This document shows positions 1-64,000 of a DNA stretch of 64,000 nt, one piece after another (the first letter of the stretch is position 1; every line of letters begins with the position of its first letter). Under the pieces are notes generated by a model that ran no database searches, was not told the DNA's origin, and was given only the letters and a program-made list of their open reading frames with translations. The translations under genes were made by a program, and so were the position numbers. The stretch lies in NCBI GenBank assembly GCA_964360785.1, contig CAYHXX010000003.1, positions 22,911 to 86,910 on the forward strand, in the 5' to 3' direction. Source of the DNA: an uncultured Gammaproteobacteria bacterium (GTDB taxonomy: Bacteria; Patescibacteriota; Microgenomatia; Woykebacterales; RBG-16-39-9b).

Positions 1-3000
1 GGAAGAGATCGGGAGAGCTACCACCGGTTTCATCAAGCCAAATCCCGCGATTTGCAGTTCCCCAGGAATCAGCGATTCCTGGACCAAGAGTTACTGGACC
101 ATTGGTATCTGCAAAAGTTTGCCAGGTGTTGGTAGAAACACAGCCCTTGAAGACAGGCCCGGTACTGTTGAAGTAAATTTCACCGGCAGTACATGTTGGG
201 TCGGCGCCGGTTGCGGCCGCAATTTTGACTCTTCCATAAGTACCGCTATCAACTATTGAGACTAAGGTGTTCGTCCCATCACGGAAAGCCAAAGTACCTC
301 CATCTGCCATATCAATTTTTGGAGTAGTACTGGCAAAGTTAATTTCTCGATCCCAACCAGTCCCGATGTTGATGGCAGTCTCTCCTGTTCCTCCACTGGT
401 CACGTTGGCGATATTTAGTCCAAAGCGGTTGCCAGCAGACCATGTGTAGTTGGTGTTGAGATCGATACTCAAACCAGTTAGATCGTTGGTTATATTTCTG
501 GATACACCACTGCCGATTGATACAGTCGTACCTGTGGTGAGTGAAGAGGCAAGACCTAGAGTTCCAGCACTGTTGATCGAGTTATCCCAACCGGTTCCGA
601 TATTGATTCCTGTTTCTGTCCCAGCTCCGGGTGTAGTGATATTGCCAATTTGGATGGCGTTGACTGTTCCAGCGGAAGGTCCAGTACCAATATTATCTAG
701 GAAAAAACCGTTTATAGTTCCAGCTCCAGGACTAACAATTGCAACGTCGGGAATGCTTGCATAATAGGCGTATTTTCGACCAACTCCGGTGCCAGTAACG
801 GTACCAGTGCTGACAGATACACCTTTCCTAATATCGTTGGTTACAGAAGAATCATCAGCAATAGTTATATTTATTCCAGTTGCAGCGTCCGCTGTTGCAA
901 TATTGATTCCTGTATCCCAGCCCGAACCGATGTTGATGGCGGTTTCGTTTCCTGTTCCTGGGGTTCCAATGCTTCCTATTTTAATAGCGTTTACATTGCC
1001 ACCACCTGGCCCAGTAGTTATATCAGCAAACCTAAAACCATTAACGGACGCTGAACCTAAAGCTGCACTATCTGGAACAGTGGCCAAATAAGCATCAACA
1101 TTAGACCCAGCCGAAGCAGCTGTTCCGGTCGTGACCGAGATACCTCTGTTTTCCGTTTGTCCGATTGCAACGTTTGCTAGAGAAATTGTTATACCGGTTG
1201 ATCCAATTGGTACGGAACTTATACTTACTCCGGTGTCCCACCCAGTCCCGATGTTGATGGCGGTTTCGGTGGCGTCTGGATCGGCGGCACTGATGGCTAG
1301 GTCCAGACCATTGATAGTCCCACCGGTGTGGTTATTGGAATTGGTGTAATTGAGGTAAATGCCCTGGAAGGTTTGAGCGGCTGCCAAAAGGGGAATAGTT
1401 CCGGACAAGGAGACTTGGGTTTGCGATCCGCTAGTAGCCAACCCGCCATCGATATCAATATTGTTGCCAATGATGTTGTGAGAGCCAAGGGCAATTGCAG
1501 CACTGTCAAAAGCACTTGCTTGGGTAAAATCAATACCAAAATCGAAAGTACCGGTTCCTGTGTCGGTAAAGAGAATACCTGAAGTGATCCCACCAGCTGT
1601 GTTGTCGGCTTGGTCAAGGTTGAGTAGAGCGTTGGTAAAGTTGGCACCAGCATCATTGGCATTGGTGATTCTTTGGGCGTAGTAAACTTCAGCAGCTTGG
1701 GCGACGTCATTGTTGGTAAAGGTCAGGTCAAAACCTACCTGGGTACCAGAGGCCGCCCCAGTGGCGGTGTAGGCGAGATTAATACCACTGTGACCAGCAG
1801 TTGCCGAGCTGGTGTCGATATCAAGTTCACCGGTAGTCCGAGTCGAGGTTAGATTGTTGATCTGTACTGCATCGCCAGAAGTGGCAGTACAAAGTGCCGT
1901 ACTGCTCACACAAGAGCCACCCCGACTCCAGTAACCAGAAGTTCCAGCAGCTGGACCACTGCCAGAGATAGTCCCATCCACCACCAGATTGGTGACACCA
2001 GCACCGGAATTGCCGATATTTAGTGTCGTGTCAGAACCGCTGGGCATATCGATGCGACCATCAGAATAAATAGTTGATGCAGCCCCAGCGACGATGCCTC
2101 CGAGGAAATACCCCTGGTAGTAGCGGTTGGCGGTGGTTGAGTAGTCAGTGCTGGTTGCACCGATATTTTGGGTGGTGTATTTAGTTACCGTTTTTGTATT
2201 TTCAAAAGTGATAGCAGGGGAGACAGTGTAAGAACCAGTCCCAGGGTCAACGGTAATTCGAGTGTAGTAATCTTGACCAGCAGTATTGTCAATGAGAACA
2301 ACATCATTTACGTTAAACGGATCGGTGGTGAGAGTAAGTGTAGTGGTGTCAGTTCCTGTACCAGTAGTTGTGCCAGTAGTTGCAGTGTTTGCGTTGACAG
2401 CTAGAAGGTTTCCGGAACCGTCAAGATTTACACCATTTCCACTAATTTGACTGTCCCAGCCAGTACCAATTTTAATGGCACTGGATGTGATTGTTGCCCC
2501 TGGATCGGTGAGGTTGCCGAACTTCAAACCGTTAACTGTGTCAGTACCAGCAGTGTTGGTCGGGGAGAAAGCATCCACCTCAATGACGTTGTAGGTCAGA
2601 AGATCAGCTCCACTTGGGCTAGTATAACTTGGGATAATATGTATGCCATCTCCAGAAGCATTGGAACTACCAAAAGTTAGGGCTATACCATCGATTCCAC
2701 TTAAAGTTGATGCTTGGCCAGAATTGCTAATGGCAAGCATATCGACATTAGAGGGGTTTTGAGCGGTAAGAGCAACATTTCTGTTAGAAGCTAAGATGAA
2801 CTCGCTGTCAGCGCGAACCTCTAAACCTCCAGTCGCCCAGATATCGATAGTGGTACTTGTGGTGTTGCCAATCGTGATTTGTCCGGCGCCACCCCCACCG
2901 GCGTTACCGATGGCAATTTCGTTACCACCAGTTGTATTTCCAACTAAAACTACACCGGCAGTGGTTGTCCCAACCCTCAGAGTACCGCCCCCCACATTAC

Positions 3001-6000
3001 TGTCGATTCCAAGACCACTCTGAACTGTGATGTTACCAGTAGCAGCGACATCAAAATTATCGAAATCAATTGTTGCCGTAGTTCCGAGGATTTTATTTGC
3101 CCCCAAGCTAATACCGTTGTCCCAACCAGCTCCGATGTTGATGGCGGTTTCGGTCCCAGATGTTCCAGAAAGCGACAAGTTGATCCCGTTAACAATGTCA
3201 GTAGCATCTGACCCACCAGAGGTGACGGCGATGTTCAAAGCATTGTTGGTTCGATCAACAGTTCCACTGGTTACAAAATCAACTGAGATACCATCAATTC
3301 CGTCATTGGTAACTCCACTACCGGCGAAAGTATTAGCAACGTTGAACAAATCTTCTCCTGGTGCTACAGCAGCGGTTGTGCCAATTTGAATCCCAGTGTC
3401 GGAATCAACTACAAAGTAAACATTCCCGCTACCGTTAGGGGAGATAGTAAGATTTTCATTGGTCCCAGTAGTGATATCGGTGGTAACACCGGAGAAATTG
3501 ACACCGACTGTCCCACCAATGACTATCCCAGTATCCCAACCACTGCCTATGTTGATGGCGGTCGAGCCAGTTCCCGTATCGGTAATGTTACTTACGTCGA
3601 TAGCAGTTATTGAGCCTCCATTATAAGTTCCCGAAGTGGCGGTTAATTTAAGACCGCTGACGTTACCAGCACCAACACCACTAAAGATACCCTCAAATCC
3701 AGTCTGTCCATTGCTGGTCGGAGTACCAATGTTTGCCCTGACCGCAGTGGTATTTGCTACAGTTGAATTGGCTATAGTCGTATTGATTCCCAGAGTACCA
3801 CCACTAATTGATGGAATCGAAAGACCAGTGTCCCAGCCAGATTCAATATTTAGGGCGTTTTCTGTTTGTTGAGCGTCACCAGTTATCGAGTCGATATTAA
3901 TCCCATTCAGAGTGTTGGTTCCGGCCGTTGGGTTACCGTTGGTTGGATCGATGAAGAGAAAGTTAATTATGTTTGTTCCAGAACTGTGTGCTGGAGTTGT
4001 TCCTTGGATTGTGGCCAAACTAACTGTTCCGGAATCTGCAGTTGGATTGAAGTTGATAATCGACTTACTATCGGTTCTCAAAGTATTTACGGCTGAATTG
4101 TAAAGGCCTACTGTTTTAGACAAATCAAAATAGAGTTGACTACCAGAGTCTGTAAAAACAACAGTGTCACCGGTGCCGTTTGGTAGGACGATAAAGTCCC
4201 GATTGGAGGTTGTGGTGATATCGGCGGTGGCAGTCCCACCAAAGCGAATACTACTAGTGAGAGTCCCGGCAATATCAATCCCGTAGTTTGCATCTGCCCC
4301 GGAAACATTCACCCCAAGGCCAACATTGGTCAGAGTGTTTGTTCCAGCACTTTCTGTTGAAGTATTAGAAAGATAGCCAGCGTAGTTGGTTAGGGGAGCG
4401 CTAGTGGTATTAAAACTGCCGGCCGAGCTGACACTCAGGTTTTTAACCAGATCGGTAGTTACCCCGGTTGCCAGCTGCTCAACCTTCAAATTAAACGCCG
4501 AAGTGCTCGGAGTGGCAACTGGGTTTTGGATGACAATTGAGCCATCAGTTGCTGTCAACAAAATATCAGCTGAAGCATCATTGTCATCGTTGTTGTAAAC
4601 ATCTTGCAGAGTAAGGCCGGCACCGGAATTGTCGGTAAAACTTGACCACACGTTTGTCGTGACACAACCTTTGTATTGGTTATCGGTATCGTTAAAGTAA
4701 ACATCCCCAACGGTACAAGTTGCCGGATCGCCAGTACCACCTTTGTCGGTTAACCGGATTGTTCCGTAAGTTCCAGAGTCAACGATTGAGAAAAGGGTGT
4801 TTGGTGTCCCGTTGTCCTGGAAAGTCAAAGTACCAGCCATTTCAATAGTAGGACTAGTTCCGCCAAAAGCCAGCTCAATGTTCTTGGTCGCCCCGGCAGT
4901 CTGATCTTGAATATAAATCCCGTAATTGTTGGTAACCGTACTACCAACACCAGAATTTTCGGTGGAGAGGACATCGAGACCAAAAGCACTGGTAATAGTA
5001 CCACCGCCGGTGTTTCTGACCAGGCTGCGGATGCCATGGGCCTCATTCACTGTACCAGTGGTGGCGTGGAGAACTTCCCCGCGCAGAGCCAAGAGATTTA
5101 CGTTAAATCCGCCACTACCAATGTTGGCTCCAGAAGTTTGGGCTAATGCCTGTAGTCCGCGGCCAGTGATAGCACCAGTTTGGACCCCAGAAGGACCGAT
5201 GGTGGTTGCGGAGTATATACCTTCATAGGTTGCCGTACCTATCCCACTAAAGGTTTCTCCAACCGCGACAATTTGATCAGTGCTAACACTAGCATTGCCA
5301 CCAAAAGCTCCGTGCCCAGCAATATCAACGTAGCCGGTATTTTCGATAGTCAAGTACGCAGTTGTACCGTTACCTTGGAAAGTGAATAAATTACCGCTAC
5401 CATTATTGTCGCTATCAGCTTCAAAAATAATATTGTCAAAAGCGTTTACTATTTTCCTGTCGCTAGCAGCAGTAAGTCGGAGGTTTCCATCAACTTGGAA
5501 TTCACCCCCACTAGGAAAATCTACAGAGATAACGGTTCCTGACGGAGCAATGGTCAAATTGCCGGAAGAGCTGACATCAAAGTCAGTGTAATTTGCAGCG
5601 GACCCATCGGCGTCGTTGTAGGTGAGTCTCAAGGCTGCCCCAGTGGCAGAGTTGATATCGAGCCTCTTTCCTGGACCCGCTGTTCCAATACCGACTAGAC
5701 CAGTACTATTAGGTGAGAAATAGGTGTTGGCAGCGATGTCTTGGATATAAAGCTCAACCCCACTGGTTTCAATATCGAAAGCAGTACTTAGGTCATTGCG
5801 GATGAGGAGGTAACTAGTAGCTCCTGGATCATCGACTCGGAATCTCGCGGTTGTAACCTGAACAGTTCCGTCGGTAGCATTATCAATCGTCTCGCCGTTG
5901 TCGAGACTAATATCAGCTCCAGTACCAGAGTTGAGAATGTTCAAAACTGCTCCAGAAGCATTGGCATCTTGCTGGTTGAGCTCGAGGATATTAGCGGTGC

Positions 6001-9000
6001 TGCCAGTGTAGGTACAAGTCCCGGTACAATTGCTGCTCAAATTGAGGACATCCCCGGTAACAGTGACGCCGCCGCTAGTGTTGGTAAAGACGTTGGCGAT
6101 TTTGGCAGTTGCACCGGAAGTGGTGAAACCTAAGCCGCCACTATTAATGTTGGTTCGGGTGATGTTGAGGTAGTTGGCAGTATCATCGATCGCCGCCGCA
6201 CCACCACTGAGAGTTCTGGTTGGTGAAATTTCAACAATATTGCCGGTCATAGCAGTGAGGGTACCGTTGACAGAGCCGTTGATATAAATTGCGTGGCCAG
6301 TCGACAAGCTACTAGGTGAAATTTTTAGTCCCGTACCGCTGGTCAGAGAAGTTAATGACGCTCCACCACTGATGTCGATCGCCGTACCAGTAAGGTTCGT
6401 GGCAGTAAAATTGAGACCAACTTTGCCAGTGGCAATTTGGCTGGAAAATTCGACTCTATTGTCCCAACCCCCAGCGACGTTGATAGCACTTTCTTTGCCG
6501 GACCCAGGAGTGGAGAGAGTGCCAATATTAATTCCGTAAAGATTGTCGCTGATACCCCCAGTCCCTGAAGTGACGTCAATTTTCAAGGCGGCGTTGGTGG
6601 TGTCGGCTACATTGGCTGTTGTTGTAAAGTTCAGCGATGCAAGGTTTACTGTGTCGACACTGGTCCCAAAACCACCGGCATTGGTGACTTGGAAAAGATC
6701 AACACTTTGGTCGGCAATAGAAGTGTTTAACTTAAGAGCGTAGTCATCTACTTCTGTTGCGGTGAAATCAATTTTGTAATCAGTACAACAAGTATCCTTA
6801 ACGATTGTTTTCGCTGCGCCAGCGCCTTGTGCTATAAATGGTGAAGCAGTACTTCCACCTGGACACGTCTCCCAACTAGGAGCAGCCGCCCCGTTGGCCT
6901 TCAGACAACGTCCCAAGGCACCAGAGGCAAGATTGTCATAAGTAGTCGTGCCAGTGGAATAAACGATTTCACCCGCTCCAGCAGCAGTGACATCGCCGCC
7001 CAGGCCACCGCGGGAAGTTGCTAAATATTGTTCCGAGTTCAAGGTACCTGTTCCGCCGGAGGTGAAAACAACACCGTTGGTGGAAAGTCCAGAGAAGGCG
7101 ATTGTCCCTGAAGAACTTACCCCAGTGGCTCCGGTTATGGCTCCAGCCCCAGTTATGTCAATTGAGCCAGAATTAAGAATATTGCCCAGTGTTCCAGTTA
7201 TCGTTATCCCATCAGTAATCGTCCCGGCAGTTTCGGCAAGCTCAATTGCACTTGTTAAGGTCCCCGCTCCTGATTGCTCAATATAAAGTCCGCGGGGCGT
7301 GGTCTCTGCGGCGTTGGCATTGTTTAGTCGGAGAAGGGCGTCAATGACGCCAACATTGGCACCATTGTCAGCATTGGTAAGGTTAAATCCATAAATTGTC
7401 CCGGTTGAAGCAGCCGCGTTGTCAGTTACTGTGATAGACACAGGGTTGACGGAAACATCGGCTCCGACGGTTGAATTGACTTGAATATTTGAATCATCAT
7501 CACCGTTGAAGATCGTGTCGCCGGTCCCACTTGGGCTAAATGTGTGAGTTCCAGTCCAAGTTGGGGAGTAAGTTAGGTCAAGAGACACAGTGTTGGTACT
7601 TCTACTGACGCCGTTCGTGAAGGTGAGTGGGTTTTCGTAATCGACTCCAGCGGTGGCTAGCCCAAGCAAACCAGTAGTTGCTTTAACTAAGCCCGATCCA
7701 AGTCCAGTTAAAGTTAATGTTTTCCCGGAAGCAACTGCAGTGTCACCATTCAAGCTGACTGCCCCAGTTCCAGTTCCAAAAGTATTTGCTCCAGTTTGCG
7801 AGAAAGTGTTGTCCAAAGTGGTAGCACCATGCAAAGTTAATGCCCCGGGAGTGGTAACTGAACCAATGGTGTTTATCGACGAAGAGCCACTACCGAAGCT
7901 ATTGGTAGTCCCAGCTCCAGTTGCTAGAGTGGTGTTTCCGGATGAAGTTAAGGTGGTGAAGGCACCTGATCCAGGAGTTGTTGATCCAATAGACCCCGGA
8001 GCCGCAAAGGTCGCCCCACCTAGAGTAGTTGCATTACAGGCTACAGTACTTATACAAATATCACCACTAGCAACATTGGGTAAGTTGAAAGTCTTGCTGG
8101 AAACAGTTGGATCTGAAGCAGTGATCAAAATTTCAATCAGATCGTTGGTTGCGCCTTCAAATTCAATCCCAGCATCCCAGCCAGTACCGATGCGGATCGC
8201 CCGTTCATTAACAGTTGCATCAGGGGTGGTGACATTGGACAAGTTCAAACCGTAAATGAAGTCAGCAACACCAGTAGCCGCTGAAGTAACGTCGACATTA
8301 ATTCCAATGACAGAATCAATATCGCCATCAGCTCCCAAGGTCAGGTTGACATCTTGAATGACTGCGGTGTTGGTAAGAGTTGAAGTCCAGGAGTGGAGAC
8401 CAGTCCAGGTGAAATCGTAGGCTTGGTTGACCGCGACTGAGTCCGCAGCGACGGAGATACCGTTGCCTGCACCGACATCCAAAGTATCCGGACTAGCGGC
8501 AGTCAAAACCAGTCCGTTACCAGCAATGCTGCTGGCAATATCATCACCGGTGATAGTGGCGTCGGTGATCTCACCGGTTGAGATACAGGAAGCAGAGTTA
8601 CAAGTGATGTTGGCAAAAGTTGCGACTCCAGCTCCTGTAACGCTCCATTGGGCATCGTTAAGAGCGAGATCTCCAGTCGAAGAGTTTCCTATTGTGATCG
8701 TTCCAGCATTGGTACCAGTACCAATATTTGTCGCGGTTGAACCAGATGCATTGATACTGGTTGTTCCAGTAACAGTAAGACCACCAGTTCCTTGAAGCAA
8801 ACCAGCTCCAGAGTTTACCCCAACAAAACTAGCTGCCCCAGAAGAACCAGTGATGGACCAGTTGGTCCCAGACAGGTCGTTGGCCCCAGCCGCAATAGCA
8901 GTATTAATGTTGGCATCTGACAGATCAATGGCTGTTGTAATAACAGCTGTGCCGGCTGCTTGAGAAATTTTTAAGCCAATTGGCAAATCACGGTTGGTGT

Positions 9001-12000
9001 CAGCATTATTAATTAAAAGTAGCTGAGCCGGATCAGCTGCACCTGCACCGTCGGCGCGAGCGAGAGTAGTGAAGTTTGTTCCACCAGTAGGAGTGGTAAC
9101 TGTGAAATCAGCTGAGGTTAAGGTAATAGCCAGATTACCTTCACCGGTAGTAACATCAATAGTTGGGCCAATTACGTAGGTTGCCTGGAGACTTTCTCCA
9201 CCGCCGGTGGTGTCGTTGTCAGCCGAACAAGTCCAGTTGCCGGTAGCTTTCTTTAAAATTTGGGTGTCCGAACAATTGAGAAGGCGGAGACCGTTGCCGC
9301 CACCAGCTGGATCAAGAGTTAGTCCTGAGAAATTTGCCGTACTATCAGAACCAGCCGTAGCCAAGAGTATTCCAAGAGAAGCCCCTTCGGTTCCAGTCAT
9401 CGTTAGCCCACCGTTGGCGGTAGCTGAGGAAACGTAGTTACCGGTGGTATCGGTAGTTAAGGTGACACTGTCAGCCGCAATAGTTAGTGCTGTTGTTCCA
9501 CCAGAACCCAAAGTGGCGGTCACATCGGAGCTGAAAGTGTGACCAGAAAGAATAATAGTTCCGGAAGCATTTGGAATTGTGATGGTGTTGTCTGTTCCGG
9601 CTGGCTCGGTGACCGCGATGAATGTCTCAATCAAATCATCAGTAGCACCTTCGAAAATCAAACCAGACTGGCCAAACTTTGCTCCATTTATCCCAAGAGC
9701 TGGATCTCCGGAAAGAGCAGTACTGACCTCGAATGCTAAGGTGACGTTACCAGAGGCTCCTCCGCCGGTAAGACCCAGACCAGCGGTGACATCAGTAATT
9801 ACTCCAGAAACCTCAGACTCAGTGACACCGCCATCCAAGACATTTAGCTCAGCCGAGCTGATAGAAACACTATTAGAAAGAATGTCATTTGCTCCAATAT
9901 TAATGGCGTTAACAATACCGGCAGCAGATGCATCAATCGCGTCGGTAATGGTACCAACGCTTGTTGTGAAAAGAATCCCATCCGTGTAAGCGAGGGCTAC
10001 ATTGGCGTCGATGGTTGTGTTATTGCCGGCGTTATCGCCGAGATTGATTGTTAGATTCCCCTCAGTATTGATCAGGCTAATAGTGTTACCGGCAACATAC
10101 TCAGACTGTAAACTACTAGTTCCAACATCATCAGAACCACAAGTCAAAACATTGGCGACTGTTTCCAGGGAAGTACAAGTGGTGAAACCAGCTGCGGGAA
10201 GGATGACCGAGGTGTCAGCATCGGTCAGAAACCGAATATTGCCAGTTCCAGCAGCCGAAATAGTTAAATTGGCGGTACCAGAAGAGATAATATCGCTGGT
10301 GGCACCACCGGCGAGAGTCAGAATTCCGTCCAAAGTGAGATCGCCATCACTGTCGATTGAGGCCTTTTCGTTGTCGGCTCCACCAACTCCAGACTCTATT
10401 ATTAATAACTTTTTATCCAAAGCATCGGCTTCGGTATCAATCTTGAAAGCAGCAATACGGTCGTTTGTTGTATCGTCGGAAGAATTTTGTAAGGTTAGGG
10501 TAGAGTCTGTTGTTGCACCTGAGAAATCAATAGTTAGGGAACCGCTGGCAACGATATTGTTGGCCCCGAGATTAATAGCATTGACGATGGCAGCATCAGA
10601 AATGTCTATGGCTGTGCCGATAGTAGCGCCGGTACCAGAGGTTGTAAAGAGAAGAGCAGTGGCAACATCGCCAGTAGTATTATTATCTACTACAACATTA
10701 TTATCGTTAGTAGCATCAGTTAAGTTAAAAAGTAAGTTACCATAAGTATTGGTAATATCAATGTTGTTTCCAAGCTGATAGGTATCATTTAGGTTTTGAC
10801 CGCTACCACCACCGCCACCACCTGCATCGGTTGAACAAGTCCAATTACCGGTAACTTTTTTCAAGATCTGGCCATTGGAACAAGCAAGTAAAGATAAACC
10901 ACCAGTAGTTCCATTGGTAAATTTTTCTAAACCAGAAAAGCTTGCACCAGCAGTAGTACCAGCTGTCGCTAGCCGGAAAGTTACGTTAGCAGTGTTGCCA
11001 ACTGGTTCTGTAACGTCAAAAACATCATCATTAAAATCTAGTATTGATAATGATCCGACCGTAGGAGTAGTTCTTAAACTAACTGAAGCAGCCCCGGCAC
11101 CGGTGTTGTCTGTACCACAATCCCATTCAAAATTGGTATTGTCCCACTCCAAAATTCCTCCTGCAGCACAACCTCGATAAAGCGACAGCCCGTCAGATGT
11201 TAAAGAGAGACCAGAGACAGATCCAGCACCTGTTGTCCCATCGACTGCATTTGTTTGAATCAAAATTCCAAGAGAAGCCCCTTCTGTACCAGTAAGAGTT
11301 AAACCACCGTTCGTTGTTGCACTGGAAACATAGTTGCCGATTGTGTCAGTTCCAAGTGCAACAGCATCAGCGGCAATTGTAAAGATTGTACTGCCGTCCG
11401 AGTCAAGAGAGATTGTTGAGTCCCCAGTAAATGAATGACCAGAGAGAATAATTGTGCCAGAGGCATCAGGAAAGGTGATAGTTTTGTCTGTGGTTGTTGG
11501 GTTTGTTATAGAAATATACGTTTCGATCAAGTCGCCAACAGCAGAACCTTCAAAGATTAGACCGGACTGGCCAAATTTTGCCTCATTAGCGCTGAGTGCA
11601 TGGTCTCCAGATAGAGCAGCACTCACATCAAAGCTCAAGGTTACAGCGCCGGCCAGGCCACCACCAGTTAACCCGAGCCCAGCGGCGACTGATTCAATCT
11701 CACCAGTAACTTCAGACTCATCGATACCTCCATCCAAAACGTTTAACTCAGCTGAGCTTATTGACACGCTATTGGAAAGAATATCGTTGGCACCGATATT
11801 AATGGCGTTAACAATCCCGGCAGCAGATACATCAATCGCGTCAGTGATGGTACCAACAGTTGTAGTAAAAAGAATCCCATCAGTGTAGGCGAGGGCTACG
11901 TTGGCGTCGATAGTTGTGTTGTTTCCAATTGCATCTCCTAAATTAACTTTAAAGTTGCCGGTAGCTGTGAGTAGGGAAATAGTTGGACCGCCGGTATAGG

Positions 12001-14425
12001 CGTCCTGCAAACTAGCAGCTCCAGTATTGTCATCAGAACAAGAAATTACGCCTGAGGCATCGGCGGTTAAGGCACCACCGGAGGAGTTTCCAGTACAGTT
12101 AAAGCTAGTGAAAGTTAAACTGCCAGTTCCTTTATCAAGAGTTAGGCCACTAACACCAGAGACTGTTCCAGTTTCGTTATTGTCGCCAAGTACCAAATTG
12201 ACATCATTTGAAACACCGTCATTATCATTGAGAGTTAGAGTTCCAGTGAGGGTACCCCCAGTTAGTGGGAGATAATTGGAAGCAGTAATTGTGTCGGGTA
12301 TGTCACCGTCCACTATTGCACTAACGGTAAATGTACCACCAGCACTGTTTTGTCTGACAAATTGATTGGCCCCACCAGTTAATGAAAGATCAGCACCCGT
12401 ACCACCACGGCTTAATCCTAGCATCCCCGTAGTATCTGAAATTGCTCGGTTAGTGATTTGGGTGATGTTGGTTAGAGTAAGGTCATCGTTTACCTGGGCA
12501 TTAGTTAGTCCAGTTCCGACAGAAGCAGCTGGGAGAGTTCCAGTCACTTCCGAAGCCAGATCAATACTACTTCCCAATAAGGTAACACTTGTTCCCAATC
12601 TAACCTGAGCTACGCCACTACCTTGATCAAAAACATCAAAATGGTTAGTTCCTGATCCGGCAGTACCAAATTCTACAGTTGTAGCGGTGGTAACCGTAGT
12701 TCCTAGGTCTGTTTCTCGAACAGTAATTCCAGAAATTCCTCCACAGGAGCCCCAAACTGGAGCAGCAGTTACTGGGCTGGCTGCTTGTAAACAAAAACCG
12801 GCAGTTGAAGACTGAGCAGTGAAAGCATAAGCAGAGCCATCACTGTAGGCTACTGTTCCCGCGGCGCCAATTGCAGTTGCATTGGTTCCACCACGTCCGA
12901 TTGCTAAGGTTCCAGTAGTATCGCTGATAGCGCGGTTAGTTATTTGGGTAATGTTAGTTAGAGTAAGGTCATCGTTTACTTGGGTATTAGTTAACCCATT
13001 GCCAACTTGAGTTGCTGCAATCGCAATTGGTGTGCTTCCAGCTGCAGTCAAACGACCCTTATTGCTAACGGTGAAAGTTGCTACTGAAGAAACGGAACCA
13101 AAGGAGCCACCAACAACCGTATCAGTTAAATTAACTGTGCCATTAGGATCAGCTCCTCCAACTACAAAATCATTTTGGAAGGCAACATTATCGGCAAAAA
13201 TTGAAGTGGTCCCGTCGGTAATTGTAATTGGGCTGCCCGCACCTGTGTCGTCTGCTCCACAGGTAACCTGGCCGGAAAGGTTGGTTTCTAGAGCGTTAGT
13301 CCCGTTACAGTTTGCTACAGTTTGTAGGGTTAAAGCACCACTTAGAACCCCTCCAGTCAAAGGTAAATAGCCAGAAACAGTGATGTTGTCGGCAATATAG
13401 GGATCGGTAAGAGCAGTTGCTTGCCAAGTTCCCGAAGTAATTGTTCCAACGGTTGTGATCGAATTTTGGCCAGAGTAGTTACTGGCAATATCGACTGTGG
13501 TACCGGAAACCGTAATGCGGTTGGCAGCACCATTGAGGTTTACGCTTTGAGCAGCGACTGAGATGACTGGATTTTGCCCAGAGGTGATTGCAACGTTGGT
13601 CCCGGCCGTCAGTGAGTAGATGACATTGCTGGCAGTTAGCTTGCCAGTGCCGGCATCGATGTCGGTATTGTTGGTGACAATCCCGCCTTCGGCAGTGAGA
13701 GCGCCAGTAATGTTTGTGGGAACAAAAACTGAGAGCAAACCATCTTTGACGCTACTGCCCAGAGTTTCGCCGGGTTGTTCACCAGTAATACTCGGTAGAC
13801 TGTCCCTGTTTACGGTCAGATGATCCTTTTTGCTATCTTTAGATACAGAGCTGCGATTTACGGTAAGTAGGTAAACGAGGCCGAGTGTTAGCACCAGAAT
13901 CTCGACTCCAACTAGGGCCAGCTTCTTGTGGCTGAGACCTTGGCTTTTGAGAAAATTAAGTAGCGAAAACCCAAAGGCCGAAACGCCATTACTACCGGTT
14001 GTTTCGAGACTTGAGGATTCGTTGCTAGTTATAGCCTTCTCAGTAGAAGGAGGGAAGTTTTGTGTCGCTGCCGCGGGAAACGAACCTGAGTTATCATCTA
14101 TTTGTATATCAGTAGTGGACGAGATGGGGATAAATGTTTCTGTTGTCTCAGTGAGTTTTGACTCTCGCACTATCGTCTGTATAGTTTTTCCAGCTTTTAT
14201 ATTTTGGTCGATCTCGACCATTTGATCGACGGCAGAAATTGGGAGTGCGCCGGCAGCAGCGAGACCGTTGAAAGATTTGCGAGAAGCTTTGGGGAGAAGA
14301 CCGATTTTGATGTAGTAGCGTAGGCGGTTGTAGGGGTCACCTTTACCAAAATCGACGCCTTTTAGCTTTGCTAGGCGTATGACTTCGTCAAACGATATGA
14401 GATTTTGAGTAGCGTTGTTGCTCAT
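1..14425 (-). CDS. Giant surface protein, partial: the 3' end lies beyond the window start, so more than 4,800 aa are encoded here. N-terminal cytoplasmic MerR-like HTH, one TM helix, then an enormous Thr/Gly/Ser/Asn/Val-rich beta-repeat ectodomain with internal tandem duplications.
   Basis: ATG at 14423-14425 (rc) with an in-frame stop just upstream. N-terminus MSNNATQNLISFDEVIRLAKLKGVDFGKGDPYNRLRYYIKIGLLPKASRKSF parallels the N-termini of the 50888..54199 and 54865..57819 proteins. No minus-frame ORF is reported with a stop inside 1..14425, implying the frame stays open to the window edge. Codon bias on the + strand (acc/agt/ggt/gcc runs) is the reverse complement of Gly/Thr codons. A recurring rc-encoded motif ETAINIGTGWD appears. 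Confidence 0.7.
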   Translation of the reverse strand, partial: MSNNATQNLISFDEVIRLAKLKGVDFGKGDPYNRLRYYIKIGLLPKASRKSFNGLAAAGALPISAVDQMVEIDQNIKAGKTIQTIVRESKLTETTETFIPISSTTDIQIDDNSGSFPAAATQNFPPSTEKAITSNESSSLETTGSNGVSAFGFSLLNFLKSQGLSHKKLALVGVEILVLTLGLVYLLTVNRSSVSKDSKKDHLTVNRDSLPSITGEQPGETLGSSVKDGLLSVFVPTNITGALTAEGGIVTNNTDIDAGTGKLTASNVIYSLTAGTNVAITSGQNPVISVAAQSVNLNGAANRITVSGTTVDIASNYSGQNSITTVGTITSGTWQATALTDPYIADNITVSGYLPLTGGVLSGALTLQTVANCNGTNALETNLSGQVTCGADDTGAGSPITITDGTTSIFADNVAFQNDFVVGGADPNGTVNLTDTVVGGSFGSVSSVATFTVSNKGRLTAAGSTPIAIAATQVGNGLTNTQVNDDLTLTNITQITNRAISDTTGTLAIGRGGTNATAIGAAGTVAYSDGSAYAFTAQSSTAGFCLQAASPVTAAPVWGSCGGISGITVRETDLGTTVTTATTVEFGTAGSGTNHFDVFDQGSGVAQVRLGTSVTLLGSSIDLASEVTGTLPAASVGTGLTNAQVNDDLTLTNITQITNRAISDTTGMLGLSRGGTGADLSLTGGANQFVRQNSAGGTFTVSAIVDGDIPDTITASNYLPLTGGTLTGTLTLNDNDGVSNDVNLVLGDNNETGTVSGVSGLTLDKGTGSLTFTSFNCTGNSSGGALTADASGVISCSDDNTGAASLQDAYTGGPTISLLTATGNFKVNLGDAIGNNTTIDANVALAYTDGILFTTTVGTITDAIDVSAAGIVNAINIGANDILSNSVSISSAELNVLDGGIDESEVTGEIESVAAGLGLTGGGLAGAVTLSFDVSAALSGDHALSANEAKFGQSGLIFEGSAVGDLIETYISITNPTTTDKTITFPDASGTIILSGHSFTGDSTISLDSDGSTIFTIAADAVALGTDTIGNYVSSATTNGGLTLTGTEGASLGILIQTNAVDGTTGAGSVSGLSLTSDGLSLYRGCAAGGILEWDNTNFEWDCGTDNTGAGAASVSLRTTPTVGSLSILDFNDDVFDVTEPVGNTANVTFRLATAGTTAGASFSGLEKFTNGTTGGLSLLACSNGQILKKVTGNWTCSTDAGGGGGGSGQNLNDTYQLGNNIDITNTYGNLLFNLTDATNDNNVVVDNNTTGDVATALLFTTSGTGATIGTAIDISDAAIVNAINLGANNIVASGSLTIDFSGATTDSTLTLQNSSDDTTNDRIAAFKIDTEADALDKKLLIIESGVGGADNEKASIDSDGDLTLDGILTLAGGATSDIISSGTANLTISAAGTGNIRFLTDADTSVILPAAGFTTCTSLETVANVLTCGSDDVGTSSLQSEYVAGNTISLINTEGNLTINLGDNAGNNTTIDANVALAYTDGILFTTSVGTITDAIDASAAGIVNAINIGANDILSNSVSISSAELNVLDGGVTESEVSGVITDVTAGLGLTGGGASGNVTLAFEVSTALSGDPALGINGAKFGQSGLIFEGATDDLIETFIAVTEPAGTDNTITIPNASGTIILSGHTFSSDVTATLGSGGTTALTIAADSVTLTTDTTGNYVSSATANGGLTMTGTEGASLGILLATAGSDSTANFSGLTLDPAGGGNGLRLLNCSDTQILKKATGNWTCSADNDTTGGGESLQATYVIGPTIDVTTGEGNLAITLTSADFTVTTPTGGTNFTTLARADGAGAADPAQLLLINNADTNRDLPIGLKISQAAGTAVITTAIDLSDANINTAIAAGANDLSGTNWSITGSSGAASFVGVNSGAGLLQGTGGLTVTGTTSINASGSTATNIGTGTNAGTITIGNSSTGDLALNDAQWSVTGAGVATFANITCNSASCISTGEITDATITGDDIASSIAGNGLVLTAASPDTLDVGAGNGISVAADSVAVNQAYDFTWTGLHSWTSTLTNTAVIQDVNLTLGADGDIDSVIGINVDVTSAATGVADFIYGLNLSNVTTPDATVNERAIRIGTGWDAGIEFEGATNDLIEILITASDPTVSSKTFNLPNVASGDICISTVACNATTLGGATFAAPGSIGSTTPGSGAFTTLTSSGNTTLATGAGTTNSFGSGSSSINTIGSVTTPGALTLHGATTLDNTFSQTGANTFGTGTGAVSLNGDTAVASGKTLTLTGLGSGLVKATTGLLGLATAGVDYENPLTFTNGVSRSTNTVSLDLTYSPTWTGTHTFSPSGTGDTIFNGDDDSNIQVNSTVGADVSVNPVSITVTDNAAASTGTIYGFNLTNADNGANVGVIDALLRLNNANAAETTPRGLYIEQSGAGTLTSAIELAETAGTITDGITITGTLGNILNSGSIDITGAGAITGATGVSSSGTIAFSGLSTNGVVFTSGGTGTLNSEQYLATSRGGLGGDVTAAGAGEIVYSTGTTTYDNLASGALGRCLKANGAAAPSWETCPGGSTASPFIAQGAGAAKTIVKDTCCTDYKIDFTATEVDDYALKLNTSIADQSVDLFQVTNAGGFGTSVDTVNLASLNFTTTANVADTTNAALKIDVTSGTGGISDNLYGINIGTLSTPGSGKESAINVAGGWDNRVEFSSQIATGKVGLNFTATNLTGTAIDISGGASLTSLTSGTGLKISPSSLSTGHAIYINGSVNGTLTAMTGNIVEISPTRTLSGGAAAIDDTANYLNITRTNINSGGLGFTTSGATAKIANVFTNTSGGVTVTGDVLNLSSNCTGTCTYTGSTANILELNQQDANASGAVLNILNSGTGADISLDNGETIDNATDGTVQVTTARFRVDDPGATSYLLIRNDLSTAFDIETSGVELYIQDIAANTYFSPNSTGLVGIGTAGPGKRLDINSATGAALRLTYNDADGSAANYTDFDVSSSGNLTIAPSGTVISVDFPSGGEFQVDGNLRLTAASDRKIVNAFDNIIFEADSDNNGSGNLFTFQGNGTTAYLTIENTGYVDIAGHGAFGGNASVSTDQIVAVGETFSGIGTATYEGIYSATTIGPSGVQTGAITGRGLQALAQTSGANIGSGGFNVNLLALRGEVLHATTGTVNEAHGIRSLVRNTGGGTITSAFGLDVLSTENSGVGSTVTNNYGIYIQDQTAGATKNIELAFGGTSPTIEMAGTLTFQDNGTPNTLFSIVDSGTYGTIRLTDKGGTGDPATCTVGDVYFNDTDNQYKGCVTTNVWSSFTDNSGAGLTLQDVYNNDDNDASADILLTATDGSIVIQNPVATPSTSAFNLKVEQLATGVTTDLVKNLSVSSAGSFNTTSAPLTNYAGYLSNTSTESAGTNTLTNVGLGVNVSGADANYGIDIAGTLTSSIRFGGTATADITTTSNRDFIVLPNGTGDTVVFTDSGSQLYFDLSKTVGLYNSAVNTLRTDSKSIINFNPTADSGTVSLATIQGTTPAHSSGTNIINFLFIDPTNGNPTAGTNTLNGINIDSITGDAQQTENALNIESGWDTGLSIPSISGGTLGINTTIANSTVANTTAVRANIGTPTSNGQTGFEGIFSGVGAGNVSGLKLTATSGTYNGGSITAIDVSNITDTGTGSTAINIGSGWDTGIVIGGTVGVNFSGVTTDITTGTNENLTISPNGSGNVYFVVDSDTGIQIGTTAAVAPGEDLFNVANTFAGSGVTNDGIDGISVDFVTSGTVDRTNNALNIAVTSGGSDATDIVNGINLSLSGTSGTETAINIGAGWDNGISLGANKILGTTATIDFDNFDVAATGNITVQSGLGIDSNVGGGTLRVGTTTAGVVLVGNTTGGNEIAIGNAGGGGAGQITIGNTTSTTIDIWATGGLEVRADSEFILASNRNVALTAQNPSNVDMLAISNSGQASTLSGIDGIALTFGSSNASGDGIHIIPSYTSPSGADLLTYNVIEVDAFSPTNTAGTDTVNGLKFGNLTDPGATITSSAIKIGTGWDSQISGNGVNLDGSGNLLAVNANTATTGTTTGTGTDTTTLTLTTDPFNVNDVVLIDNTAGQDYYTRITVDPGTGSYTVSPAITFENTKTVTKYTTQNIGATSTDYSTTANRYYQGYFLGGIVAGAASTIYSDGRIDMPSGSDTTLNIGNSGAGVTNLVVDGTISGSGPAAGTSGYWSRGGSCVSSTALCTATSGDAVQINNLTSTRTTGELDIDTSSATAGHSGINLAYTATGAASGTQVGFDLTFTNNDVAQAAEVYYAQRITNANDAGANFTNALLNLDQADNTAGGITSGILFTDTGTGTFDFGIDFTQASAFDSAAIALGSHNIIGNNIDIDGGLATSGSQTQVSLSGTIPLLAAAQTFQGIYLNYTNSNNHTGGTINGLDLAISAADPDATETAINIGTGWDTGVSISSVPIGSTGITISLANVAIGQTENRGISVTTGTAASAGSNVDAYLATVPDSAALGSASVNGFRFADITTGPGGGNVNAIKIGSIGTPGTGNETAINIGSGWDTGINIATADAATGINITIADDSSVTNDIRKGVSVSTGTVTGTGVGRKYAYYASIPDVAIVSPGAGTINGFFLDNIGTGPSAGTVNAIQIGNITTPGAGTETGINIGTGWDNSINSAGTLGLASSLTTGTTVSIGSGVSRNITNDLTGLSIDLNTNYTWSAGNRFGLNIANVTSGGTGETAINIGTGWDREINFASTTPKIDMADGGTLAFRDGTNTLVSIVDSGTYGRVKIAAATGADPTCTAGEIYFNSTGPVFKGCVSTNTWQTFADTNGPVTLGPGIADSWGTANRGIWLDETGGSSPDLF
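9200..12080. repeat. Intragenic tandem duplication in the giant gene: segments of about 0.9 kb at ~9200-10200 and ~11100-12080 (period 1,875 bp), with nearly identical cores 9590-10020 / 11465-11900.
   Basis: The antisense track ORFs 9579..9989 and 11454..11888 are near-identical. Related motifs recur near 10800. Confidence 0.75.
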
Positions 14426-14575
14426 TGGGCAGGGTAGAACTATTCATCAATCGATTTTAAGGTAGTCAGTAGGTTCGAACAGTCTACCGACTTGAAATCC
14501 TGTCAATAGGGTATTTTGGGTAAAAGACCCACTCCAGCGCGGGAAAATCCTTTGCTGTGACGGGAAATCGTACTT

Positions 14576-14607
14576 AGATTATTTCACAATCCGAAAAAAA
14601 ATGTCAA
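14576..14607 (-). promoter_or_regulatory. Candidate sigma70-type promoter for the giant gene: perfect TTGACA and TATAAT separated by a 20-nt spacer containing a T8 homopolymer.
   Basis: Minus strand: TTGACA-TTTTTTTTCGGATTGTGAAA-TATAAT. The giant-gene ATG lies about 150 nt downstream. Confidence 0.35.
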
Positions 14608-14660
14608 GGCCCGATCTCTTTAATATATATACAGAAAAATTTCCGTGGTAAGATTTTATT

Positions 14661-15455
14661 ATGAAATCTGCCATAAGAGCGTTCAGCTCAATACTGCTAT
14701 CTGCTCTACTGCTTTCTGCTAGCGCAACCTTTGCCTTTTCCCAAGGTATTAATCAAGTGGCTTACAATGTGGTTGTTGCAGAATCAGATGCAGAGACTGG
14801 GAGTATAGTCTCATTCAAAAATGGTCAATACGAACTCAGCAAAGCGGAATATGATACAGGAGTATATGGAGTTATATACTCTGATGCACAAGTCGCCCTC
14901 GGAAAGATTACTGTTGCAACCAAGCCGGTTGTAGTAAATGGAGAAGCTTTAGTAAAAGTTGCTACTAGTAACGGTGAGATAAAAGCAGGGGACTTGGTAA
15001 CTACCTCAAAAGATAAAGGAATAGGTCAGAAAGCAACAAAATCCGGACATGTACTGGGTAAGGCACTGAAAGATTTTCCAAACTCAGAAGCTTCGGGAAA
15101 TAATGGAGTGGTTCCGGTATTAATAAATGTTAGTTACAACCAAATCTCTTCTAGCTCAGAAGCTTTAACTGATCAGGGTCTCGATCAGGTGGCCAAGAAA
15201 GTTTCTAGCTCAATAGTTTCCGGAAACATTCCCAATCTTCTTAAGTACATATTTGCTCTGTTGCTGGGAGCTATAAGCTTCTTTGTCGGCTTATCACACT
15301 TTGTCCGTAGCAACCGAACGGCAGTGGAAGCAATCGCCAGAAACCCTTTGGCAAAAGCTGACATTCAGCGGCAACTATTTTTTGGAACTGCTGGAATACT
15401 TGTAGTGTGTGGTATTGGGTTAGCAATATCAGTGTGGATATTACTATTCTTGTAG
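14661..15455 (+). CDS. Fusion protein: signal peptide, then the conserved giant-protein C-terminal module (...KPVVVNGEALVKVATSNGEIKAGDLVTTSKDKGIGQKATKSGHVLGKALKDF...INVSYNQ), then a C-terminal F-ATPase c-subunit-like two-helix hairpin without the conserved Glu/Asp.
   Basis: C-terminal 70 aa GAISFFVGLSHFVRSNRTAVEAIARNPLAKADIQRQLFFGTAGILVVCGIGLAISVWILLFL aligns to c-subunit GxGxG...IARQP-loop...QxxFIGxALVEAL, but the carboxylate position is Leu/Val. The N-terminal domain aligns to the C-terminal about 100 aa of all four giant proteins. It lies directly upstream of atpF. Confidence 0.6.
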   Translation: MKSAIRAFSSILLSALLLSASATFAFSQGINQVAYNVVVAESDAETGSIVSFKNGQYELSKAEYDTGVYGVIYSDAQVALGKITVATKPVVVNGEALVKVATSNGEIKAGDLVTTSKDKGIGQKATKSGHVLGKALKDFPNSEASGNNGVVPVLINVSYNQISSSSEALTDQGLDQVAKKVSSSIVSGNIPNLLKYIFALLLGAISFFVGLSHFVRSNRTAVEAIARNPLAKADIQRQLFFGTAGILVVCGIGLAISVWILLFL

Positions 15456-15457
15456 GG

Positions 15458-15478
15458 TGACAAGGTCCGTCCTTGTCA
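15458..15478. repeat. REP-like palindrome (variant): tGACAAGG-TCCGT-CCTTGTCA.
   Basis: 7-bp stem GACAAGG/CCTTGTC and a 5-nt loop. It sits between the c-like gene stop and atpF. Confidence 0.6.
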
Positions 15479-15491
15479 AAGGTAAGAATTT

Positions 15492-16094
15492 ATGAATCTA
15501 GCAATCTATCTGTCGGTAATATTAAATCTAGTCACACTTGGTCTGGTGGCCTATCTTTTGCAAAAATCACGCCAGAGTGGAAGTAGTCTTGGGCAAAATC
15601 TTCCCCAAACACAAAACCTAAAAGAGCAGGCAGCGACGATACAAAACTTGGAAAACCAGTTTAAGCAGGTGCTACAAGAACTAATATTAAAGAATAAAGA
15701 AGTGATTCAAAGTACATCAGATAACCTGGTCAAATACTACCAAGATACAGTCACTACCATGACACTCAACTACAACCAAAATACAGAGAAGCTGATGCAA
15801 CTACTCGATCAGGAACTAAAAGTACGTGTGGAGAAACTCGACCAAACCACTATCAGACATATAGAGGAATCTCGAAAGGAAGTTAATGACCAAGTAAAGA
15901 AAGATCTTGAAGGGCTGAATAAGCAACTAGACAAGTACTCAAAGGAAAGGTTCAAACAACTGGACGAAAAGATCTACGAGATTGTTTCCGAGACTGCTAA
16001 AAATTCTGTTGGTAAAGTAATTAACCTAGTCGACCATCAAGAGCTCGTAATGTCGGCACTTGAGCAAGCCAAAAAGGACAAATTCTTTTCATGA
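15492..16094 (+). CDS. atpF: F-type ATP synthase subunit b (N-terminal TM helix followed by a long charged coiled coil).
   Basis: MNLAIYLSVILNLVTLGLVAYLL TM, then a Gln/Lys/Glu-rich helix. The position is between the c-like gene and the delta subunit. Its stop overlaps the atpH start (ATGA). Confidence 0.6.
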   Translation: MNLAIYLSVILNLVTLGLVAYLLQKSRQSGSSLGQNLPQTQNLKEQAATIQNLENQFKQVLQELILKNKEVIQSTSDNLVKYYQDTVTTMTLNYNQNTEKLMQLLDQELKVRVEKLDQTTIRHIEESRKEVNDQVKKDLEGLNKQLDKYSKERFKQLDEKIYEIVSETAKNSVGKVINLVDHQELVMSALEQAKKDKFFS

Positions 16095-16618
16095 AACCTG
16101 AATTTTCGATCTTTGCTACTGGGATTACGGATACAAAAGTTCTCTATCGTTTGGTCGATAAACTAAACGCGATTAACAAAGAACTTTATCACAACCAGGA
16201 AGGCAGCATTGCGCAGAAAGCCAAGAGCATCAGCCCGTCACTGATCGCGGTTTTTAACTATTTAGAACAAAAAGGTTTGGAGCCATCAGGGGATGAAGCA
16301 CAAAAAGCGTATATCGCAGAAATTATCAGTTATCTCAAGAGTTTGCTAGTTGTGAGAATTACAATGGCTTTTGAACCTGACGATACCTTTAGCACTAAGA
16401 TCAACGAAGTGATAAGTAGCCTTGCTGGGCGTAAAATTGTGCTGGATATTGCAGTCAACCACCACATTGTTGCCGGCATTACTCTCGAGTACAACGGTAA
16501 GTTCTCTGATTATAGCTATGAGGCTAGAACTGATACCTTTTTGAAGGAAAGACTCGGAGGTTTTTTCGCGGTAGCTTCAAATGAAGTTAGAAATCAACCA
16601 GAGCAGTTAGTAAACTAA
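16091..16618 (+). CDS. atpH: F-type ATP synthase subunit delta (OSCP-like).
   Basis: 175 aa. The C-terminal ...VNHHIVAGITLEYNGKFSDYSYEARTDTFLKERL resembles the delta C-terminus. Gene order is b-delta-alpha. Confidence 0.55.
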   Translation: MKPEFSIFATGITDTKVLYRLVDKLNAINKELYHNQEGSIAQKAKSISPSLIAVFNYLEQKGLEPSGDEAQKAYIAEIISYLKSLLVVRITMAFEPDDTFSTKINEVISSLAGRKIVLDIAVNHHIVAGITLEYNGKFSDYSYEARTDTFLKERLGGFFAVASNEVRNQPEQLVN

Positions 16619-16619
16619 A

Positions 16620-18107
16620 ATGCAGAAATTTGAAGAGTATCTTAAACAAATAGGTGAGGTTGGCTATGTCGAGTCGATCATTCACTCGATTTTCTATGTC
16701 AACGGCTTGCCTGGAGCCAAACTGCACGAACTGATTCTTTCAGAAAACGGCCATATTGGCATTGTCCAAGGTGTTCTGCCAGATCTGGTCGAGGTTATGC
16801 TGCTTCAAGGGGAGAATCTTGGCCACAACGTCCGGGTAGTTCGTACCAATGAGACTTTTGAGATGCCAGTAACCGATCGTTACCTAGGTAGGGTTATCAG
16901 TCCTTTTGGTCAAGCGCTAGATGAGCACGGACCAATCGGGGAAATAAAGACAAAATACCCAATCGACCCCAGAGCTCCCGGCATTAATGCCCGCAGCCGG
17001 GTCAAAGAGCCGATGGAGACAGGGGTTATCTCAGTCGATATGCAGGTGCCAATTGGGAAAGGGCAACGTGAAATGATCATGGGAGACCAGAAAACTGGTA
17101 AAACCACCTTCGCCTTGCAGGTTATCGGTAACCAAGTGACAAGTGGAGCCATTTGTATTTATGTTTCGATTGGGAAAAAGAAATCTGATTTGAAATTTGT
17201 GGTGAAAACTTTGGCCGATCTCGGCGCTCTCAAGAGCACTGTAGTCGTCGCTGCTTCTGCTTCTGACCCTGCCCCTCTGATTTATCTTGCGCCTTTTAGT
17301 GGGCTGTCGATTGCCGAGTATTTCCGAGATTTGGGTCGGGAAGTAGTGGTAGTTTTTGATGATCTCACTACCCACTCAAAGTTTTACCGGGAAACTTCTT
17401 TGATCACTCGCCGAACCCCAGGTCGGCAAAGCTATCCGGGAGACATTTTTCACCTCCACGCACGGATGGTCGAGAGAGCTGGGAATTTTAAGATGCAAAA
17501 TGGGAAAACTGTTCCCATCACTTTACTTCCGATCGCCGAGACTCTCGAAGGTGACTTGGCCGGGTATATCCAAACCAACCTAATGGCGATGACAGACGGT
17601 CACGTATTTTTTGATGTGGCTGAGGCTAAGAAAGGCCGGCACCCAGCAGTATCTTTCACCCTGTCCGTATCTCGGGTTGGAAACCAAACTAAAACTGCTC
17701 TTGAAAGAGAATTGTCAAAACTAATAACTGAGAAACTTTCTGCTTATCGAAAAGCCGAAGAGGTTAGTCGTTTTGGAGTTGAGCTGACTACCCAAACTTT
17801 GCAGGCATTGGATTCCGGTGAGAAACTTATTGCCCTTTTTGATCAGGAAAGCCAGATTATCACCCCAAAAGGATTGCAACTTGTATATCTAGGTTTGTTT
17901 TTCGGAGGAGCCTGGGACAAGAAAAGCGCCAAAGAAGTGCGGGTGGAGAAAATTAGAATTCTCGGTGAATACCTGCAAGGTAAGTACTCAAACCTGCCCG
18001 TCGAAGCAAAGTTAGCTAGTTCGGTTAAAGAGTTGGTAACGCTTGTAATGAGGTATTTTAAGCTGGGAGTTACTGTCCAGAAAGAAACAGAGGGTGTTGC
18101 TAAATAA
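16620..18107 (+). CDS. atpA: F-type ATP synthase subunit alpha.
   Basis: P-loop MGDQKTGKTTFALQVIGNQ (compare GDRQTGKT). 495 aa, with alpha-like N-terminal beta-barrel and C-terminal regions. Confidence 0.9.
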   Translation: MQKFEEYLKQIGEVGYVESIIHSIFYVNGLPGAKLHELILSENGHIGIVQGVLPDLVEVMLLQGENLGHNVRVVRTNETFEMPVTDRYLGRVISPFGQALDEHGPIGEIKTKYPIDPRAPGINARSRVKEPMETGVISVDMQVPIGKGQREMIMGDQKTGKTTFALQVIGNQVTSGAICIYVSIGKKKSDLKFVVKTLADLGALKSTVVVAASASDPAPLIYLAPFSGLSIAEYFRDLGREVVVVFDDLTTHSKFYRETSLITRRTPGRQSYPGDIFHLHARMVERAGNFKMQNGKTVPITLLPIAETLEGDLAGYIQTNLMAMTDGHVFFDVAEAKKGRHPAVSFTLSVSRVGNQTKTALERELSKLITEKLSAYRKAEEVSRFGVELTTQTLQALDSGEKLIALFDQESQIITPKGLQLVYLGLFFGGAWDKKSAKEVRVEKIRILGEYLQGKYSNLPVEAKLASSVKELVTLVMRYFKLGVTVQKETEGVAK

Positions 18108-18110
18108 TTT

Positions 18111-18983
18111 ATGTATTCAAAAGCCGAACTAAAAAAATATTCAGATGCTGTTGCGACGATAAAGTCCATAACCAGGGTTTATGAGGAAGCAGCTGCTCGT
18201 CGGATCAAACTTATTCAAAACTCCGTCTCCAAAATTGACGAGTTTCTTGGTTCGACAGCAGATTCCTACGTGAACATAAAATTTGGATTGCTGGCTGAGG
18301 AGAAAAATAAAAAAGTCCCTCGGAAAGATATTCTTACACGCAGCTTTCGAGAGAAGACAAAAAAAGGAGTCTTAGTTTTGATATCTTCGCACGAACAGTA
18401 CTTTGGTAACCTGATCCCCAATGTGTATCGAGCCTGGAAAGAAGATTTACTGTCCAGCAACCTTGACGGAATTATCTTTGGAAATACCGGCAAAAGGCTA
18501 CTCGAGAAAGATAACCTCCAAAAGGACAGTATTGTTTGCTACGATCTGGCTGACAGCGATCCTGACTGGGAACTGGTCTACAGAATCGGTGAGAAAGTGG
18601 CCAGCTACGAAAAGATCGTTGTCTACTATGGTAAGTATCGAACTGTTCTGACCCAAACTCCGGAGAAAGCTGATCTGAGTACACCAATGACGGTGGGGCA
18701 GGTACAACAAGTGAAGCGCTATTTGTTTGAAGACCAGGGGGAAAATATCCTCGGTTTTTTTGAAAAAGAAGTAGTCAACGCCCAACTGCAGAAGCGTGTT
18801 TATCAGTCGCAGATCGCACGTTATGCCGCCAGAATCAAGATTTTAGAGATCGGACAAGTAGCAGAGCAGATGAGTAAAGTGCTAGGTGATCTGAGCCGGG
18901 GAAAGCTAAAAGTGCGGAAGAATTTGTCAAATAAGAAACAACTTCAACTATATACAGGACTAGATTTGTGGGGAGACAGTTAG
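18111..18983 (+). CDS. atpG: F-type ATP synthase subunit gamma.
   Basis: 290 aa between alpha and beta. N-terminus ...KSITRVYEEAAARRIKLIQNSV matches the gamma consensus (...ITKAMEMVAASKMRKAQ). Confidence 0.7.
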   Translation: MYSKAELKKYSDAVATIKSITRVYEEAAARRIKLIQNSVSKIDEFLGSTADSYVNIKFGLLAEEKNKKVPRKDILTRSFREKTKKGVLVLISSHEQYFGNLIPNVYRAWKEDLLSSNLDGIIFGNTGKRLLEKDNLQKDSIVCYDLADSDPDWELVYRIGEKVASYEKIVVYYGKYRTVLTQTPEKADLSTPMTVGQVQQVKRYLFEDQGENILGFFEKEVVNAQLQKRVYQSQIARYAARIKILEIGQVAEQMSKVLGDLSRGKLKVRKNLSNKKQLQLYTGLDLWGDS

Positions 18984-19036
18984 TACGACAACACCTACGG
19001 GTTTTAACCAGTTGTTCTTGCGTCTAAGAAGACTAA

Positions 19037-20473
<1,437 letters not shown>

Positions 20474-20480
20474 TGTAGAT

Positions 20481-20509
20481 TTGGCTAAATATGCATTTTC
20501 CACTATAAT
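20481..20509 (+). promoter_or_regulatory. Promoter TTGGCT-17-TATAAT, 8 nt upstream of the ATG of 20518..22740 (leaderless-type).
   Basis: Exact 17-nt spacing. The -10 ends 8 nt before the ATG. Confidence 0.45.
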
Positions 20510-20517
20510 TTAAGTTA

Positions 20518-22740
20518 ATGCCCAGGATAGTCAAAAAAACTCTTGCAAGTTTTGTCCTCGCAATACTTTTTGCAAGTATAGTTCCAATTCAAAACTCAAA
20601 CGCAGTTGTTTCTTCCTGTACTGCCAATATCACTCCAAACCAAGTTGCAAGTGGTTCAACCAACAACTTCTCGCTGACCGTCACCAATACTTCCGGACAA
20701 GTGATCAATTGGGTCAGAATCACCCGTCCCAACAGCAACTTTACCTTGGGAGGTATTATTGCTTCGCTTTGGACGATAGTTGCTACGTCTGACAACTTCA
20801 CACTAACTGGTAGAACGATCAATTCTGGAGCAAGCAAAACTTTTTCCCCGACCAGTGTTGTGGCAGCTAGTACTGACCAGCCAGCCGCCAATTGGTCGGT
20901 GTTAGCCTCCGATAACGCTAGTGGGGCTTCTCCAACTAGTTGTACCGGGACGCTAGGAACCCAGATCGGGAATCCAGATGTGACTGCGCCAACTATTTCG
21001 GGTATAACTGTTTCCAACATAACCGCGGGAGGCGCGAGCATTTCTTGGACGACAAACGAATTATCAGATTCAAAAGTAAACTTTGGAACCTCGATCTCTT
21101 ATGGGCAAAATGTTGCAAGTGCAAGTTTAACAACAAACCATTCACTGAACCTGTCCGGGCTTTCCGCCAACACCGGTTACCATTTCCAAGTTCAAAGCAA
21201 GGACGCGAGTAACAATACCGCCAGCTCATCAGACAACACTTTTCTGACTGCGGCCGTTAGCCCCACTCCAACTCCAACCACCACGGTCACAACCACCACG
21301 ACAACTGAAAAACCAAGTGTAAGTACGGATAGTACTTTACCGATGGTTAGTTTAACCACAAACCTCACAGCAGTTTATAAAGAAACGCCGACAATCCTTG
21401 GATTAGCAAGTGATAATGTAGCGCTACAAAAAATCGAATACTCGATTGACGCAGGCGAGAATTGGTTGCCAGTGGATAAAAGCGTTGGTTTAAATACAAA
21501 AAAAGCTAGTTTTGAGTTCAAACCAGCGGGCTTGCCAGATGGAAACTACGATATTCTCGCTCGTGCTTTTGATACAAGTAACAACGAAGGCCGGGGAGGA
21601 GAGTCGGTTTTGATCATCGACCAGCTGCCACCGATCATTGGGCCGAACGTAGTTTCTTTTGGATCACAAGCAGCTAACGTAGAGAATAACCTAATCTATG
21701 CAGTCATTGGGGTCGACCAACGGATTACTCTAGCCACCATTGGTGGCCCGACAAGTGTGGGCATCAAAGCTGTCTCAAAAGACGAAAGAGCAAAACTTTT
21801 CTCGCTGACCAAAGAATTAGGTAGCAATCTTTGGTCAGGAATTTTAGCCTTCGAAGAACCAGGGGAGTACACACTCGTTGCCACCGCCAAAGATGGTGCT
21901 GGCAACATTGTCTCCCGTGAACTAAACAACGTTTTTGTCAATAAACCTTCTCAGGTGGTTAATGCTGAGGGTAAGGCACTAGAGAATGCTAAAATCGAGG
22001 TAAATTATTTTGATGAGGAGAGTTCCAGTTGGTACCTTTGGGACGCAGCTGCCTTTGGACAGAGCAATCCGCAAACAACCAACGCCAAGGGTGAATTTAA
22101 CTTCTTTTTACCCGCTGGGAAATATTTCCTCAGAGCAGAGTCAGAGGGTTACTATTCGGAAAATAGTGAGATCTTTGTCTTGAAAGAGGGTCTGCCACTC
22201 GCTGCTAGTATCAAACTGGAAAAAAGCTTTGGCATAAAGTTAGCGGACTTTAAGCTTGTTTTCCCGAGAATTAGTTTGGAAGGTTTTAAGGTTGATCTTG
22301 GGAATAAGGTATTGGTTTCTGATCAAGCCTCAAATTTGGTCAACAAAAATTTGCCTGCTTTCACCCTCCAAAATAGTCAGAAAGGGATTTTGAATGAAAG
22401 TTCCTTGTCAGGTAAGAACACTTTGTTGTCATTTGTGGCTACTTGGTCGCCCTGGTCTGAAGAGCAGATCGCCCAGCTAGAGAAATTAGCTGCAAGTGGT
22501 GAAGGTCAAAATATTTTCTTGATTACAACACTAGAGTCTCAGGAAAAGGTAGCTGCCTACAAGAAAATTGGTAACTACGAGGTTGAGTTCTTGGTTGATC
22601 CGACTGGAGGGATCTTGTCCAAGTTTAATATTCTGACAATTCCCTATCATTTAATTGTTGGCGAAGACTTACAAGTCAAAGAAGCCAAAACCGGCGTTTT
22701 TTCAAAAGAGGAATTGCAAGAAGCCTTGGATAAACATTAA
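20518..22740 (+). CDS. Secreted multidomain protein: signal peptide, FN3-like domain, Thr-rich linker, Ig-like and CarboxypepD-reg-like domains, then a C-terminal TlpA/thioredoxin-like domain whose CxxC is replaced by SPWS.
   Basis: N-terminal MPRIVKKTLASFVLAILFASIV signal. FN3-like ISGITVSNITAGGASISWTTNELSDSKVNFGTS...TGYHFQVQSKD. CarbopepD-like AKIEVNYFDEES...GEFNFFLPAGKYFLRAESEGY. TlpA-like LSGKNTLLSFVATWSPWSEEQ. Paralogue of 25595..27853. Confidence 0.7.
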   Translation: MPRIVKKTLASFVLAILFASIVPIQNSNAVVSSCTANITPNQVASGSTNNFSLTVTNTSGQVINWVRITRPNSNFTLGGIIASLWTIVATSDNFTLTGRTINSGASKTFSPTSVVAASTDQPAANWSVLASDNASGASPTSCTGTLGTQIGNPDVTAPTISGITVSNITAGGASISWTTNELSDSKVNFGTSISYGQNVASASLTTNHSLNLSGLSANTGYHFQVQSKDASNNTASSSDNTFLTAAVSPTPTPTTTVTTTTTTEKPSVSTDSTLPMVSLTTNLTAVYKETPTILGLASDNVALQKIEYSIDAGENWLPVDKSVGLNTKKASFEFKPAGLPDGNYDILARAFDTSNNEGRGGESVLIIDQLPPIIGPNVVSFGSQAANVENNLIYAVIGVDQRITLATIGGPTSVGIKAVSKDERAKLFSLTKELGSNLWSGILAFEEPGEYTLVATAKDGAGNIVSRELNNVFVNKPSQVVNAEGKALENAKIEVNYFDEESSSWYLWDAAAFGQSNPQTTNAKGEFNFFLPAGKYFLRAESEGYYSENSEIFVLKEGLPLAASIKLEKSFGIKLADFKLVFPRISLEGFKVDLGNKVLVSDQASNLVNKNLPAFTLQNSQKGILNESSLSGKNTLLSFVATWSPWSEEQIAQLEKLAASGEGQNIFLITTLESQEKVAAYKKIGNYEVEFLVDPTGGILSKFNILTIPYHLIVGEDLQVKEAKTGVFSKEELQEALDKH

Positions 22741-22754
22741 ACTAAATACAAGCT

Positions 22755-24356
22755 ATGCTGCCATTACAGTTTTTCGGTCAAAATATTAATTTCGCCCTTA
22801 ATCTATTTTTTAGTTTAGTTACCTTTGCAACTTTTTGGTTGTATTTTGCCGCTTGGTTGGGTCAAAAAAAGCTGCAAAGCTCATTTAAATGGTTCGCTTT
22901 TCTACTAATTTCAGCTTCGTTCTTGTTTCAAGCGGTTGTTATCGACAAAGAAATATTGGGAGATTCACTTTTTGCTAACTACCCTGAGAATCTTGCTTTA
23001 GTAGTGAGAGCGGTTGGTTACGCTGTCTTGGTTTTTGCCTTGATCAGAGAACCGTTGCAATCACCGCCAATTATTCCAGTTAGTTTACCAAAGCCAAAAC
23101 GAACTCATAAGTTGTTAATGCCGTTTAGTCTGACAATAGTTCCCAAAGTATTACTTCCGGTCGGAGCGTTCGCGGTCGCTTTTCTCTACTTTCGGAAGGC
23201 AACCGATGGGATGGAAAAGCACTTAAGAGCAGTCGCTTTTGCTTTCTTATCCCTGGCTGTTTATGAAGTGCTTGGGCTTTCAAGTCTTTTTCGTGAGACG
23301 ACAAACATCACTATTTCAAATCTAATTGCTCCCTTCGGACCAATCTGGGCTTTGCAACAAGTATTCTTGCTGATTTCCCTTGTGATACTTGGTCGTTGGG
23401 TTTGGGGCTACCTGCTTAAACGTTTGCAAAGCCAGTTATTTATTATTTTTACCAGTACTGTTTTAGTTATTTTTCTAGTTATCAGCATTGGTCTTACTTT
23501 CTTGTTGATTAAAAATATTGAAAAAAGCGCTTTGGACAACTTGGAGACAGCTTCAAAAGTTCTTAACTATAGCTTGGATTCGAAGAAAGCTGAATTGTCA
23601 GCTATTGCAGAGGTTTTTACCCAAAATCCAGAGATCTCAGCAGCAGTATTAGCAAAAGACCACAACAAACTCAATTTGCTCGTTTCCAAATCTCTTGAAA
23701 ACAAGAAAATCTCCTCGCTTGTGATCACGACCAACGCTGCGATGGTACTCTCACGTGCCGAAGACCCGGACAGCTGGGGAGACTCTTTATCGAGTGATGC
23801 CTTAGTTCAAAAGGCAATCTCCGGTAGCAACCAAACTAGTATTGTGACCAAGGTAGGGAATCTTGTACCGGCGGTTTACCTCCAATCGGCCCAACCAATA
23901 CTAAAGGACTCTGCTGTGGTCGGTACTGTTTTGGTAGGTTTGGCGATCTCAAACAATTTCCTTGATGGTATAAAAACCTCAACTGGCTTGGATAGCGCTA
24001 TTTACGCTGCGAATACCAGAACGGCGACGACCATCCTTGCTCCCGATAAGAAAAGCCGTTGGGTTGGAATCAAAGAGGAAAATTCGCAAATCAAAAAAGA
24101 GGTCTTAGAAAAAGGGCAGACCTTTAAAGGTAGTTCTAGCTTGGTCAACAGACCCTTTCTGGTGGTCTACAAACCACTCAAAAATGTTAACAATGAGATT
24201 GTTGGGATGATTTTTACGGGACAGCCTGAAGTTTCTATTTTGCTTGCAGCCGGAAGATCAATTGAGTTGGTGTTTATTTTAGCCGCTGTTCTTCTGATTA
24301 TTTCCCTGGTTCCAAGCTATCTAATTTCAAAATATATCGCTTATCAATTAAGCTAA
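22755..24356 (+). CDS. Membrane sensor-like protein: N-terminal multi-TM region, an extracytoplasmic Cache/PDC-like domain of about 270 aa bracketed by TM helices, and no cytoplasmic output domain.
   Basis: Hydrophobic N-terminus. The sensor-like region ...WGDSLSSDALVQKAISGSNQTSIV...VNNEIVGMIFTGQPEVSILLAAG is followed by a terminal TM and a stop. Paralogue of 27857..29455. Confidence 0.55.
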   Translation: MLPLQFFGQNINFALNLFFSLVTFATFWLYFAAWLGQKKLQSSFKWFAFLLISASFLFQAVVIDKEILGDSLFANYPENLALVVRAVGYAVLVFALIREPLQSPPIIPVSLPKPKRTHKLLMPFSLTIVPKVLLPVGAFAVAFLYFRKATDGMEKHLRAVAFAFLSLAVYEVLGLSSLFRETTNITISNLIAPFGPIWALQQVFLLISLVILGRWVWGYLLKRLQSQLFIIFTSTVLVIFLVISIGLTFLLIKNIEKSALDNLETASKVLNYSLDSKKAELSAIAEVFTQNPEISAAVLAKDHNKLNLLVSKSLENKKISSLVITTNAAMVLSRAEDPDSWGDSLSSDALVQKAISGSNQTSIVTKVGNLVPAVYLQSAQPILKDSAVVGTVLVGLAISNNFLDGIKTSTGLDSAIYAANTRTATTILAPDKKSRWVGIKEENSQIKKEVLEKGQTFKGSSSLVNRPFLVVYKPLKNVNNEIVGMIFTGQPEVSILLAAGRSIELVFILAAVLLIISLVPSYLISKYIAYQLS

Positions 24357-24357
24357 T

Positions 24358-24386
24358 TTGAAAGCAGTCGAGTATCGAGTTATAAT
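24358..24386 (+). promoter_or_regulatory. Promoter TTGAAA-17-TATAAT, 6 nt upstream of the receiver ATG at 24393 (leaderless-type).
   Basis: Exact consensus -10 and 5/6 -35. Confidence 0.5.
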
Positions 24387-24392
24387 TTGAGC

Positions 24393-24767
24393 ATGGCGAA
24401 AATACTTATAGTCGAAGATGACGAACTAATCTCAGGAATGTATCAGAGTATTTTTACTTTTGATAAGCATGAAGTCGCGATTGCCAGTGATGGGGAAGAA
24501 GCCCTGGCTAAGATTGGCGGGTTCAAACCAGACTTGGTTCTTCTTGATATCATGATGCCAAAGATGAACGGTCTACAGGTTCTAGATAAGATCAAAGCTG
24601 ATCCTGAAACAAAGGCTATTCCCGTGGTGATGCTGACCAATCTTGATGCCAAGCAGGATGCGGAAACTGCCCTAGCAAAAGGGGCTATAAAATATATCGT
24701 CAAGAGTAACTATAATCCCAAACAAATTAGTGACATGGTAAAGGATATCTTGGCTGAAGTTTCTTAA
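24393..24767 (+). CDS. Stand-alone response-regulator receiver domain (CheY-like).
   Basis: MAKILIVEDDELISGMYQ...LLDIMMPKMNGLQVLDKIK...PVVMLTNL...KYIVKS. The ATG at 24393 is preferred over the track's TTG at 24387. Same N-terminus as the paralogue at 32958. Confidence 0.8.
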   Translation: MAKILIVEDDELISGMYQSIFTFDKHEVAIASDGEEALAKIGGFKPDLVLLDIMMPKMNGLQVLDKIKADPETKAIPVVMLTNLDAKQDAETALAKGAIKYIVKSNYNPKQISDMVKDILAEVS

Positions 24768-24771
24768 TTAG

Positions 24772-25107
24772 GTGTTTACCCAAACTTTTCTTATGGATAT
24801 TGATGTCAGCAAACTGCCTACAACCTCAGCATACAAAGTCGATCGACTTTTTGTGACGGTTTATTCACTCGGCGCGCTGCAAAAACCGCCTTTCCAAGGC
24901 TTTGTCAAAAGTATCAGTTCGGTGGATACAAAAGGCCCGTTTGATATCCTACCCGTACATGAGAATTTTATTACACAATTTTCAAAAAAACTCGAAATTT
25001 TACCAGAGACAGGGGACAAGATTAGCTTTGAACAACCAACTGGCGTGATTGAAGTTGCCAACAATGTTGTCAAAATTTTTTTAAAAAAGAAAGAAACAAA
25101 GTCTTAG
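24772..25107 (+). CDS. atpC: F-ATPase epsilon-subunit-like protein (N-terminal beta-sandwich only). Possible alternative start at ATG 24793.
   Basis: ...TKGPFDILPVHENFITQF...PTGVIEVANNVVKIF aligns to epsilon GELGILPGHAPLLT...GGILEVQPNKVTIL. 111 aa, lacking the C-terminal helical hairpin. Confidence 0.45.
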   Translation: MFTQTFLMDIDVSKLPTTSAYKVDRLFVTVYSLGALQKPPFQGFVKSISSVDTKGPFDILPVHENFITQFSKKLEILPETGDKISFEQPTGVIEVANNVVKIFLKKKETKS

Positions 25108-25122
25108 TTTGAGGAGAACACT

Positions 25123-25494
25123 ATGAAAAAAATATTGATTGTTGAAGATGACATAAACTTACTCAATCTTTATAAAGAAGTATTGACGAGGGAAGGGTAT
25201 GAATTAAAGTTAGCTGAGGATGGAGGTGAGGCGTTGCAAATAGCTGCCAGTTTCCAACCTGATATCGTTCTCTTGGACCTGATGCTGCCATACGTGGATG
25301 GGTTTAAGGTTCTTGAAGAGCTAAAATCCAATCCGAAGACAGAGCACTGTTTTGTCATTGTCCAGACCAATCTTGACTCAGAAATGCAGCGACAAAAAGC
25401 CAAGAATCTCGGTGCCAATGAATTCTTGGTTAAATCCGAGAGTGATCCCGGAAGTTTGATCGAAGATATCAAACACCTTCTCGCCACACACTAA
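25123..25494 (+). CDS. Stand-alone response-regulator receiver domain.
   Basis: MKKILIVEDDINLLNLYKE...VLLDLMLPYVDGFKVLEELK...VIVQTNL. SD GAGGAG 6 nt upstream. Confidence 0.8.
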   Translation: MKKILIVEDDINLLNLYKEVLTREGYELKLAEDGGEALQIAASFQPDIVLLDLMLPYVDGFKVLEELKSNPKTEHCFVIVQTNLDSEMQRQKAKNLGANEFLVKSESDPGSLIEDIKHLLATH

Positions 25495-25503
25495 AAATCC
25501 TAT

Positions 25504-25524
25504 TGACAAGGCCCGTCCTTGTTA
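25504..25524. repeat. REP-like palindrome TTGACAAGG-CCCGT-CCTTGTT.
   Basis: Intergenic, after the receiver at 25123..25494. Confidence 0.7.
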
Positions 25525-25558
25525 CTATAGAAGGGCGTTTTATTTTCTGGTTTTGAGT

Positions 25559-25587
25559 TTGACCAGAAGCTAGTTTTTCAATAGAAT
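25559..25587 (+). promoter_or_regulatory. Promoter TTGACC-17-TAGAAT, 7 nt upstream of the ATG of 25595..27853.
   Basis: 5/6 and 5/6 matches with 17-nt spacing. Confidence 0.45.
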
Positions 25588-25594
25588 AGAAGTA

Positions 25595-27853
25595 ATGCCC
25601 AAGTTTGTTAAAAAACTAGTTTCAGTAGCTATCATTGCCGGAATTTCTTTTCAGTTTGTTCCAACCACCGAAGTAAAAGCAATAATTTCCTCATGTTCTG
25701 CTAGTGTTGTCCAGCATTCCGCTTACATTAACAGCAGCGTCGATTTTTCAATTCAAATCACAAACACTGCTCAGGAAGATATTAGTTGGATTAGGATCCA
25801 AAACCCTTCTTCAGGGGACTTCACGATTCAGGGCAGCAGTGTTTCCGGTTGGGATGCTAGTGGGGATGCAGTTAACCAGACCTTAACCGCAGGAAGTCTA
25901 CCTAGCGGTCAGTCTCTAAACGTTGTTGTGACAGCAACAACTGGTAGTCAACCGCGACCTTCCGCCGATTGGTTTGTCGAAGTTTCCGATGATGGTGGGG
26001 GAAGTAATCCATTTGCTTGCCCCGGTAATTTAGGAACAGAGATAATTGATCCTGCGGACCAGCCGGTGATTAGTAATATTTCTGTATCTAGTATTACTAC
26101 CAGCTCGGCTATTATTTCATGGGATACAAATGAATTGGCCAACGGAGCGGTAAACTATGGTTTCACCTCGAGCTACGGTTCAAATCAAAACAACCCCAAC
26201 CTCACAACTGCCCATTCGTTTACCTTAGAAAATTTATCGCCAAACGCCACGTACCACTTTAAAGTGCTAAGTGCTGATGTGTTCGGGACAAGCAGTCAAT
26301 CAGGGGACAATACTTTTCTGACACCGGCTGCCAGTCAGTCCGGACAATCAAGCAGTTCGGGTCCTAGCAGCAGCACTTCTACCGGCGAAAGTATTTTAAA
26401 AGAGTTAAAGCTAAAAGCCACAGAAAAAATCCCACCGACAATGACAATTTCAACTGATTTTTCCAAACCTTTTACAGCTGCCCCAACAATAGTTGGTACA
26501 GCTAGCGACAACGAGGCGATTTACTTAGTCGAATATTCAACTGACAATGGTAAAAATTGGCTCCCGGTCAATAATTTGGTCGGACAAGGTCAAAAGCAGG
26601 CAAGTTTTGATTTTACACCAATAAATCTTGACGATGGGAATTATAAAATCGTCGCTCGGGCAACTGACACTTCTGGTAATCAGGCTAGTTCACAAACCTA
26701 CACTTTGGTAATCGATCGCCTACCGCCAACAGTTGGCGCAGGTGTAATTTCTATTGGACCGCAAGTCCTGAAGCCAGATAGTGATGGGGTTGTCACTACC
26801 GTTGCTGGTCTTGATCAAAAAGTAACCTTAGCTTCAGTTGGTGGGGCAACCCAAGTCACTATTCGTTCAGTTGACACGAATGTGAAGTCTGGTGCCAACA
26901 GCCAAGTTTTTGCTCTTTCCCGCTCTAGCCAAACTGGTCTTTGGTCAGGGATTCTCAGTTTTTCCAAAGAGGGTTTAAATACTCTTTCGGTCGAAGCGCT
27001 TGATGGTGCCGGCAACAAGACCAAGCGGGACTTTGGCAATATCCAGGTACTGTCCGGTGGCCAAATAACCGAGAAAGATTCCAAAAAACCAATAACTCAA
27101 GCCAAAATCACCCTGTATTATCTTGAGACAGAGTCAAATTCTTGGGTGGTTTGGGATGGGTCTTCTTACGGTCAGAAAAATCCACAGCAAACAAGTAAAG
27201 ATGGTCAATTTAGGTTTTTTGCGCCAGCCGGCAAATATTACCTACAGATCTCGGCATCCGGTTACAAGACCGTCATCAGTAAAATTTTTGCCGTGGACCA
27301 AACAGTCCCCTTAGCCCAAAGTATTTCTCTAGAGAAAGCTACCAAAATTGGTTTTGACCCTCTTTCCTTTACCTTGCCGTCTTTGACACTCGGAAAAATT
27401 GAGATAGTCCCGAGCCAGAAAAAAGTTGACTTAGCTAAAACTGCGAGCTCTTTGGTAGACAAATCCTTGCCGAGTTTCAACCTTGAAAAAACCAGCGGGG
27501 GGACGACCAATCATGTCCAACTCTCCGGTAAGCCAACTCTCCTTAGTTTTGTTTCAACCTGGTCACCAGCGTCCCAAGAGCAGTTTCAGGTCTTGGACAA
27601 ATTACAAAACAACCAAGATTTGAATATTTCACCAGTTGTAGTAATGGAATCAACGGCAAAACTTGTCTCTTACAAAGCAATCTCGAAGTTAGAGTTGGAT
27701 TTTTTAGTTGATCCCGATGGTACAACCGTAAGTTCTTTTGGCTACCAAAGCCTACCCACGCACTATTTTGTCAACCGAAAGGGTATTATCAAAAAGATTA
27801 CGATCGGAGTATTATCAGAGAAAGAGATTTTGGATAATCTCGGAGCTTTGTAA
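25595..27853 (+). CDS. Secreted multidomain protein, paralogue of 20518..22740 (FN3-like, CarbopepD-reg-like, Cys-less TlpA-like with SPAS).
   Basis: MPKFVKKLVSVAIIAGISF signal. ISNISVSSITTSSAIISWDTNELANGAVNYG...YHFKVLSAD. GQFRFFAPAGKYYLQISASGY. LLSFVSTWSPASQEQF. Same domain order as 20518..22740. Confidence 0.7.
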   Translation: MPKFVKKLVSVAIIAGISFQFVPTTEVKAIISSCSASVVQHSAYINSSVDFSIQITNTAQEDISWIRIQNPSSGDFTIQGSSVSGWDASGDAVNQTLTAGSLPSGQSLNVVVTATTGSQPRPSADWFVEVSDDGGGSNPFACPGNLGTEIIDPADQPVISNISVSSITTSSAIISWDTNELANGAVNYGFTSSYGSNQNNPNLTTAHSFTLENLSPNATYHFKVLSADVFGTSSQSGDNTFLTPAASQSGQSSSSGPSSSTSTGESILKELKLKATEKIPPTMTISTDFSKPFTAAPTIVGTASDNEAIYLVEYSTDNGKNWLPVNNLVGQGQKQASFDFTPINLDDGNYKIVARATDTSGNQASSQTYTLVIDRLPPTVGAGVISIGPQVLKPDSDGVVTTVAGLDQKVTLASVGGATQVTIRSVDTNVKSGANSQVFALSRSSQTGLWSGILSFSKEGLNTLSVEALDGAGNKTKRDFGNIQVLSGGQITEKDSKKPITQAKITLYYLETESNSWVVWDGSSYGQKNPQQTSKDGQFRFFAPAGKYYLQISASGYKTVISKIFAVDQTVPLAQSISLEKATKIGFDPLSFTLPSLTLGKIEIVPSQKKVDLAKTASSLVDKSLPSFNLEKTSGGTTNHVQLSGKPTLLSFVSTWSPASQEQFQVLDKLQNNQDLNISPVVVMESTAKLVSYKAISKLELDFLVDPDGTTVSSFGYQSLPTHYFVNRKGIIKKITIGVLSEKEILDNLGAL

Positions 27854-27856
27854 GAT

Positions 27857-29455
27857 ATGCTGCCCATTGCTTTTATCAGTCAAAACCTACACTTTGCCAT
27901 CCAACTCTTTGCAGCCTTGGTCTGCTTTGCTGTCTTCTGGCTGTATTTTGATGCTTGGCTCGCCCGAAAACAGAAGAAAGAAACTCTGCTTTGGGTAGGT
28001 TTTTTGCTACTTTGTGTTTCCTTTATTATCCACGCGACGGTAATCGAACAAGCTGTTCTGGGTAATTCTTTTCTCGGTGATATTACTGAGGGGTTATCGG
28101 GTGTAATTAGACTTTTTGGTTACCTCTTAATTATTTTTGGCCAGCTCAGAGACCCGCTACAGAGCGTTCCTAAAACTGAAGGAGTCAAACTAGAAAAAGC
28201 CCCTGCTATAGTTGGCCTGGGTTTTGTTAGCAATTGTTTAGTGTTTCTGCTACCCGTTGGTAGTGCGCTTTGCGGCTTACTTTACTACAGGCGGGCAACT
28301 ACTGGGTTGGAAAGGCATTTGCGAAAAGTAGCTTTAGCCTTTTTTGGTTTGGGGGTTTTTGAGCTACTGTCTTTATCGAAGTTCTTACAAACCTCCGACA
28401 ACCCTTTTTTATATAGCCTGTCCTCAAGTTTTGGTGCGATTTGGTATTTGGAGCACGCCGTTTTAGTTGTCAGCATGGTTTTCCTTGGTTTATGGGTTTG
28501 GCAATATTTAATTACGCGTTTGCAGAGTCAATTATTTATGATCTTCACTGGTACAATTCTGGCTATTTTTCTACTGACGACAATTAGTTTTACCTTTCTT
28601 TTGATCAACAATATTCAAAACGAGTCGTTGAGCAACCTGGCGACTGCCACCAATGTTTTAAATTACTCACTTAATTCCAAGAAAGATGAAACCCTCTCGA
28701 CCACCGAGAGCTTGGCAGGCAATCCGGATTTTGTTTCTGCAGTGCTTGCCAAGGATCACAAAAAACTCAACCTTCTCGGTCAAGGAGTTCTCGAAGACAA
28801 GAAGAAATCTTCAATTGTTGTCACTGATGATTCTGGTTTGGTGTTGTCTCGGGCCGAGGAGCCTGATCGTTGGGGTGATTCGTTGTCAGACGACCCGTTG
28901 ATAAGAAGATCTTTAGTTGGGTTGGAAGGAAACAGTATATCAACTAAAGAAGGCATTCTCGCACCCTTAATCTATATCAAATCAGCTGTTGCGATGCGGG
29001 ATCAGAACAAAAACATTATTGGCAGTTTGACAGTTGGTATTTTGGTTGATAATGCCTTTCTTGACGGTGTAAAAGCTGCAACCGGTCTGGATAGTGCTGT
29101 TTATGCTGGCAATACACGCGCTGCCACCACCTTTCTGGCAGAGGATGGCAAGTCGCGGTGGGTCGGAGTTAAAGAAGAAAGCTCGGAAATCAAGAACCAA
29201 GTTCTAAAAAAAGGTAGTACCTTCAAAGGTAGTGTTTCGGTTCTCAACAGACCCTTTATCGGCGCTTACAGTCCGCTGCGGGACGTTAACAACGAGATTG
29301 TGGGAATGATCTTTATTGGTAAACCCCAAAGCTCGATCTTGTTGGCGGCTGGCAAAAGTATTGAGCTGACGTTTCTAGTGGCAGTAGCCTTGATCTCACT
29401 CTCGATAATTCCGTCTTTCTTTGTATCACGTTACCTGAGTAGGCAGCTATCTTAA
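27857..29455 (+). CDS. Membrane Cache/PDC-like sensor protein without an output domain, paralogue of 22755..24356.
   Basis: MLPIAFISQNLHFAIQLFAALVCFAVFWLYF... . Conserved ...WGDSLSDDPLIRRSLVG...VNNEIVGMIFIGKPQSSILLAAGKSIEL..., then a terminal TM. Confidence 0.55.
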   Translation: MLPIAFISQNLHFAIQLFAALVCFAVFWLYFDAWLARKQKKETLLWVGFLLLCVSFIIHATVIEQAVLGNSFLGDITEGLSGVIRLFGYLLIIFGQLRDPLQSVPKTEGVKLEKAPAIVGLGFVSNCLVFLLPVGSALCGLLYYRRATTGLERHLRKVALAFFGLGVFELLSLSKFLQTSDNPFLYSLSSSFGAIWYLEHAVLVVSMVFLGLWVWQYLITRLQSQLFMIFTGTILAIFLLTTISFTFLLINNIQNESLSNLATATNVLNYSLNSKKDETLSTTESLAGNPDFVSAVLAKDHKKLNLLGQGVLEDKKKSSIVVTDDSGLVLSRAEEPDRWGDSLSDDPLIRRSLVGLEGNSISTKEGILAPLIYIKSAVAMRDQNKNIIGSLTVGILVDNAFLDGVKAATGLDSAVYAGNTRAATTFLAEDGKSRWVGVKEESSEIKNQVLKKGSTFKGSVSVLNRPFIGAYSPLRDVNNEIVGMIFIGKPQSSILLAAGKSIELTFLVAVALISLSIIPSFFVSRYLSRQLS

Positions 29456-29459
29456 AGCT

Positions 29460-30596
29460 ATGAACAAAGTTCAAACCAAGGTCATCATTCTTTCAATCGT
29501 GTTGTCGGTAATTATAGGTCTAGGATCTATTTACTTTACCTCTGCCAACCAGAAAAGTGTTCAAGCACTGTTCAAGAGTCGACAAGAAGAAAAAGAGGCT
29601 CTTTTTGATAATTTACTCAAATTGAAATCAGCTTCTCTGCTGTCCTATGCTTACGACTATACCTATTGGGATGAGATGGTCAAGGTAGTAGAAGAGGGAG
29701 ACGAAAAAATTGCCAAAGAAAACATTGACACGAGTCTTGCTACCTACGGAGCCAACGCCGTTTGGGTCTACCGACCAGATTTCTCCTTGGTATATTTTGT
29801 CGGCGATGAAAAGGTAGGCAGTTCTAAGAAAGTTTCACTGGAGACAAACGATTTGGAGAAAGCATTTGGAGCAGGTTTGTTTCCGCATTTTTATATCAAA
29901 ACGGGGGCTGGTTTGATGGAGCTGGCCGGCGCACCAATCCAACCCACAAGTGATACTGAACGCAAGACTACACCGCGCGGTTTTTTTCTGACAGGCAGAC
30001 TTTGGGACAAGGGTTATCTTGATGAACTAGCAGGTTTTATGTTTGGACAGGTAGAGCAAACCAGCACAGACGACAAAGATGGGCATCTGACTGAAAGTAG
30101 TCTAAAAGATGGGGTTATATTTTTCGAAAGACAACTCAATGGTTTTGATGGTAAGCCAGTCGACTCAATTCATGTTGAAGCCACGACACCGACAACTACA
30201 CTTTTGAGCCAAACCACAAACAATCATATGTACTATCAAGTACTATCATCTATTTTTGCTGTCTTTTTGGCAATGTTTTTTCTTGCTCGTTGGATTATCT
30301 ACCCACTTATTCGAGTTTCCAGAAGCCTTGCTGAGGGCGATACTAAGTTTATCGCAAGCCTAACAAAAAAGCGCGATGAGTTTGGGCAAGTGGCACAGCT
30401 GATAGTAAAGTTCTTTGAGCAAAAAGTATTACTGGAAAAAGAGGTAGCGGAACACTTTAGGGCAGAGAAAGAGATGCAAAGACAAAAGGACGAGCTTGAA
30501 CGAATCAACAAGACCATGATTGACAGAGAATTAAAAATGATTGAATTGAAAGAAAGAATTGCCGACCTTGAATCTAACTTAAAGGAAGAGAAATAA
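29460..30596 (+). CDS. Membrane sensor with a CHASE4-like periplasmic domain, TM helix, HAMP and coiled coil, and no output domain.
   Basis: N-terminal TM. LLSYAYDYTYWDEMVKVVEEGD resembles the CHASE4 DYA-WDDTY motif. Second TM. HAMP-like IYPLIRVSRSLAEGDTKF...GQVAQLIVKFFEQK. C-terminal coiled coil. The stop is 2 nt before the kinase gene. Confidence 0.5.
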   Translation: MNKVQTKVIILSIVLSVIIGLGSIYFTSANQKSVQALFKSRQEEKEALFDNLLKLKSASLLSYAYDYTYWDEMVKVVEEGDEKIAKENIDTSLATYGANAVWVYRPDFSLVYFVGDEKVGSSKKVSLETNDLEKAFGAGLFPHFYIKTGAGLMELAGAPIQPTSDTERKTTPRGFFLTGRLWDKGYLDELAGFMFGQVEQTSTDDKDGHLTESSLKDGVIFFERQLNGFDGKPVDSIHVEATTPTTTLLSQTTNNHMYYQVLSSIFAVFLAMFFLARWIIYPLIRVSRSLAEGDTKFIASLTKKRDEFGQVAQLIVKFFEQKVLLEKEVAEHFRAEKEMQRQKDELERINKTMIDRELKMIELKERIADLESNLKEEK

Positions 30597-30598
30597 GA

Positions 30599-32935
30599 AT
30601 GGATACACCAGAAAAAGTTTCTAGTGATGTTGATTTTTCTCAAAAATCCAAGCTGATTTATCAGTTTTCTAGTGTTGGTTTCGTTTCTCTGATTCTTTTT
30701 GGGATCGTCAACTTAACACAAGGGCAAACTTCTTCCGGAATAACTGAGCTTATTTTTGGTTTGGCTATTCTGGGCAATATGGCCTATCTACACTGGCAAG
30801 GTGACGTAGAATTTGCTGCCAATGGTGTACTTTTGCTGATGCTTGGGGTACTGACTTTTCTCCTTGTTGATGGTGGTATTGATAAATCCGGGCTTTTTTG
30901 GTTTTATACTTACCCGGCCTTGGCTTTTTTTCTCAAAGGTCGGAAAAAGGGTGTAGTTTGGATTTCGGTGCTGCTATCAATGGTAGTACTAGTTACTGTA
31001 ATGAGTATGTTAGCTTTGGTGGAAATACCTTTCTCCGATGTGATTATCCGCCAACTCTTGGTTAGTTTATTCGTTGTTTCTTTTTTGATTTATCTCTACC
31101 AACAGGTTAATGAGAAGAAAGAGAAGTTGCTCGAAACCGATCGCCAAGATCATGAAAAGCAAACGCATATTCTTGAGGAAAAGGACTTGGTTATCCAAGA
31201 GACCTTAAAAGGAGTTGAGGAGCAAAATCAAAATTTGTCCAATACCAAGCTGGCAATGCTCAATGTTTTGGAAGACGCCAAGGAATTGCAGACAAAACTA
31301 CAATCTCAAACTGATGAATTGCGCAAATTCCAACTCGCAACCGAAAGTTCCTATGAGCACATAATTATCACTGACAGTAAAGGTGTGATTCTCTACGCCA
31401 ACCCCGGAGCGGCGCGCAACACTGGTTATTCGATTGAAGAAATGATTGGCAAGACGACGGCTCTTTGGGGTGGTCAGATGGACAAAGATTACTACCAGAA
31501 GATGTGGCAGACTTTGGTTAAAGATAAACAGCCTTTTGTCAGTGAAATTACCAATAAACGCAAAAACGGTGATAAATATATCGCCCAGTTAAAAATCTCA
31601 CCGATTTTGGACGACAAAGATGAAATTAAGTTTTTTGTCGGTTTGGAAAACGATATCACCAAAGAACGAGAACTAACTACGCATCTGCGTGAAGAGAAGG
31701 CGAATGTTGAGCTCAAGGTGCAGGCACGGACAAAAGAGCTTCAAGATGAGCAGGGGAAATTACAGGCTTCAATCAACAGTTTGAATGTTGGTTTTGTAAT
31801 GACCGATACTGCCTACAATGTTGTTAATATCAATAGCACGGCTAAGCGAATTCTTTGTATTAACGATTTCAAGACAATATTGAAGGATCCAAGTAGTATT
31901 GGTTCCAATTGTAGTTTGGAAGATATCGAAGCGAACCTAAAAAATGTTGTTGATCTTCGACAAAATATCAAAAAATGTTTGAGCGAGAAAAATATTATCA
32001 ATATTGACGATATCAGCTTTAACAACCGCTTTCTGCACTTTTTCCTCTCGCCAATCGCACTCTACCGTGAAAAACTGGATATCATCGGTGTTGTAATTTT
32101 GGTTGAGGATGTCACTGAAGCCAAAATTTTGGCCAGATCCAAAGACGAGTTTTTCTCAATCGCTTCCCATGAGTTGCGCACACCTCTGACCGCGATTCGG
32201 GGAAACACGGCTTTGATGAAAGATTACTACTTTGACAAAATCCGAGATAAAGATTTGAAAGTTATGATCACTGATATTCATGAATCTTCAGTACGACTAA
32301 TACAAATCGTCAATGATTTTTTGGATACTTCTCGTTTGGAGCAAGGTCGGATCGATTTCCACAACGAAGACTTTGACTTGCCAACGGTGATTGAGGAAGT
32401 TGCTAAGGAACTAGAACCCAATCTTGCAGCTGCGGAACTCTATTTAAAGCTGAAGCCATCCAATGTCCCGATCCCACTTGTGATTGCCGATCGCGATCGG
32501 GTTAAACAAATTTTGATCAATTTGATCGGCAATGCGATTAAATTTACCGAAGAAGGCGGAATTTCAATTGCACTGTCCCCAAAGTCCTCATCTGTGAAGC
32601 TTTCAATAACCGATACTGGTAAGGGTTTGACCGAGGAGAATAAAAATTTGCTTTTCCGCAAGTTCCAGCAAGCAGAGGACAATATTTTGACTCGGGATGC
32701 GACGCGGGGGACAGGGCTTGGGCTCTATATTTCCAAGCTTTTGATTGAGGGTATGGGCGGGAAAATCTATTTGGAGGCTTCCGAAGAGAAGAAAGGTTCA
32801 ACTTTTAGCCTTGAATTGCCAGCAGTGGCCAAGATCGAATTGGTCGCTCCGGAGACAGCAGAGGGTCCAAAGAAGAGTAAAAGAAAATTTAAACCAAGTA
32901 ACACTCCAGCAAAAAAGAAAGTTGTCAAAAAATAG
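30599..32935 (+). CDS. Sensor histidine kinase: N-terminal multi-TM region, PAS domain, HisKA and HATPase_c.
   Basis: H-box FFSIASHELRTPLTAIRG. N-box IGNAIKFTEEGG. G-boxes ITDTGKGL and GTGLGLYISKLLIE. PAS-like region around ...ATESSYEHIIITDSKGVILYANPG... Confidence 0.85.
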   Translation: MDTPEKVSSDVDFSQKSKLIYQFSSVGFVSLILFGIVNLTQGQTSSGITELIFGLAILGNMAYLHWQGDVEFAANGVLLLMLGVLTFLLVDGGIDKSGLFWFYTYPALAFFLKGRKKGVVWISVLLSMVVLVTVMSMLALVEIPFSDVIIRQLLVSLFVVSFLIYLYQQVNEKKEKLLETDRQDHEKQTHILEEKDLVIQETLKGVEEQNQNLSNTKLAMLNVLEDAKELQTKLQSQTDELRKFQLATESSYEHIIITDSKGVILYANPGAARNTGYSIEEMIGKTTALWGGQMDKDYYQKMWQTLVKDKQPFVSEITNKRKNGDKYIAQLKISPILDDKDEIKFFVGLENDITKERELTTHLREEKANVELKVQARTKELQDEQGKLQASINSLNVGFVMTDTAYNVVNINSTAKRILCINDFKTILKDPSSIGSNCSLEDIEANLKNVVDLRQNIKKCLSEKNIINIDDISFNNRFLHFFLSPIALYREKLDIIGVVILVEDVTEAKILARSKDEFFSIASHELRTPLTAIRGNTALMKDYYFDKIRDKDLKVMITDIHESSVRLIQIVNDFLDTSRLEQGRIDFHNEDFDLPTVIEEVAKELEPNLAAAELYLKLKPSNVPIPLVIADRDRVKQILINLIGNAIKFTEEGGISIALSPKSSSVKLSITDTGKGLTEENKNLLFRKFQQAEDNILTRDATRGTGLGLYISKLLIEGMGGKIYLEASEEKKGSTFSLELPAVAKIELVAPETAEGPKKSKRKFKPSNTPAKKKVVKK

Positions 32936-32951
32936 CTGGTAACAGTATAAT
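32922..32951 (+). promoter_or_regulatory. Promoter TTGTCA-18-TATAAT, 6 nt upstream of the receiver ATG at 32958. It lies inside the 3' end of the kinase gene.
   Basis: Perfect -10 and 5/6 -35. Confidence 0.45.
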
Positions 32952-32957
32952 CTCATT

Positions 32958-33350
32958 ATGGCAAAAATATTGATAATCGAAGACGACCCTCTGATGTCTC
33001 GGTTGTACGAGAAGATTTTTACCTTTGAAAAATATGAAGTCGTCTTGGCAGATAATGGCCAGGACGGATTGGATAAGGCGAGAACTGAGAGTCCGACACT
33101 GATATTGCTTGATATCATGATGCCGAAAATGAATGGCCTACAGGTCTTAGAGAAGCTTAAGGCCGATCCGGACCTAAAAAAGATCCCGGTCGTGATGCTC
33201 ACCAACCTAGCTGGGGATAAAGATGCCGAGACAGCGCTAGCCAAGGGTGCAGTCAAATATATTATCAAAAGTAATCAAGATCCCAAGCAAGTTTCCGGCA
33301 TGGTCAAAGAAATTCTTGCCGGTTACACCCGCGACGAAATCCCTACCTAA
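32958..33350 (+). CDS. Stand-alone response-regulator receiver domain.
   Basis: MAKILIIEDDPLMSRLYEKIF...LLDIMMPKMNGLQVLEKLK...PVVMLTNL...KYIIKS. Paralogue of 24393..24767. Confidence 0.8.
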   Translation: MAKILIIEDDPLMSRLYEKIFTFEKYEVVLADNGQDGLDKARTESPTLILLDIMMPKMNGLQVLEKLKADPDLKKIPVVMLTNLAGDKDAETALAKGAVKYIIKSNQDPKQVSGMVKEILAGYTRDEIPT

Positions 33351-33354
33351 TATC

Positions 33355-33376
33355 TTGACAAGGCCCGTCCTTGCAG
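33355..33376. repeat. REP-like palindrome TTGACAAGG-CCCGT-CCTTGCAG, immediately 5' of the RAYT gene.
   Basis: Perfect consensus copy 15 nt upstream of the RAYT ATG. Confidence 0.7.
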
Positions 33377-33390
33377 AGTAAATTACTCCC

Positions 33391-34050
33391 ATGCCAATTC
33401 GCAAAACTAGTTTTTTTGAAAATGGTTTTTATCATGTCTACAACCGCGGCGTCGAGAAGCGGGAGATTTTTCTTGACGAAAAAGATTACCAATCTTTTGT
33501 CGGTATTTTAAAAACTTATCTTTCAGAAGATATATCAAACAATAGTGAAATTACGTTGCAAGGACGGGCCTTGCAGGGCAAACGAATCAGAAAACATAGC
33601 CTTGGCGAGGAAGTGAGTCTGGTTGCATATTGCTTGATGCCGAATCACTTTCATCTATTGCTGCAGCAAAGATTCTCAACGTCGATTACAAATTTTATGC
33701 GTCGGGTTCTAACAGCCTACTCGATGTATTTCAATGATCGTTACGAACGGGTAGGGAGTTTATTCCAGGGCCGCTTCCAAGCCAAAGATATTTCCAATGA
33801 CGAATACCTATTGCATTTAACTCGTTACATTCACCGCAACCCAGTCGAAGCAAAAATAGTTAAAATTCAAAACTTAGAAAAATTTAAGTGGTCCTCTTAC
33901 CAAAATTATCTGGGGTTAAAGGAGGTCGTTTGGGTGAAGTCAAAAGCAATTCTTGATTACTTTTCGTCAATAGAGAGCAACAAAGACTACAGGAGTTTTG
34001 TTGAATTCGAGTCGGAAGAAAATCTTCCAGAAAGTTTACAAATTGACTAA
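33391..34050 (+). CDS. IS200/IS605-family HUH tyrosine transposase of REP-associated (RAYT-like) type.
   Basis: YHVYNRG...LMPNHFHLLLQQ (HUH motif)...LTRYIHRNPVEAKIV (catalytic Tyr). Single copy, bracketed by REP palindromes at 33355 and 34057, with one more inside at 33556. Confidence 0.75.
   Translation: MPIRKTSFFENGFYHVYNRGVEKREIFLDEKDYQSFVGILKTYLSEDISNNSEITLQGRALQGKRIRKHSLGEEVSLVAYCLMPNHFHLLLQQRFSTSITNFMRRVLTAYSMYFNDRYERVGSLFQGRFQAKDISNDEYLLHLTRYIHRNPVEAKIVKIQNLEKFKWSSYQNYLGLKEVVWVKSKAILDYFSSIESNKDYRSFVEFESEENLPESLQID
33556..33576. repeat. REP-like palindrome in inverted orientation (TTGCAAGG-ACGGG-CCTTGCAG), inside the RAYT CDS and in frame.
   Basis: Encodes ..LQGRALQG.. within an insertion of about 20 aa between the YHV and HUH motifs. 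Confidence 0.55.
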
Positions 34051-34056
34051 AATTAG

Positions 34057-34133
34057 CCTGCAAGGCCCTGTCTGCCGACCAGTCTGCCGACCAGTCTGCC
34101 GACAGGCAAGACAGGCACGACCGTCCTTGCAAG
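34057..34133. repeat. Composite REP: the stem arms CCTGCAAGGCCC and CCGTCCTTGCAAG are separated by a 52-nt insert containing 3 x 12-nt tandem repeats (cTGTCTGCCGAC / CAGTCTGCCGAC x2).
   Basis: Tandem units at 34068-34103. Located 3' of the RAYT gene. Confidence 0.6.
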
Positions 34134-34226
34134 TACTAGGGTTGGAAGTTAGTTCAGTTAAGGTTATAGAATGTTTATAGGAATTTATATGTCGCTAAAG
34201 CACCATATATTTCTTAAGAAAGTAAT

Positions 34227-34637
34227 ATGAAAAGTGATGAAGAGTTACGAAAAACTTTTAAGATCGCAGTCAATGATACCAATTTGATTCAGGTCGCCAT
34301 TTATTCAAGCGAATCCGATGAAGGTGACAATGGTCGCCAAGCCGAACTTGTTGTCGAGGGAATTGGTCAAATTGTTGGAGCTGATACAAGTAAAACTTAT
34401 AAATTTCTAGTTGATTTATCTGTTTCCGGAACTATTCATTCGCTTTCCCCGAAAGCCCGCAAAGCCTACGAGAGCTTAGGTCGGTTCAATAATATCGACA
34501 AAGCGGCGGTGGTCGGAAAAAGTCTATTTTTGGAAGTCACGGTAAATCTAATCGTCCAAACTCTTGGTCGTGGTAGTAATTTCAAATGGTTTGAAAATAT
34601 TGACGAGGCCAGAAAGTGGTTAGCTGAAGGTCCTTGA
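34227..34637 (+). CDS. Small hypothetical protein, possibly STAS/DUF4325-like.
   Basis: 136 aa. C-terminus ...VVGKSLFLEVTVNLIVQTLGRGSNFKWFENIDEARKWLAE resembles the end of STAS-fold proteins. Its TGA stop lies inside a degenerate REP. Confidence 0.3.
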   Translation: MKSDEELRKTFKIAVNDTNLIQVAIYSSESDEGDNGRQAELVVEGIGQIVGADTSKTYKFLVDLSVSGTIHSLSPKARKAYESLGRFNNIDKAAVVGKSLFLEVTVNLIVQTLGRGSNFKWFENIDEARKWLAEGP

Positions 34638-34655
34638 CAAGTCCCGGCCTTGCAG
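34634..34655. repeat. Degenerate REP-like copy TTGACAAGt-CCCGg-CCTTGCAG.
   Basis: Two substitutions relative to the consensus. It overlaps the TGA stop of 34227..34637 and lies just 3' of the giant gene's stop. Confidence 0.45.
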
Positions 34656-34661
34656 AGCAAG

Positions 34662-37600
34662 TTACTGTTGGTTCAAGATAAACCAGGTGAATTTGATAGC
34701 GGTTGTTGCCGAAGCAGTTGCTTGATCTGGTTGATCTCCACTACTACGTTCCAGTGCCACGACAAAACCCTCTCCGACTTTCTTTTCTTTAATATAAAGT
34801 GACAGCCCATTGGTTTTGGTTGAAGCGGTTAGGTTGATCAGGGATTCCTCTGTCACCTTGTCTGATTCAATAAAGACCTCAGTGGCATCAGCAGCAAAGA
34901 TAGCCTCACCAGCAGTCTTGGCCTCTTTCTTGACCACGGCTTCACCAAAGACCAATTTACCAAAATCACCGACTAATGCAGTTACTTTAGAGAAAAGTGC
35001 TTCGCCAGTGTCAGACACCCAAGCAACTGCTTGGCCAGTTGAATTTTCCCAAACAAATTTTGCTCCAGCCGAAAGAGGTGCAATTAAATCACCATTTTGG
35101 TCTAATGTCACGGTAGTCGCAGTTGTGGTTTCCAAGATTTGTTCTGGAGAAGGAACAAACCAAGTTCGGTTTACAAACACTAAAACTTTACCATCTTCGG
35201 TTGGTTCGTCAGAAGTTTTTGCTTGGTTTTCACTTCCTTGCAGCGTTGCTGATCCAGTCGCGACTGGGTTTTCTGAAGAATTTTCCTGGCCACCTTCTAC
35301 TCCAAGGCCCGGCCTTGGAGGGAAGTCTTCGAGAGCCATACCAATGACAAAACCGGCTTTCTTGGCTTTCATCGCCACTCCAGGAATACCCGAAGAGGTT
35401 AGATAATCACCGGCCTTGATAGGGTCGGCTCCGTTGTTGGTCGTAACGCGCAAGGGTACGCGTCCAGATAGGGCAACCGGATGTCCGCCGGGTTTGTTTT
35501 GGCCCAGTGTGAGTCCCGGTTCAGTCGAAACAATTCCGAGCATTTCATTTTGGTAAGGCTTATCGGTGGCAGTAATAAATTCACCTGTCTTATCGGTATC
35601 AACCGAAACCAAAGTCCCAGCGTCCAAGCCAATATCGGAGTAGTAGTACTCAGCCAAGTCAGCCCCACCGGTGAAGCCAACTTCGAGACCCTGACTACCA
35701 GTAAGAATGATACCGTCTTGAATCAGTTCTCCCCTAATATTAAAGAGTTGGTTGGCAAGATAATCCAGCCCCTGGCCGAGCCGAACATCTCTAGTTTCGG
35801 CATATATGTGAGCCTCCGTACCGATGAGCAAAGCTCTTCCTGAAAGATCTATAGAACGAATATCATCATAGTTCGTGCCAGTCCACTCAACGGCATAGTC
35901 ATCGGTTTGGGCTGAGTTGGAATGAAAGAGATCGGCGATAAGATTAGGTCCGGCTTGGTGGTTATAACAAGTCACGCCGCCACCATCTGCAGTATCATTG
36001 GTACCAATGCACATCTGTCTGGCTTCTCCCAAAGGAGATTCGGCCGTTACACCAACAGCCGTAACTGTATCGGATGCTCCGTATAAAGCCTCCGGGTCGA
36101 CTTCAAAATCAGTGGTCGTATCCGGAGTGGTGGCAAAATTGGATGAAACTGTAAGAGTCGTAGTGGTATTTGAAACAACGCGTCTGGTTTGTCCCACTCC
36201 GGTGCCGCCGGTAAGGGTGACTATCATGCCAGAAAATTCATTCGGAATCCAGGTTTCACCCGAGTCTCCAATAGTGCTTGAAGAAACGGTCGTAGCGTCG
36301 GTTACTGTTATAACTCGTTTTGCTACTAATGGCCGTGCATCGTTATATAAACGGCGGGCAGGAGCGGAGAGTAGTTGGGAAACCGTTGTTGCCCCGCTGC
36401 TGAAAGTAAAGTCGTCGATCGAACCATCCCAGAAGTTCGCGCCGGTAGCGCAGTTGGCAGCCCCTGCACAACTGGCTCCGATACTAGTCACCTGAGAAGC
36501 GGCGTCTACTGTCCCTGCTTGCGGTGTCGCATTGGTTGAATTCAAAATTTGTCCATCTATATACACATTAAGATCGCCGACGTTATCGCGTGCGAGTAAG
36601 AGAAAGTGCCACTGATCATCATTATAGGCAAGCGAGGAAGTCGACGTGATATCGTAAGTCGTGAACTGGGTGAATGTCGTGGTAGCATCAATGGCCCCGA
36701 CAATAGTCCCGGTAGTGGTCATATAGGCGACGACACACCCGACGACCGCGGCCGGTGTGGTGTTGTAGCATTTTTCGTACAAGACTTGCGGGGCAGCCGG
36801 GGCTGTTGTGGAGTGTTTGAACCACATGCTGATATTAAATGCCGTTGTAGTGCTGTTGAAACTAGCATCATTGTCACAGGTGGCGTCAGCATTGGCATCG
36901 GAACAAAGATAGCCCGCGCCACCCAGTGTCACACCCTTGCCGCGGACTCCACTGGCTCCAAGCGTAAAGGTTCCCTTGTAGCTCATATCGGTATTATTGA
37001 AACTGGCATCCTGCGCCAACGTTCCACTTGTTTCATCTAGTGGCAGAGCGGCATCAATAGCATTGGGCATCAACATGGTTTGACGGGTAGTGTTATAGAA
37101 TTTGGACCAACCGTTGGTGACAGTAGCGTTATCATGAATTTCGGTCAGACCCAAACTATGTCCGACATAAATAAGATCCATATTGTCTTGAGCGAGCGAT
37201 CCTCTTTCCACTACTTCCAAGGCGTCGGGCGCATCGGTTTGAATCGCCACCGCTCCCACTGCCAAAGCCGGGCCGACAGCTGAAGTCCAACGCGAAGTAT
37301 ACGTACCAGCTACTTCACTCGTCTTATCAGAATCAATCGCATCCCACTTTTCAGCCTGATCGGTTGTGGAATTCAAGGCATACATTTTACCGCTTTTTGT
37401 CAGGGCGACGGCTTCATAATTATCTGCCAATACATCTGAATATTGGAGCAGCTTTTGGGCTGCCAGGTTGATAATAGTCACTCCTGAATCGGTGGCCAGT
37501 GCCACAAACGATAGTCCTTGCCCGGGGATAACGTTTGTGGTACCACCGATGGTAATCGCCGAAAGACTGCTGTTGACGCTGACTGCGGCGACGTCGTTGA

Positions 37601-40600
37601 TGTTCATCCATTCCGCCGATGTGCCAACCGGGTCAAGTTGAAGCGCGGTTTTAGCGTCGCTGGCATAGGTAACAGCGCCGTTGCGCCCGCTGATACCAAC
37701 ATCCGCGCCAGCCCGATCGGTGGCGTCATAATTCCACATACGATCATTGACGAAGTCAAAGGCATACAAACCGCCGGAAGCAGTACCTTTTGCGCCGACA
37801 TAAATCACGCCGTTTAGTGCCGTGACACTGGACGGATCATTATTGGTATCTGCTCCTAGGGCCCAGCCGGCGGCATTCTGGCTAAACTTCATCCACATAT
37901 CATTGGTGGCCGCATCAAAAATATAAAGCGAGTCGGTGGTGACGATAAGGATGGCTTTACGGGGAAAAGCTTTGGCGTAACAACGGTCGTCGGTGGCGAT
38001 GACACAGGGATCACTAGGACCGTCATCAAGCGTTTCGTTGTACCAAGAAAGCTGGTCGGTAGTGGCCCAATCTATCCAACGGCCGCCATCACTGTCGGCA
38101 GTTGTATCATAGACATAAATGTCTTTGATTCCGGTTAGAGCAGTGATATCTGAATACCCTTGAGAGACTATTTCTCCGTAAACTGAGGCATTACCACGAT
38201 TGGTTGGGGAGCCGATCTGGAGTAGCCTCTCTGTGGAGCCAGTTATTGATATTGTCCCAACCCCAACTCGGCCGTCACCGTCAATTATAAATGGCGTTGT
38301 GTCGCTTGCGACATCATCAATACGGAGAGCCATGTTACCAGTTCCGGTAGCGCGATGATCAACATAAAGACTGGTGTTGGTATTGGCCGTACCAGTATTG
38401 CTCAGTTTGAGAAGGCTACCGGTATTGGCGGCGTTGGATCCAGAGAGAACCAGTTCGGTGAGGGAACCAGTGAAAGCAATTGCCGAAGAGCTGACCGTTA
38501 TACCTTTTCCTGAGGTCAAGCCGTTGGTAGTAATTGCTAGAGCAGTTTCACCGTCAATAGCGTTGGCAGTGAGGTTGATACCATTGGCTGCATTTGAAGC
38601 TTGTACTAAATCAAGTCCTAGGACAGCAGCGGTGGTGTTGTTTTGGTTGATCTGTAGTGTAAAAGCGCTGCTTGTTCCAGCTGAAGTTGGATTGGTGATA
38701 ACGATAGAGTCTTGGGTGGCATCAAGGGTGATCAATTGATCGCCAGCTGCACCAGCGTCATAAGTTTGCTGTAAGGTACCGCCACCACCGCCACAACCAG
38801 TACAAGAAGACACTGTTAAAGCAGCTGAAGCAAAGCTAAGAGTGGTAGCATTCGAGGTGAGATTTAGGCTCCCATTTCTGTAAAGATTAACGCTATTGGC
38901 ATCAGTTCCCCATTGGATTCCAGCAGAAACTGTAGTGGACGAAAAAGTCCCATCAAGACAATCAAAACAAAGCCCAATGTTTTTCGTACCACCGGCAGTA
39001 ATATTATCAATATGGACCCCGTAGGCATTGGTAATAACATCAGCAGTACCTTTAATTAAATCAGCAGCTTCGAGTGCAACACCATCTTGAAGGGTAATCG
39101 CTCCGCCAGTCGAGTCGTCGACTTTTACTGTCCCTGATATTCCGAAAGCTATCCCAGTCGGCGAGTTGATATTGACTATTGGTTGGGAGTAAATTCCAAC
39201 ACAGCCTCCAAAAAGGGCAATCGGACAAGTTGCAGAGCTATTGTTGACGTTACCAATTGCTTGGAAGATGCTTTGTCCTGCGGAGAATAGCAGAGTGCCA
39301 TTACCTGCAGCAGTATTGCCGATAAATTTAATAAAGCCATCGGTGTCGTTTTCCACCTTTTCGCCGTTGGTGAAGGTGATGTCTCCACTAGCCCCAGTGA
39401 AAGTAAGACCAGTGGTTCCACCAATGACAAAGTTGTCATCGGTTTTGAGAGTATCACTGGCAGAGCGGTAGAGAGTTACCAGATTGGTATCAGTCCCAAA
39501 CTGGATCCCTGCGGCCACCGTGCTCGAAGCCCAAGCACCATCACAGTCAAAACAGAGGGCAACATTAGTGTTGGCTCCTGAGACATCAGCAAGGTAGAGA
39601 CCGATGGCTGTGGTGGTTCCATTGGTGTCTCCAGTCGCGTCAAAGTAGCCTCCGTAGGTATTTCTTGTTCCTGTGCCGGTACTGGTATTAGAAGCAGATG
39701 AATAAATGCCGTAGAGGTTAAATACGACTGCGCCACCGGCGGTATCGATTCCTGTTTTACTGACGGTGTTATAAATTCCGTAATCATTTTGTGGGCTAAA
39801 GACTGAGGCAAACGCCGTACTTGAGGTCCAGGAATTGTAAACACCGTAGCTACCACCGCCATTATTATCGGTAGACGTGAAGGAATTATCAATACCTCTT
39901 ACATCATCAGTTGCGCTAGTGGTATTAACATCCAGCACGCCAGCACCGCCGACTGCTCCTGTGCCATTGATAAGGACTGTACTAGCAAAGGTAGTGGCAT
40001 CCTGAACATCGAGAATATCCGCACCGTTAATGATGACATCATTACCAGCTCCAGCTGAAGCGATGGTGATCGCACCCGTTGCAGTAATATCACCGACATC
40101 GGTGATTGTATTGGCATTGAAATCTAGGGTTGTATCGGAGAAGGAGTATTCAGTTGCATCATTTTCTCGTAAGTTAATCAAGCCGCCATCGGTGACGTTA
40201 ATCATCAAATCATTTGTACTCGAAGCATAGATTGATCTGACAGCTGAAGGGGCAGATGCATCAGCAGTTGTGAAGGTTAGGCTGTCGTTGGTGGTGTCAT
40301 CGACTTCTCCGGAGAACCCTCCAGGACAAGCTCCCCAAACTGGAACACCGCTAGCCCCAGCTCCAGAAAGTAGACACTGGCTGCCGGTTTCAGTTTCTAC
40401 GACTCGAGTAACGACTCCGCCAGTTGTTGTGTACAAAACCGCGTTAGCGTCAGTGATCATCGAAGAGAAGGTAATAGCTCCAGAGGAGGTGAGTGCTGTT
40501 GCGCCAGTGATTGCCCCTGCGCCAGTGATATCGATGGTTGGGGTGTTAAGAAAATTACTGTAACCATTACCAAAAGCACCGGTATTGGTGATACTGATTG

Positions 40601-42194
40601 CATCAGTAAGCAATAGATCGGTATCGGCGTTATCAATTGCGATTCCGACATCCAAACCATTACCACCAGCAGCCGCTGCTTGTTGAATAAACAAACCTTG
40701 GGTAGCGAAGTCGGAAGCATTTGGAGTCGCAATCAGTGAAATTACATTAACAGTACCCGCAAGATCTGAGGTCATAGCAATATTTTCTGTTCCGGCGAGA
40801 GTGAAGTTGGTATCGGTATTAAAGGTAGGAGTTCCGTTAACCGTAATAGTATCGCCGGTAGCGTTTCCAATTCCGATTGTTGTTGAGTTTACAGTTAAGG
40901 CTGTACCGTCATCGACGGTCAGTGTACCAGAAGAAAAACTGTCAGAAGTATCGCTTCGCAAGAATGAAAGAGAGTCAATTCCGTCCAAGCTGTCAGAGTT
41001 GAGAGCGTAACTTGAAGAAGCGATTCTTTGACGAGGAGCTGCTTCAGCATCAGCACCAATTTTTACCCCCAAGTAGAGCGCTGAGTTATCTGCAAAAAGG
41101 GTTGAGGGGATAGCGGTGTCGGCTTGTCCAGTATCGCCAAGTTGTACTGAAAAGATACCGTTTGCATCTGGTGTGACCGACCAAGTTTTGGATTCCCAAA
41201 GACAGGTGTTGGCACAAGGGTCTCCTGTGTCCCCACTGGTAGAGGTGTAAATTCGAAAAACGATGTTGGTAGCAATTGTGGTTGGGTTACCGCTTAGGTC
41301 AGTCAACCTTCCTTGGAAGGAAAGAATTCGGGGTGGGGTCGCAGCAAGGACTAGACCATCTTGGATCTCATTTTTGAGGTTGGTGATATCAAGGGGTTTG
41401 GGAGCAAAGAAACCCTCAAAAAGCAGTAATCCAACGACCAAAATCGCCCCAGTGCTGGCTGCCCAGTTGACGTAGTCGCTCATTGGGTGTCCTCGATAGG
41501 CGTGCCACCATCGGGGTTTGCTAAACTTAATTCGTTGCCAGAAATGCCCAACATTTGCAAGGACGGGCCTTGTAATGGTGACGGGGTTGGTTTCGTAGAC
41601 AATATCTTCCTTGTGGAGGTTAAAGAATGATTTCAAACTATAAAGTTGACTTTGGATTGTGCTCTCTGTTGTTCCCTTTGATCGCAAGTAAGATATATAT
41701 CTTTCTATATCATTGTGACTCACTTTGTCGATATTCTTCTGTGATAAAGTTTCCGCGCCACTCTGATTTGGTTTTAACCAAGCGAAGAATGAAGCTACTC
41801 CTGCGGTATAAAGCTTGGTTGTGCTCGAGGCTGCCCCCTCGGATTTAATATGTTCGGAGTAAACTTCAATCGGTGAAGAAAGGGTATTGTCTGATATCTT
41901 TTGAGGTATTTGAGTAATAGTAACTAGGTTATAACCTTTGGAGTTTAGCCAACTGCAAAATGATTTGAGACTGTAACCAAATCTCCGCAGCGTTGACTCT
42001 GAAAACTGTCCCCCTAGAGTTGCAACGGCTTGGTTTAGAGAATCCTGCCCGATCTCCAAATCTGCCGGAAGTTTCTCAAGAATTGTCTTCAAATCAGAGG
42101 TGTAGTTCTTGATTGTTGAACGCGAAGAATTAGTTGAAGATAAGTAATCTATGAAAGATGGTAGAAGACTGTGTAGTTCTTTTGAAGTTAGCAT
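34662..42194 (-). CDS. Giant surface protein, 2,510 aa as the open frame. The N-terminal 237 aa carry two integrase SAM-like (core-binding) repeats. Met238 (41483) is followed by a TM helix and a Thr/Gly/Ser/Asn-rich ectodomain ending in the conserved C-terminal module (...FTWFILNQQ).
   Basis: Open frame from 42194 to 34662. N-terminal STIKNYTSDLKTILEKL and STIQSQLYSLKSFFNL (SAM-like). MSDYVNWAASTGAILVVGLLLF TM. A 500-nt block at 38990-39480 is about 85% identical to 52000-52510 in the 50888..54199 gene. C-terminal GDYLTSSGIPGVAMKAKKAGFVIGMALEDF. Confidence 0.7.
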   Translation of the reverse strand: MLTSKELHSLLPSFIDYLSSTNSSRSTIKNYTSDLKTILEKLPADLEIGQDSLNQAVATLGGQFSESTLRRFGYSLKSFCSWLNSKGYNLVTITQIPQKISDNTLSSPIEVYSEHIKSEGAASSTTKLYTAGVASFFAWLKPNQSGAETLSQKNIDKVSHNDIERYISYLRSKGTTESTIQSQLYSLKSFFNLHKEDIVYETNPVTITRPVLANVGHFWQRIKFSKPRWWHAYRGHPMSDYVNWAASTGAILVVGLLLFEGFFAPKPLDITNLKNEIQDGLVLAATPPRILSFQGRLTDLSGNPTTIATNIVFRIYTSTSGDTGDPCANTCLWESKTWSVTPDANGIFSVQLGDTGQADTAIPSTLFADNSALYLGVKIGADAEAAPRQRIASSSYALNSDSLDGIDSLSFLRSDTSDSFSSGTLTVDDGTALTVNSTTIGIGNATGDTITVNGTPTFNTDTNFTLAGTENIAMTSDLAGTVNVISLIATPNASDFATQGLFIQQAAAAGGNGLDVGIAIDNADTDLLLTDAISITNTGAFGNGYSNFLNTPTIDITGAGAITGATALTSSGAITFSSMITDANAVLYTTTGGVVTRVVETETGSQCLLSGAGASGVPVWGACPGGFSGEVDDTTNDSLTFTTADASAPSAVRSIYASSTNDLMINVTDGGLINLRENDATEYSFSDTTLDFNANTITDVGDITATGAITIASAGAGNDVIINGADILDVQDATTFASTVLINGTGAVGGAGVLDVNTTSATDDVRGIDNSFTSTDNNGGGSYGVYNSWTSSTAFASVFSPQNDYGIYNTVSKTGIDTAGGAVVFNLYGIYSSASNTSTGTGTRNTYGGYFDATGDTNGTTTAIGLYLADVSGANTNVALCFDCDGAWASSTVAAGIQFGTDTNLVTLYRSASDTLKTDDNFVIGGTTGLTFTGASGDITFTNGEKVENDTDGFIKFIGNTAAGNGTLLFSAGQSIFQAIGNVNNSSATCPIALFGGCVGIYSQPIVNINSPTGIAFGISGTVKVDDSTGGAITLQDGVALEAADLIKGTADVITNAYGVHIDNITAGGTKNIGLCFDCLDGTFSSTTVSAGIQWGTDANSVNLYRNGSLNLTSNATTLSFASAALTVSSCTGCGGGGGTLQQTYDAGAAGDQLITLDATQDSIVITNPTSAGTSSAFTLQINQNNTTAAVLGLDLVQASNAANGINLTANAIDGETALAITTNGLTSGKGITVSSSAIAFTGSLTELVLSGSNAANTGSLLKLSNTGTANTNTSLYVDHRATGTGNMALRIDDVASDTTPFIIDGDGRVGVGTISITGSTERLLQIGSPTNRGNASVYGEIVSQGYSDITALTGIKDIYVYDTTADSDGGRWIDWATTDQLSWYNETLDDGPSDPCVIATDDRCYAKAFPRKAILIVTTDSLYIFDAATNDMWMKFSQNAAGWALGADTNNDPSSVTALNGVIYVGAKGTASGGLYAFDFVNDRMWNYDATDRAGADVGISGRNGAVTYASDAKTALQLDPVGTSAEWMNINDVAAVSVNSSLSAITIGGTTNVIPGQGLSFVALATDSGVTIINLAAQKLLQYSDVLADNYEAVALTKSGKMYALNSTTDQAEKWDAIDSDKTSEVAGTYTSRWTSAVGPALAVGAVAIQTDAPDALEVVERGSLAQDNMDLIYVGHSLGLTEIHDNATVTNGWSKFYNTTRQTMLMPNAIDAALPLDETSGTLAQDASFNNTDMSYKGTFTLGASGVRGKGVTLGGAGYLCSDANADATCDNDASFNSTTTAFNISMWFKHSTTAPAAPQVLYEKCYNTTPAAVVGCVVAYMTTTGTIVGAIDATTTFTQFTTYDITSTSSLAYNDDQWHFLLLARDNVGDLNVYIDGQILNSTNATPQAGTVDAASQVTSIGASCAGAANCATGANFWDGSIDDFTFSSGATTVSQLLSAPARRLYNDARPLVAKRVITVTDATTVSSSTIGDSGETWIPNEFSGMIVTLTGGTGVGQTRRVVSNTTTTLTVSSNFATTPDTTTDFEVDPEALYGASDTVTAVGVTAESPLGEARQMCIGTNDTADGGGVTCYNHQAGPNLIADLFHSNSAQTDDYAVEWTGTNYDDIRSIDLSGRALLIGTEAHIYAETRDVRLGQGLDYLANQLFNIRGELIQDGIILTGSQGLEVGFTGGADLAEYYYSDIGLDAGTLVSVDTDKTGEFITATDKPYQNEMLGIVSTEPGLTLGQNKPGGHPVALSGRVPLRVTTNNGADPIKAGDYLTSSGIPGVAMKAKKAGFVIGMALEDFPPRPGLGVEGGQENSSENPVATGSATLQGSENQAKTSDEPTEDGKVLVFVNRTWFVPSPEQILETTTATTVTLDQNGDLIAPLSAGAKFVWENSTGQAVAWVSDTGEALFSKVTALVGDFGKLVFGEAVVKKEAKTAGEAIFAADATEVFIESDKVTEESLINLTASTKTNGLSLYIKEKKVGEGFVVALERSSGDQPDQATASATTAIKFTWFILNQQ
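41555..41576. repeat. REP-like palindrome (inverted on +, canonical on the - strand), in frame inside the 5' region of the giant ORF 34662..42194.
   Basis: TTTGCAAGGACGGGCCTTGTAA. It separates the SAM-like N-terminal region from Met238 and the TM helix. Confidence 0.55.
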
Positions 42195-42389
42195 GGGCAG
42201 GTATGCTAATAATTCGATCTAAATCGTATAACTTCTTGATGATTCAGGAAGTTATACATAAATTTTAGTTCAGAAAAGGTAGTATTGTCAAGCATGATTG
42301 AGTAAGAAAGTTACTGTATTTAGCTTGAAGCTATGCTAGGTTTGACACCGAAGAAAAGAGGAATGAAATTAACAAGTCGAATTTGCTTG

Positions 42390-42420
42390 GTATTTCAAAC
42401 AGTTATACTGTTTGAAATAC
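42390..42420. promoter_or_regulatory. Perfect 13-bp inverted repeat GTATTTCAAACAG-TTATA-CTGTTTGAAATAC (candidate operator), 45 nt upstream of the first SGNH-dockerin gene.
   Basis: Exact 13/13 palindrome. An extended -10-like TGaTAAATT follows 8 nt before the ATG at 42465. Confidence 0.45.
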
Positions 42421-42464
42421 ATGGTACTAGAGTTATTTTTCACTTTGTGATAAATTGTTAGCCT

Positions 42465-43430
42465 ATGTTTAACAAAAATCTAAAGGTTGTGGTTGCAGGT
42501 CTTTTAGTTGCGGTTTTGACAGTTGTTCCCTTTATTATCAAACCAACTAAAGTTGAGTCGGCGACCGCACTAAAAATAGTCGCTCTAGGTGATTCAATAA
42601 CAGGATTGGGTGGATTTATTACAAAGTACAAAAACTACTTAATTGGTGATTTAAAGAACTATAGTACTGTTACCAATCTGGGAGTAAATAATTCAACCAG
42701 TTCTGATCTGGTGCAATCAATAACAAACAACCAAACTGTTCGAAGTAGTGTAGCGAGTGCAGACTTGGTAACTGTTGAAATCGGAATTAATGACTTCTTT
42801 CAGGCCAGGGGTAGATATTTATACGGTGTTTGCGGCGGAGTAGATAATCAAGACTGTTTGCGAAGTACGGTAACTAATTTTGAGATAAATTGGAATACAA
42901 TAATTGGCCAAGTAAAAGGTTTAACTGATTCGAGCACAGCCATCAGGGCTCTTGATATTTATTACTCAGTAGTTGTTGCAGATCAAGGTACTGGGTCGCC
43001 GGAAAATAGTACTTTTGTTGTACTCAACTCTTATCTTGAACAGATGAACGCTCATATCCACGCTTCGGCTGTTGCCAACTCTATACCAGTTGCACAGGTA
43101 CATCGTGCTTTTAACGGTCTCACAGGAGCCGAGGATCCTATCGCCAAGGGTTATATTCTTCTTGATGCAGTACATCCGACCGATCTGGGTTCACGGGTTA
43201 TTGCCACGGAACTTCGAGTACTTGGGTATGCACCATTAAAGCAACCCTGTCCGGATGTAAATGGTGATACCAGGATAAACTCGACTGATCAATTGATAGT
43301 CGCTCAGAGGTTTGGGGCAACTATCGGTACATCAAAATACCTTGAGTCGGCGGATGTAAATGGTGATGGGAAAATAAACTCAGGTGATATGTTGATAATC
43401 GCCCAACAGTTTAACAAAAAATGCCTTTAA
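42465..43430 (+). CDS. Secreted SGNH/GDSL-family hydrolase with a C-terminal type-I dockerin module.
   Basis: Signal peptide. GDSL block IVALGDSITGLGGF. DAVHPT catalytic His block. Two Ca-binding dockerin repeats DVNGDTRINSTDQLIVAQRF and DVNGDGKINSGDMLIIAQQF bracketed by Cys. Confidence 0.7.
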   Translation: MFNKNLKVVVAGLLVAVLTVVPFIIKPTKVESATALKIVALGDSITGLGGFITKYKNYLIGDLKNYSTVTNLGVNNSTSSDLVQSITNNQTVRSSVASADLVTVEIGINDFFQARGRYLYGVCGGVDNQDCLRSTVTNFEINWNTIIGQVKGLTDSSTAIRALDIYYSVVVADQGTGSPENSTFVVLNSYLEQMNAHIHASAVANSIPVAQVHRAFNGLTGAEDPIAKGYILLDAVHPTDLGSRVIATELRVLGYAPLKQPCPDVNGDTRINSTDQLIVAQRFGATIGTSKYLESADVNGDGKINSGDMLIIAQQFNKKCL

Positions 43431-43501
43431 TCTATACATTGAATAAATGTAAGTATTATTAGAGGTTGTTATTTGAAACCACAGGATGTAAATTAGAGTT
43501 A

Positions 43502-44497
43502 ATGGTTTTAATTAAAATTGTTCATAGACACTTTCTAATAAAGGGTTTTTTAGTCAGCTTTTTTATACTATTATCGATGACAGTTTTAACCCTTTTAGCG
43601 GTTAAAGCTTCAGCAAACAACCCTCTAAAAGTTACAGCCCTTGGAGATTCTATTACATCCCTTGGTGGTTTTATCAGTATCTATAATAGATATGTAACCA
43701 CAGATTTGAAGTATGTGACCCAAACTAACAATTTGGGTGTTGCTGGTTGGACTTCAGGTGCATTAGCCAATGCCTTAACCGATAACTCAACTATGCGTAC
43801 TTCGATTGTGGATTCCAAAATCGTTCTGGTTGAAATCGGAATTAATGACTTCTTCAACTACAGAGGTGCTTATCAAAGCGGTACTTGTGGTGGTGTAGAT
43901 AATCAGGATTGTTTACGGTCCATGGTGGCTAATTTTAAAACTAATTGGGACAGAATTTTTACCCAAATTAATACACTAGTTGATCCGACAAAAACTGCAA
44001 TCAGAACTCAAGACATTTACTATTCAGTCGCAGCGGCAGACCAGCTTCCAACTGCCCCTTACAACAACTCTTTTCCAGTTCTAAATTTTTACCTGCAGCA
44101 GATGAATGCTTATATCCATTCTTCTTCACAGGTACGTAATATTCCAGTGGCTAATGTTCATCTAGCTTACAACGGGATAAACGGTGACGAAAATCCGGCT
44201 GCCAAGGGTTATCTTTTACCTGACGCGATCCATCCAACCACTTTGGGATCTACAGTTATTGCCGACGAACTGCGTAAACTTGGTTATGCACCGTTGACAC
44301 TGGTTTGTGCTGACGTGAACGGTGATGGGAAAGTCAATTCTACAGACATGTTGTTAGTTTATAAGAACTTTAACACTAACAGTAGTCAGACTAACTTTAA
44401 TCCCACCTATGACGTGAATGGTGATGGTAAAGTCAACTCAATTGATATATTGCTTATGTCGCAACAGTTTAACCGTCGTTGTGTTATTTCTCCTTAA
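43502..44497 (+). CDS. Secreted SGNH/GDSL-family hydrolase with a C-terminal dockerin module (paralogue). The track's start is TTG at 43466.
   Basis: VTALGDSITSLGGF, DAIHPT, DVNGDGKVNSTDMLLVYKNF, DVNGDGKVNSIDILLMSQQF. The start is uncertain (ATG 43502, preferred, or upstream TTG). Confidence 0.65.
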   Translation: MVLIKIVHRHFLIKGFLVSFFILLSMTVLTLLAVKASANNPLKVTALGDSITSLGGFISIYNRYVTTDLKYVTQTNNLGVAGWTSGALANALTDNSTMRTSIVDSKIVLVEIGINDFFNYRGAYQSGTCGGVDNQDCLRSMVANFKTNWDRIFTQINTLVDPTKTAIRTQDIYYSVAAADQLPTAPYNNSFPVLNFYLQQMNAYIHSSSQVRNIPVANVHLAYNGINGDENPAAKGYLLPDAIHPTTLGSTVIADELRKLGYAPLTLVCADVNGDGKVNSTDMLLVYKNFNTNSSQTNFNPTYDVNGDGKVNSIDILLMSQQFNRRCVISP

Positions 44498-44737
44498 TAT
44501 CTCTTCAATACTCAATCTCTGATCCTTGTGTTTTACAGTGGTATAGAAAGCAAGACTTTACTGCTGTTTTCTGTAGTGGAGGAGACAATAGTAGCAATAG
44601 GTTTTCTCGGCTGTGAACGTCAGCACAGGGCGTTAGAATAGAGTAGATTGGGATAAATTAAGATACCGCTAAATTCAAGCTACTGTATTTAAACGCTGAA
44701 ATTATTCTAGGGAGGTGTTGGGAAGTAAAGAGATGTA

Positions 44738-45703
44738 CTATGCTTGCTTTTGCGCTTTAGCTACGATCCAGTGGTTGTATCTCTTGATTGCAAAGATTAG
44801 GACTGCAAGTACAATTGCAATGACGATCAAAGCGATTAGTAAAGTCATCCAAGGGATGATCCAAAAGTTTGTCTTGGAAGTAGTAGTTTGTGCTGGATCG
44901 CCATAAGAAAGTGTTACAGTGGCTGTGTAGTAGCCAAGTTTGAAGCCAGGGTCTTTCCAACTACTGTCAAAGATACGGCTGGAACCAGGCAAGACATTAG
45001 AGGCGAGTTGGTTGACGTCTAGACCAGCGACTGTACCGCCAAAAACATTTTTGACCTCAATTACACCTTTGGGTTGGACATGAACGTTGCCAGTATTTTC
45101 AACAGTTGTAGAAAATTTTACTTCTGCCTTATCATAAGTGTCTTTATCAGCGCTGAAATCAGTGATTTTTGCAGCTTCCTTCGCATCTCCAGCAACTCTT
45201 ACCAAAACTAAAGAACCAACTTTTGAAGTAAGTCCGATTCCCGTACCTTCTGTTGGTACTACTGGTTCTGTTGAAAATAGTATTCCGGCGTAATGACCAC
45301 CTGGCTCAGCATCCTCTGGAACAGAAATATTGAAGTTCAAGGCTTCTGATTTTCCAGGTTCAATCGTAATTTTATCCTTCGAGACCAAGATCCACTTAGC
45401 CAAAGAGTAGGTACCATTTTCCTCGCCCTCTTTTAGAAATACGGGGGTCCCACTTTTATTATCAGATTTGAAATCAAGTGCTTGAGGGAAATAGGTTTGT
45501 ACTTGGGAACCAACGTTCTTAATTTTTATAATATCTTGTTGGACGCTTCCGGGTTTTATTGTGTACTCATAGAGAGGCGAGCTAACCTCAATCCCGATAG
45601 ACTTATTATCTGCAGATTGTTGAGCTAAAATTGGAGAAACCAAAAATAAAGGGGCGGTTGAAGCAATTAAAGCAGCTTTTTTAACTAAGGACAGTTTATT
45701 CAT
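44738..45703 (-). CDS. Cell-surface protein with signal peptide, Ig-like ectodomain and a C-terminal TM anchor (DUF916/DUF3324-like architecture).
   Basis: MNKLSLVKKAALIASTAPLFLVSPILAQ signal. Beta-rich ectodomain. C-terminal IIPWMTLLIALIVIAIVLAVLIFAIKRYNHW TM with a short basic tail. Confidence 0.5.
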   Translation of the reverse strand: MNKLSLVKKAALIASTAPLFLVSPILAQQSADNKSIGIEVSSPLYEYTIKPGSVQQDIIKIKNVGSQVQTYFPQALDFKSDNKSGTPVFLKEGEENGTYSLAKWILVSKDKITIEPGKSEALNFNISVPEDAEPGGHYAGILFSTEPVVPTEGTGIGLTSKVGSLVLVRVAGDAKEAAKITDFSADKDTYDKAEVKFSTTVENTGNVHVQPKGVIEVKNVFGGTVAGLDVNQLASNVLPGSSRIFDSSWKDPGFKLGYYTATVTLSYGDPAQTTTSKTNFWIIPWMTLLIALIVIAIVLAVLIFAIKRYNHWIVAKAQKQA

Positions 45704-45729
45704 TCTATCTATCTAGTATAACTAACTAA

Positions 45730-46809
45730 TTAAAAAGTTCCAGTCGTAATGTGAGTTACGATATGACTATAACTCCCAGCCTCAGTGGTTGAGATTATGC
45801 TGGCTGAGTGACAAATTGTAGTCGTTTCGTCTACCGGACCACCGTGATCAGCGTACCTTTTAGCAGTACCAATAATTGGGCTGGCAATTTCTGAAATATC
45901 AGTGCCGTCTACTTCACAAGCACCATCCCAGACTAGAATATCTTGCGCACCAACGTTTGTGCTAGACGTTGAGGCACCATATTCTTCTGCAACACCCGTA
46001 TCAGTTACAGTGCCATCGCTAACATCGGAAATTGTTAGAGCGCCGGTTCTTAAGTCACCATCTTCTAGCATTGTTGAGGCGTACCCCGAAGCCGCGTTGG
46101 TGGCTACTTGGTTTGTATAAGAACAAGAATCAACAATAGTTGAAGTAATAGCTGGAGTAATTGTACAGGGGGCACCGGTTATTGTTGAAGTAATTGTTGG
46201 GTCTATAGTTGCTGAAACGGTAACTTGGTCAGTAGTTAATATTGGAACAGCGAAACTGCCAGTATCGCCGAAGGTTCCGCCGATCGAGATAGTTTTACTA
46301 AGATTTGTTCCGGGGTTTGTAATTTGGCTGTCACCTGTACCACCGGTAGGGCCGGCATTTGTACCAATTTCCACGGTTATAACTACACCAGCTGCTTCTG
46401 AAGTATAGCTACCACAAGCAGTTAAGGTTATTACGTCAGTGCCACTGATAGAAGTAAGTTCAATAGAGTCTGTAGCTCCACAGCCGGCAGCGGCAACAAT
46501 TGCCTCTTCGGTTGGACCAACCACTATGTCAAAATCTTTTGGATCGGCTGTTGATAGAGTAGTTGTATCAAAACCATCATCAAGGTCAATTGTTATCGTT
46601 TCGCCGGCCACAAATTGTGTAGTAGCCGTTTGATCAAAAGTTATCGTGTGATTCGAAGCTACAGAAATTGTTTGTCGGGTCATTGTATCCGACATTGCCG
46701 TCAAGTTACCAGCGCCAACGGATTTAGAAAAGAGCGGGTAAACTGCTGCAACAATTATGAGAGCAGTAAGTAAAATTCGGATAGCTTTATTTGATATAGC
46801 AGTAATCAT
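45730..46809 (-). CDS. Secreted Thr/Ser/Gly-rich protein with a WxL-like C-terminal motif (...AGSYSHIVTHITTGTF).
   Basis: Signal peptide MITAISNKAIRILLTALIIVAAVYPLFSKSVGA. The C-terminal 28 aa are conserved with 46855..47574 (TTICxxAxIxxTxAGxYxxIVTxxTTGxF). Confidence 0.45.
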   Translation of the reverse strand: MITAISNKAIRILLTALIIVAAVYPLFSKSVGAGNLTAMSDTMTRQTISVASNHTITFDQTATTQFVAGETITIDLDDGFDTTTLSTADPKDFDIVVGPTEEAIVAAAGCGATDSIELTSISGTDVITLTACGSYTSEAAGVVITVEIGTNAGPTGGTGDSQITNPGTNLSKTISIGGTFGDTGSFAVPILTTDQVTVSATIDPTITSTITGAPCTITPAITSTIVDSCSYTNQVATNAASGYASTMLEDGDLRTGALTISDVSDGTVTDTGVAEEYGASTSSTNVGAQDILVWDGACEVDGTDISEIASPIIGTAKRYADHGGPVDETTTICHSASIISTTEAGSYSHIVTHITTGTF

Positions 46810-46854
46810 CTATGTAGATTTATTATCTATTAGTAAAATTTTACTGTCAAGTAA

Positions 46855-47574
46855 TTAAAAAGCTCCGGTAGTTACGAAAGTCACTATTTGACGATAGGTT
46901 CCTGCTGCAGTCGAGCCAGCGATAGTCGCTGCGTAACAAATAGTCGTGCTTTCAGCTGTAAAAGTTGGACCGGTTGCGTTGGCAACTGACTGTGGAGTGG
47001 TGGTTAGACCAGAAGCTAAATGTGTACCTGAACCACAGGTAGAATCTTGAGTAATTTGTTGACCCGATTCCGAAGTTGCAATACCGTATTCTTCATCTGC
47101 TCCACCAGTTTCAACTTCACCGTCAGTCACATCCGCGATATCATTGGTAGCGTTACAGGGAAGGGGGATACGACAAAAGTTGCCATCTTCATAAACTCTT
47201 GATGTGTAACCCCCAACATTTGTAGTGACTGAAATTGTGTGACTAGTGGTATTAACAGCCGAAGTAGTCAGGGTATTGAGGTTAATGGTGTTCGCACTTA
47301 GAGTAACTATTACTTTAGGTACCTCAGCAATCACACACTGGAAGCCGCTACAGTTTCGGTAGTTACTTGAAATGCCGATCCCCGGAGCAAAGCCACCACC
47401 AGTATCAGTCAGGCGGTAGTTGTCTGAGGTTTTGGCCCCACCAAAGATTCCAAACTCACCCTCGAGTTTGTAGGTACCTGAACTAGAGGGAAAAGCCTCA
47501 ACAACTGATGTTAAACTGAGAAAACAGGTGAGTAGCAAAAGGTAGGTTAGAATATATTTGGCAGAGAGTTGCAT
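46855..47574 (-). CDS. Secreted protein, paralogue of 45730..46809, with a WxL-like C-terminus (...AGTYRQIVTFVTTGAF).
   Basis: Signal peptide MQLSAKYILTYLLLLTCFLSLTSVVEA. Shared C-terminal motif. Confidence 0.45.
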   Translation of the reverse strand: MQLSAKYILTYLLLLTCFLSLTSVVEAFPSSSGTYKLEGEFGIFGGAKTSDNYRLTDTGGGFAPGIGISSNYRNCSGFQCVIAEVPKVIVTLSANTINLNTLTTSAVNTTSHTISVTTNVGGYTSRVYEDGNFCRIPLPCNATNDIADVTDGEVETGGADEEYGIATSESGQQITQDSTCGSGTHLASGLTTTPQSVANATGPTFTAESTTICYAATIAGSTAAGTYRQIVTFVTTGAF

Positions 47575-47843
47575 CTATTACTATTCTATAAGTTAAAGAT
47601 AGAAACTTCAATTTTCCTAGTTACTTTTTAGAAAAGTAGCCAAAATTTGCGCCTGGCTGCGTGAGCTAAAGAAATTAAAGGCGCTCAAGCAAAACTGGTA
47701 AACTCGTCCCGATAAATCGAGACTCAAACAAACCAGTTTGTGCTAGGTCGCTTTGTTTAACTTCTTTTTGACGCTTACTCGCATGGCGCTGAAAATAAAC
47801 TTCGTTGATTAAAATGAGCTACTTTAGTAGAATCAACGCAATT

Positions 47844-50402
47844 ATGTCCAGATACAATCCTAAAGAAATCGAATCCAGGTGGCAGAAGAAGTGGCAGACT
47901 GACAAGACATTGGTGCCTGATTTGCAGAATGCGAAAAAGCCGTTTTACAATCTGATGATGTTTCCTTACCCATCTGGAGAAGGATTACACGTTGGTCATG
48001 TCTACGCTTTTGGAGGTGCGGATACGTTTGGACACTTCAAAAAGATGCAAGGCTGGGACGTTTTTGAGCCAATGGGTTTTGATAGTTTTGGAATTCACTC
48101 GGAAAACTACGCTATTAAAATTGGCAAACACCCCAAGGACTTGATCGAGCAAACCACAAAATATTTCAAAGAAGAACAATTGCAAAAACTGGGGACGCTG
48201 TTTGATTGGGATCACGCGGTGACCACTTCTGATCCAGATTATTACCGTTGGACACAGTGGCTCTTTGTCCAACTTTTTAAATCTGGGCTGGCAGTACGCA
48301 AAAAAGCGCCAGTGGAGTGGTGTCCTTCTTGCAAAACTGTCCTCGCCAACGAGCAAGTTATCAACGGTCATTGTGAACGTTGTAATAGCGAAGTCGAGCA
48401 AAAAGAGCTCGAGCAGTGGTTTTTCAAGATCACTGAGTATGCCCAAAGACTGCTTAATAACCTTGAAAAGATTGATTGGTCAGAAACTACCAAGACCATG
48501 CAGCGAAACTGGATCGGCCGTTCCACTGGCTGCGAGATAGACTTTCCGATCAAAAATTCAAAAGAATCACTGCGGGTTTTTACAACCCGGCCGGACACAA
48601 TTTTTGGCGCTACCTTCATGGTAGTTGCCCCAGAGCATCCTTTGGTTAAGAACCTAGATTCGAAAGAGATTAAAGATTATGTTGAAGAAGCAAAGTCCAA
48701 GTCAGCTGTTGACCGAGAAAAAGAAAAATCAGGCATCTTCTCCGGGATTTATGTATTAAACCCGCTCACAAAAAAGGAAATCCCAGTCTGGATCGCTGAT
48801 TATGTATTGATGGGTTATGGTACGGGTGCAATTATGGCTGTACCAGCCCATGACCAGCGTGACTGGGAGCTTGCTAAAAAGTATGATCTACCGATTATTG
48901 AGGTTATTAGCGGCGGTGAGGTTAAAGAAAGAGCTTGGGATGGGGAAGGGAAACTACTTAACTCTGGAAAATTTAATGGACAAAGTGTTGAAGAGGCAAA
49001 GGAGAACATATCAAAACATATCGAAGAAAAACAACATGGATCAACTAAAGTAAATTTCCACTTGCGTGATTGGTTGATTTCTAGGCAACGTTACTGGGGT
49101 CCGCCGATACCAATGATCTATTGTGAAAACTGTGCCAAAGCAGGCAAGAGTTGGTTTAGTACAGCTGAAGCTGAAGAAAGATCGAGAGATCTAAGATCTA
49201 AGATCAAAGAGAAGCCGGGTTTAGAGTACAAAAATCTTACATCTGATATCTTACATCTTAAATCTGAAATGCCTGGCTGGTATCCAGTTGCCGAGGAGGA
49301 CTTACCGGTTGAATTGCCAGAGATTAACGACTACCAACCCAAAGGAACTGGTGTCAGTCCGCTAGAAAGTGTGCCAGGCTTTTTAAGCGTAAATTGTCCT
49401 GAGTGCGGGCAAAAAGCAAAAAGAGAAACCGATGTTTCTGACACTTTCTTGGACTCGTCTTGGTATTTCTTACGCTATCTTTCAGTAGGCGCTGAAACTT
49501 CAAAGATAAGACTTGGAGGTAAAGAAATTGAGCTTCCTTGGAGTACCGATTTGAACCAGAAATGGTTGCCAGTTGATAGCTATATCGGTGGGAATGAACA
49601 TGCAGTATTACATTTACTTTACACCAGATTTGTGACCATGGCCTTGCATGACATGGGTTTAATAGCATTCGAAGAACCATTTAAGAAATTCCGTGCCCAC
49701 GGTTTGATTATCTATCAAGGTGCGAAAATGAGTAAGTCTCGAGGAAACGTGGTGAATCCAAATGAGTACATGGAAGCTTATGGAGTTGATGCCTTGCGTA
49801 TTTACTTACTTTTCATCGGTCCTTATGAAATCGGAGGAGAGTTCAATGACCGGGCGATTACTGGGGTTAACCGTTTCCTTAATCGAATTCACACGTTAAT
49901 TTCAGAGTTTAAAGAAGGTAATAGCAAACCGAGCAATAATTTACTTCTTAAACTCAATAGTCTAAATGAAAAAGTCGCAGGCGATCTTGAAAATCTGAGA
50001 TTCAATACGGCCATTGCCGCGTTGATGGAGTACCTGAACGAACTTTACAAAGAACGCTCAAACCTGTCGCGGGAAATTCTCAAAACCTATTTGTTTCTGC
50101 TAGCTCCTTTAGCTCCTTTTTTATCAGAGGAATTGTGGGAGGTACTTGGTCAGGAGGGTTCAGTCCACAATCAGACTTGGCCAGAGATGATTACTGTCGA
50201 AAAACAAGAGGAAAACATAGCGATTGTAATTCAGGTGAACGGTGTCTTTCGTGACAAGATCGAGGTCAAGAAAGGTAGTTCTGAAGAGCAGGTGGTAGAG
50301 TTGTCCTTGAAGTCAGTAAAGATTAAAAACTACACTGAAGGTAAGAAAGTTGAAAAAACAATTTGGGTTCCAGAAAAGCTGCTTAACTTTGTGGTCAAAT
50401 AG
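47844..50402 (+). CDS. leuS: Leucyl-tRNA synthetase.
   Basis: HIGH motif PYPSGEGLHVGHVYAFG. KMSKS motif GAKMSKSRGNVV. Bacterial LeuRS N-terminus MSRYNPKEIESRWQKKW (ATG 47844 preferred over the track's 47805). Confidence 0.9.
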   Translation: MSRYNPKEIESRWQKKWQTDKTLVPDLQNAKKPFYNLMMFPYPSGEGLHVGHVYAFGGADTFGHFKKMQGWDVFEPMGFDSFGIHSENYAIKIGKHPKDLIEQTTKYFKEEQLQKLGTLFDWDHAVTTSDPDYYRWTQWLFVQLFKSGLAVRKKAPVEWCPSCKTVLANEQVINGHCERCNSEVEQKELEQWFFKITEYAQRLLNNLEKIDWSETTKTMQRNWIGRSTGCEIDFPIKNSKESLRVFTTRPDTIFGATFMVVAPEHPLVKNLDSKEIKDYVEEAKSKSAVDREKEKSGIFSGIYVLNPLTKKEIPVWIADYVLMGYGTGAIMAVPAHDQRDWELAKKYDLPIIEVISGGEVKERAWDGEGKLLNSGKFNGQSVEEAKENISKHIEEKQHGSTKVNFHLRDWLISRQRYWGPPIPMIYCENCAKAGKSWFSTAEAEERSRDLRSKIKEKPGLEYKNLTSDILHLKSEMPGWYPVAEEDLPVELPEINDYQPKGTGVSPLESVPGFLSVNCPECGQKAKRETDVSDTFLDSSWYFLRYLSVGAETSKIRLGGKEIELPWSTDLNQKWLPVDSYIGGNEHAVLHLLYTRFVTMALHDMGLIAFEEPFKKFRAHGLIIYQGAKMSKSRGNVVNPNEYMEAYGVDALRIYLLFIGPYEIGGEFNDRAITGVNRFLNRIHTLISEFKEGNSKPSNNLLLKLNSLNEKVAGDLENLRFNTAIAALMEYLNELYKERSNLSREILKTYLFLLAPLAPFLSEELWEVLGQEGSVHNQTWPEMITVEKQEENIAIVIQVNGVFRDKIEVKKGSSEEQVVELSLKSVKIKNYTEGKKVEKTIWVPEKLLNFVVK

Positions 50403-50404
50403 CT

Positions 50405-50860
50405 ATGAGTAGTGTTGTCCGAGATGACAATTGGCTCCTTTCCCGATTAGATCATCTTTGGTCAAACCATTTTCCTGATGTAGATCAAAAGAATAAGGTT
50501 TTCATAAAGTTTGGTCGGGTAGCCAAGTATCGCTTTGGTTCAATCCGGTTGGATCCAAAGAAAGACGCTTCGTTAATTCTGATAAACGGTATGTTTAAAG
50601 ATGACAAGGTGCCTGCCGAAGTTGTTGATCATACTATTGCCCACGAGCTTGTACACTACACCCATGGTTTTTCGTCTCCTCACAAAAAACAGCACTCACA
50701 CCCACATAAAGGTGGTGTTATTGATAAGGAGATGTTGACACGAGGCTTGGCAGATTTAATAAAATCGTATAAATCCTGGCTCAAAGTTTATCGAAAGAAT
50801 CTTAAACCAGTCGTAAGGAAAAGAAGAGTCAGACGAATAATAAAAATCCGTTGGATTTAG
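50405..50860 (+). CDS. Small HExxH zinc-metallohydrolase-like protein (DUF45/SprT-like).
   Basis: VDHTIAHELVHYTHGF motif. 151 aa, basic C-terminus. Confidence 0.45.
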   Translation: MSSVVRDDNWLLSRLDHLWSNHFPDVDQKNKVFIKFGRVAKYRFGSIRLDPKKDASLILINGMFKDDKVPAEVVDHTIAHELVHYTHGFSSPHKKQHSHPHKGGVIDKEMLTRGLADLIKSYKSWLKVYRKNLKPVVRKRRVRRIIKIRWI

Positions 50861-50861
50861 C

Positions 50862-50882
50862 CTGCAAGGCCCGTCCTTGCAG
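50862..50882. repeat. REP-like palindrome CTGCAAGG-CCCGT-CCTTGCAG between convergent genes.
   Basis: Perfect 8-bp stem. Located between the stop of 50405..50860 (+) and the stop of the giant gene 50888..54199 (-). Confidence 0.7.
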
Positions 50883-50887
50883 AGCAA

Positions 50888-53800
50888 TTACTCTTGGTTG
50901 ACGATTAGCCAGTTGAACTCGACTTTTTTGCTGCTTATGTTTCCCGGGAAGCGTTTGATGCCGACGACAAAACTTTTTCCGGCTATTTTGGACTTAATGT
51001 AAAGCACACCGTCTGGTTCAGAATCTGGAGTCAGGTTAATTAATGAATCTTCCTTAACTTTATCACTTTGTATAAGCACCTCATTTTGATCTGCTACGAG
51101 CTCACCAGTCCCCGCGCTTTGAGAACCTTTTTTAACTGCAATCTCTCCAAAAACAAGCTTCTGGAAGCTGGCAAAAACCGCTGTCACTTTGCTAAATATT
51201 GCCTCGCCAGATTTAGAAATAAAGGCACTCAGATAACTTGTTTCTGAATCTAAGTTTTGGGTAGGTGCTTCTCTAAGATTTACGTAAAAACTGTTGTCAA
51301 CAAAGACCAAGATTTTCCCTATCCCTAAAGCGCTGTAAGAGCCCAAGGCCTTCCCAATAGTCGGTCCGGTAGATGTAGCTTTCATCGCTACTCCCGGGAT
51401 TGAAGAAGATGTCAAATAATCGCCAGGTTTAATTGGTCCTTTTTCAGTAGAAACCTTTACCGGTACACGTCCGATTAAGGCAATTGGTTTGGGATTATTC
51501 AGGTAAGGTTTAGCGGTTTCACCCAATATTTCTCCACTTGGGTTTGTGGACACTATTCCAAGTAATGTATTTTGGTAGGAAGTAGAGGATTTAACTACGT
51601 GGGCAATAGAAGTTTTACCACCGTAATAATGGGTCTCGTAAGCTTCACCGTCGAGTACAACGAGAGTGCCTTCGTCTGAATCATCATTAACACCGTAGTA
51701 CTCAGCTAAATCGGCTTGTGTTCCACCACAATCTCCAATTTGCTGAACCCCTGTCGCAGCATCAGCGCCGTTGTGGCAGAGGCGCTGGGCAGTACCACCG
51801 ACTTGAGCAGAAAGATTAATAGAGGTTGTAGTTGTATTTGATTGAATCAAAACCGTACCAGCCCCATCGTCAATTGTTGCTTGGGCTGCTGTAGCGCCGT
51901 TGCTTCGATAAAGCCTTAGGTTTTGGGTCGTGGTCGCGTCATTACCCCATTGGATTCCTCCTGAGACCGTCGTTGAAGAATGGGTTCCATCAAGGCAATC
52001 AAAACAAAGCCCAATGTTTTTTGTACCACCTGCAGTGATATTATCGATATGAACCCCGTATGCATTAGTGATAACATCAGCGGCACCTTTGGTTAAATCA
52101 GCAGCTAGGATTGCGACACCATCCTGAAGAGTGATCGCTCCGGCAGTCGAATCATCAACCTTTACTGTACCTGATATTCCGTATGCCGCACCTGTTGGGG
52201 AGTTGATGTTTACTGTTGGTAATGAGTAAATACCTACACAACCTCCGAAGGATACAATCGGACAGGTTGCAAAGCTGTTGTTGACATTACCAATGGCTTG
52301 GAAGACGCTTTGTCCAGCTGTGTAAATTAAAGTACCACTACCGGCAGCGGCGTTGCCAATAAGTTTTATAAAGCCATTCGTGTCGTTTTCCACCTTTTCC
52401 CCATTGGTAAAAGTAATGTCCCCACCAGCGCCAGTGAAGGTGAGACCGGTAGTTCCACCAACGACAAAGTTATCATCGGTCTTCAGGGTATCGGCAGCAG
52501 ATCGGTAAAGGTTAGCATCGCCCCCAAGAGTTAAGGTAGCAGCTAAATTTAAACCACCACCAGCAGTAAAATCTGTTCCAGCGTTTCCAATATTCAAAGC
52601 GAGGTTAGTATTAAAATCAACATTTCCAGCCATAGTTCCACCTGACAAAAGTAAGTAGTTGGAGACGGTTATTGTGTTTGGTATATCTGCATCCAGTAAT
52701 CCAGTTACTCCAGCTACGGTTACACTTCCAATAAGCGTACCACCACCGAGTGGGAGATAGTTGGAAGCTGTAATGTTGTCAGCGACATTAGCATCGCCCA
52801 AACTTCCAGTAATCGAACTAAATAACCCAAGAGCTAAAATCACACTACCATTCCCAAGTGTTCCCGAATTTATCGCGGTTGCATCAATACTGCTTGTACT
52901 GGCAATTGTAATTGTGTTGGGAATGTCCCCATCTGCTAAACCGGTAACACCAGCTACAGTCAGAGACCCGCTTAAAATACCACCGGATAACGGTAGATAA
53001 TTTGAGGCAGTAATGGTATCGGCAATGTTGGCATCCCCAAGAATTCCAGTGATTGATCCAAAAATTCCTAATGCCAGAGTGACCCCACCGTTTCCTAAAG
53101 TCCCAGAAGTAATGTTAGTCGCATCTATACTGGTTAAGTTAATCCCTGAAAGAGCAGGTAGCTGAGCTGATCCATTAAGTTGAACTAGTTGGTTTGCACC
53201 ATTAAATACATTTCCCTGTTGAGTAACTGAGGTATCAATATTCAAAGTAACCAAACCAGAAGATCCGCCGCCAGAAAGTCCAGTACCGGCGACAACTGCG
53301 GTGATTGTTCCACTGCCCGAACTTGAAGCAGTTGCGGAGATTGTGATTGCATTGGTCAGCGTGTTCTTCTTGAGGATAATATTACTTCCGGCAATTAGGT
53401 CAATTGAGCCGGCTAAGTCGGGTTTATCCTTAATATACTCCCAGCCAATCTCTGCCTTTATCTCACCCGGAATTTCTAAATTACCATCGTTGTTTAGAGT
53501 AACAAAACTGTTCTCCTTATTATTAATTTGATACCCATTGATAGACTTTGTTGTAATCGAATCAACATCAATTTTATTGGTAAAAGTTAATTTGTCCCCG
53601 TCTTTTTGGATATAGTCAGAGATGTTAGTTAGTCCGAGTGGATCAAGAGCGTCGCTTGTTTTAATCACCTTAAGTATTCCCAGGTTAAGGTATGAGAGTG
53701 GGGAGACAATTGCTTTCGCAACTCTCACAAAACCATTCTCATTTTTTGTACTTGTTCCGAGGACTTTTTGATTAGTTTGAACTTGATTAGCAAAAAGAGA

Positions 53801-54199
53801 AGTTAGTAACAGAATTGCTACCAAGACAGTTAAACCAATCACAACTCTCGGTATAAAGTTTGATTTCTGTTCTGGGATTAGAGTAATTTCTCCCTCTGTA
53901 TTTTGTGCTCGTTTAACTTTGATTTTAGGCTGGTTTTGTAACAACACTTTTTGCTCAGCGATGCTTTTGCCCTTGGCACGTTTCTTCTCGATAGCAACTA
54001 TCTGCTCGACAACTTCGAGTTTAAAAGCTGCGCTTGGAGGTTCATTGTTGAAAGACTTACGCTTAGCGTGGGGAAGTAGGCCGAACTTAATATAGTAGCG
54101 GATTCGGTTTTCTGGGTTCGAATCGCCAAAATTAACACCCCTGGCTTGGGCCAATTTTATTATTTTTGATATCGGATAAAGATCGTTGTTAGTTCTCAT
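50888..54199 (-). CDS. Large surface protein (1,103 aa): N-terminal MerR-like HTH, TM helix, tail-fibre-like Gly/Thr/Asn beta-repeats, and the conserved C-terminal module ending FNWLIVNQE.
   Basis: N-terminal ISKIIKLAQARGVNFGDSNPENRIRYYIKFGLLPHAKRKSFN...IVAIEKKRAKGKSIAEQ (MerR-like). TM IGLTVLVAILLLTSLF. Repeats GTLGNGGVTLALGIFGSITG...ITASNYLPLSGG. A block shared with 34662..42194. Confidence 0.75.
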   Translation of the reverse strand: MRTNNDLYPISKIIKLAQARGVNFGDSNPENRIRYYIKFGLLPHAKRKSFNNEPPSAAFKLEVVEQIVAIEKKRAKGKSIAEQKVLLQNQPKIKVKRAQNTEGEITLIPEQKSNFIPRVVIGLTVLVAILLLTSLFANQVQTNQKVLGTSTKNENGFVRVAKAIVSPLSYLNLGILKVIKTSDALDPLGLTNISDYIQKDGDKLTFTNKIDVDSITTKSINGYQINNKENSFVTLNNDGNLEIPGEIKAEIGWEYIKDKPDLAGSIDLIAGSNIILKKNTLTNAITISATASSSGSGTITAVVAGTGLSGGGSSGLVTLNIDTSVTQQGNVFNGANQLVQLNGSAQLPALSGINLTSIDATNITSGTLGNGGVTLALGIFGSITGILGDANIADTITASNYLPLSGGILSGSLTVAGVTGLADGDIPNTITIASTSSIDATAINSGTLGNGSVILALGLFSSITGSLGDANVADNITASNYLPLGGGTLIGSVTVAGVTGLLDADIPNTITVSNYLLLSGGTMAGNVDFNTNLALNIGNAGTDFTAGGGLNLAATLTLGGDANLYRSAADTLKTDDNFVVGGTTGLTFTGAGGDITFTNGEKVENDTNGFIKLIGNAAAGSGTLIYTAGQSVFQAIGNVNNSFATCPIVSFGGCVGIYSLPTVNINSPTGAAYGISGTVKVDDSTAGAITLQDGVAILAADLTKGAADVITNAYGVHIDNITAGGTKNIGLCFDCLDGTHSSTTVSGGIQWGNDATTTQNLRLYRSNGATAAQATIDDGAGTVLIQSNTTTTSINLSAQVGGTAQRLCHNGADAATGVQQIGDCGGTQADLAEYYGVNDDSDEGTLVVLDGEAYETHYYGGKTSIAHVVKSSTSYQNTLLGIVSTNPSGEILGETAKPYLNNPKPIALIGRVPVKVSTEKGPIKPGDYLTSSSIPGVAMKATSTGPTIGKALGSYSALGIGKILVFVDNSFYVNLREAPTQNLDSETSYLSAFISKSGEAIFSKVTAVFASFQKLVFGEIAVKKGSQSAGTGELVADQNEVLIQSDKVKEDSLINLTPDSEPDGVLYIKSKIAGKSFVVGIKRFPGNISSKKVEFNWLIVNQE
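52560..53110. repeat. Intragenic tandem repeats of about 240 bp (an 80-aa unit, ...GTLGNG.V.LALG.F.SITG.LGDAN.AD.ITASNYLPL.GG...) in the 50888..54199 gene. They are shared with 56340-56600 of the 54865..57819 gene.
   Basis: Two or more adjacent near-identical nucleotide units, with a paralogous block in the neighbouring giant gene. Confidence 0.65.
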
Positions 54200-54424
54200 T
54201 GGGCAGAATTTGAACTAAAGGTTATTTTTGAAGAACTTAATTACTCTTATTTTATCTCGCGACAAGTAGACTAGTCAAATAATAATGAATGTCCATTTGA
54301 GCCTGCTGCGAGAAAAATTGAAGGTAGCCTGAAGATTAATAAAGATCAAATTAAGCATAAATTTAGCCTTGTTTTCGATTTTTAAAAACAGATTTCCACT
54401 GCAAGTTTAAAATAACTTTACCAC

Positions 54425-54455
54425 TTGATTTAGTATTACCAAAAAGTGTTATCAT
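54425..54455 (+). promoter_or_regulatory. Candidate promoter TTGATT-19-TGtTATCAT with SD GGAG for the HTH gene at 54480.
   Basis: Extended -10. GGAG lies 9 nt before the ATG. Confidence 0.3.
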
Positions 54456-54479
54456 TTAGTTAGCTTGGAGTAGTAAACG

Positions 54480-54854
54480 ATGAAAGTAAAACTAGACCTA
54501 GATAATCGAAGGGAAATATTAAGAAGAATCGAGGAAGGCGAGTCAATTTACTCTTTAGCCAAGGAGTACAAAGTTTCACGGGTTTTAATTTACCGGCTAA
54601 GGAAAAAAGCAAGGGTCTCGCTGAACTTAATTGCTCCAGGAGCAAGGAAACCGCGCAAACAGAAAATTCCGATTGAAGTTGAAGCAGCAATAATCAACCT
54701 AATTCTTAGTTACCCAGAGCTTTCAAGCCATAAGATAGCTCAGCTGATCAAAGGAAATCTGCCTCTAGGAGCTCATGGAGTCTACAATTTGATGAAGCGG
54801 TACAAGTTAAATAGATACGACGCACGGGCAAAAGCGGCAGAGAAGTTGTTTTGA
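54480..54854 (+). CDS. Small stand-alone HTH protein resembling a transposase N-terminal DNA-binding domain (IS630/Tc1-like).
   Basis: RREILRRIEEGESIYSLAKEYKVSRVLIYRLRKK (HTH) plus ...ELSSHKIAQLI (second HTH-like). There is no catalytic domain downstream. Confidence 0.4.
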   Translation: MKVKLDLDNRREILRRIEEGESIYSLAKEYKVSRVLIYRLRKKARVSLNLIAPGARKPRKQKIPIEVEAAIINLILSYPELSSHKIAQLIKGNLPLGAHGVYNLMKRYKLNRYDARAKAAEKLF

Positions 54855-54864
54855 AACAGGACAA

Positions 54865-57819
54865 TTAATTGACAATAAACCAGTCGAAGCTAATATCGTG
54901 AGTAGTTGGTTGCTCAACCTCAACCATAAAGTAGTTACCTGCTTGTTTTTCCGTAACTACCAGAGTTTGCCCTGAGGTGAAGTTTAGCGCAGTGACAAAA
55001 ACCCGCGAAGTACTTTTCACCAAGTTACTTGGAACAATCACTTTTGTTGTTCCGGAGACAATTTTAGCTGTCCCCACAGAGCCCCCAGAAGCGTCTACGG
55101 AAAGTTCAGTGATCTTTAGTTTTGTTGTCTCTACACTTTGGGCAAAGAGGGTCTTAGAAATTGTTAAGTTGCCTTCTAAGTTTATATCTCCAATAATTTC
55201 AATCTTTCCCGAGGCGCCCAATTTGATTTGATTCTTGCCAAGCACTATCTCTGTAGCAGAGATTGAAGAGTTAGTGGTTCCGGAGATTGGCTTAGTGTAG
55301 TAACTTGAATTCACCAGGACCAAGACTTTTCCAACCCCAGTTTGGTTGAAACTTTGCAAAGACTTACCGATAACCGGACCGCTCTCGGTTGCTTTCATCG
55401 CAACCCCAGGGGTTGAAGAGGATGTTAAATAGTCACCAACTTCAACCGGTCCGTTTTCAGTCGAGACTTTGGTTGGGACCCGTCCGGTGAGTGCCAGTTT
55501 CGCGATGTGTTGCGGGTTGCCGAGAGCGTCGGGGTTATCAATAAAAGTTGGGTCAGTACTTTCAATTCCGATTAAAGTTTTTTGGTAAGGTAAGCTAGAT
55601 TTTTTAACCTTTAAATCAGTGGCCGTAGTATCAATTGCCAAGACATCACCAGCCTCTAACTTCTCACTAGCCACTGCTCGTTCGGCAATATCAAAAGTTC
55701 CAGTGCGGTTCCAGTAGCTACAAGTCCCACCGGTTCCTTTCCAATAAATCCGATTATTTGTTGAATCATAACCAAAATCACCGTTGGTTAAAGAAGCACA
55801 ACTGGGAGCGGCTTGAGCAGTATTCAGGTTAAATCCAACTGCAGAGGTAGAAGCAGTTGAAGCGCTAAGTTTTGCACCAAAATTGGAAGCAGCGTTGAAA
55901 ATGTTAGTACCAGTTGTTCCTGATTGATAAATCGGGTAGATATTAGTCCCAACTGTAATGTCTTGTATTTCAATTCCATAGCTATTGGCAGGAGTCCCTC
56001 CAAGGATAGAGGGTGAAACAATCGATACTCCGACAAGAGTAGCGACTGAACCAGATCCAGCCCCAGTATTTACAGTTGCTTGTATTGCGGCTAGAGTTGT
56101 TGCACCCCCACTTCCGGAGTAGGTTGAGATCGAATCAAGTCCAATCAAACTAATACTTGTATCTGCACCACTGTAGATAGGTAAAGTACGAATCCCAAAA
56201 GTTAATGGGTTGCCAACTCCGTTGAAACTACTGGTTGGTGCTACTAATAAACCAGAATAGATGACATCTGCGGATTGAGATTCGGAGAAGTACGCAATCG
56301 CCGATGAAGTAATTGCAGCAGTACTACCAAAAGCGCCATGACCGTTGGCATCGAGATCCGTTGCTAGATTTAAACCACCACCGGCAGTAAAATCTGTACC
56401 GGCGTTGCCGATATTGATAGCTAGATTGTTATTGAAGTTAGCATTTCCAGCCATAGTTCCACCAGTTAATGGCAGATAGTTTGACGCTGTTATTGTGTCA
56501 GCCACGTTTCCATCGGTCAGACTTCCGGTTATGGAACCAAAACTCCCCAACGCTAAAGTAACCGATCCGTTACCCAAGGTTCCGGAATTAAGAGCAGTGG
56601 CCGAAACACTACTGGTATTGGCAATTGTAATTGAGTCTGAAACCGCACCATCGCCAACACAACTAGTACAAGTAAAAGTTCCAAGCACACTCAGGGTAGT
56701 TCCGGCATCTAAAGTTAAAGTTCCGGAGGTAAAATTGTCCGTAGTATCAGAACGTAAGAATTGAGCTGAATCGATTGAATCAAGCAAATCAGCGTTAACC
56801 CCAGAACCAGCTAAATTGAAAGTAATCGAATTAGTTGAATCGTTGGAAGTGATCGTAACTCCAGCTCCGGCGATAAAATCAATATCGCCAGCATTATTTT
56901 TTATCCCATCAATACTTGAAATTGCTTCATTGGCAAGAGAAAGAGCAAAAGCATTGCCGATTCTTGTGATATTTACCCCATTTCCTGTAAGGCTCAAGCC
57001 TGCAAGACCAGTACTCACTGAAGTATCGGCAATGTCTTTTATAGTCTCAGCTGTCCAATAAAGATCAGCACTACAGCTTAATAATTGGGCAATATCAAGA
57101 GTCAGAACACAAGCTTCGGTTGCTCCGGAGAGATTGGGAAAGGTAATTTCTTTACTCAAAATCTTTTTTACATCAATACTCTCGACGGTTAAACTATCAT
57201 TGGTGATTAGGGAATTCTCCAAGGAAATAGGAGCTGAAGGGTCAGAGATTATAGTTTTTTGAATAGTAACTTCTTGTTTTTCGTTAATGGTGATGACTTT
57301 GCCGACATTGGTCAAACCCAGAGGATCAGTCGAGCTAGCATTTTCATCCTTAGCCTCTCGGATCAGGGCAGCTAATACATTACCAACAGGTTTTGCCACG
57401 ACATTATTGGTCACAGAATTGTTGAAAGTTATTGTTAGGGTAATAGCACCGAGGAAAATTAGGAAAAAAAGTCCCGATAGCATCAAAAGCGATTTGCTGG
57501 CTTTTTGGTAGGTGTCAACTAAGCTACGTAGATCAGTTGGTTTTCTGAGAAATTCTTGACGCTGTTCTTCAATAACCTGTTTGATTTGGGAGAGGCTCTT
57601 GCCTTCTTTAAGCATTTTGTCGATCGAAACGATACGATCAACTGCTGTAGCTGGAAAATCGCCATTGAGAAGTTTTGGTACAAGACCATTCTGAACATAG
57701 GTCTCGATTGTTTGTTGGTGGTTGTCACCGAGGTTTACATCATGGTCAAGGCAGCGGCCAATAAGTTGTTCGATATTTATGAGCTGATCTCGTTGAAACG
57801 GGTTTTCGTCAAGAAACAT
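54865..57819 (-). CDS. Large surface protein (984 aa), paralogue: divergent MerR-like N-terminal HTH, TM, Gly/Thr/Asn repeats including YLPLTGGTMAGN, and the conserved C-terminal module.
   Basis: N-terminal ...TIETYVQNGLVPKLL...IVSIDKMLKEGKSLSQIKQVI. TM LLMLSGLFFLIFLGAITLTI. Repeat GTLGNGSVTLALGSFGSITGSLTDGNVADTITASNYLPLTGGTMAGN. C-terminal GDYLTSSSTPGVAMKATESGPVIGKSL...FDWFIVN. Confidence 0.75.
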   Translation of the reverse strand: MFLDENPFQRDQLINIEQLIGRCLDHDVNLGDNHQQTIETYVQNGLVPKLLNGDFPATAVDRIVSIDKMLKEGKSLSQIKQVIEEQRQEFLRKPTDLRSLVDTYQKASKSLLMLSGLFFLIFLGAITLTITFNNSVTNNVVAKPVGNVLAALIREAKDENASSTDPLGLTNVGKVITINEKQEVTIQKTIISDPSAPISLENSLITNDSLTVESIDVKKILSKEITFPNLSGATEACVLTLDIAQLLSCSADLYWTAETIKDIADTSVSTGLAGLSLTGNGVNITRIGNAFALSLANEAISSIDGIKNNAGDIDFIAGAGVTITSNDSTNSITFNLAGSGVNADLLDSIDSAQFLRSDTTDNFTSGTLTLDAGTTLSVLGTFTCTSCVGDGAVSDSITIANTSSVSATALNSGTLGNGSVTLALGSFGSITGSLTDGNVADTITASNYLPLTGGTMAGNANFNNNLAINIGNAGTDFTAGGGLNLATDLDANGHGAFGSTAAITSSAIAYFSESQSADVIYSGLLVAPTSSFNGVGNPLTFGIRTLPIYSGADTSISLIGLDSISTYSGSGGATTLAAIQATVNTGAGSGSVATLVGVSIVSPSILGGTPANSYGIEIQDITVGTNIYPIYQSGTTGTNIFNAASNFGAKLSASTASTSAVGFNLNTAQAAPSCASLTNGDFGYDSTNNRIYWKGTGGTCSYWNRTGTFDIAERAVASEKLEAGDVLAIDTTATDLKVKKSSLPYQKTLIGIESTDPTFIDNPDALGNPQHIAKLALTGRVPTKVSTENGPVEVGDYLTSSSTPGVAMKATESGPVIGKSLQSFNQTGVGKVLVLVNSSYYTKPISGTTNSSISATEIVLGKNQIKLGASGKIEIIGDINLEGNLTISKTLFAQSVETTKLKITELSVDASGGSVGTAKIVSGTTKVIVPSNLVKSTSRVFVTALNFTSGQTLVVTEKQAGNYFMVEVEQPTTHDISFDWFIVN

Positions 57820-57872
57820 AGGCAGGGTATAGAAACATTATAGGGAACTACTAAATAGATGTCTAATCTAGC

Positions 57873-57902
57873 TTGAATTTTTTGACTTCCGCTAGCATAA
57901 TT
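57873..57902 (+). promoter_or_regulatory. Candidate promoter TTGAAT-18-ATAATT, 9 nt upstream of the comEA ATG at 57912.
   Basis: 5/6 -35 and 4/6 -10. Consistent with the leaderless pattern elsewhere in the window. Confidence 0.3.
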
Positions 57903-57911
57903 TTCTTAAAG

Positions 57912-58517
57912 ATGGAGCAGAACACAACGTGGTCCAAATTCTTTGAGGTAGCAGATAAATTTAAAATTCCATTAATATTGGCTTTTGCTGGGTTACTTTT
58001 GATTGGTTTGGGTCTATTGCTACCAAAACTAAATCAAGGAAAGAAGGATATTGTTGTCGAAACTGCTAATTCAGAAACAAGCATAAAAGAAAGTACAAAA
58101 CTAAAAGTTGATATTGCCGGAGCAGTTCCGCAGCCAGGAGTTTATGAAATTAGTTCCGAAGCAAGGTTGGAAGACGCGATAAAGCTGGCTGGCGGTTTCT
58201 CGGAAATAGCAGATTCTGTTTGGATTGCGAAGAACATAAACCTAGCAAGCAAGTTAGTCGATGGCCAAAAGATTTACATTCAAGCCAAAGGCGAAAGCGA
58301 AGTTGGTGGTCTGTCCCTTGGAGCAAAAACATCCGACAAAATTAATGTCAACTTTGCTTCGGCAAAAGAGCTCGATACTTTGCCCGGTATAGGGGAAGTG
58401 ACCGCTGCAAAAATTATTGCTGCAAGGCCCTACAACAGTGTGGGCGAGCTATTAACTAAGAAAGCAGTCGGTAAGGCAACCTTCGAAAAGATTAAGGATC
58501 TGGTCAGTGTTAACTAA
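57912..58517 (+). CDS. comEA: Competence protein ComEA (SLBB domain plus tandem helix-hairpin-helix DNA-binding domain).
   Basis: TM, then ...DIAGAVPQPGVYEI...INVNFASAKELDTLPGIGEVTAAKIIAARPYNSVGELL. The ATG at 57912 is preferred over the track's TTG at 57873. Confidence 0.8.
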   Translation: MEQNTTWSKFFEVADKFKIPLILAFAGLLLIGLGLLLPKLNQGKKDIVVETANSETSIKESTKLKVDIAGAVPQPGVYEISSEARLEDAIKLAGGFSEIADSVWIAKNINLASKLVDGQKIYIQAKGESEVGGLSLGAKTSDKINVNFASAKELDTLPGIGEVTAAKIIAARPYNSVGELLTKKAVGKATFEKIKDLVSVN

Positions 58518-59703
58518 GAAACTTTGGCTAGTAGTAGCAATCGTTGCTTTTCTCATTCTTGGTCTGAGAATCTCCTTTTACTACAATTCAAAGCAAACAG
58601 AAGGCAATATCACTGTTAAAGGTCAAGTGCTAACCGAGCCGTATTTGAGGAAAGGCGAATATAACTTCAGGGTCGATCGTTTCCAGGTGGTTACCAAGTA
58701 TCAGAATATTAGCTTTGGAGATAACGTTTTAGTCGAAGGTGAATTAAGAGACAGGGTTATTCGAGCTTCAAAAGTTTTGGTCTTGCCACAAACTGGGATC
58801 GAAGGGTTTCTCACAAAAACTCGATTAGGTTTGAATAGGAGACTACTTGAGAATTTTCCAAGCCCACAGTCTCAACTTCTTTCTGGAATTGTATTGGGAG
58901 TAAAATCTAACCTCAATAAAGATTTTAAACAGAGTCTGGTAAATACAGGCACCCTTCACGTAGTGGTAGTTTCTGGTTACAACATCGCACTGGTTGCTGG
59001 GTTTGGTTTGTCTCTAAGCTTCTTGATTGGGAGAAGAAAGGCGAGTTTGTTCGCTGGAGTGCTTGTTATCGTCTACACTTTACTAGTTGGGGTCTCAGCC
59101 CCAACTTTGAGAGCTACAATTATGGCACTACTGACAATAGCTGGTACTTTGTTTGGTAGGCAAGTCTTAGCCGGGTATCTACTTTTCCTGACTGCTTACT
59201 TGCTGATACTGATTTCTCCGGAGAACTTAGTAGACGTTTCGTTTCAGCTGACTTTCCTGGCAACACTAGGTTTGATAATCTTCAGCAATCCGTTTAGTAA
59301 TTACCTGGGGAGATTGCCAAGGCAGCTTCGTGAACCATTAGCGACAACACTAGCTGCCCAGGTTCTAGTTGTGCCGATAATCTTTTTTTATTTTGGGAAT
59401 GTACCGCTGCTTTCTCCTTTGATAAACATTTTAGTACTCTGGACTGTTCCACTGATCACAGTTGCCGGTTTTCTTTATTTGTTCTTGCTTCAAGTAAGTA
59501 TTTTACTAGCCCACTTCTTAGGTTATTTATTGTTGGTTCCTTTAACTTTCTTTGTTCAAGTAGTCGTATTTTTTGGAAAGTTTGACTCCTTCGTATTCCA
59601 GAGTGAGCGTGGTAATTGGCTAGTAATTTCAGGATACTTACTCTTGCTGCTGGCTTTACTGATCGTTATTTTGAGAAGGAATAGAGGAAAGGAGCTAGAT
59701 TAG
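58507..59703 (+). CDS. comEC: ComEC/Rec2 membrane channel portion (DUF4131 plus competence domain), without the MBL domain.
   Basis: Polytopic. ...TGTLHVVVVSGYNIALVAGF... is the competence-domain signature. It ends 1 nt before the next ORF. Confidence 0.7.
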   Translation: MLTKKLWLVVAIVAFLILGLRISFYYNSKQTEGNITVKGQVLTEPYLRKGEYNFRVDRFQVVTKYQNISFGDNVLVEGELRDRVIRASKVLVLPQTGIEGFLTKTRLGLNRRLLENFPSPQSQLLSGIVLGVKSNLNKDFKQSLVNTGTLHVVVVSGYNIALVAGFGLSLSFLIGRRKASLFAGVLVIVYTLLVGVSAPTLRATIMALLTIAGTLFGRQVLAGYLLFLTAYLLILISPENLVDVSFQLTFLATLGLIIFSNPFSNYLGRLPRQLREPLATTLAAQVLVVPIIFFYFGNVPLLSPLINILVLWTVPLITVAGFLYLFLLQVSILLAHFLGYLLLVPLTFFVQVVVFFGKFDSFVFQSERGNWLVISGYLLLLLALLIVILRRNRGKELD

Positions 59704-59704
59704 T

Positions 59705-60553
59705 TTGAAAAGAAATTTTTGGATTCTGCTTGTCAGCGTACTTATTTTAGGAAACATCTTAGTCTGGTCTTTGCTTTCAGGTTCTAGAGAGAAGCAGTTT
59801 TCTGTAAGTTTTTATAATGTTGGCCAAGGGGATTCTGCTTTGATCCAAACTCCAGATGGCTACAACATACTTGTTGATGGCGGTCCAAACAACAAAGTTT
59901 CAGAATATTTAAATAAGGATTTACCCGTGAACGACAGAGAGCTGGATTTGGTTATCCTTACCCACCCACAATCAGATCACATGTATGGTTTGATCAATGT
60001 AGTTAAGAATTTCAAAGTAAAGAAAATCATCACTACCAGCGCCAGTAACACTACTAGTGAGTATAAGTTATGGATTGATACAGTAAAAAATAAAGGTTTG
60101 AATCTAAACTTTGCCAAAGCGGGGAACAGTATTACCTTGACGGACAACGTAACTTTGAAGTTCAATTGGCCAGACACAGATGGAAAGCAGGAAGCAGCCG
60201 ACTTAAACATGGCCTCAGTGGTGTTAACAGTTAGCTACAACGATTTGGATATATTAATGACTGGGGATGCTGATATGCAGGTACAGCCGTATAGCGATGC
60301 AAGTAAAGAGATAGAGGTTTTGAAGGTACCCCATCATGGTTCCAAAACCTCCTTAAAGCAGGACTTCCTAGAGAAAATAAACCCGAAAGTTTCTGTCATT
60401 AGTGTTGGCAAGTCTAACAGCTATGGTCACCCAAACCCTTTACTACTCGAGCAGCTGGGAAAAATTAAAAGCAAGGTTTTCCGGACAGATCTCAGCGGGA
60501 CCATCAAAATTGTCAGCGATGGTCAAAAATGGTACACTCAAACGGAGAAATGA
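59705..60553 (+). CDS. comEC: ComEC C-terminal metallo-beta-lactamase domain, as a separate TTG-initiated ORF in a different frame.
   Basis: HPQSDHMYG (HxHxDH), ...VPHHGSK.... N-terminal TM NFWILLVSVLILGNILVWSLL. There is no ATG start. Confidence 0.6.
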   Translation: MKRNFWILLVSVLILGNILVWSLLSGSREKQFSVSFYNVGQGDSALIQTPDGYNILVDGGPNNKVSEYLNKDLPVNDRELDLVILTHPQSDHMYGLINVVKNFKVKKIITTSASNTTSEYKLWIDTVKNKGLNLNFAKAGNSITLTDNVTLKFNWPDTDGKQEAADLNMASVVLTVSYNDLDILMTGDADMQVQPYSDASKEIEVLKVPHHGSKTSLKQDFLEKINPKVSVISVGKSNSYGHPNPLLLEQLGKIKSKVFRTDLSGTIKIVSDGQKWYTQTEK

Positions 60554-60580
60554 AGCCATTACAGGATTAGTTGATACAAT

Positions 60581-62155
60581 ATGATCAAGAAAGCTATATT
60601 AGAAAGAATAAACAGTGCCTTGCAAGCCGAAGAGCTAAGCTTTTCGGGTGTCTCTCTGGAAGAATCTTCTTTCGGTGATTATTCGACAAGTTTTCCACTA
60701 AAGCTAGGTAAGTTCAAGTCTTATCAGACTCCAGATGAAGTTGCTAGATTTTTTGTGTCTGTGCTGGCGAAGAATGAGCTGTTTTCAGAAGTCACTTTTT
60801 CCAAACCTGGTTTCATAAACTTCAGAATAAACCAAAAAGAAGCCGGAAAACTTCTGTCCGAAGTCCTTGAGCAGAAAGAAAACTTTGGTAAGACCAAGGA
60901 CTTTATTGGTAAGAAAGCTCGGGTTGAATATGTATCGGCCAATCCTACTGGCCCCCTTCACATAGGTAATGCTCGGGGAGGGCCTTTGGGTAGTAGTTTG
61001 GCTTCAGTCTTGGAGTGGAATGGCTATAGTGTGATACAGGAGTATCTACATAATGACATCGGTTCGCAAATAGACAATCTTGGGGCAAGTTTACTTAATT
61101 TACGAAAAGGAGGAAGGCTTGAAGATCAGGAGTATAAAGGTGAGTACTTGCTTGAATTACAGAAGGTTTTGCCAAAAGAAATTGACTCAAGTCAGGAAGC
61201 CGGTAAGTGGGCAGCGGACAAAATGTTGCAAGAGATACTTAATGATCTAGATAAAATTGGAATAAAATATAACAAAATATATAAAGAAAGTGAATTTGAA
61301 GCTTCTAAAACCGAGCAGATTCTCAAGGTTTTGGAAGATAAGTCGCTGCTCAAGGAAAAAGATGGGGCGAAGTGGTTTGCACCGGGCGGTGAGTATATGC
61401 AGGATAAAGAAGCAGTTGTGGTCAGATCTGATGGCCGACCGACTTACTTTGCTAACGACATCGCTTACCACAATGAAAAGTTCTCCGAAGGTTATGATCT
61501 CGTCATCGATGAGCTTGGTTCCGGCCATGATGGTCATATCCCTAAGCTAAAAGCAGTTATCTCAGCTCTTGGTTACGACGTAAACAAATTTAAAGTAATA
61601 GTGCACCAGAATGTTAGAGTAAAGAGGGGAAAGATAATAGTCAAAATGTCCAAGCGGGCAGGAAACTACGTGACTGCACGTGAGGTGTTTGATGAAGTTG
61701 GGTCAGATGCTTTTCGTTTCTTACTCTTGATGTCCTCGCCAAACTCGCACCTGGATTTTGACCTTGATCTTGCCAAGAAACAAAGTAGCGAAAACCCAGT
61801 CTACTATGTGCAGTATGCTCACGCTCGAATTTGCAGCATCTTAAGTAAAGCAGATTTGAGTACAAACCGGTTTGATCCAAGCTTGCTCGAGACTAATGAA
61901 GAAAAAGAACTCACCAGAAAGATTCTTGAATTTCCTGATCTTCTTTCTGAGGTTGGACAAAATTTTATGGTTCACCAGATCGCCCACTACTGCATTTCTG
62001 TAGCTGATTTGTTTCACAAATTTTACGAAAAAGTTCATGTGCTCAACGAAGACAAAGATCTCACCAAAGCTCGTTTGGCTTTAGTAAAAGCTACTCAAAT
62101 CGTACTCGCAAACAGCCTCAGCCTTTTAGGAGTAAGTGCTCCTGAAAAAATGTAA
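60581..62155 (+). CDS. argS: Arginyl-tRNA synthetase.
   Basis: SANPTGPLHIGNARGG (HIGH-type). C-terminal DALR anticodon-binding ...YYVQYAHARICSIL. Confidence 0.9.
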   Translation: MIKKAILERINSALQAEELSFSGVSLEESSFGDYSTSFPLKLGKFKSYQTPDEVARFFVSVLAKNELFSEVTFSKPGFINFRINQKEAGKLLSEVLEQKENFGKTKDFIGKKARVEYVSANPTGPLHIGNARGGPLGSSLASVLEWNGYSVIQEYLHNDIGSQIDNLGASLLNLRKGGRLEDQEYKGEYLLELQKVLPKEIDSSQEAGKWAADKMLQEILNDLDKIGIKYNKIYKESEFEASKTEQILKVLEDKSLLKEKDGAKWFAPGGEYMQDKEAVVVRSDGRPTYFANDIAYHNEKFSEGYDLVIDELGSGHDGHIPKLKAVISALGYDVNKFKVIVHQNVRVKRGKIIVKMSKRAGNYVTAREVFDEVGSDAFRFLLLMSSPNSHLDFDLDLAKKQSSENPVYYVQYAHARICSILSKADLSTNRFDPSLLETNEEKELTRKILEFPDLLSEVGQNFMVHQIAHYCISVADLFHKFYEKVHVLNEDKDLTKARLALVKATQIVLANSLSLLGVSAPEKM

Positions 62156-62226
62156 CTTACTTCTGCTCAAATTTCCCGTGATAGGTTAGAATAGCAAAGA
62201 ACCAATTTATCATTTTTGTTTGTGGT

Positions 62227-63063
62227 ATGAAAAATTTCTTTATTGTGGCTACGGCCGTCATATTATTTGCAGGACTTTTACTGGCGCTAAGTGCTTACTT
62301 AGGTAGGGATCTACTGGTGAGTTTGCAAAATTCCGTTACTTCGACAAACAAAGCGAATGGCTCCAAGCTGGTTACCGAATTTGCAATTGTTAGTGATACT
62401 CACAGTGATACGCAGCAGTCGGAAAAAGCCTTACAACAAATAAAGTCATTAGGGTTAGGTTACATTGTACATACCGGAGACTGGACAAAAGTAGGAACTA
62501 GGGAAGAACTGCTCGAGCAGAAGAAGCTTTTTGATAATACGGGTCTTCCTTATTGGGGAATTATGGGTGATCACGACCGTTGGCAGTCTCAAGAAAAAAA
62601 TTTCGACTCGGTTTTTGGAGCGCGCTATGAAGTTTTTGAGAAGAATAGTATTACCCATATTCTGATGGATTCTTCCGATCTGAATAATGGACTTGGGGAA
62701 GCGCAGCTGGATTGGTTAGAATTAGTTTTGAAGAAGAATAAATACAAAAAGAAACTGATCTTTATGCATTTACCTGCCTACCATCCGACAAGCGACCGTA
62801 CTGTTGCTAGCAAAGCCGGGCAGGACAGTTCTCGCGAACAAGAGGTGAATAGGTTTCTGAAGCTGATAAAAGATCAAAACGTCCTCGCGATCTTCTCCGG
62901 AGATCATCATTTGTCAGCTAGCTATACAGAACCCACTACCTCTGTTAAAATATTCATCTCTGGTGCGGTGACAAGTGAACGAAACCTACAGTCGCCCCGC
63001 TTCACAAAAGTAGAGGTGTATGACAATGGTTTTGTCAGTGTAAGCGACCAAGTGATAAATTAG
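62227..63063 (+). CDS. Calcineurin-like metallophosphoesterase with an N-terminal membrane anchor.
   Basis: AIVSDTHSD, HTGDWT, GDHD and GDHH motifs. Confidence 0.7.
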   Translation: MKNFFIVATAVILFAGLLLALSAYLGRDLLVSLQNSVTSTNKANGSKLVTEFAIVSDTHSDTQQSEKALQQIKSLGLGYIVHTGDWTKVGTREELLEQKKLFDNTGLPYWGIMGDHDRWQSQEKNFDSVFGARYEVFEKNSITHILMDSSDLNNGLGEAQLDWLELVLKKNKYKKKLIFMHLPAYHPTSDRTVASKAGQDSSREQEVNRFLKLIKDQNVLAIFSGDHHLSASYTEPTTSVKIFISGAVTSERNLQSPRFTKVEVYDNGFVSVSDQVIN

Positions 63064-63065
63064 CC

Positions 63066-64000
63066 ATGATTGATATAAAAAAGCAAGTTGTCAGTAATAA
63101 TCTAAGAGTGCTAACAGCTGAAATGAAGTCCGTAAAGTCAGCTACGGTTTTGCTTTTGGTCAAAGCTGGTAGTCGTTACGAGACCAAGAACCTTAACGGT
63201 ATTGCTCACTTTGCGGAACATATGTTTTTCAAAGGAACAAAGAAACGACCAACAGCGGTTGAGATAGCCTCGCTCATTGATGGTTTGGGGGCGGAGTTTA
63301 ACGCCTTTACCTCAAAAGAATACACTGGTTTTTATATCAAAGCCGCAAGTTCTCACCTGGAGCTGGTCAGCGAAGTGCTTTCAGACATGCTCCTGAATTC
63401 AAAATTTGACCAAGAGGAAATAAATCGCGAGCGCAACGTTATCGCCGAAGAGCTGAGAATGTACCTTGACACCCCGATGCGCTATGTTGGTGATATCTAT
63501 GAAGAACTTCTCTACGGGGATCAACCGTTGGGCTGGGATACAGTCGGGACACTAGAGTCTTTAGCAAATATCCAGAGAGAAGACTTCCTCAGCTATAACA
63601 GCAAGTTTTATCTTGGCCCAAACATGATATTTGTAGCTGGTGGTGATGTTAATGAATTTCGGGCAAAGGAATTAGCAGAAAAATATTTCGCTTCTTTGCC
63701 GGACAGGCCTTCACCCAAATTTCTGCCAATAAAGTACAGCCAAGAGAAACCAGCTCTCAGACTTTTCTACAAAGACAGCGAACAGGCCCATCTTTGTCTC
63801 GGTGTTCGAGCATTTGCGCTCGGCAACCCTGACAGATACAAGAGCGCAGTGCTAAACGCAATCATTGGGTCTTCAATGAGTTCTAGGTTGTTTATTCAGC
63901 TGCGGGAGCGACGCGGTTTGGCTTATTACGTACGCTCAGGCAACGAAGAGTATCATGACGCTGGTTCCTTTGCCGCCCAAGCAGGAGTGGATCCAAAAAA
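63066..64000 (+). CDS. M16-family (insulinase/pitrilysin-like) zinc peptidase, 3'-truncated by the window end.
   Basis: ATG at 63066. HFAEHMFFKGT contains the inverted zinc motif HxxEH. The frame is open to the window end. Confidence 0.65.
   Translation, partial: MIDIKKQVVSNNLRVLTAEMKSVKSATVLLLVKAGSRYETKNLNGIAHFAEHMFFKGTKKRPTAVEIASLIDGLGAEFNAFTSKEYTGFYIKAASSHLELVSEVLSDMLLNSKFDQEEINRERNVIAEELRMYLDTPMRYVGDIYEELLYGDQPLGWDTVGTLESLANIQREDFLSYNSKFYLGPNMIFVAGGDVNEFRAKELAEKYFASLPDRPSPKFLPIKYSQEKPALRLFYKDSEQAHLCLGVRAFALGNPDRYKSAVLNAIIGSSMSSRLFIQLRERRGLAYYVRSGNEEYHDAGSFAAQAGVDPK

Follow-up and report, generated by a model that had tools for sequence, protein, structure and literature searches.

The analysed window, a stretch of 64,000 nt on a metagenome-assembled contig from the Patescibacteria (CPR) genome of an uncultured ultra-small groundwater bacterium, harbours four giant genes, here termed A, B, C and D, as had been predicted, D being the fourth and like the others located on the minus strand. 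According to the list of open reading frames, gene A (34662..42194) encodes 2510 aa, gene B (50888..54199) 1103 aa and gene C (54865..57819) 984 aa, and gene D (2..14425), which starts at 14425 and is cut by the left window edge, specifies more than 4808 aa. Pfam and NCBIfam scans established that the N-terminus of A contains two XerC/D-type SAM-like (core-binding) domains without a catalytic domain; a hydrophobic anchor follows at approximately aa 245-265, as judged by hydropathy, and then a long extracellular region, including a LamG/ConA-like stretch, and the family C-terminal domain. The product of gene B starts with a weak MerR-like HTH and a TM segment (aa ~113-139); an internal duplication comes next, followed by a C-like segment, an A-like block and the C-terminal domain. 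That of gene C has the same layout, its weak MerR-like N-terminus leading via a TM segment and a fibre region to the C-terminal domain. The N-terminal domains of A (SAM-like) and B (MerR-like) are unrelated to each other. Gene D is highly repetitive, resembles B (38%) and C at its N-terminus, and was found to be without a close copy of the block. Tandem Repeats Finder detected no tandem arrays in the giant genes, and self-comparison of the proteins by blastp gave no internal repeats, although targeted alignment did reveal the internal duplication in B; Rfam and tRNA scans were empty. The products of the giant genes are probably membrane-anchored, phage-tail-fibre-like surface proteins with a presumed function as surface fibres. 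Their genes have leuS, comEA and comEC as chromosomal surroundings, and they adjoin comEA and comEC both in the window and in two related genomes (L108 and L110).

Relatives of A are named 'site-specific integrase' in public records. The assignment of A-type proteins as tyrosine recombinases was rejected, as it is solely the N-terminal SAM-like domain that is matched, twice: the XerD model aligned with A at model positions 3-90 of 290 and scored 43 bits against a cut-off of 330, and no RHRY catalytic domain was found on the C-terminal side of A in Pfam and NCBIfam scans.

Comparison of the window with itself by blastn identified as its strongest internal repeat a block shared by gene A (38899..39481, minus strand, aa ~905-1099) and gene B (51936..52517, minus strand, aa ~562-755), the two copies of which are 80.3% identical over 583 nt (E=1.5e-150) and 84% identical at the protein level (A aa ~897-1100 versus B aa ~556-757). 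The shared peptide quoted in the original prediction was correct and the identity indeed strong, albeit slightly lower than the approximately 85% given there (79.4% ungapped over 38990-39480 versus 52027-52517), while the term 'near-identical' overstates a relationship of 80% in DNA and 84% in protein with a dS of approximately 1.1. In sliding windows of 50 nt the identity amounts to 70-94% within the block and to 22-34% directly outside it on both sides, falling to random within 50 nt of either edge, which bears out the mosaic pattern with sharp edges. The flanks of the block showed no significant similarity between A and B (blastp E>0.05), and homology beyond the block is limited to the C-terminal ~300 aa (52% aa); the view that the rest of the two proteins is much more diverged is too mild for the direct flanks, where homology is not detectable.

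In gene A the block extends from LYRSASDTLKTDD to GIQWGTDA..LYR and holds four conserved cysteines, arranged as C-x8-C and CFDC. The linker motif LYR[S/N] occurs exactly twice per protein in A and B, at the ends of the block, the positions in A being aa 908 and 1104. Upstream in A lies the diverged tail of a unit of the same module type (39474..39614, minus strand; ..NVALCFDCDG..GIQFGTDTNLVT; blastp), which extends to the LYRS motif at the start of the block, and the block itself matches A aa 690-896 at 45% over 38 aa (blastp, E=7e-7). A distant homologue, P0003, is 44% identical to the block across query residues 21-202 of 202, and its GIQWGTD is followed by an LFRS motif like the block-closing motif. 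Judged by these sequence boundaries, from which its status as an autonomous domain is taken, the block would represent one complete autonomous extracellular module of approximately 197-200 residues, situated in the variable middle of both proteins; the AlphaFold2 model of the block, obtained with a 4-sequence alignment, had a pLDDT of 31.

Next to the block, gene B contains a second shared segment (52542..52917, minus strand, aa ~411-553), the counterpart of which is located in gene C (56363..56636, minus strand), with 72% amino acid identity as determined by blastn and alignments. Positions 52542-52677 and 56363-56498 are 79% identical over 136 nt, in agreement with the resemblance of B to the third paralogue that had been predicted, and positions 52737-52917 and 56456-56636 are 72% identical (blastn), with one additional 34-aa repeat unit in B relative to C. 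This segment, which features the motifs SNYLPLSGG and AGTDFTAGGGLNLA, has a dS of approximately 1.3 and a permutation p of 0.006 for same-codon use. The blastn matches and protein alignments on the two sides of the junction (52518..52541, minus strand) end 25 nt apart, and gene B is a chimera in which a C-like segment abuts an A-like block within this distance. The closest relatives of B accordingly differ from part to part, being P0098 and P0099 (~70%) for the N-terminus, C (72%) for the segment and A (84%) for the block, after which the C-terminal domain follows. A is itself mosaic, its parts aa 1-~740, aa 1216-2291 and the C-terminus each matching different proteins, and its portion 875-1215 represents an orphan segment without a close relative. 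The composition of B from C-like and A-like segments indicates that recombination has shuffled modules among the giant genes.

The block is under purifying selection, as dS was estimated at approximately 1.1, a value that in the NG86 method is imprecise near 1, with a dN of approximately 0.08-0.10 and a dN/dS of approximately 0.08. Of 168 positions at which both copies have the same amino acid, 96 (57%) also share the codon, as compared to 68.4 +/- 5.4 (41%) upon permutation (p<1e-4), whereas same-codon use in the C-terminal domains is at chance (p=0.15-0.37) and their synonymous sites are saturated. Since shared codons have been retained in the block and not in the C-terminal domain, the two differ in age, the block being younger than the C-terminal domain that both proteins share. 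The longest identical run in the block, at 26 nt, is not in excess of what permutation gives (mean 22, p=0.21). In one sub-window (A aa ~1020-1080) the dS drops to approximately 0.55-0.66, which could reflect a later partial exchange. That purifying selection kept both copies implies a specific function of the module, for example in binding or assembly, and the strongly constrained shared module would be a good candidate for a functional domain, possibly one involved in binding.

The block is absent from the syntenic orthologues of both genes. It was not detected (E>0.2) in P0099 (locus L110), the syntenic orthologue of B, or in the B-like P0098, which is the sole giant gene between comEA and leuS in L107 and L108, and both of these proteins retain the N-terminus of B. 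The syntenic orthologue of A, P0123, has kept the tail of the upstream unit (aa 843-890, YGICFDC..GIQWGNDANAVTLYR) and is devoid of the block. As the A orthologue carries this related upstream unit, an A-type gene is suggested to have been the donor, the direction of transfer resting on small numbers, with the CxDC+GIQWG signature present in 3 of 30 SAM-type relatives as compared to 0 of 10 MerR-type relatives, a difference that is not significant.

The best explanation, to which we assign a probability of roughly 0.65, is an old copying of the module from an A-type gene into B, followed by purifying selection. A single non-reciprocal recombination event would have copied the module from an A-type gene, either A itself or a gene closely related to it, into B, where it would have been joined to the segment common to B and C. 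The event would be old, about one synonymous substitution per synonymous site having occurred since, and purifying selection would then have let the protein sequence of both copies change very little. As the flanks are non-homologous and the block ends at linker motifs, a whole module was probably copied, as opposed to a replacement within an alignable pair of paralogues. We infer that the transfer ran from an A-type gene to B, that it was a single event and that it originated within the genome, with the proviso that a single transfer and rare repeated homogenisation look alike when no genome is sufficiently close for a tree of block copies.

An outside donor, be it a different lineage of Patescibacteria or a tail-fibre gene of a phage, that gave the module to both genes or to B alone is unlikely, albeit in keeping with several features of the locus. 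Giant-gene segments and some of their neighbours are more alike between related genomes than are adjacent housekeeping genes, which suggests exchange between lineages: the N-terminus of B is 71% identical at the amino acid level with a same-codon fraction of 0.61, as compared to 44% and saturation for ArgRS. The orphan segment of the mosaic A and the phage-like nature of the C-terminal domain point in the same direction. Against such a donor, an exhaustive HMMER search of 1.84 billion cluster representatives returned B alone at more than 50% identity to the A block, in a library that masks mosaic proteins and did not return A itself, so that an external donor could be missed; scans of genome and metagenome DNA likewise found no close copy of the block, and the closest relative of each copy is the other one.

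The original prediction had regarded the shared blocks as gene-conversion tracts, and active or recurrent conversion (concerted evolution) between the paralogous surface genes, as a means of generating surface diversity, would be compatible with the sharp edges of the identity tract, the second tract common to B and C, the sub-window of lower dS and the observation that one independent assembly breaks within the repeat region of B, at window position 52907. We consider it improbable, as the dS and the absence of excess identical runs do not fit such a process, the flanks are non-homologous with homology resuming only in the C-terminal domain, and the part in common is the conserved one (dN/dS 0.08) and not a variable one. 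The population is also uniform: the additional contigs L104-L106 and L111-L113 all derive from the same Hainich groundwater population and are 99.8-100% identical, and among the assemblies of this population 5 SNPs were present in 9.9 kb, one of the five lying in the tract shared by B and C, which is not significant. Intragenomic recombination that shuffles surface-protein modules, as initially proposed, is thus supported by the mosaic, the younger block and the chimeric gene B, but the tract is old and there is no sign of ongoing conversion; what the locus exhibits is module shuffling of the ordinary kind, not an active gene-conversion system. In the cassette-type gene conversion that underlies antigenic variation at Neisseria pilE/pilS, Borrelia vlsE and Anaplasma msp2, variable segments are copied into an expression site with conserved homologous flanks, with tracts that hardly differ from the donor and are variable across the population. 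The likeness to the present locus would consist in non-reciprocal copying of segments between surface-protein loci of one genome, the difference being that here a conserved part would have been copied, between non-homologous flanks, with a dS of approximately 1.1 and in a uniform population.

It is quite improbable that no transfer took place and that A and B derive from one duplicated gene, the block being its most constrained domain and the rest having diverged beyond recognition. While strong purifying selection on the block and the homologous C-terminal domain of both proteins agree with this scenario, whole-gene duplication with differential constraint was rejected by the contrast in synonymous codons between block and C-terminal domain (57% versus an expected 41% in the former alone); moreover, the N-terminal domains of A and B are unrelated, the relatives of B with the same N-terminus, the syntenic P0099 and P0098, are without the block, and the segment adjoining the block in B is C-like. 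The chance that the pattern is an artefact, of chimeric metagenome assembly or of a DGR template/variable repeat pair, is negligible even for a metagenome-assembled contig in a group known for DGRs that target surface proteins (bioRxiv 10.1101/2020.04.01.020958), as a chimeric contig was ruled out by independent assemblies from other samples that confirm both copies and the junction (L111, 100% identical over 49889-52639 including the block of B and the junction; L104, 99.995% identical across A), adenine is found in 27 and 28 of the 130 mismatches for the respective copies and the mismatches are hence not adenine-specific, transitions and transversions (78:52) are as in ordinary divergence, and the tract of 583 nt is far beyond DGR repeat length.

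The C-terminal domain relates the giant proteins to phage appendages. A Foldseek comparison of its model (pLDDT 75) with BFVD found matches to C-terminal portions of phage tail and appendage proteins, 'preneck appendage' and tail-fibre-like ones included (E=3e-11). Among the relatives there are some with Peptidase_S74 or with the name 'tail fiber domain-containing protein'; in A, B and C themselves no Peptidase_S74 or similar domain was found using Pfam. In B, the first of the C-terminal sub-domains (model residues ~20-165, pLDDT ~90) matched, in BFVD, models of 'preneck appendage protein' (E~7e-9 to 2e-8) and, in the PDB, a C-terminal fragment of phi29 gp12 (E~5e-3 to 1.5e-2), and is thereby predicted to resemble the C-terminal (auto-chaperone) domain of the gp12 pre-neck appendage (3suc, 3gqh), the sequence identity being low (14-32%).

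Phage tail-fibre and tailspike genes are reportedly mosaic, with modules exchanged at conserved linker motifs. The giant genes share with them a fibrous, repeat-rich modular build in which the closest relative changes from one segment to the next, exchange boundaries at short conserved linker motifs (LYRSxxxTLKTDD, NYLPLSGG and FLRSD), and a C-terminal domain that in the models is structurally similar to those of appendages and tail fibres. They differ in that they are bacterial chromosomal genes, flanked by leuS, comEA and comEC, in that their products are anchored by an N-terminal TM segment with a cytoplasmic DNA-binding-like domain, and in that exchange here would have occurred between genes of one genome. 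In the small genome of Apilactobacillus kunkeei, too, there is a cluster of several very large genes for extracellular surface proteins, Giant1-5, which display tree incongruence, within-gene recombination and domain exchange between distant lineages (PMC12863079); in the present case two genes of one genome share a module that is 84% identical, and the protein families are unrelated.

The locus illustrates how giant surface proteins are built in ultra-small, probably host-dependent bacteria, namely with conserved ends, consisting of a cytoplasmic domain and anchor on one side and a phage-like C-terminal domain on the other, and a middle of exchangeable modules. The evolutionary phenomenon is a familiar one, and the locus, as a fresh example of an already known type of evolution, is of modest interest, while its analysis corrects two misreadings, that of an active conversion or antigenic-variation system and that of A-type proteins as integrases. 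A more far-reaching and rather doubtful reading is that the four-cysteine module between LYRS motifs serves as a mobile cassette for ligand binding, swapped by recombination at conserved linker motifs among giant fibres, both within and between Patescibacteria lineages, in analogy to the host-range cassettes of phage tail fibres, and that its carriers constitute an undescribed class of membrane-anchored fibres. Such carriers would possess DNA-binding-like cytoplasmic N-termini, in the form of either two core-binding domains of XerD type or a MerR-like HTH, and, given the adjacency of comEA and comEC, contact at the cell surface might be linked to gene regulation or to the binding or uptake of DNA.

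REP-like palindromes, whose local density had been proposed to contribute to the exchange, are real, with 10 matches as compared to 0.08 expected. None of them is positioned at a block edge: the end of the B block (51936) is approximately 1.1 kb away from the nearest copy, the A block is over 2 kb away from any of them, and REP-mediated exchange was rejected as no copy is present at the tract boundaries. Copies at 34638, 35303, 41558 and 50865 occupy the 3' ends of A and B and two sites inside A; those just 3' of A (34638..34652, plus strand) and just 3' of B (50865..50879, plus strand) lie within stretches, 34638-34691 and 50865-50917, that are 83% identical to each other (blastn).

The strongest internal match of the window, as established by blastn of the window against itself, links two giant genes of the minus strand, gene A (34662..42194, 2510 aa) and gene B (50888..54199, 1103 aa), where a block at 38899-39481 in A and 51936-52517 in B is 80.3% identical over 583 nt (E=1.5e-150; both minus strand). 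The tract named in the original prediction is thus present, though 'near-identical' and 'about 85%' overstated it, as the coordinates then proposed give 79.4% ungapped identity. In 50-nt steps nucleotide identity is 70-94% within the block and 22-34% just outside it on both sides, and when the proteins are aligned locally and scanned in windows of 30 residues, identity is 77-97% within and 13-33% outside; the edges are sharp at both levels, and the A/B mosaic is real and not a matter of uniform divergence. At the amino acid level the two copies of the block (A aa ~897-1100, B aa ~556-757) share 84% identity, and the sequences directly flanking them show no significant similarity between A and B (blastp E>0.05). 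The remainder of the two proteins had been described as much more diverged, which for the block flanks means no detectable similarity, but the C-terminal ~300 aa, the only other homologous part, is 52% identical between A and B (B-C 41% and A-C 39%, C being a third giant gene at 54865..57819, minus strand, 984 aa). A and B each contain just two LYR[S/N] motifs, at aa 908 and 1104 in the former and at aa 564 and 763 in the latter, and these four motifs form the ends of both block copies; judged by them, the block corresponds to exactly one module. The motif that opens it, G.D.NLYRSA.DTLKTDDNF, is a common repeat linker, present in numerous Patescibacteria proteins and in some from other bacteria. 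Four cysteines (C-x8-C and CFDC) are common to both copies and to P0003, a distant homologue, and AlphaFold2 with a shallow alignment returned no confident fold for the block (pLDDT 31).

The A/B mosaic was produced by recombination. The reading that describes it best is that an entire module was copied once, long ago, from one fibre gene to another of different build, the donor probably being an A-type gene and the recipient B, and that purifying selection has since acted strongly on the module. Nei-Gojobori estimates for the block gave a pS of 0.57-0.59, a dS of about 1.1, a dN of about 0.08-0.10 and a dN/dS of about 0.08, as against a pS of 0.74-0.80, which is saturation, for the C-terminal domains. 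A same-codon test, which is independent of the substitution model, was applied to positions with the same degenerate amino acid in both proteins, with permutations preserving the codon composition of each copy: the block retained 96/168 identical codons against 68.4 +/- 5.4 in permutations (p<1e-4), and the C-terminal domains were all at chance (51/138, 37/101 and 39/105; p=0.15-0.37). The dS contrast and this test together indicate that the block is younger than the shared C-terminal domain, yet far from recent. A history in which A and B arose by whole-gene duplication and the block diverged less under differential constraint is accordingly given a low probability. Recurrent conversion is likewise improbable: dS drops to 0.55-0.66 in one sub-window (A aa ~1020-1080), which is a weak hint of heterogeneity, but mismatches are evenly distributed across the block and the longest identical run, 26 nt, compares with a permutation mean of 22 (p=0.21). 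The proposal that recombination within the genome shuffles these modules therefore stands as regards the mosaic, and the part that saw gene-conversion tracts of an active diversification system does not, given the dS of about 1.1 and the unexceptional runs. An outside donor is also of low probability; among 1.84 billion cluster representatives searched exhaustively with HMMER, B alone was more than 50% identical to the A block, followed by P0003 (44% identical across residues 21-202 of the 202-residue query, then an LFRS motif resembling the closing one) and P0008, a partial match at 42%. In genome and metagenome DNA, pattern scans yielded no close copy, the best match reaching ~30% identity across the entire block or 48% across half of it. 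A template/variable pair of a DGR is excluded by the ordinary mismatch spectrum (78 transitions and 52 transversions), which has no adenine bias, adenine being involved in 27 or 28 of 130 mismatches per copy. An assembly chimera is excluded by independent assemblies of other samples of the same Hainich groundwater population, as L104 is 99.995% identical to A and L111 is 100% identical over 49889-52639, spanning the B block and its junction with the preceding segment.

That segment is C-like, and B is a chimera. As predicted, B at 52566-52700 resembles the third paralogue at 56386-56520 (blastn, minus strand: 52542-52677 vs 56363-56498, 79%), and a second tract pairs 52737-52917 with 56456-56636 at 72%. 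B aa ~411-553, the SNYLPLSGG...AGTDFTAGGGLNLA segment, is 72% identical to C at the amino acid level, with an extra 34-aa repeat unit in B, and this tract behaves similarly to the A/B block (dS about 1.3, same-codon p=0.006); the A-like part of B (aa 556-757, 84% to A) begins 25 nt beyond it. The N-terminal ~300-450 residues of B are ~70% identical to P0099, its positional orthologue in the related locus L110 (order comEC-comEA-C-like-124 aa-B-like), and to P0098, the sole giant gene between comEA and leuS in the related loci L107 and L108, and the block is absent from both proteins (E>0.2). In the related locus L114 (1-1648, GCA_964367355.1) a stop interrupts the C-like gene soon after the motif GTNFTAGGGLSIATTL, which also precedes the C-like/A-like junction of B; breaks may recur at this position, or an artefact of assembly or frameshift may account for the interruption. 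B is fragmented in other assemblies, probably owing to its repeats: L106, also independent, ends at window position 52907, in the internally duplicated, C-similar region, and contig L111 begins at 52639.

By the same kind of comparison A itself is mosaic, its residues 1-~740 being 58-70% identical to P0122, P0123 and P0125 and residues 1216-2291 56-60% identical to P0121 and P0124, with C-terminal matches in many proteins; residues 875-1215, which contain the block, have no close relative. P0123 (1663 aa), the A orthologue in syntenic L114, retains A 1-718 (72%) and the C-terminus (64%) and lacks the block; the end of the upstream unit (YGICFDC..GIQWGNDANAVTLYR) is present at its aa 843-890, as in A ahead of its block; the B gene is absent from the L114 genome. 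A CxDC+GIQWG signature is found in 3/30 relatives of SAM type (A-type) and 0/10 of MerR type (B/C/D-type). The upstream tail in P0123, the block-less relatives of B and these signature counts suggest, although they do not prove, that modules of this type belong by origin to A-type genes and that B received its copy. Phage tail-fibre genes, with their modular mosaicism, are among the closest analogues of such a module copy. The recombining giant-protein cluster of Apilactobacillus kunkeei is another; conversion among genes within a single genome was not observed there (PMC12863079).

The fourth giant gene, D (2-14425, start at 14425, minus strand, >4808 aa), extends past the left edge of the window. 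Its N-terminus resembles that of B (38%); a 48-nt motif (family D1) is present nine times in the gene, which also has internal duplications such as 9369-10027 vs 11265-11926 (72%) and 12399-12520 vs 12885-13006 (78%). Each of the four proteins has a DNA-binding-like start followed by a single hydrophobic anchor. In A (aa 1-230, 41500-42194) this start is a doubled XerC/D-type SAM-like core-binding domain, with the hydrophobic segment at aa ~245-265; the catalytic domain is absent, the XerD model being covered at 3-90 of 290 only (43 bits vs a cut-off of 330), and the name 'site-specific integrase', which public records often give to relatives, those of A included, looks like a misannotation. 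B (53870-54199), C (57490-57819) and D (14100-14425; all minus strand) begin with a weak, sub-threshold MerR-like HTH, then a transmembrane segment. Inspection by eye showed no N-terminal signal peptide in the four proteins, the long remainder of which is T/S/G/A-rich with tail-fibre-type motifs. The predicted structure of the C-terminal 294 residues of B (50888-51770), a region common to the family and with counterparts in A and C, comprises two beta domains (pLDDT 75), the first resembling C-terminal parts of phage proteins, including a 'preneck appendage protein' (BFVD structure models, E down to 3e-11), with weak PDB matches to phi29 gp12 C-terminal structures; as modelled, it is akin to the auto-chaperone-type C-terminal domain of phi29 gp12-like appendage proteins. 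The second, small domain, the last ~90 residues ending F.W[LF]I.N, is kept across many Patescibacteria giant proteins. Relatives of the giant genes are spread over Patescibacteria (Woesebacteria, Levybacteria, Gottesmanbacteria, Saccharimonadales and others). From the N-terminal domains and anchors, the composition, the C-terminal model and these relatives, we infer membrane-anchored surface fibres, probably trimeric, of an ultra-small bacterium (the sampled fractions, by their contig names, are from 0.1 um filters), their N-termini facing the cell interior. A cytoplasmic DNA-binding domain on a transmembrane fibre would, if true, be an unusual architecture.

A giant fibre gene directly adjoins comEA in the window (54865-59703), L108 (9126-14431) and L110 (3794-13729), and in the window and L110 comEC lies on the far side of comEA. 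Between comEA and leuS lie C and B in the window, one giant gene in L107/L108, and a C-like, a B-like and another gene in L110; in L114 the neighbours of leuS are the interrupted C-like gene and a BrnT/CopG toxin-antitoxin pair, and comEA is outside the stretch compared. Syntenic orthologues differ greatly in synonymous-site similarity. The B N-terminus (71% aa, same-codon 0.61 vs 0.39 expected) and C (66-71% aa) are more similar to their counterparts in L110, L108 and L107 than are the adjoining housekeeping genes for ArgRS (44% aa) and ComEC (45%), both saturated; in the comparison with L114, a PAS histidine kinase (84% aa, 0.59) and a dCache sensor (81% aa, 0.55) far exceed LeuRS (72% aa, 0.41). 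This unevenness suggests that segments were exchanged between related lineages. Segmental similarity is not limited to the giant genes, as sensor/response-regulator paralogues share segments at 69% (24381-24752 vs 32946-33318 and 23958-24216 vs 29057-29315). Tandem GDSL lipase/esterase paralogues (42465-43430 and 43466-44497, 64.5% nt identity) both carry a fused C-terminal type I dockerin domain; such dockerins, for which the window offers no obvious cohesin partner, are unexpected in a small genome.

REP-like sequences had been put forward as a possible contributor to the shuffling. The palindrome CAAGGCCCGTCCTTG, often with TTGA ahead, is strongly over-represented (10 matches vs 0.08 expected), but none lies at a block edge, the B block being about 1.1 kb away from its nearest copy and the A block more than 2 kb from any. 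Copies at 15461, 19065, 25507, 33359, 33559, 34638, 35303, 41558 and 50865 are mostly intergenic, those at 34638 and 50865 lying just 3' of A and B, respectively, and those at 35303 and 41558 within the A coding sequence. An IS200-like Y1 transposase gene (33391-34050), possibly coding for a RAYT, has a copy on either side of its start, and a 12-nt tandem repeat, GTCTGCCGACCA x2.8, is located at 34070-34103.

Follow-up and report, generated by a model that had tools for sequence, protein, structure and literature searches.

The window (the whole stretch of 64,000 nucleotides analysed here) carries on its minus strand three open reading frames, A, B and C, each of which encodes a head of about 90 aa, a single transmembrane helix and an ectodomain rich in Thr, Gly, Ser and Asn. 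A preliminary description of this DNA had proposed just such a layout, and the reading frames, Kyte-Doolittle analysis and amino acid composition confirm it: there is one strong hydrophobic helix in each protein, the region past it is acidic, and T, G, S and N together make up 46% of that region in A, 38% in B and 39% in C. The three heads can be aligned with one another. Gene A, which runs off the start of the window, reads as head, 78-aa linker, transmembrane helix and giant ectodomain.

2..14425, minus strand: gene A, family member; open reading frame without a stop, more than 4808 aa, of which 4808 aa lie inside the window
13865..13921, minus strand: transmembrane helix of A, aa 169-187 (Kyte-Doolittle score 2.48)
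14156..14425, minus strand: head of A, aa 1-90, predicted MerR/TnrA-type winged helix-turn-helix (HTH); recognition helix NRLRYYIKIGLLP
34662..42194, minus strand: gene D, a fourth giant, 2510 aa; same C-terminal module, different cytoplasmic head
50888..54199, minus strand: gene B, family member, 1103 aa; identical to cluster representative P0003
50891..51829, minus strand: C-terminal module of B, aa 791-1103; common to B, C, D and many family giants
50897..51136, minus strand: extreme C-terminal beta domain of B (about 75-80 aa), aa 1022-1101 (pLDDT 82-95)
53789..53845, minus strand: transmembrane helix of B, aa 119-137 (Kyte-Doolittle score 2.76)
53930..54199, minus strand: head of B, aa 1-90, predicted MerR/TnrA-type winged HTH; NRIRYYIKFGLLP, AF2 pLDDT 91.1
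54865..57819, minus strand: gene C, family member, open reading frame of 984 aa with a degenerate head
57430..57486, minus strand: transmembrane helix of C, aa 112-130 (Kyte-Doolittle score 2.39)
57550..57819, minus strand: head of C, MerR-type fold by sequence (MerR_1, E=5.9e-4)

A predicted MerR-type head

Direct scans of the full proteins against Pfam, NCBIfam and PHROGs returned nothing above threshold for heads or ectodomains. Taken as single sequences the heads of A, B and C all fall below the Pfam gathering score: the best match, that of the C head to MerR_1, reaches 20.3 bits against a cut-off of 21.6, and the A head matches Pfam MerR at E=0.002. A profile built from 44 heads is nonetheless significant, matching MerR (4ua1, E=4.7e-7) in the PDB, followed by GlnR (3.7e-4), TnrA and further MerR-family chains; MerR_1 itself is matched by 33 of the 44 members (best E=1.9e-10), one of which, P0104, exceeds the cut-off with 36 bits. 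The MerR assignment is therefore solid at the level of the family only. Structure prediction yields the same fold: the AF2 model of B aa 1-90 (pLDDT 91.1) has the topology b1-a1-a2-b2-b3-a3-a4 (E7-9, H10-19, H29-38, E46-48, E56-60, H62-75, H80-89), and the top 25 Foldseek matches in the PDB are all MerR-family DNA-binding domains (TM 0.55-0.67), uniform matches though with modest E-values (at least 6.5e-3). By family profile and by model, then, the head of A, B and C is a MerR-superfamily winged HTH.

The MerR-like motifs that had been quoted for all three proteins hold for A (NRLRYYIKIGLLP) and B (NRIRYYIKFGLLP), but the corresponding stretch of C (QQTIETYVQNGLVP) has diverged. In TnrA and GlnR, Arg28/26, Arg31/29 and Tyr32/30 contact bases, and the substitution R28A or R31A abolishes binding (PMC4335299). 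The R-x-x-R-Y signature of these residues is retained in the family motif N-R-L-R-Y-Y, which aligns with R-Q-I-R-Y-Y of GlnR, being NRLRYY in A and NRIRYY in B; most family members retain the residues for DNA contact as well as an N-terminal segment that is strongly basic. The C head has QTIETY in this position, a shortened wing and an acidic net charge. Of the three heads, those of A and B thus keep the base-contact residues, and that of C has lost them.

The head is also a translated part of the protein. Comparison of A with its relative at locus L004 reveals 37 synonymous versus 30 non-synonymous codon differences over 95 head codons, from which it follows that the head is under purifying selection and therefore translated; a conserved YCTGCC motif lies immediately 5' of its ATG.

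That the head is cytoplasmic, as had been supposed, is supported by several features. No signal peptide precedes it, and among 93 family proteins the 15 aa before the transmembrane helix contain on average 3.25 K+R versus 1.83 after it, with a mean net charge of +8.4 for the N-terminal segment. A type-II topology (N-in, C-out) is thus predicted from sequence. Between a4 and the transmembrane helix lies a linker of 14-223 aa (median 44).

A large family in Patescibacteria

An exhaustive HMM search uncovered 319 cluster representatives at E<=1e-3. Such a search was required: word-indexed protein search is nearly blind to the family (2, 9 and 1 matches). In nearly all representatives of at least 160 aa the head is N-terminal and followed by a single transmembrane helix, and the same layout occurs at 31 genomic loci from independent assemblies, which were recovered by protein similarity with a five-sequence alignment as query. 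The recovered loci all come from CPR/Patescibacteria-type MAGs and, among the members found here, the family is almost confined to this group. A MerR-type HTH joined to one transmembrane helix and a large ectodomain is thus supported by profile, by structure prediction and by conservation across the family, and the architecture recurs in other genomes. Size, on the other hand, is not its defining trait: the shortest proteins have about 220 aa, the longest more than 3,600 aa, and members of ~220 aa with an ectodomain of ~95 aa share head, transmembrane helix and C-terminal domain with the giants. About nine members have two tandem heads ahead of the transmembrane helix, an arrangement that amounts to a covalent dimer.

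Full-text literature searches found no published account of a MerR-transmembrane protein or of this family, which is both large and undescribed in the literature searched. A phage origin of the family was considered and rejected, relatives being absent from viral contigs.

Ectodomain and gene D

The C-terminal module of B includes a beta domain that resembles phage decoration proteins and the C-terminal domains of tailspikes. The likeness to the C-terminal domains of phi29 gp12 and K1 lyase and to capsid decoration proteins comes from the model, in a region of no more than moderate confidence (pLDDT 55-78), and the family ectodomain has no Pfam or PHROGs sequence match to phage tailspike or appendage domains except a weak tail-fibre PHROG. 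Matches of the module to HisF in a PDB sequence search were discarded as chance. The extreme C-terminal beta domain is matched by 37 of 151 representatives, about 21 short ones among them, and is the only ectodomain element found also in the ~220-aa members.

Gene D carries this module behind a head of another kind – two Phage_int_SAM (tyrosine-recombinase core-binding) domains at aa 13-86 and 113-193 – with a transmembrane helix at about aa 245-263. B and D contain cassettes that are 76% identical. A role in site-specific recombination, considered in view of these cassettes, the Xis-like and integrase-CB-like heads and the palindromes found in ORFs (see below), is unlikely because no catalytic domain is present.

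A palindrome at family-gene promoters

A 17-bp palindrome, TTTCCCGTSACGGGAAA, is conserved at the promoters of family genes. Seventeen of the 31 loci – found by protein similarity alone, and including that of A – have a match of at least 13/16 positions within 350 bp upstream, whereas the remaining ~267 kb hold only two unrelated sites. In 26 promoters scoring at least 9/12, the median distance from the -10 box to the start of the palindrome is 15 nt (range 10-23), and the promoters that carry it have spacers of 17-18 bp. Some loci carry multiple sites, and exact copies occur also inside two family ORFs (L015 and L070). A metagenome scan for the exact 17-mer gave 120 matches, most of which were discarded as chance or coding occurrences (for example rpsP 'LSRHGK'). 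The scan contained 13 loci at which a family head begins 24-601 bp downstream of the site, three with the site directly 3' of a ~220-aa member and four with the site 32-38 nt upstream of a Wzy_C/TPR gene. Upstream of A the following elements are found.

14578..14607, minus strand: predicted sigma-70-type promoter into gene A, TTGACA-18-AATAAT (11/12), with TG extension
14551..14567, no strand assigned: operator-like site upstream of A, TTTCCCGTCACAGCAAA, matching 14/16 positions of TTTCCCGTSACGGGAAA
14540..14546, minus strand: second TTTCCCG half-site at A, repeating the first in direct orientation 21 nt further downstream

The operator-like site at A begins 10 nt past the -10 box and is the only good site in the window; B has weak remnants, and a scan of the window found no site upstream of C or D. 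Gene C, which has neither the DNA-contact residues nor a palindrome site, is probably a non-binding derivative. For the family at large, a link between head and transcription gains indirect support from the operator-like palindrome at its promoters, whose conservation suggests a direct link between cell surface and chromosome.

A candidate membrane-tethered regulator

The reading that we prefer, at a probability of about 0.5, is that these proteins are ToxR-like membrane-tethered regulators with a TnrA-like head, which bind the palindrome as operator and autoregulate surface-protein genes. The fold, the architecture, the family, its synteny and the association of site with gene are documented here; we infer that the head binds DNA, that the palindrome is its target and that the sign of regulation is negative. 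Within the MerR superfamily the head is a minimal winged HTH like that of TnrA and GlnR, with neither coiled-coil dimerisation helix nor effector domain. The ancestral form would have been ToxR-like in layout – head, one transmembrane helix and a small outer domain of ~95 aa – and the giants would have arisen by insertion of phage-fibre-like modules between transmembrane helix and terminal domain. Heads held at the membrane may be brought together by oligomerisation of the transmembrane and ectodomain parts; paired heads would then bind the palindrome just past the -10 box of family-gene promoters, and likewise at the promoter of the Wzy_C/TPR membrane protein gene, and would repress transcription. 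Production of the surface protein would in this way respond to how much of the protein the envelope already contains, or to its state of assembly.

Some points qualify this picture. Another factor could bind the palindrome; the likeness of the C-terminal module to trimeric phage proteins sits awkwardly with an operator of dyad symmetry; and the copies inside the L015 and L070 ORFs are not explained by a simple operator model.

A variant in which the head acts in cis and co-translationally strikes us as rather doubtful. The head would bind the operator of its own gene and the transmembrane helix would insert afterwards: the head is first off the ribosome while RNA polymerase is near the promoter, and so could bind its own gene's operator, which is situated around +5 to +25, at a distance of 40-240 bp from the start codon. 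If this were true, gene, very long mRNA and translocon would be pinned together during the minutes of fibre synthesis and export, and re-initiation would be blocked up to the oligomerisation or release of the completed fibre. The MerR winged HTH and the tandem recombinase core-binding heads would then represent two answers to a single problem, and ultra-small cells would possess a dedicated means of coupling gene position with transcription and secretion.

The interest of the operator-binding, membrane-tethered regulator stems from the organisms concerned. Patescibacteria comprise a very large share of bacterial diversity, yet their gene regulation and the building of the surfaces with which they attach to hosts are almost unknown. 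The family represents hundreds of sequence clusters of envelope proteins, some encoded by the largest genes of their genomes, and offers a concrete link: a predicted DNA-binding domain on the cytoplasmic side together with a 17-bp candidate target that occurs at the promoters of the family genes themselves and at the promoter of a Wzy_C-type (O-antigen-ligase / O-glycosyltransferase-like) gene. Should the head bind the palindrome, this would be the first MerR-type membrane-tethered regulator, and the chromosome would be informed directly of the state of the cell surface by a simple circuit. Members of only ~220 aa provide a tractable model, and the predicted regulon lends itself to testing without cultivation.

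Comparison with known regulators

TnrA and GlnR are the closest matches of the family head in both sequence and structure. They share with it the R-x-x-R-Y recognition helix and the absence of coiled-coil helix and effector pocket; TnrA and GlnR, lacking the MerR coiled coil, bind a 17-bp palindrome through a dimer that is weak or induced (PMC4335299). They are, however, soluble proteins whose C-terminal tail senses glutamine synthetase, where the family has linker, transmembrane helix and ectodomain. Their N-terminal alpha-1' dimerisation helix is absent from the B head model, which begins with a strand and then a1. The family head has in addition a five-residue insertion between alpha-1 and alpha-2, Pfam alignments to it beginning at model positions 13-16 only, and the TnrA/GlnR operator, TGTNA-N7-TNACA, differs from the candidate site TTTCCCG-N3-CGGGAAA.

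Classical MerR proteins (MerR, CueR, SoxR, BmrR) possess a long C-terminal coiled-coil helix, a5, and an effector region, both absent from the family: PDB and Pfam alignments end at a4, and the heads gave no match to MerR-DNA-bind or to an effector domain. Moreover, the classical operator occupies an over-long spacer of 19-20 bp, whereas family promoters have spacers of 17-18 bp and the site past the -10 box. BldC of Streptomyces resembles the family in having a MerR-like domain without coiled coil or effector domain, and binds DNA as cooperative multimers (PMC5859096), but it is a soluble protein of 68 aa that binds direct repeats head-to-tail.

The layout itself – winged HTH, one transmembrane helix, extracytoplasmic domain – is that of the ToxR-like receptors (ToxR, TcpP, CadC, PsaE, VtrA), although the orientation of the family proteins is predicted. 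ToxR and CadC provide precedents for the binding of DNA by a protein that stays in the membrane (PMC10629549, PMC5430869), and the outer domain of such receptors is similar in size to that of the ~220-aa members. The differences are nonetheless clear. The ToxR-like head is of the OmpR/PhoB kind, that of the family MerR-type, and family heads gave no match to Trans_reg_C; ToxR-like receptors are found in Proteobacteria, the family, as recovered here, nearly exclusively in CPR/Patescibacteria; the receptors have a small sensor as outer domain and never a fibre of thousands of residues; and they activate from upstream sites, whereas the family site overlaps the early transcribed region.

Alternative explanations

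A critical issue is whether the head regulates at all. It might instead bind DNA mainly as a structural tether that fixes the nucleoid, or one locus in particular, to the envelope below the surface fibres – a role that could serve chromosome organisation or DNA uptake at the site of host contact, with secondary effects on transcription. RacA of Bacillus subtilis is the relevant precedent: its MerR-like winged HTH anchors the chromosome to the pole via DivIVA (PMC4914108, PMC6593407), and so links DNA to the envelope as is predicted for the family. RacA, however, is connected to the membrane only by way of a coiled coil and DivIVA, has neither transmembrane helix nor ectodomain, and recognises GC-rich ram sites near the origin. 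Several sites per locus and sites inside ORFs would suit anchoring. Competence genes, too, adjoin family genes – ComEA/ComEC in the window and at L023, L028, L030 and L032, DprA/ComM at L019-21 and L027 – but this may merely reflect conserved gene order in small genomes. The placement of the site, precisely 10-23 nt past the -10 box of family promoters, is typical of an operator, and few sites lie outside those promoters in the DNA examined; tethering is therefore an unlikely alternative.

RodZ offers another model, having a cytoplasmic HTH, one transmembrane helix and an outer domain. It is widespread in bacteria, its outer domain is small, and its HTH is used for protein binding, the target being MreB. 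The family shares the layout, with a MerR-type head in place of the Xre-type. By analogy, the family's winged HTH may have been co-opted for contact with a cytoplasmic partner (cytoskeleton, divisome or a secretion ATPase, for example), to which it would dock the surface protein, the palindrome being the target of another regulator. In C and a C-like subfamily (P0068, P0084, P0107, P0144) R-x-x-R-Y and the basic residues of the wing are gone, whereas fold, transmembrane helix and ectodomain persist, and the head has therefore been retained there without its DNA-contact residues; the quite different head that D-type giants bear on the same ectodomain likewise suggests a generic cytoplasmic role. 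Against this, most of the family has kept both the base-contacting residues and the strong positive charge of the N-terminal segment, and the tight association of a dyad site with family genes would be coincidence. We consider co-option to be quite unlikely.

The palindrome might also act as RNA, forming in the 5' leader a hairpin or attenuator through which expression of the genes is controlled; the head would then have nothing to do with it and could regulate other targets. The site does fall within the transcribed leader, a terminator-like hairpin lies downstream of it in the leader of A, and some copies show extended complementarity (L063, GGCAATTTCCCGTCACGGGAAATTGCC); at L003 and L006 the split repeat forms a 9-10-bp stem followed by a U-run, terminator-like, so that an RNA role is possible in some lineages. 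The pattern of substitution nevertheless fails to support an RNA hairpin. Pairing is found in 70.4% of cells compared to 72.9% in shuffles, and covariation is below the shuffled mean; departures from the palindrome are nearly all unpaired (27 unpaired cells versus one double change across the seven core pairs), and a recurrent sense-strand variant, CGAGAAA, makes a C-A mismatch. In addition, a search of the window against Rfam gave no match, the predicted fold of the A leader is no better than that of shuffled sequence (z = -1.6), and at L063 and L093 the site stands upstream of the next gene's -35 box. An RNA element is thus improbable.

Finally, an annotation artefact – a separate small regulator gene joined to a surface-protein ORF through an error of sequencing or assembly, or translation that starts past the transmembrane helix – has nothing specific in its favour beyond the fact that giant ORFs in MAGs are sometimes chimeric, and is scarcely credible given the same in-frame layout in the 319 cluster representatives and the 31 loci from independent assemblies, its threefold occurrence in the window, and the purifying selection and YCTGCC motif described above. 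Two members of the family carry in IMG the label 'DNA-binding transcriptional MerR regulator'.

A MerR-type head on giant surface proteins

Four very long open reading frames, all on the minus strand, lie in the window:

2..14425, minus: gene A, 4808 codons without a stop, continuing past the window start; hydrophobic helix at aa 169-187
50888..54199, minus: gene B, 1103 aa; hydrophobic helix at aa 119-137
54865..57819, minus: gene C, 984 aa; hydrophobic helix at aa 112-130
34662..42194, minus: gene D, 2510 aa

The first ~90 residues of A, B and C – the head – can be aligned (24-36% identity to B); after it, all three proteins show a single strong hydrophobic helix, beyond which the sequence is Thr/Gly/Ser/Asn-rich and acidic. 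ORF, alignment and hydrophobicity data agree with the positions at which the preliminary description had placed these features.

That description also proposed a MerR-type helix-turn-helix (HTH) at the N-terminus. Single heads do give Pfam matches, but in all three proteins these are sub-threshold (C against MerR_1, E=5.9e-4, 20.3 bits, cut-off 21.6; A against MerR, E=0.002), and an NCBIfam scan of the heads returned one weak CadR-PbrR match and nothing more. A profile of 44 heads drawn from the family's cluster representatives does, however, reach significance: in the PDB it matches MerR (4ua1, E=4.7e-7) and GlnR (3.7e-4), along with the MerR-family regulator 3gpv, TnrA, NmlR and CadR, and three quarters of the heads (33 of 44) have a Pfam MerR_1 match, the best at E=1.9e-10. 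The AF2 model of B aa 1-90 (pLDDT 91.1, pTM 0.80; order b1-a1-a2-b2-b3-a3-a4) has the MerR fold, and each of its 25 best Foldseek matches in the PDB is a DNA-binding domain of the MerR family (TM 0.55-0.67), among them GlnR, CvkR, TnrA, CueR, PbrR, SoxR, NmlR, CarH and MerR. Together these results establish that the head is homologous to the MerR winged HTH.

The head has the fold and profile features of the MerR superfamily, but the absence of coiled coil, effector domain and long-spacer promoter sets it apart from classical MerR regulators. Its nearest relatives are GlnR and TnrA, which it resembles in minimal domain and contact residues: the N-R-L-R-Y-Y of the family aligns with the R-Q-I-R-Y-Y of GlnR, and in TnrA/GlnR both arginines and the tyrosine make base contacts, R28A or R31A abolishing binding (PMC4335299). 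The same residues are present in A (NRLRYY) and B (NRIRYY). The alpha-1' helix, GS-binding tail and operator of the TnrA/GlnR branch are, in contrast, all absent.

A large family, nearly all of it from CPR bacteria

A 5-sequence head profile, run as an exhaustive HMM search, gave 319 cluster representatives at E<=1e-3, 180 of them at E<=1e-10. Among the 151 representatives retrieved for an architecture survey, nearly all of at least 160 aa have exactly one hydrophobic helix a short way past the head (median linker 44 aa); total lengths fall into three groups (~220 aa, ~600-900 aa and 1,000-3,674 aa), and about nine members carry two tandem heads ahead of the helix. Family-wide, a head of MerR/TnrA type is followed by one TM helix and an outer part that varies, but the giant ectodomain of the original proposal is not general, since many members are short (~220 aa). 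We infer that the head is cytoplasmic, because K+R in the 15 residues flanking the helix are biased family-wide (3.25 before versus 1.83 after), the N-terminal segment is basic (mean net charge +8.4) and no signal peptide precedes the head.

Loci recovered at one genome per species all come from CPR/Patescibacteria-type MAGs (Woykebacteria, WWE3, Nealsonbacteria, 'Saccharibacteria'; some records are labelled Nanoarchaeia or Gammaproteobacteria), the single exception being a soluble 126-aa Paenibacillus protein; no relatives were found in viral contigs. Two members bear the IMG name 'DNA-binding transcriptional MerR regulator'. No paper describing a MerR-head plus TM architecture turned up in the literature searched, and to our knowledge single-pass membrane proteins with a MerR-type head have not been described, least of all giants of phage-fibre-like build. 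What makes the family noteworthy is its size, its phylogenetic confinement, a concrete candidate operator and a second DNA-binding head type on the same ectodomain.

A C-terminal module of ~300 aa is common to B, C and D (38% and 31% identity) and is seen again in many giants of the family. AF2 models it as all-beta, which makes the earlier 'tail-fibre-like' label reasonable, although the model is of medium quality only (pLDDT 60 overall, 82-95 over the last ~75 residues). The extreme C-terminal ~75-aa domain is also present in about 21 members of ~220 aa and in a two-headed 394-aa member (E 1e-17 to 1e-6, the two-headed match included), so the core of that part of the family is head, TM helix and small outer domain: a ToxR-like layout, though the class of DNA-binding domain differs from that of ToxR-like receptors. 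Giants arise when fibre modules are inserted; the ~600-900-aa members carry ectodomains of other kinds. A ~235-aa segment of B (aa 530-765, 51905..52612) is 76% identical to one of D (aa 875-1106, 38877..39572), far above the rest of both proteins, which points to recent cassette exchange between paralogues, here with different heads.

In D, a tandem pair of tyrosine-recombinase core-binding (Phage_int_SAM) domains is combined with one TM helix and the B/C-type C-terminal module, and no recombinase catalytic domain is present. At locus L042 a 1390-aa protein with the D layout (2772..6944, minus) is followed by the palindrome described below and a Wzy_C/TPR gene. The tandem domains of both proteins represent another type of DNA-binding head attached to this ectodomain.

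A palindrome upstream of family genes

The palindrome TTTCCCGTSACGGGAAA is common to intergenic regions upstream of A-type genes, often in more than one copy. Of 31 family loci found by protein similarity alone, 17 have the site (at least 13/16 positions, no more than 350 bp before the start); another 13 matches are present in the remaining ~267 kb, 2 unrelated and 11 family-linked (sharing those intergenic regions, following ~220-aa members directly, or lying within a family ORF). Metagenomes scanned for the exact 17-mer gave 120 loci, mostly chance or coding matches (e.g. rpsP). The informative loci comprise 13 in which a family head starts 24-601 bp downstream, 3 with the site immediately 3' of a ~220-aa member and 4 in which a Wzy_C/TPR gene, with no family gene beside it, lies 32-38 nt downstream of the site. 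This dyad-symmetric site is tied to the promoters of family genes and of the Wzy_C/TPR gene: at 26 promoters (at least 9/12) the median distance from the -10 box to its start is 15 nt (range 10-23). For A the elements are:

14607..14578: promoter, 11/12 match
14567..14551: site, 14/16 match

Upstream of B there are remnants of the repeat only, and upstream of C and D none.

The Wzy_C (O-antigen ligase family) plus TPR protein is multi-pass, of ~700-760 aa, and has the palindrome in its promoter region with or without a family neighbour (L017, L019-L022, L063, L093, L139, L042, L143, L117); speculatively, it may glycosylate the Ser/Thr-rich surface proteins. Exact 17-bp palindromes also lie inside family ORFs, in different frames (L015 6539..6555, L070 14041..14057), one just past the TM helix and one midway through the ectodomain; these copies are not accounted for by a simple operator model. 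At L028, L030 and L032 the first recognition-helix arginine is replaced (HTLRYY or NTLRYY) and the upstream site is nTTGCCGTGACGGTAAn, not TTTCCCGTGACGGGAAA, which may reflect protein-site co-variation in these few, probably related cases.

All four giants also have a motif, YCTGCC(C/T)(A), immediately before the ATG:

14426..14434: before A, CCCTGCCCA
54200..54208: before B, TTCTGCCCA
57820..57827: before C, CCCTGCCT
42195..42202: before D, ACCTGCCC

It precedes none of 26 other window genes checked, and recurs before family genes in L003, L006, L013, L014, L015, L028, L030 and L032. It is not a Shine-Dalgarno sequence.

Proposed feedback from the membrane and its alternatives

Head-plus-TM proteins are putative membrane-tethered one-component regulators with a MerR-type head; ToxR and CadC are precedents for membrane-tethered DNA binding (PMC10629549, PMC5430869). 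In CPR-sized cells the chromosome is presumably never far from the membrane. We give a probability of about one half to the reading that the tethered cytoplasmic head binds the palindrome and feeds back on surface-protein genes. In TnrA and GlnR, which do not have the coiled coil of MerR, dimerisation on a 17-bp palindrome is only weak (PMC4335299); heads of this kind would therefore rely for binding on oligomerisation through TM helix and ectodomain, or on a second head in the chain. With the site overlapping the early transcribed region the outcome would be repression: a surface protein inserted or assembled in the envelope would feed back on its own gene and on the putative glycosylation gene.

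Among the alternatives a RacA-like structural tether fares best, unlikely as it is. Slightly less credible is a RodZ-like head that docks protein, for which C is the best argument: here the DNA-contact residues are lost (QTIETY), the wing is shortened and the head is net acidic, and the same losses are seen in the subfamily of C (P0068, P0084, P0107, P0144). An RNA role for the repeat is more doubtful again; split, terminator-like versions at L003 and L006 leave room for it. An RNA-type covariation test of 24 collected sites was negative (70.4% paired versus 72.9% after shuffling, almost every departure being unpaired), an Rfam scan of the window found no match, and the structure of the A leader is not unusual (z = -1.6), so that a candidate protein-binding DNA site is the better reading of the palindrome. 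An annotation artefact is most improbable; the heads of A and its L004 relative differ over 95 codons by 37 synonymous and 30 non-synonymous codon differences, which indicates that the head is translated.

Genomic neighbourhood

The window is ordinary chromosomal DNA (F-type ATP synthase, LeuRS, ArgRS, ComEA/ComEC, sensor kinases, GDSL lipases with dockerins), and family genes occupy positions conserved across lineages. The first, divergent from the ATP synthase operon, is held by A in the window (operon 14661..20473, plus) and at no fewer than 15 loci, this neighbourhood recurring in L001-L015, L025 and L026 from different CPR lineages; the first two operon genes (264 aa, 200 aa) have no Pfam match, and the stretch between them showed no ORF of c-subunit size. 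The second lies beside the LeuRS and ComEC cluster (B and C in the window, plus L018, L023, L028-30 and L032), and in the third a ~220-aa form sits between DprA/ComM and the Wzy_C plus TPR membrane protein. Other features of the window are:

54480..54854, plus: ORF of 124 aa between B and C, limited to the HTH part of an IS630-type transposase (HTH_7, HTH_Tnp_IS630)
20518..24356 and 25595..29455, plus: two tandem copies of a gene pair
34070..34130: short direct repeats ggcagactggtc, adjoining the IS200-like (Y1_Tnp) transposase gene 33391..34050, plus
42465..44497, plus: two adjacent GDSL-lipase proteins, each with a C-terminal type I dockerin

The first of these is probably an IS remnant splitting a tandem pair, B and C, and may have disturbed the region upstream of B. 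In the duplicated pair, gene 1 encodes ~740-750 aa with fn3, CarboxypepD_reg and AhpC/TSA, and gene 2 ~532 aa with a double Cache; a CHASE4 protein and then a PAS histidine kinase lie downstream. Dockerin-bearing proteins such as the two GDSL lipases are unusual outside cellulosome-producing bacteria.
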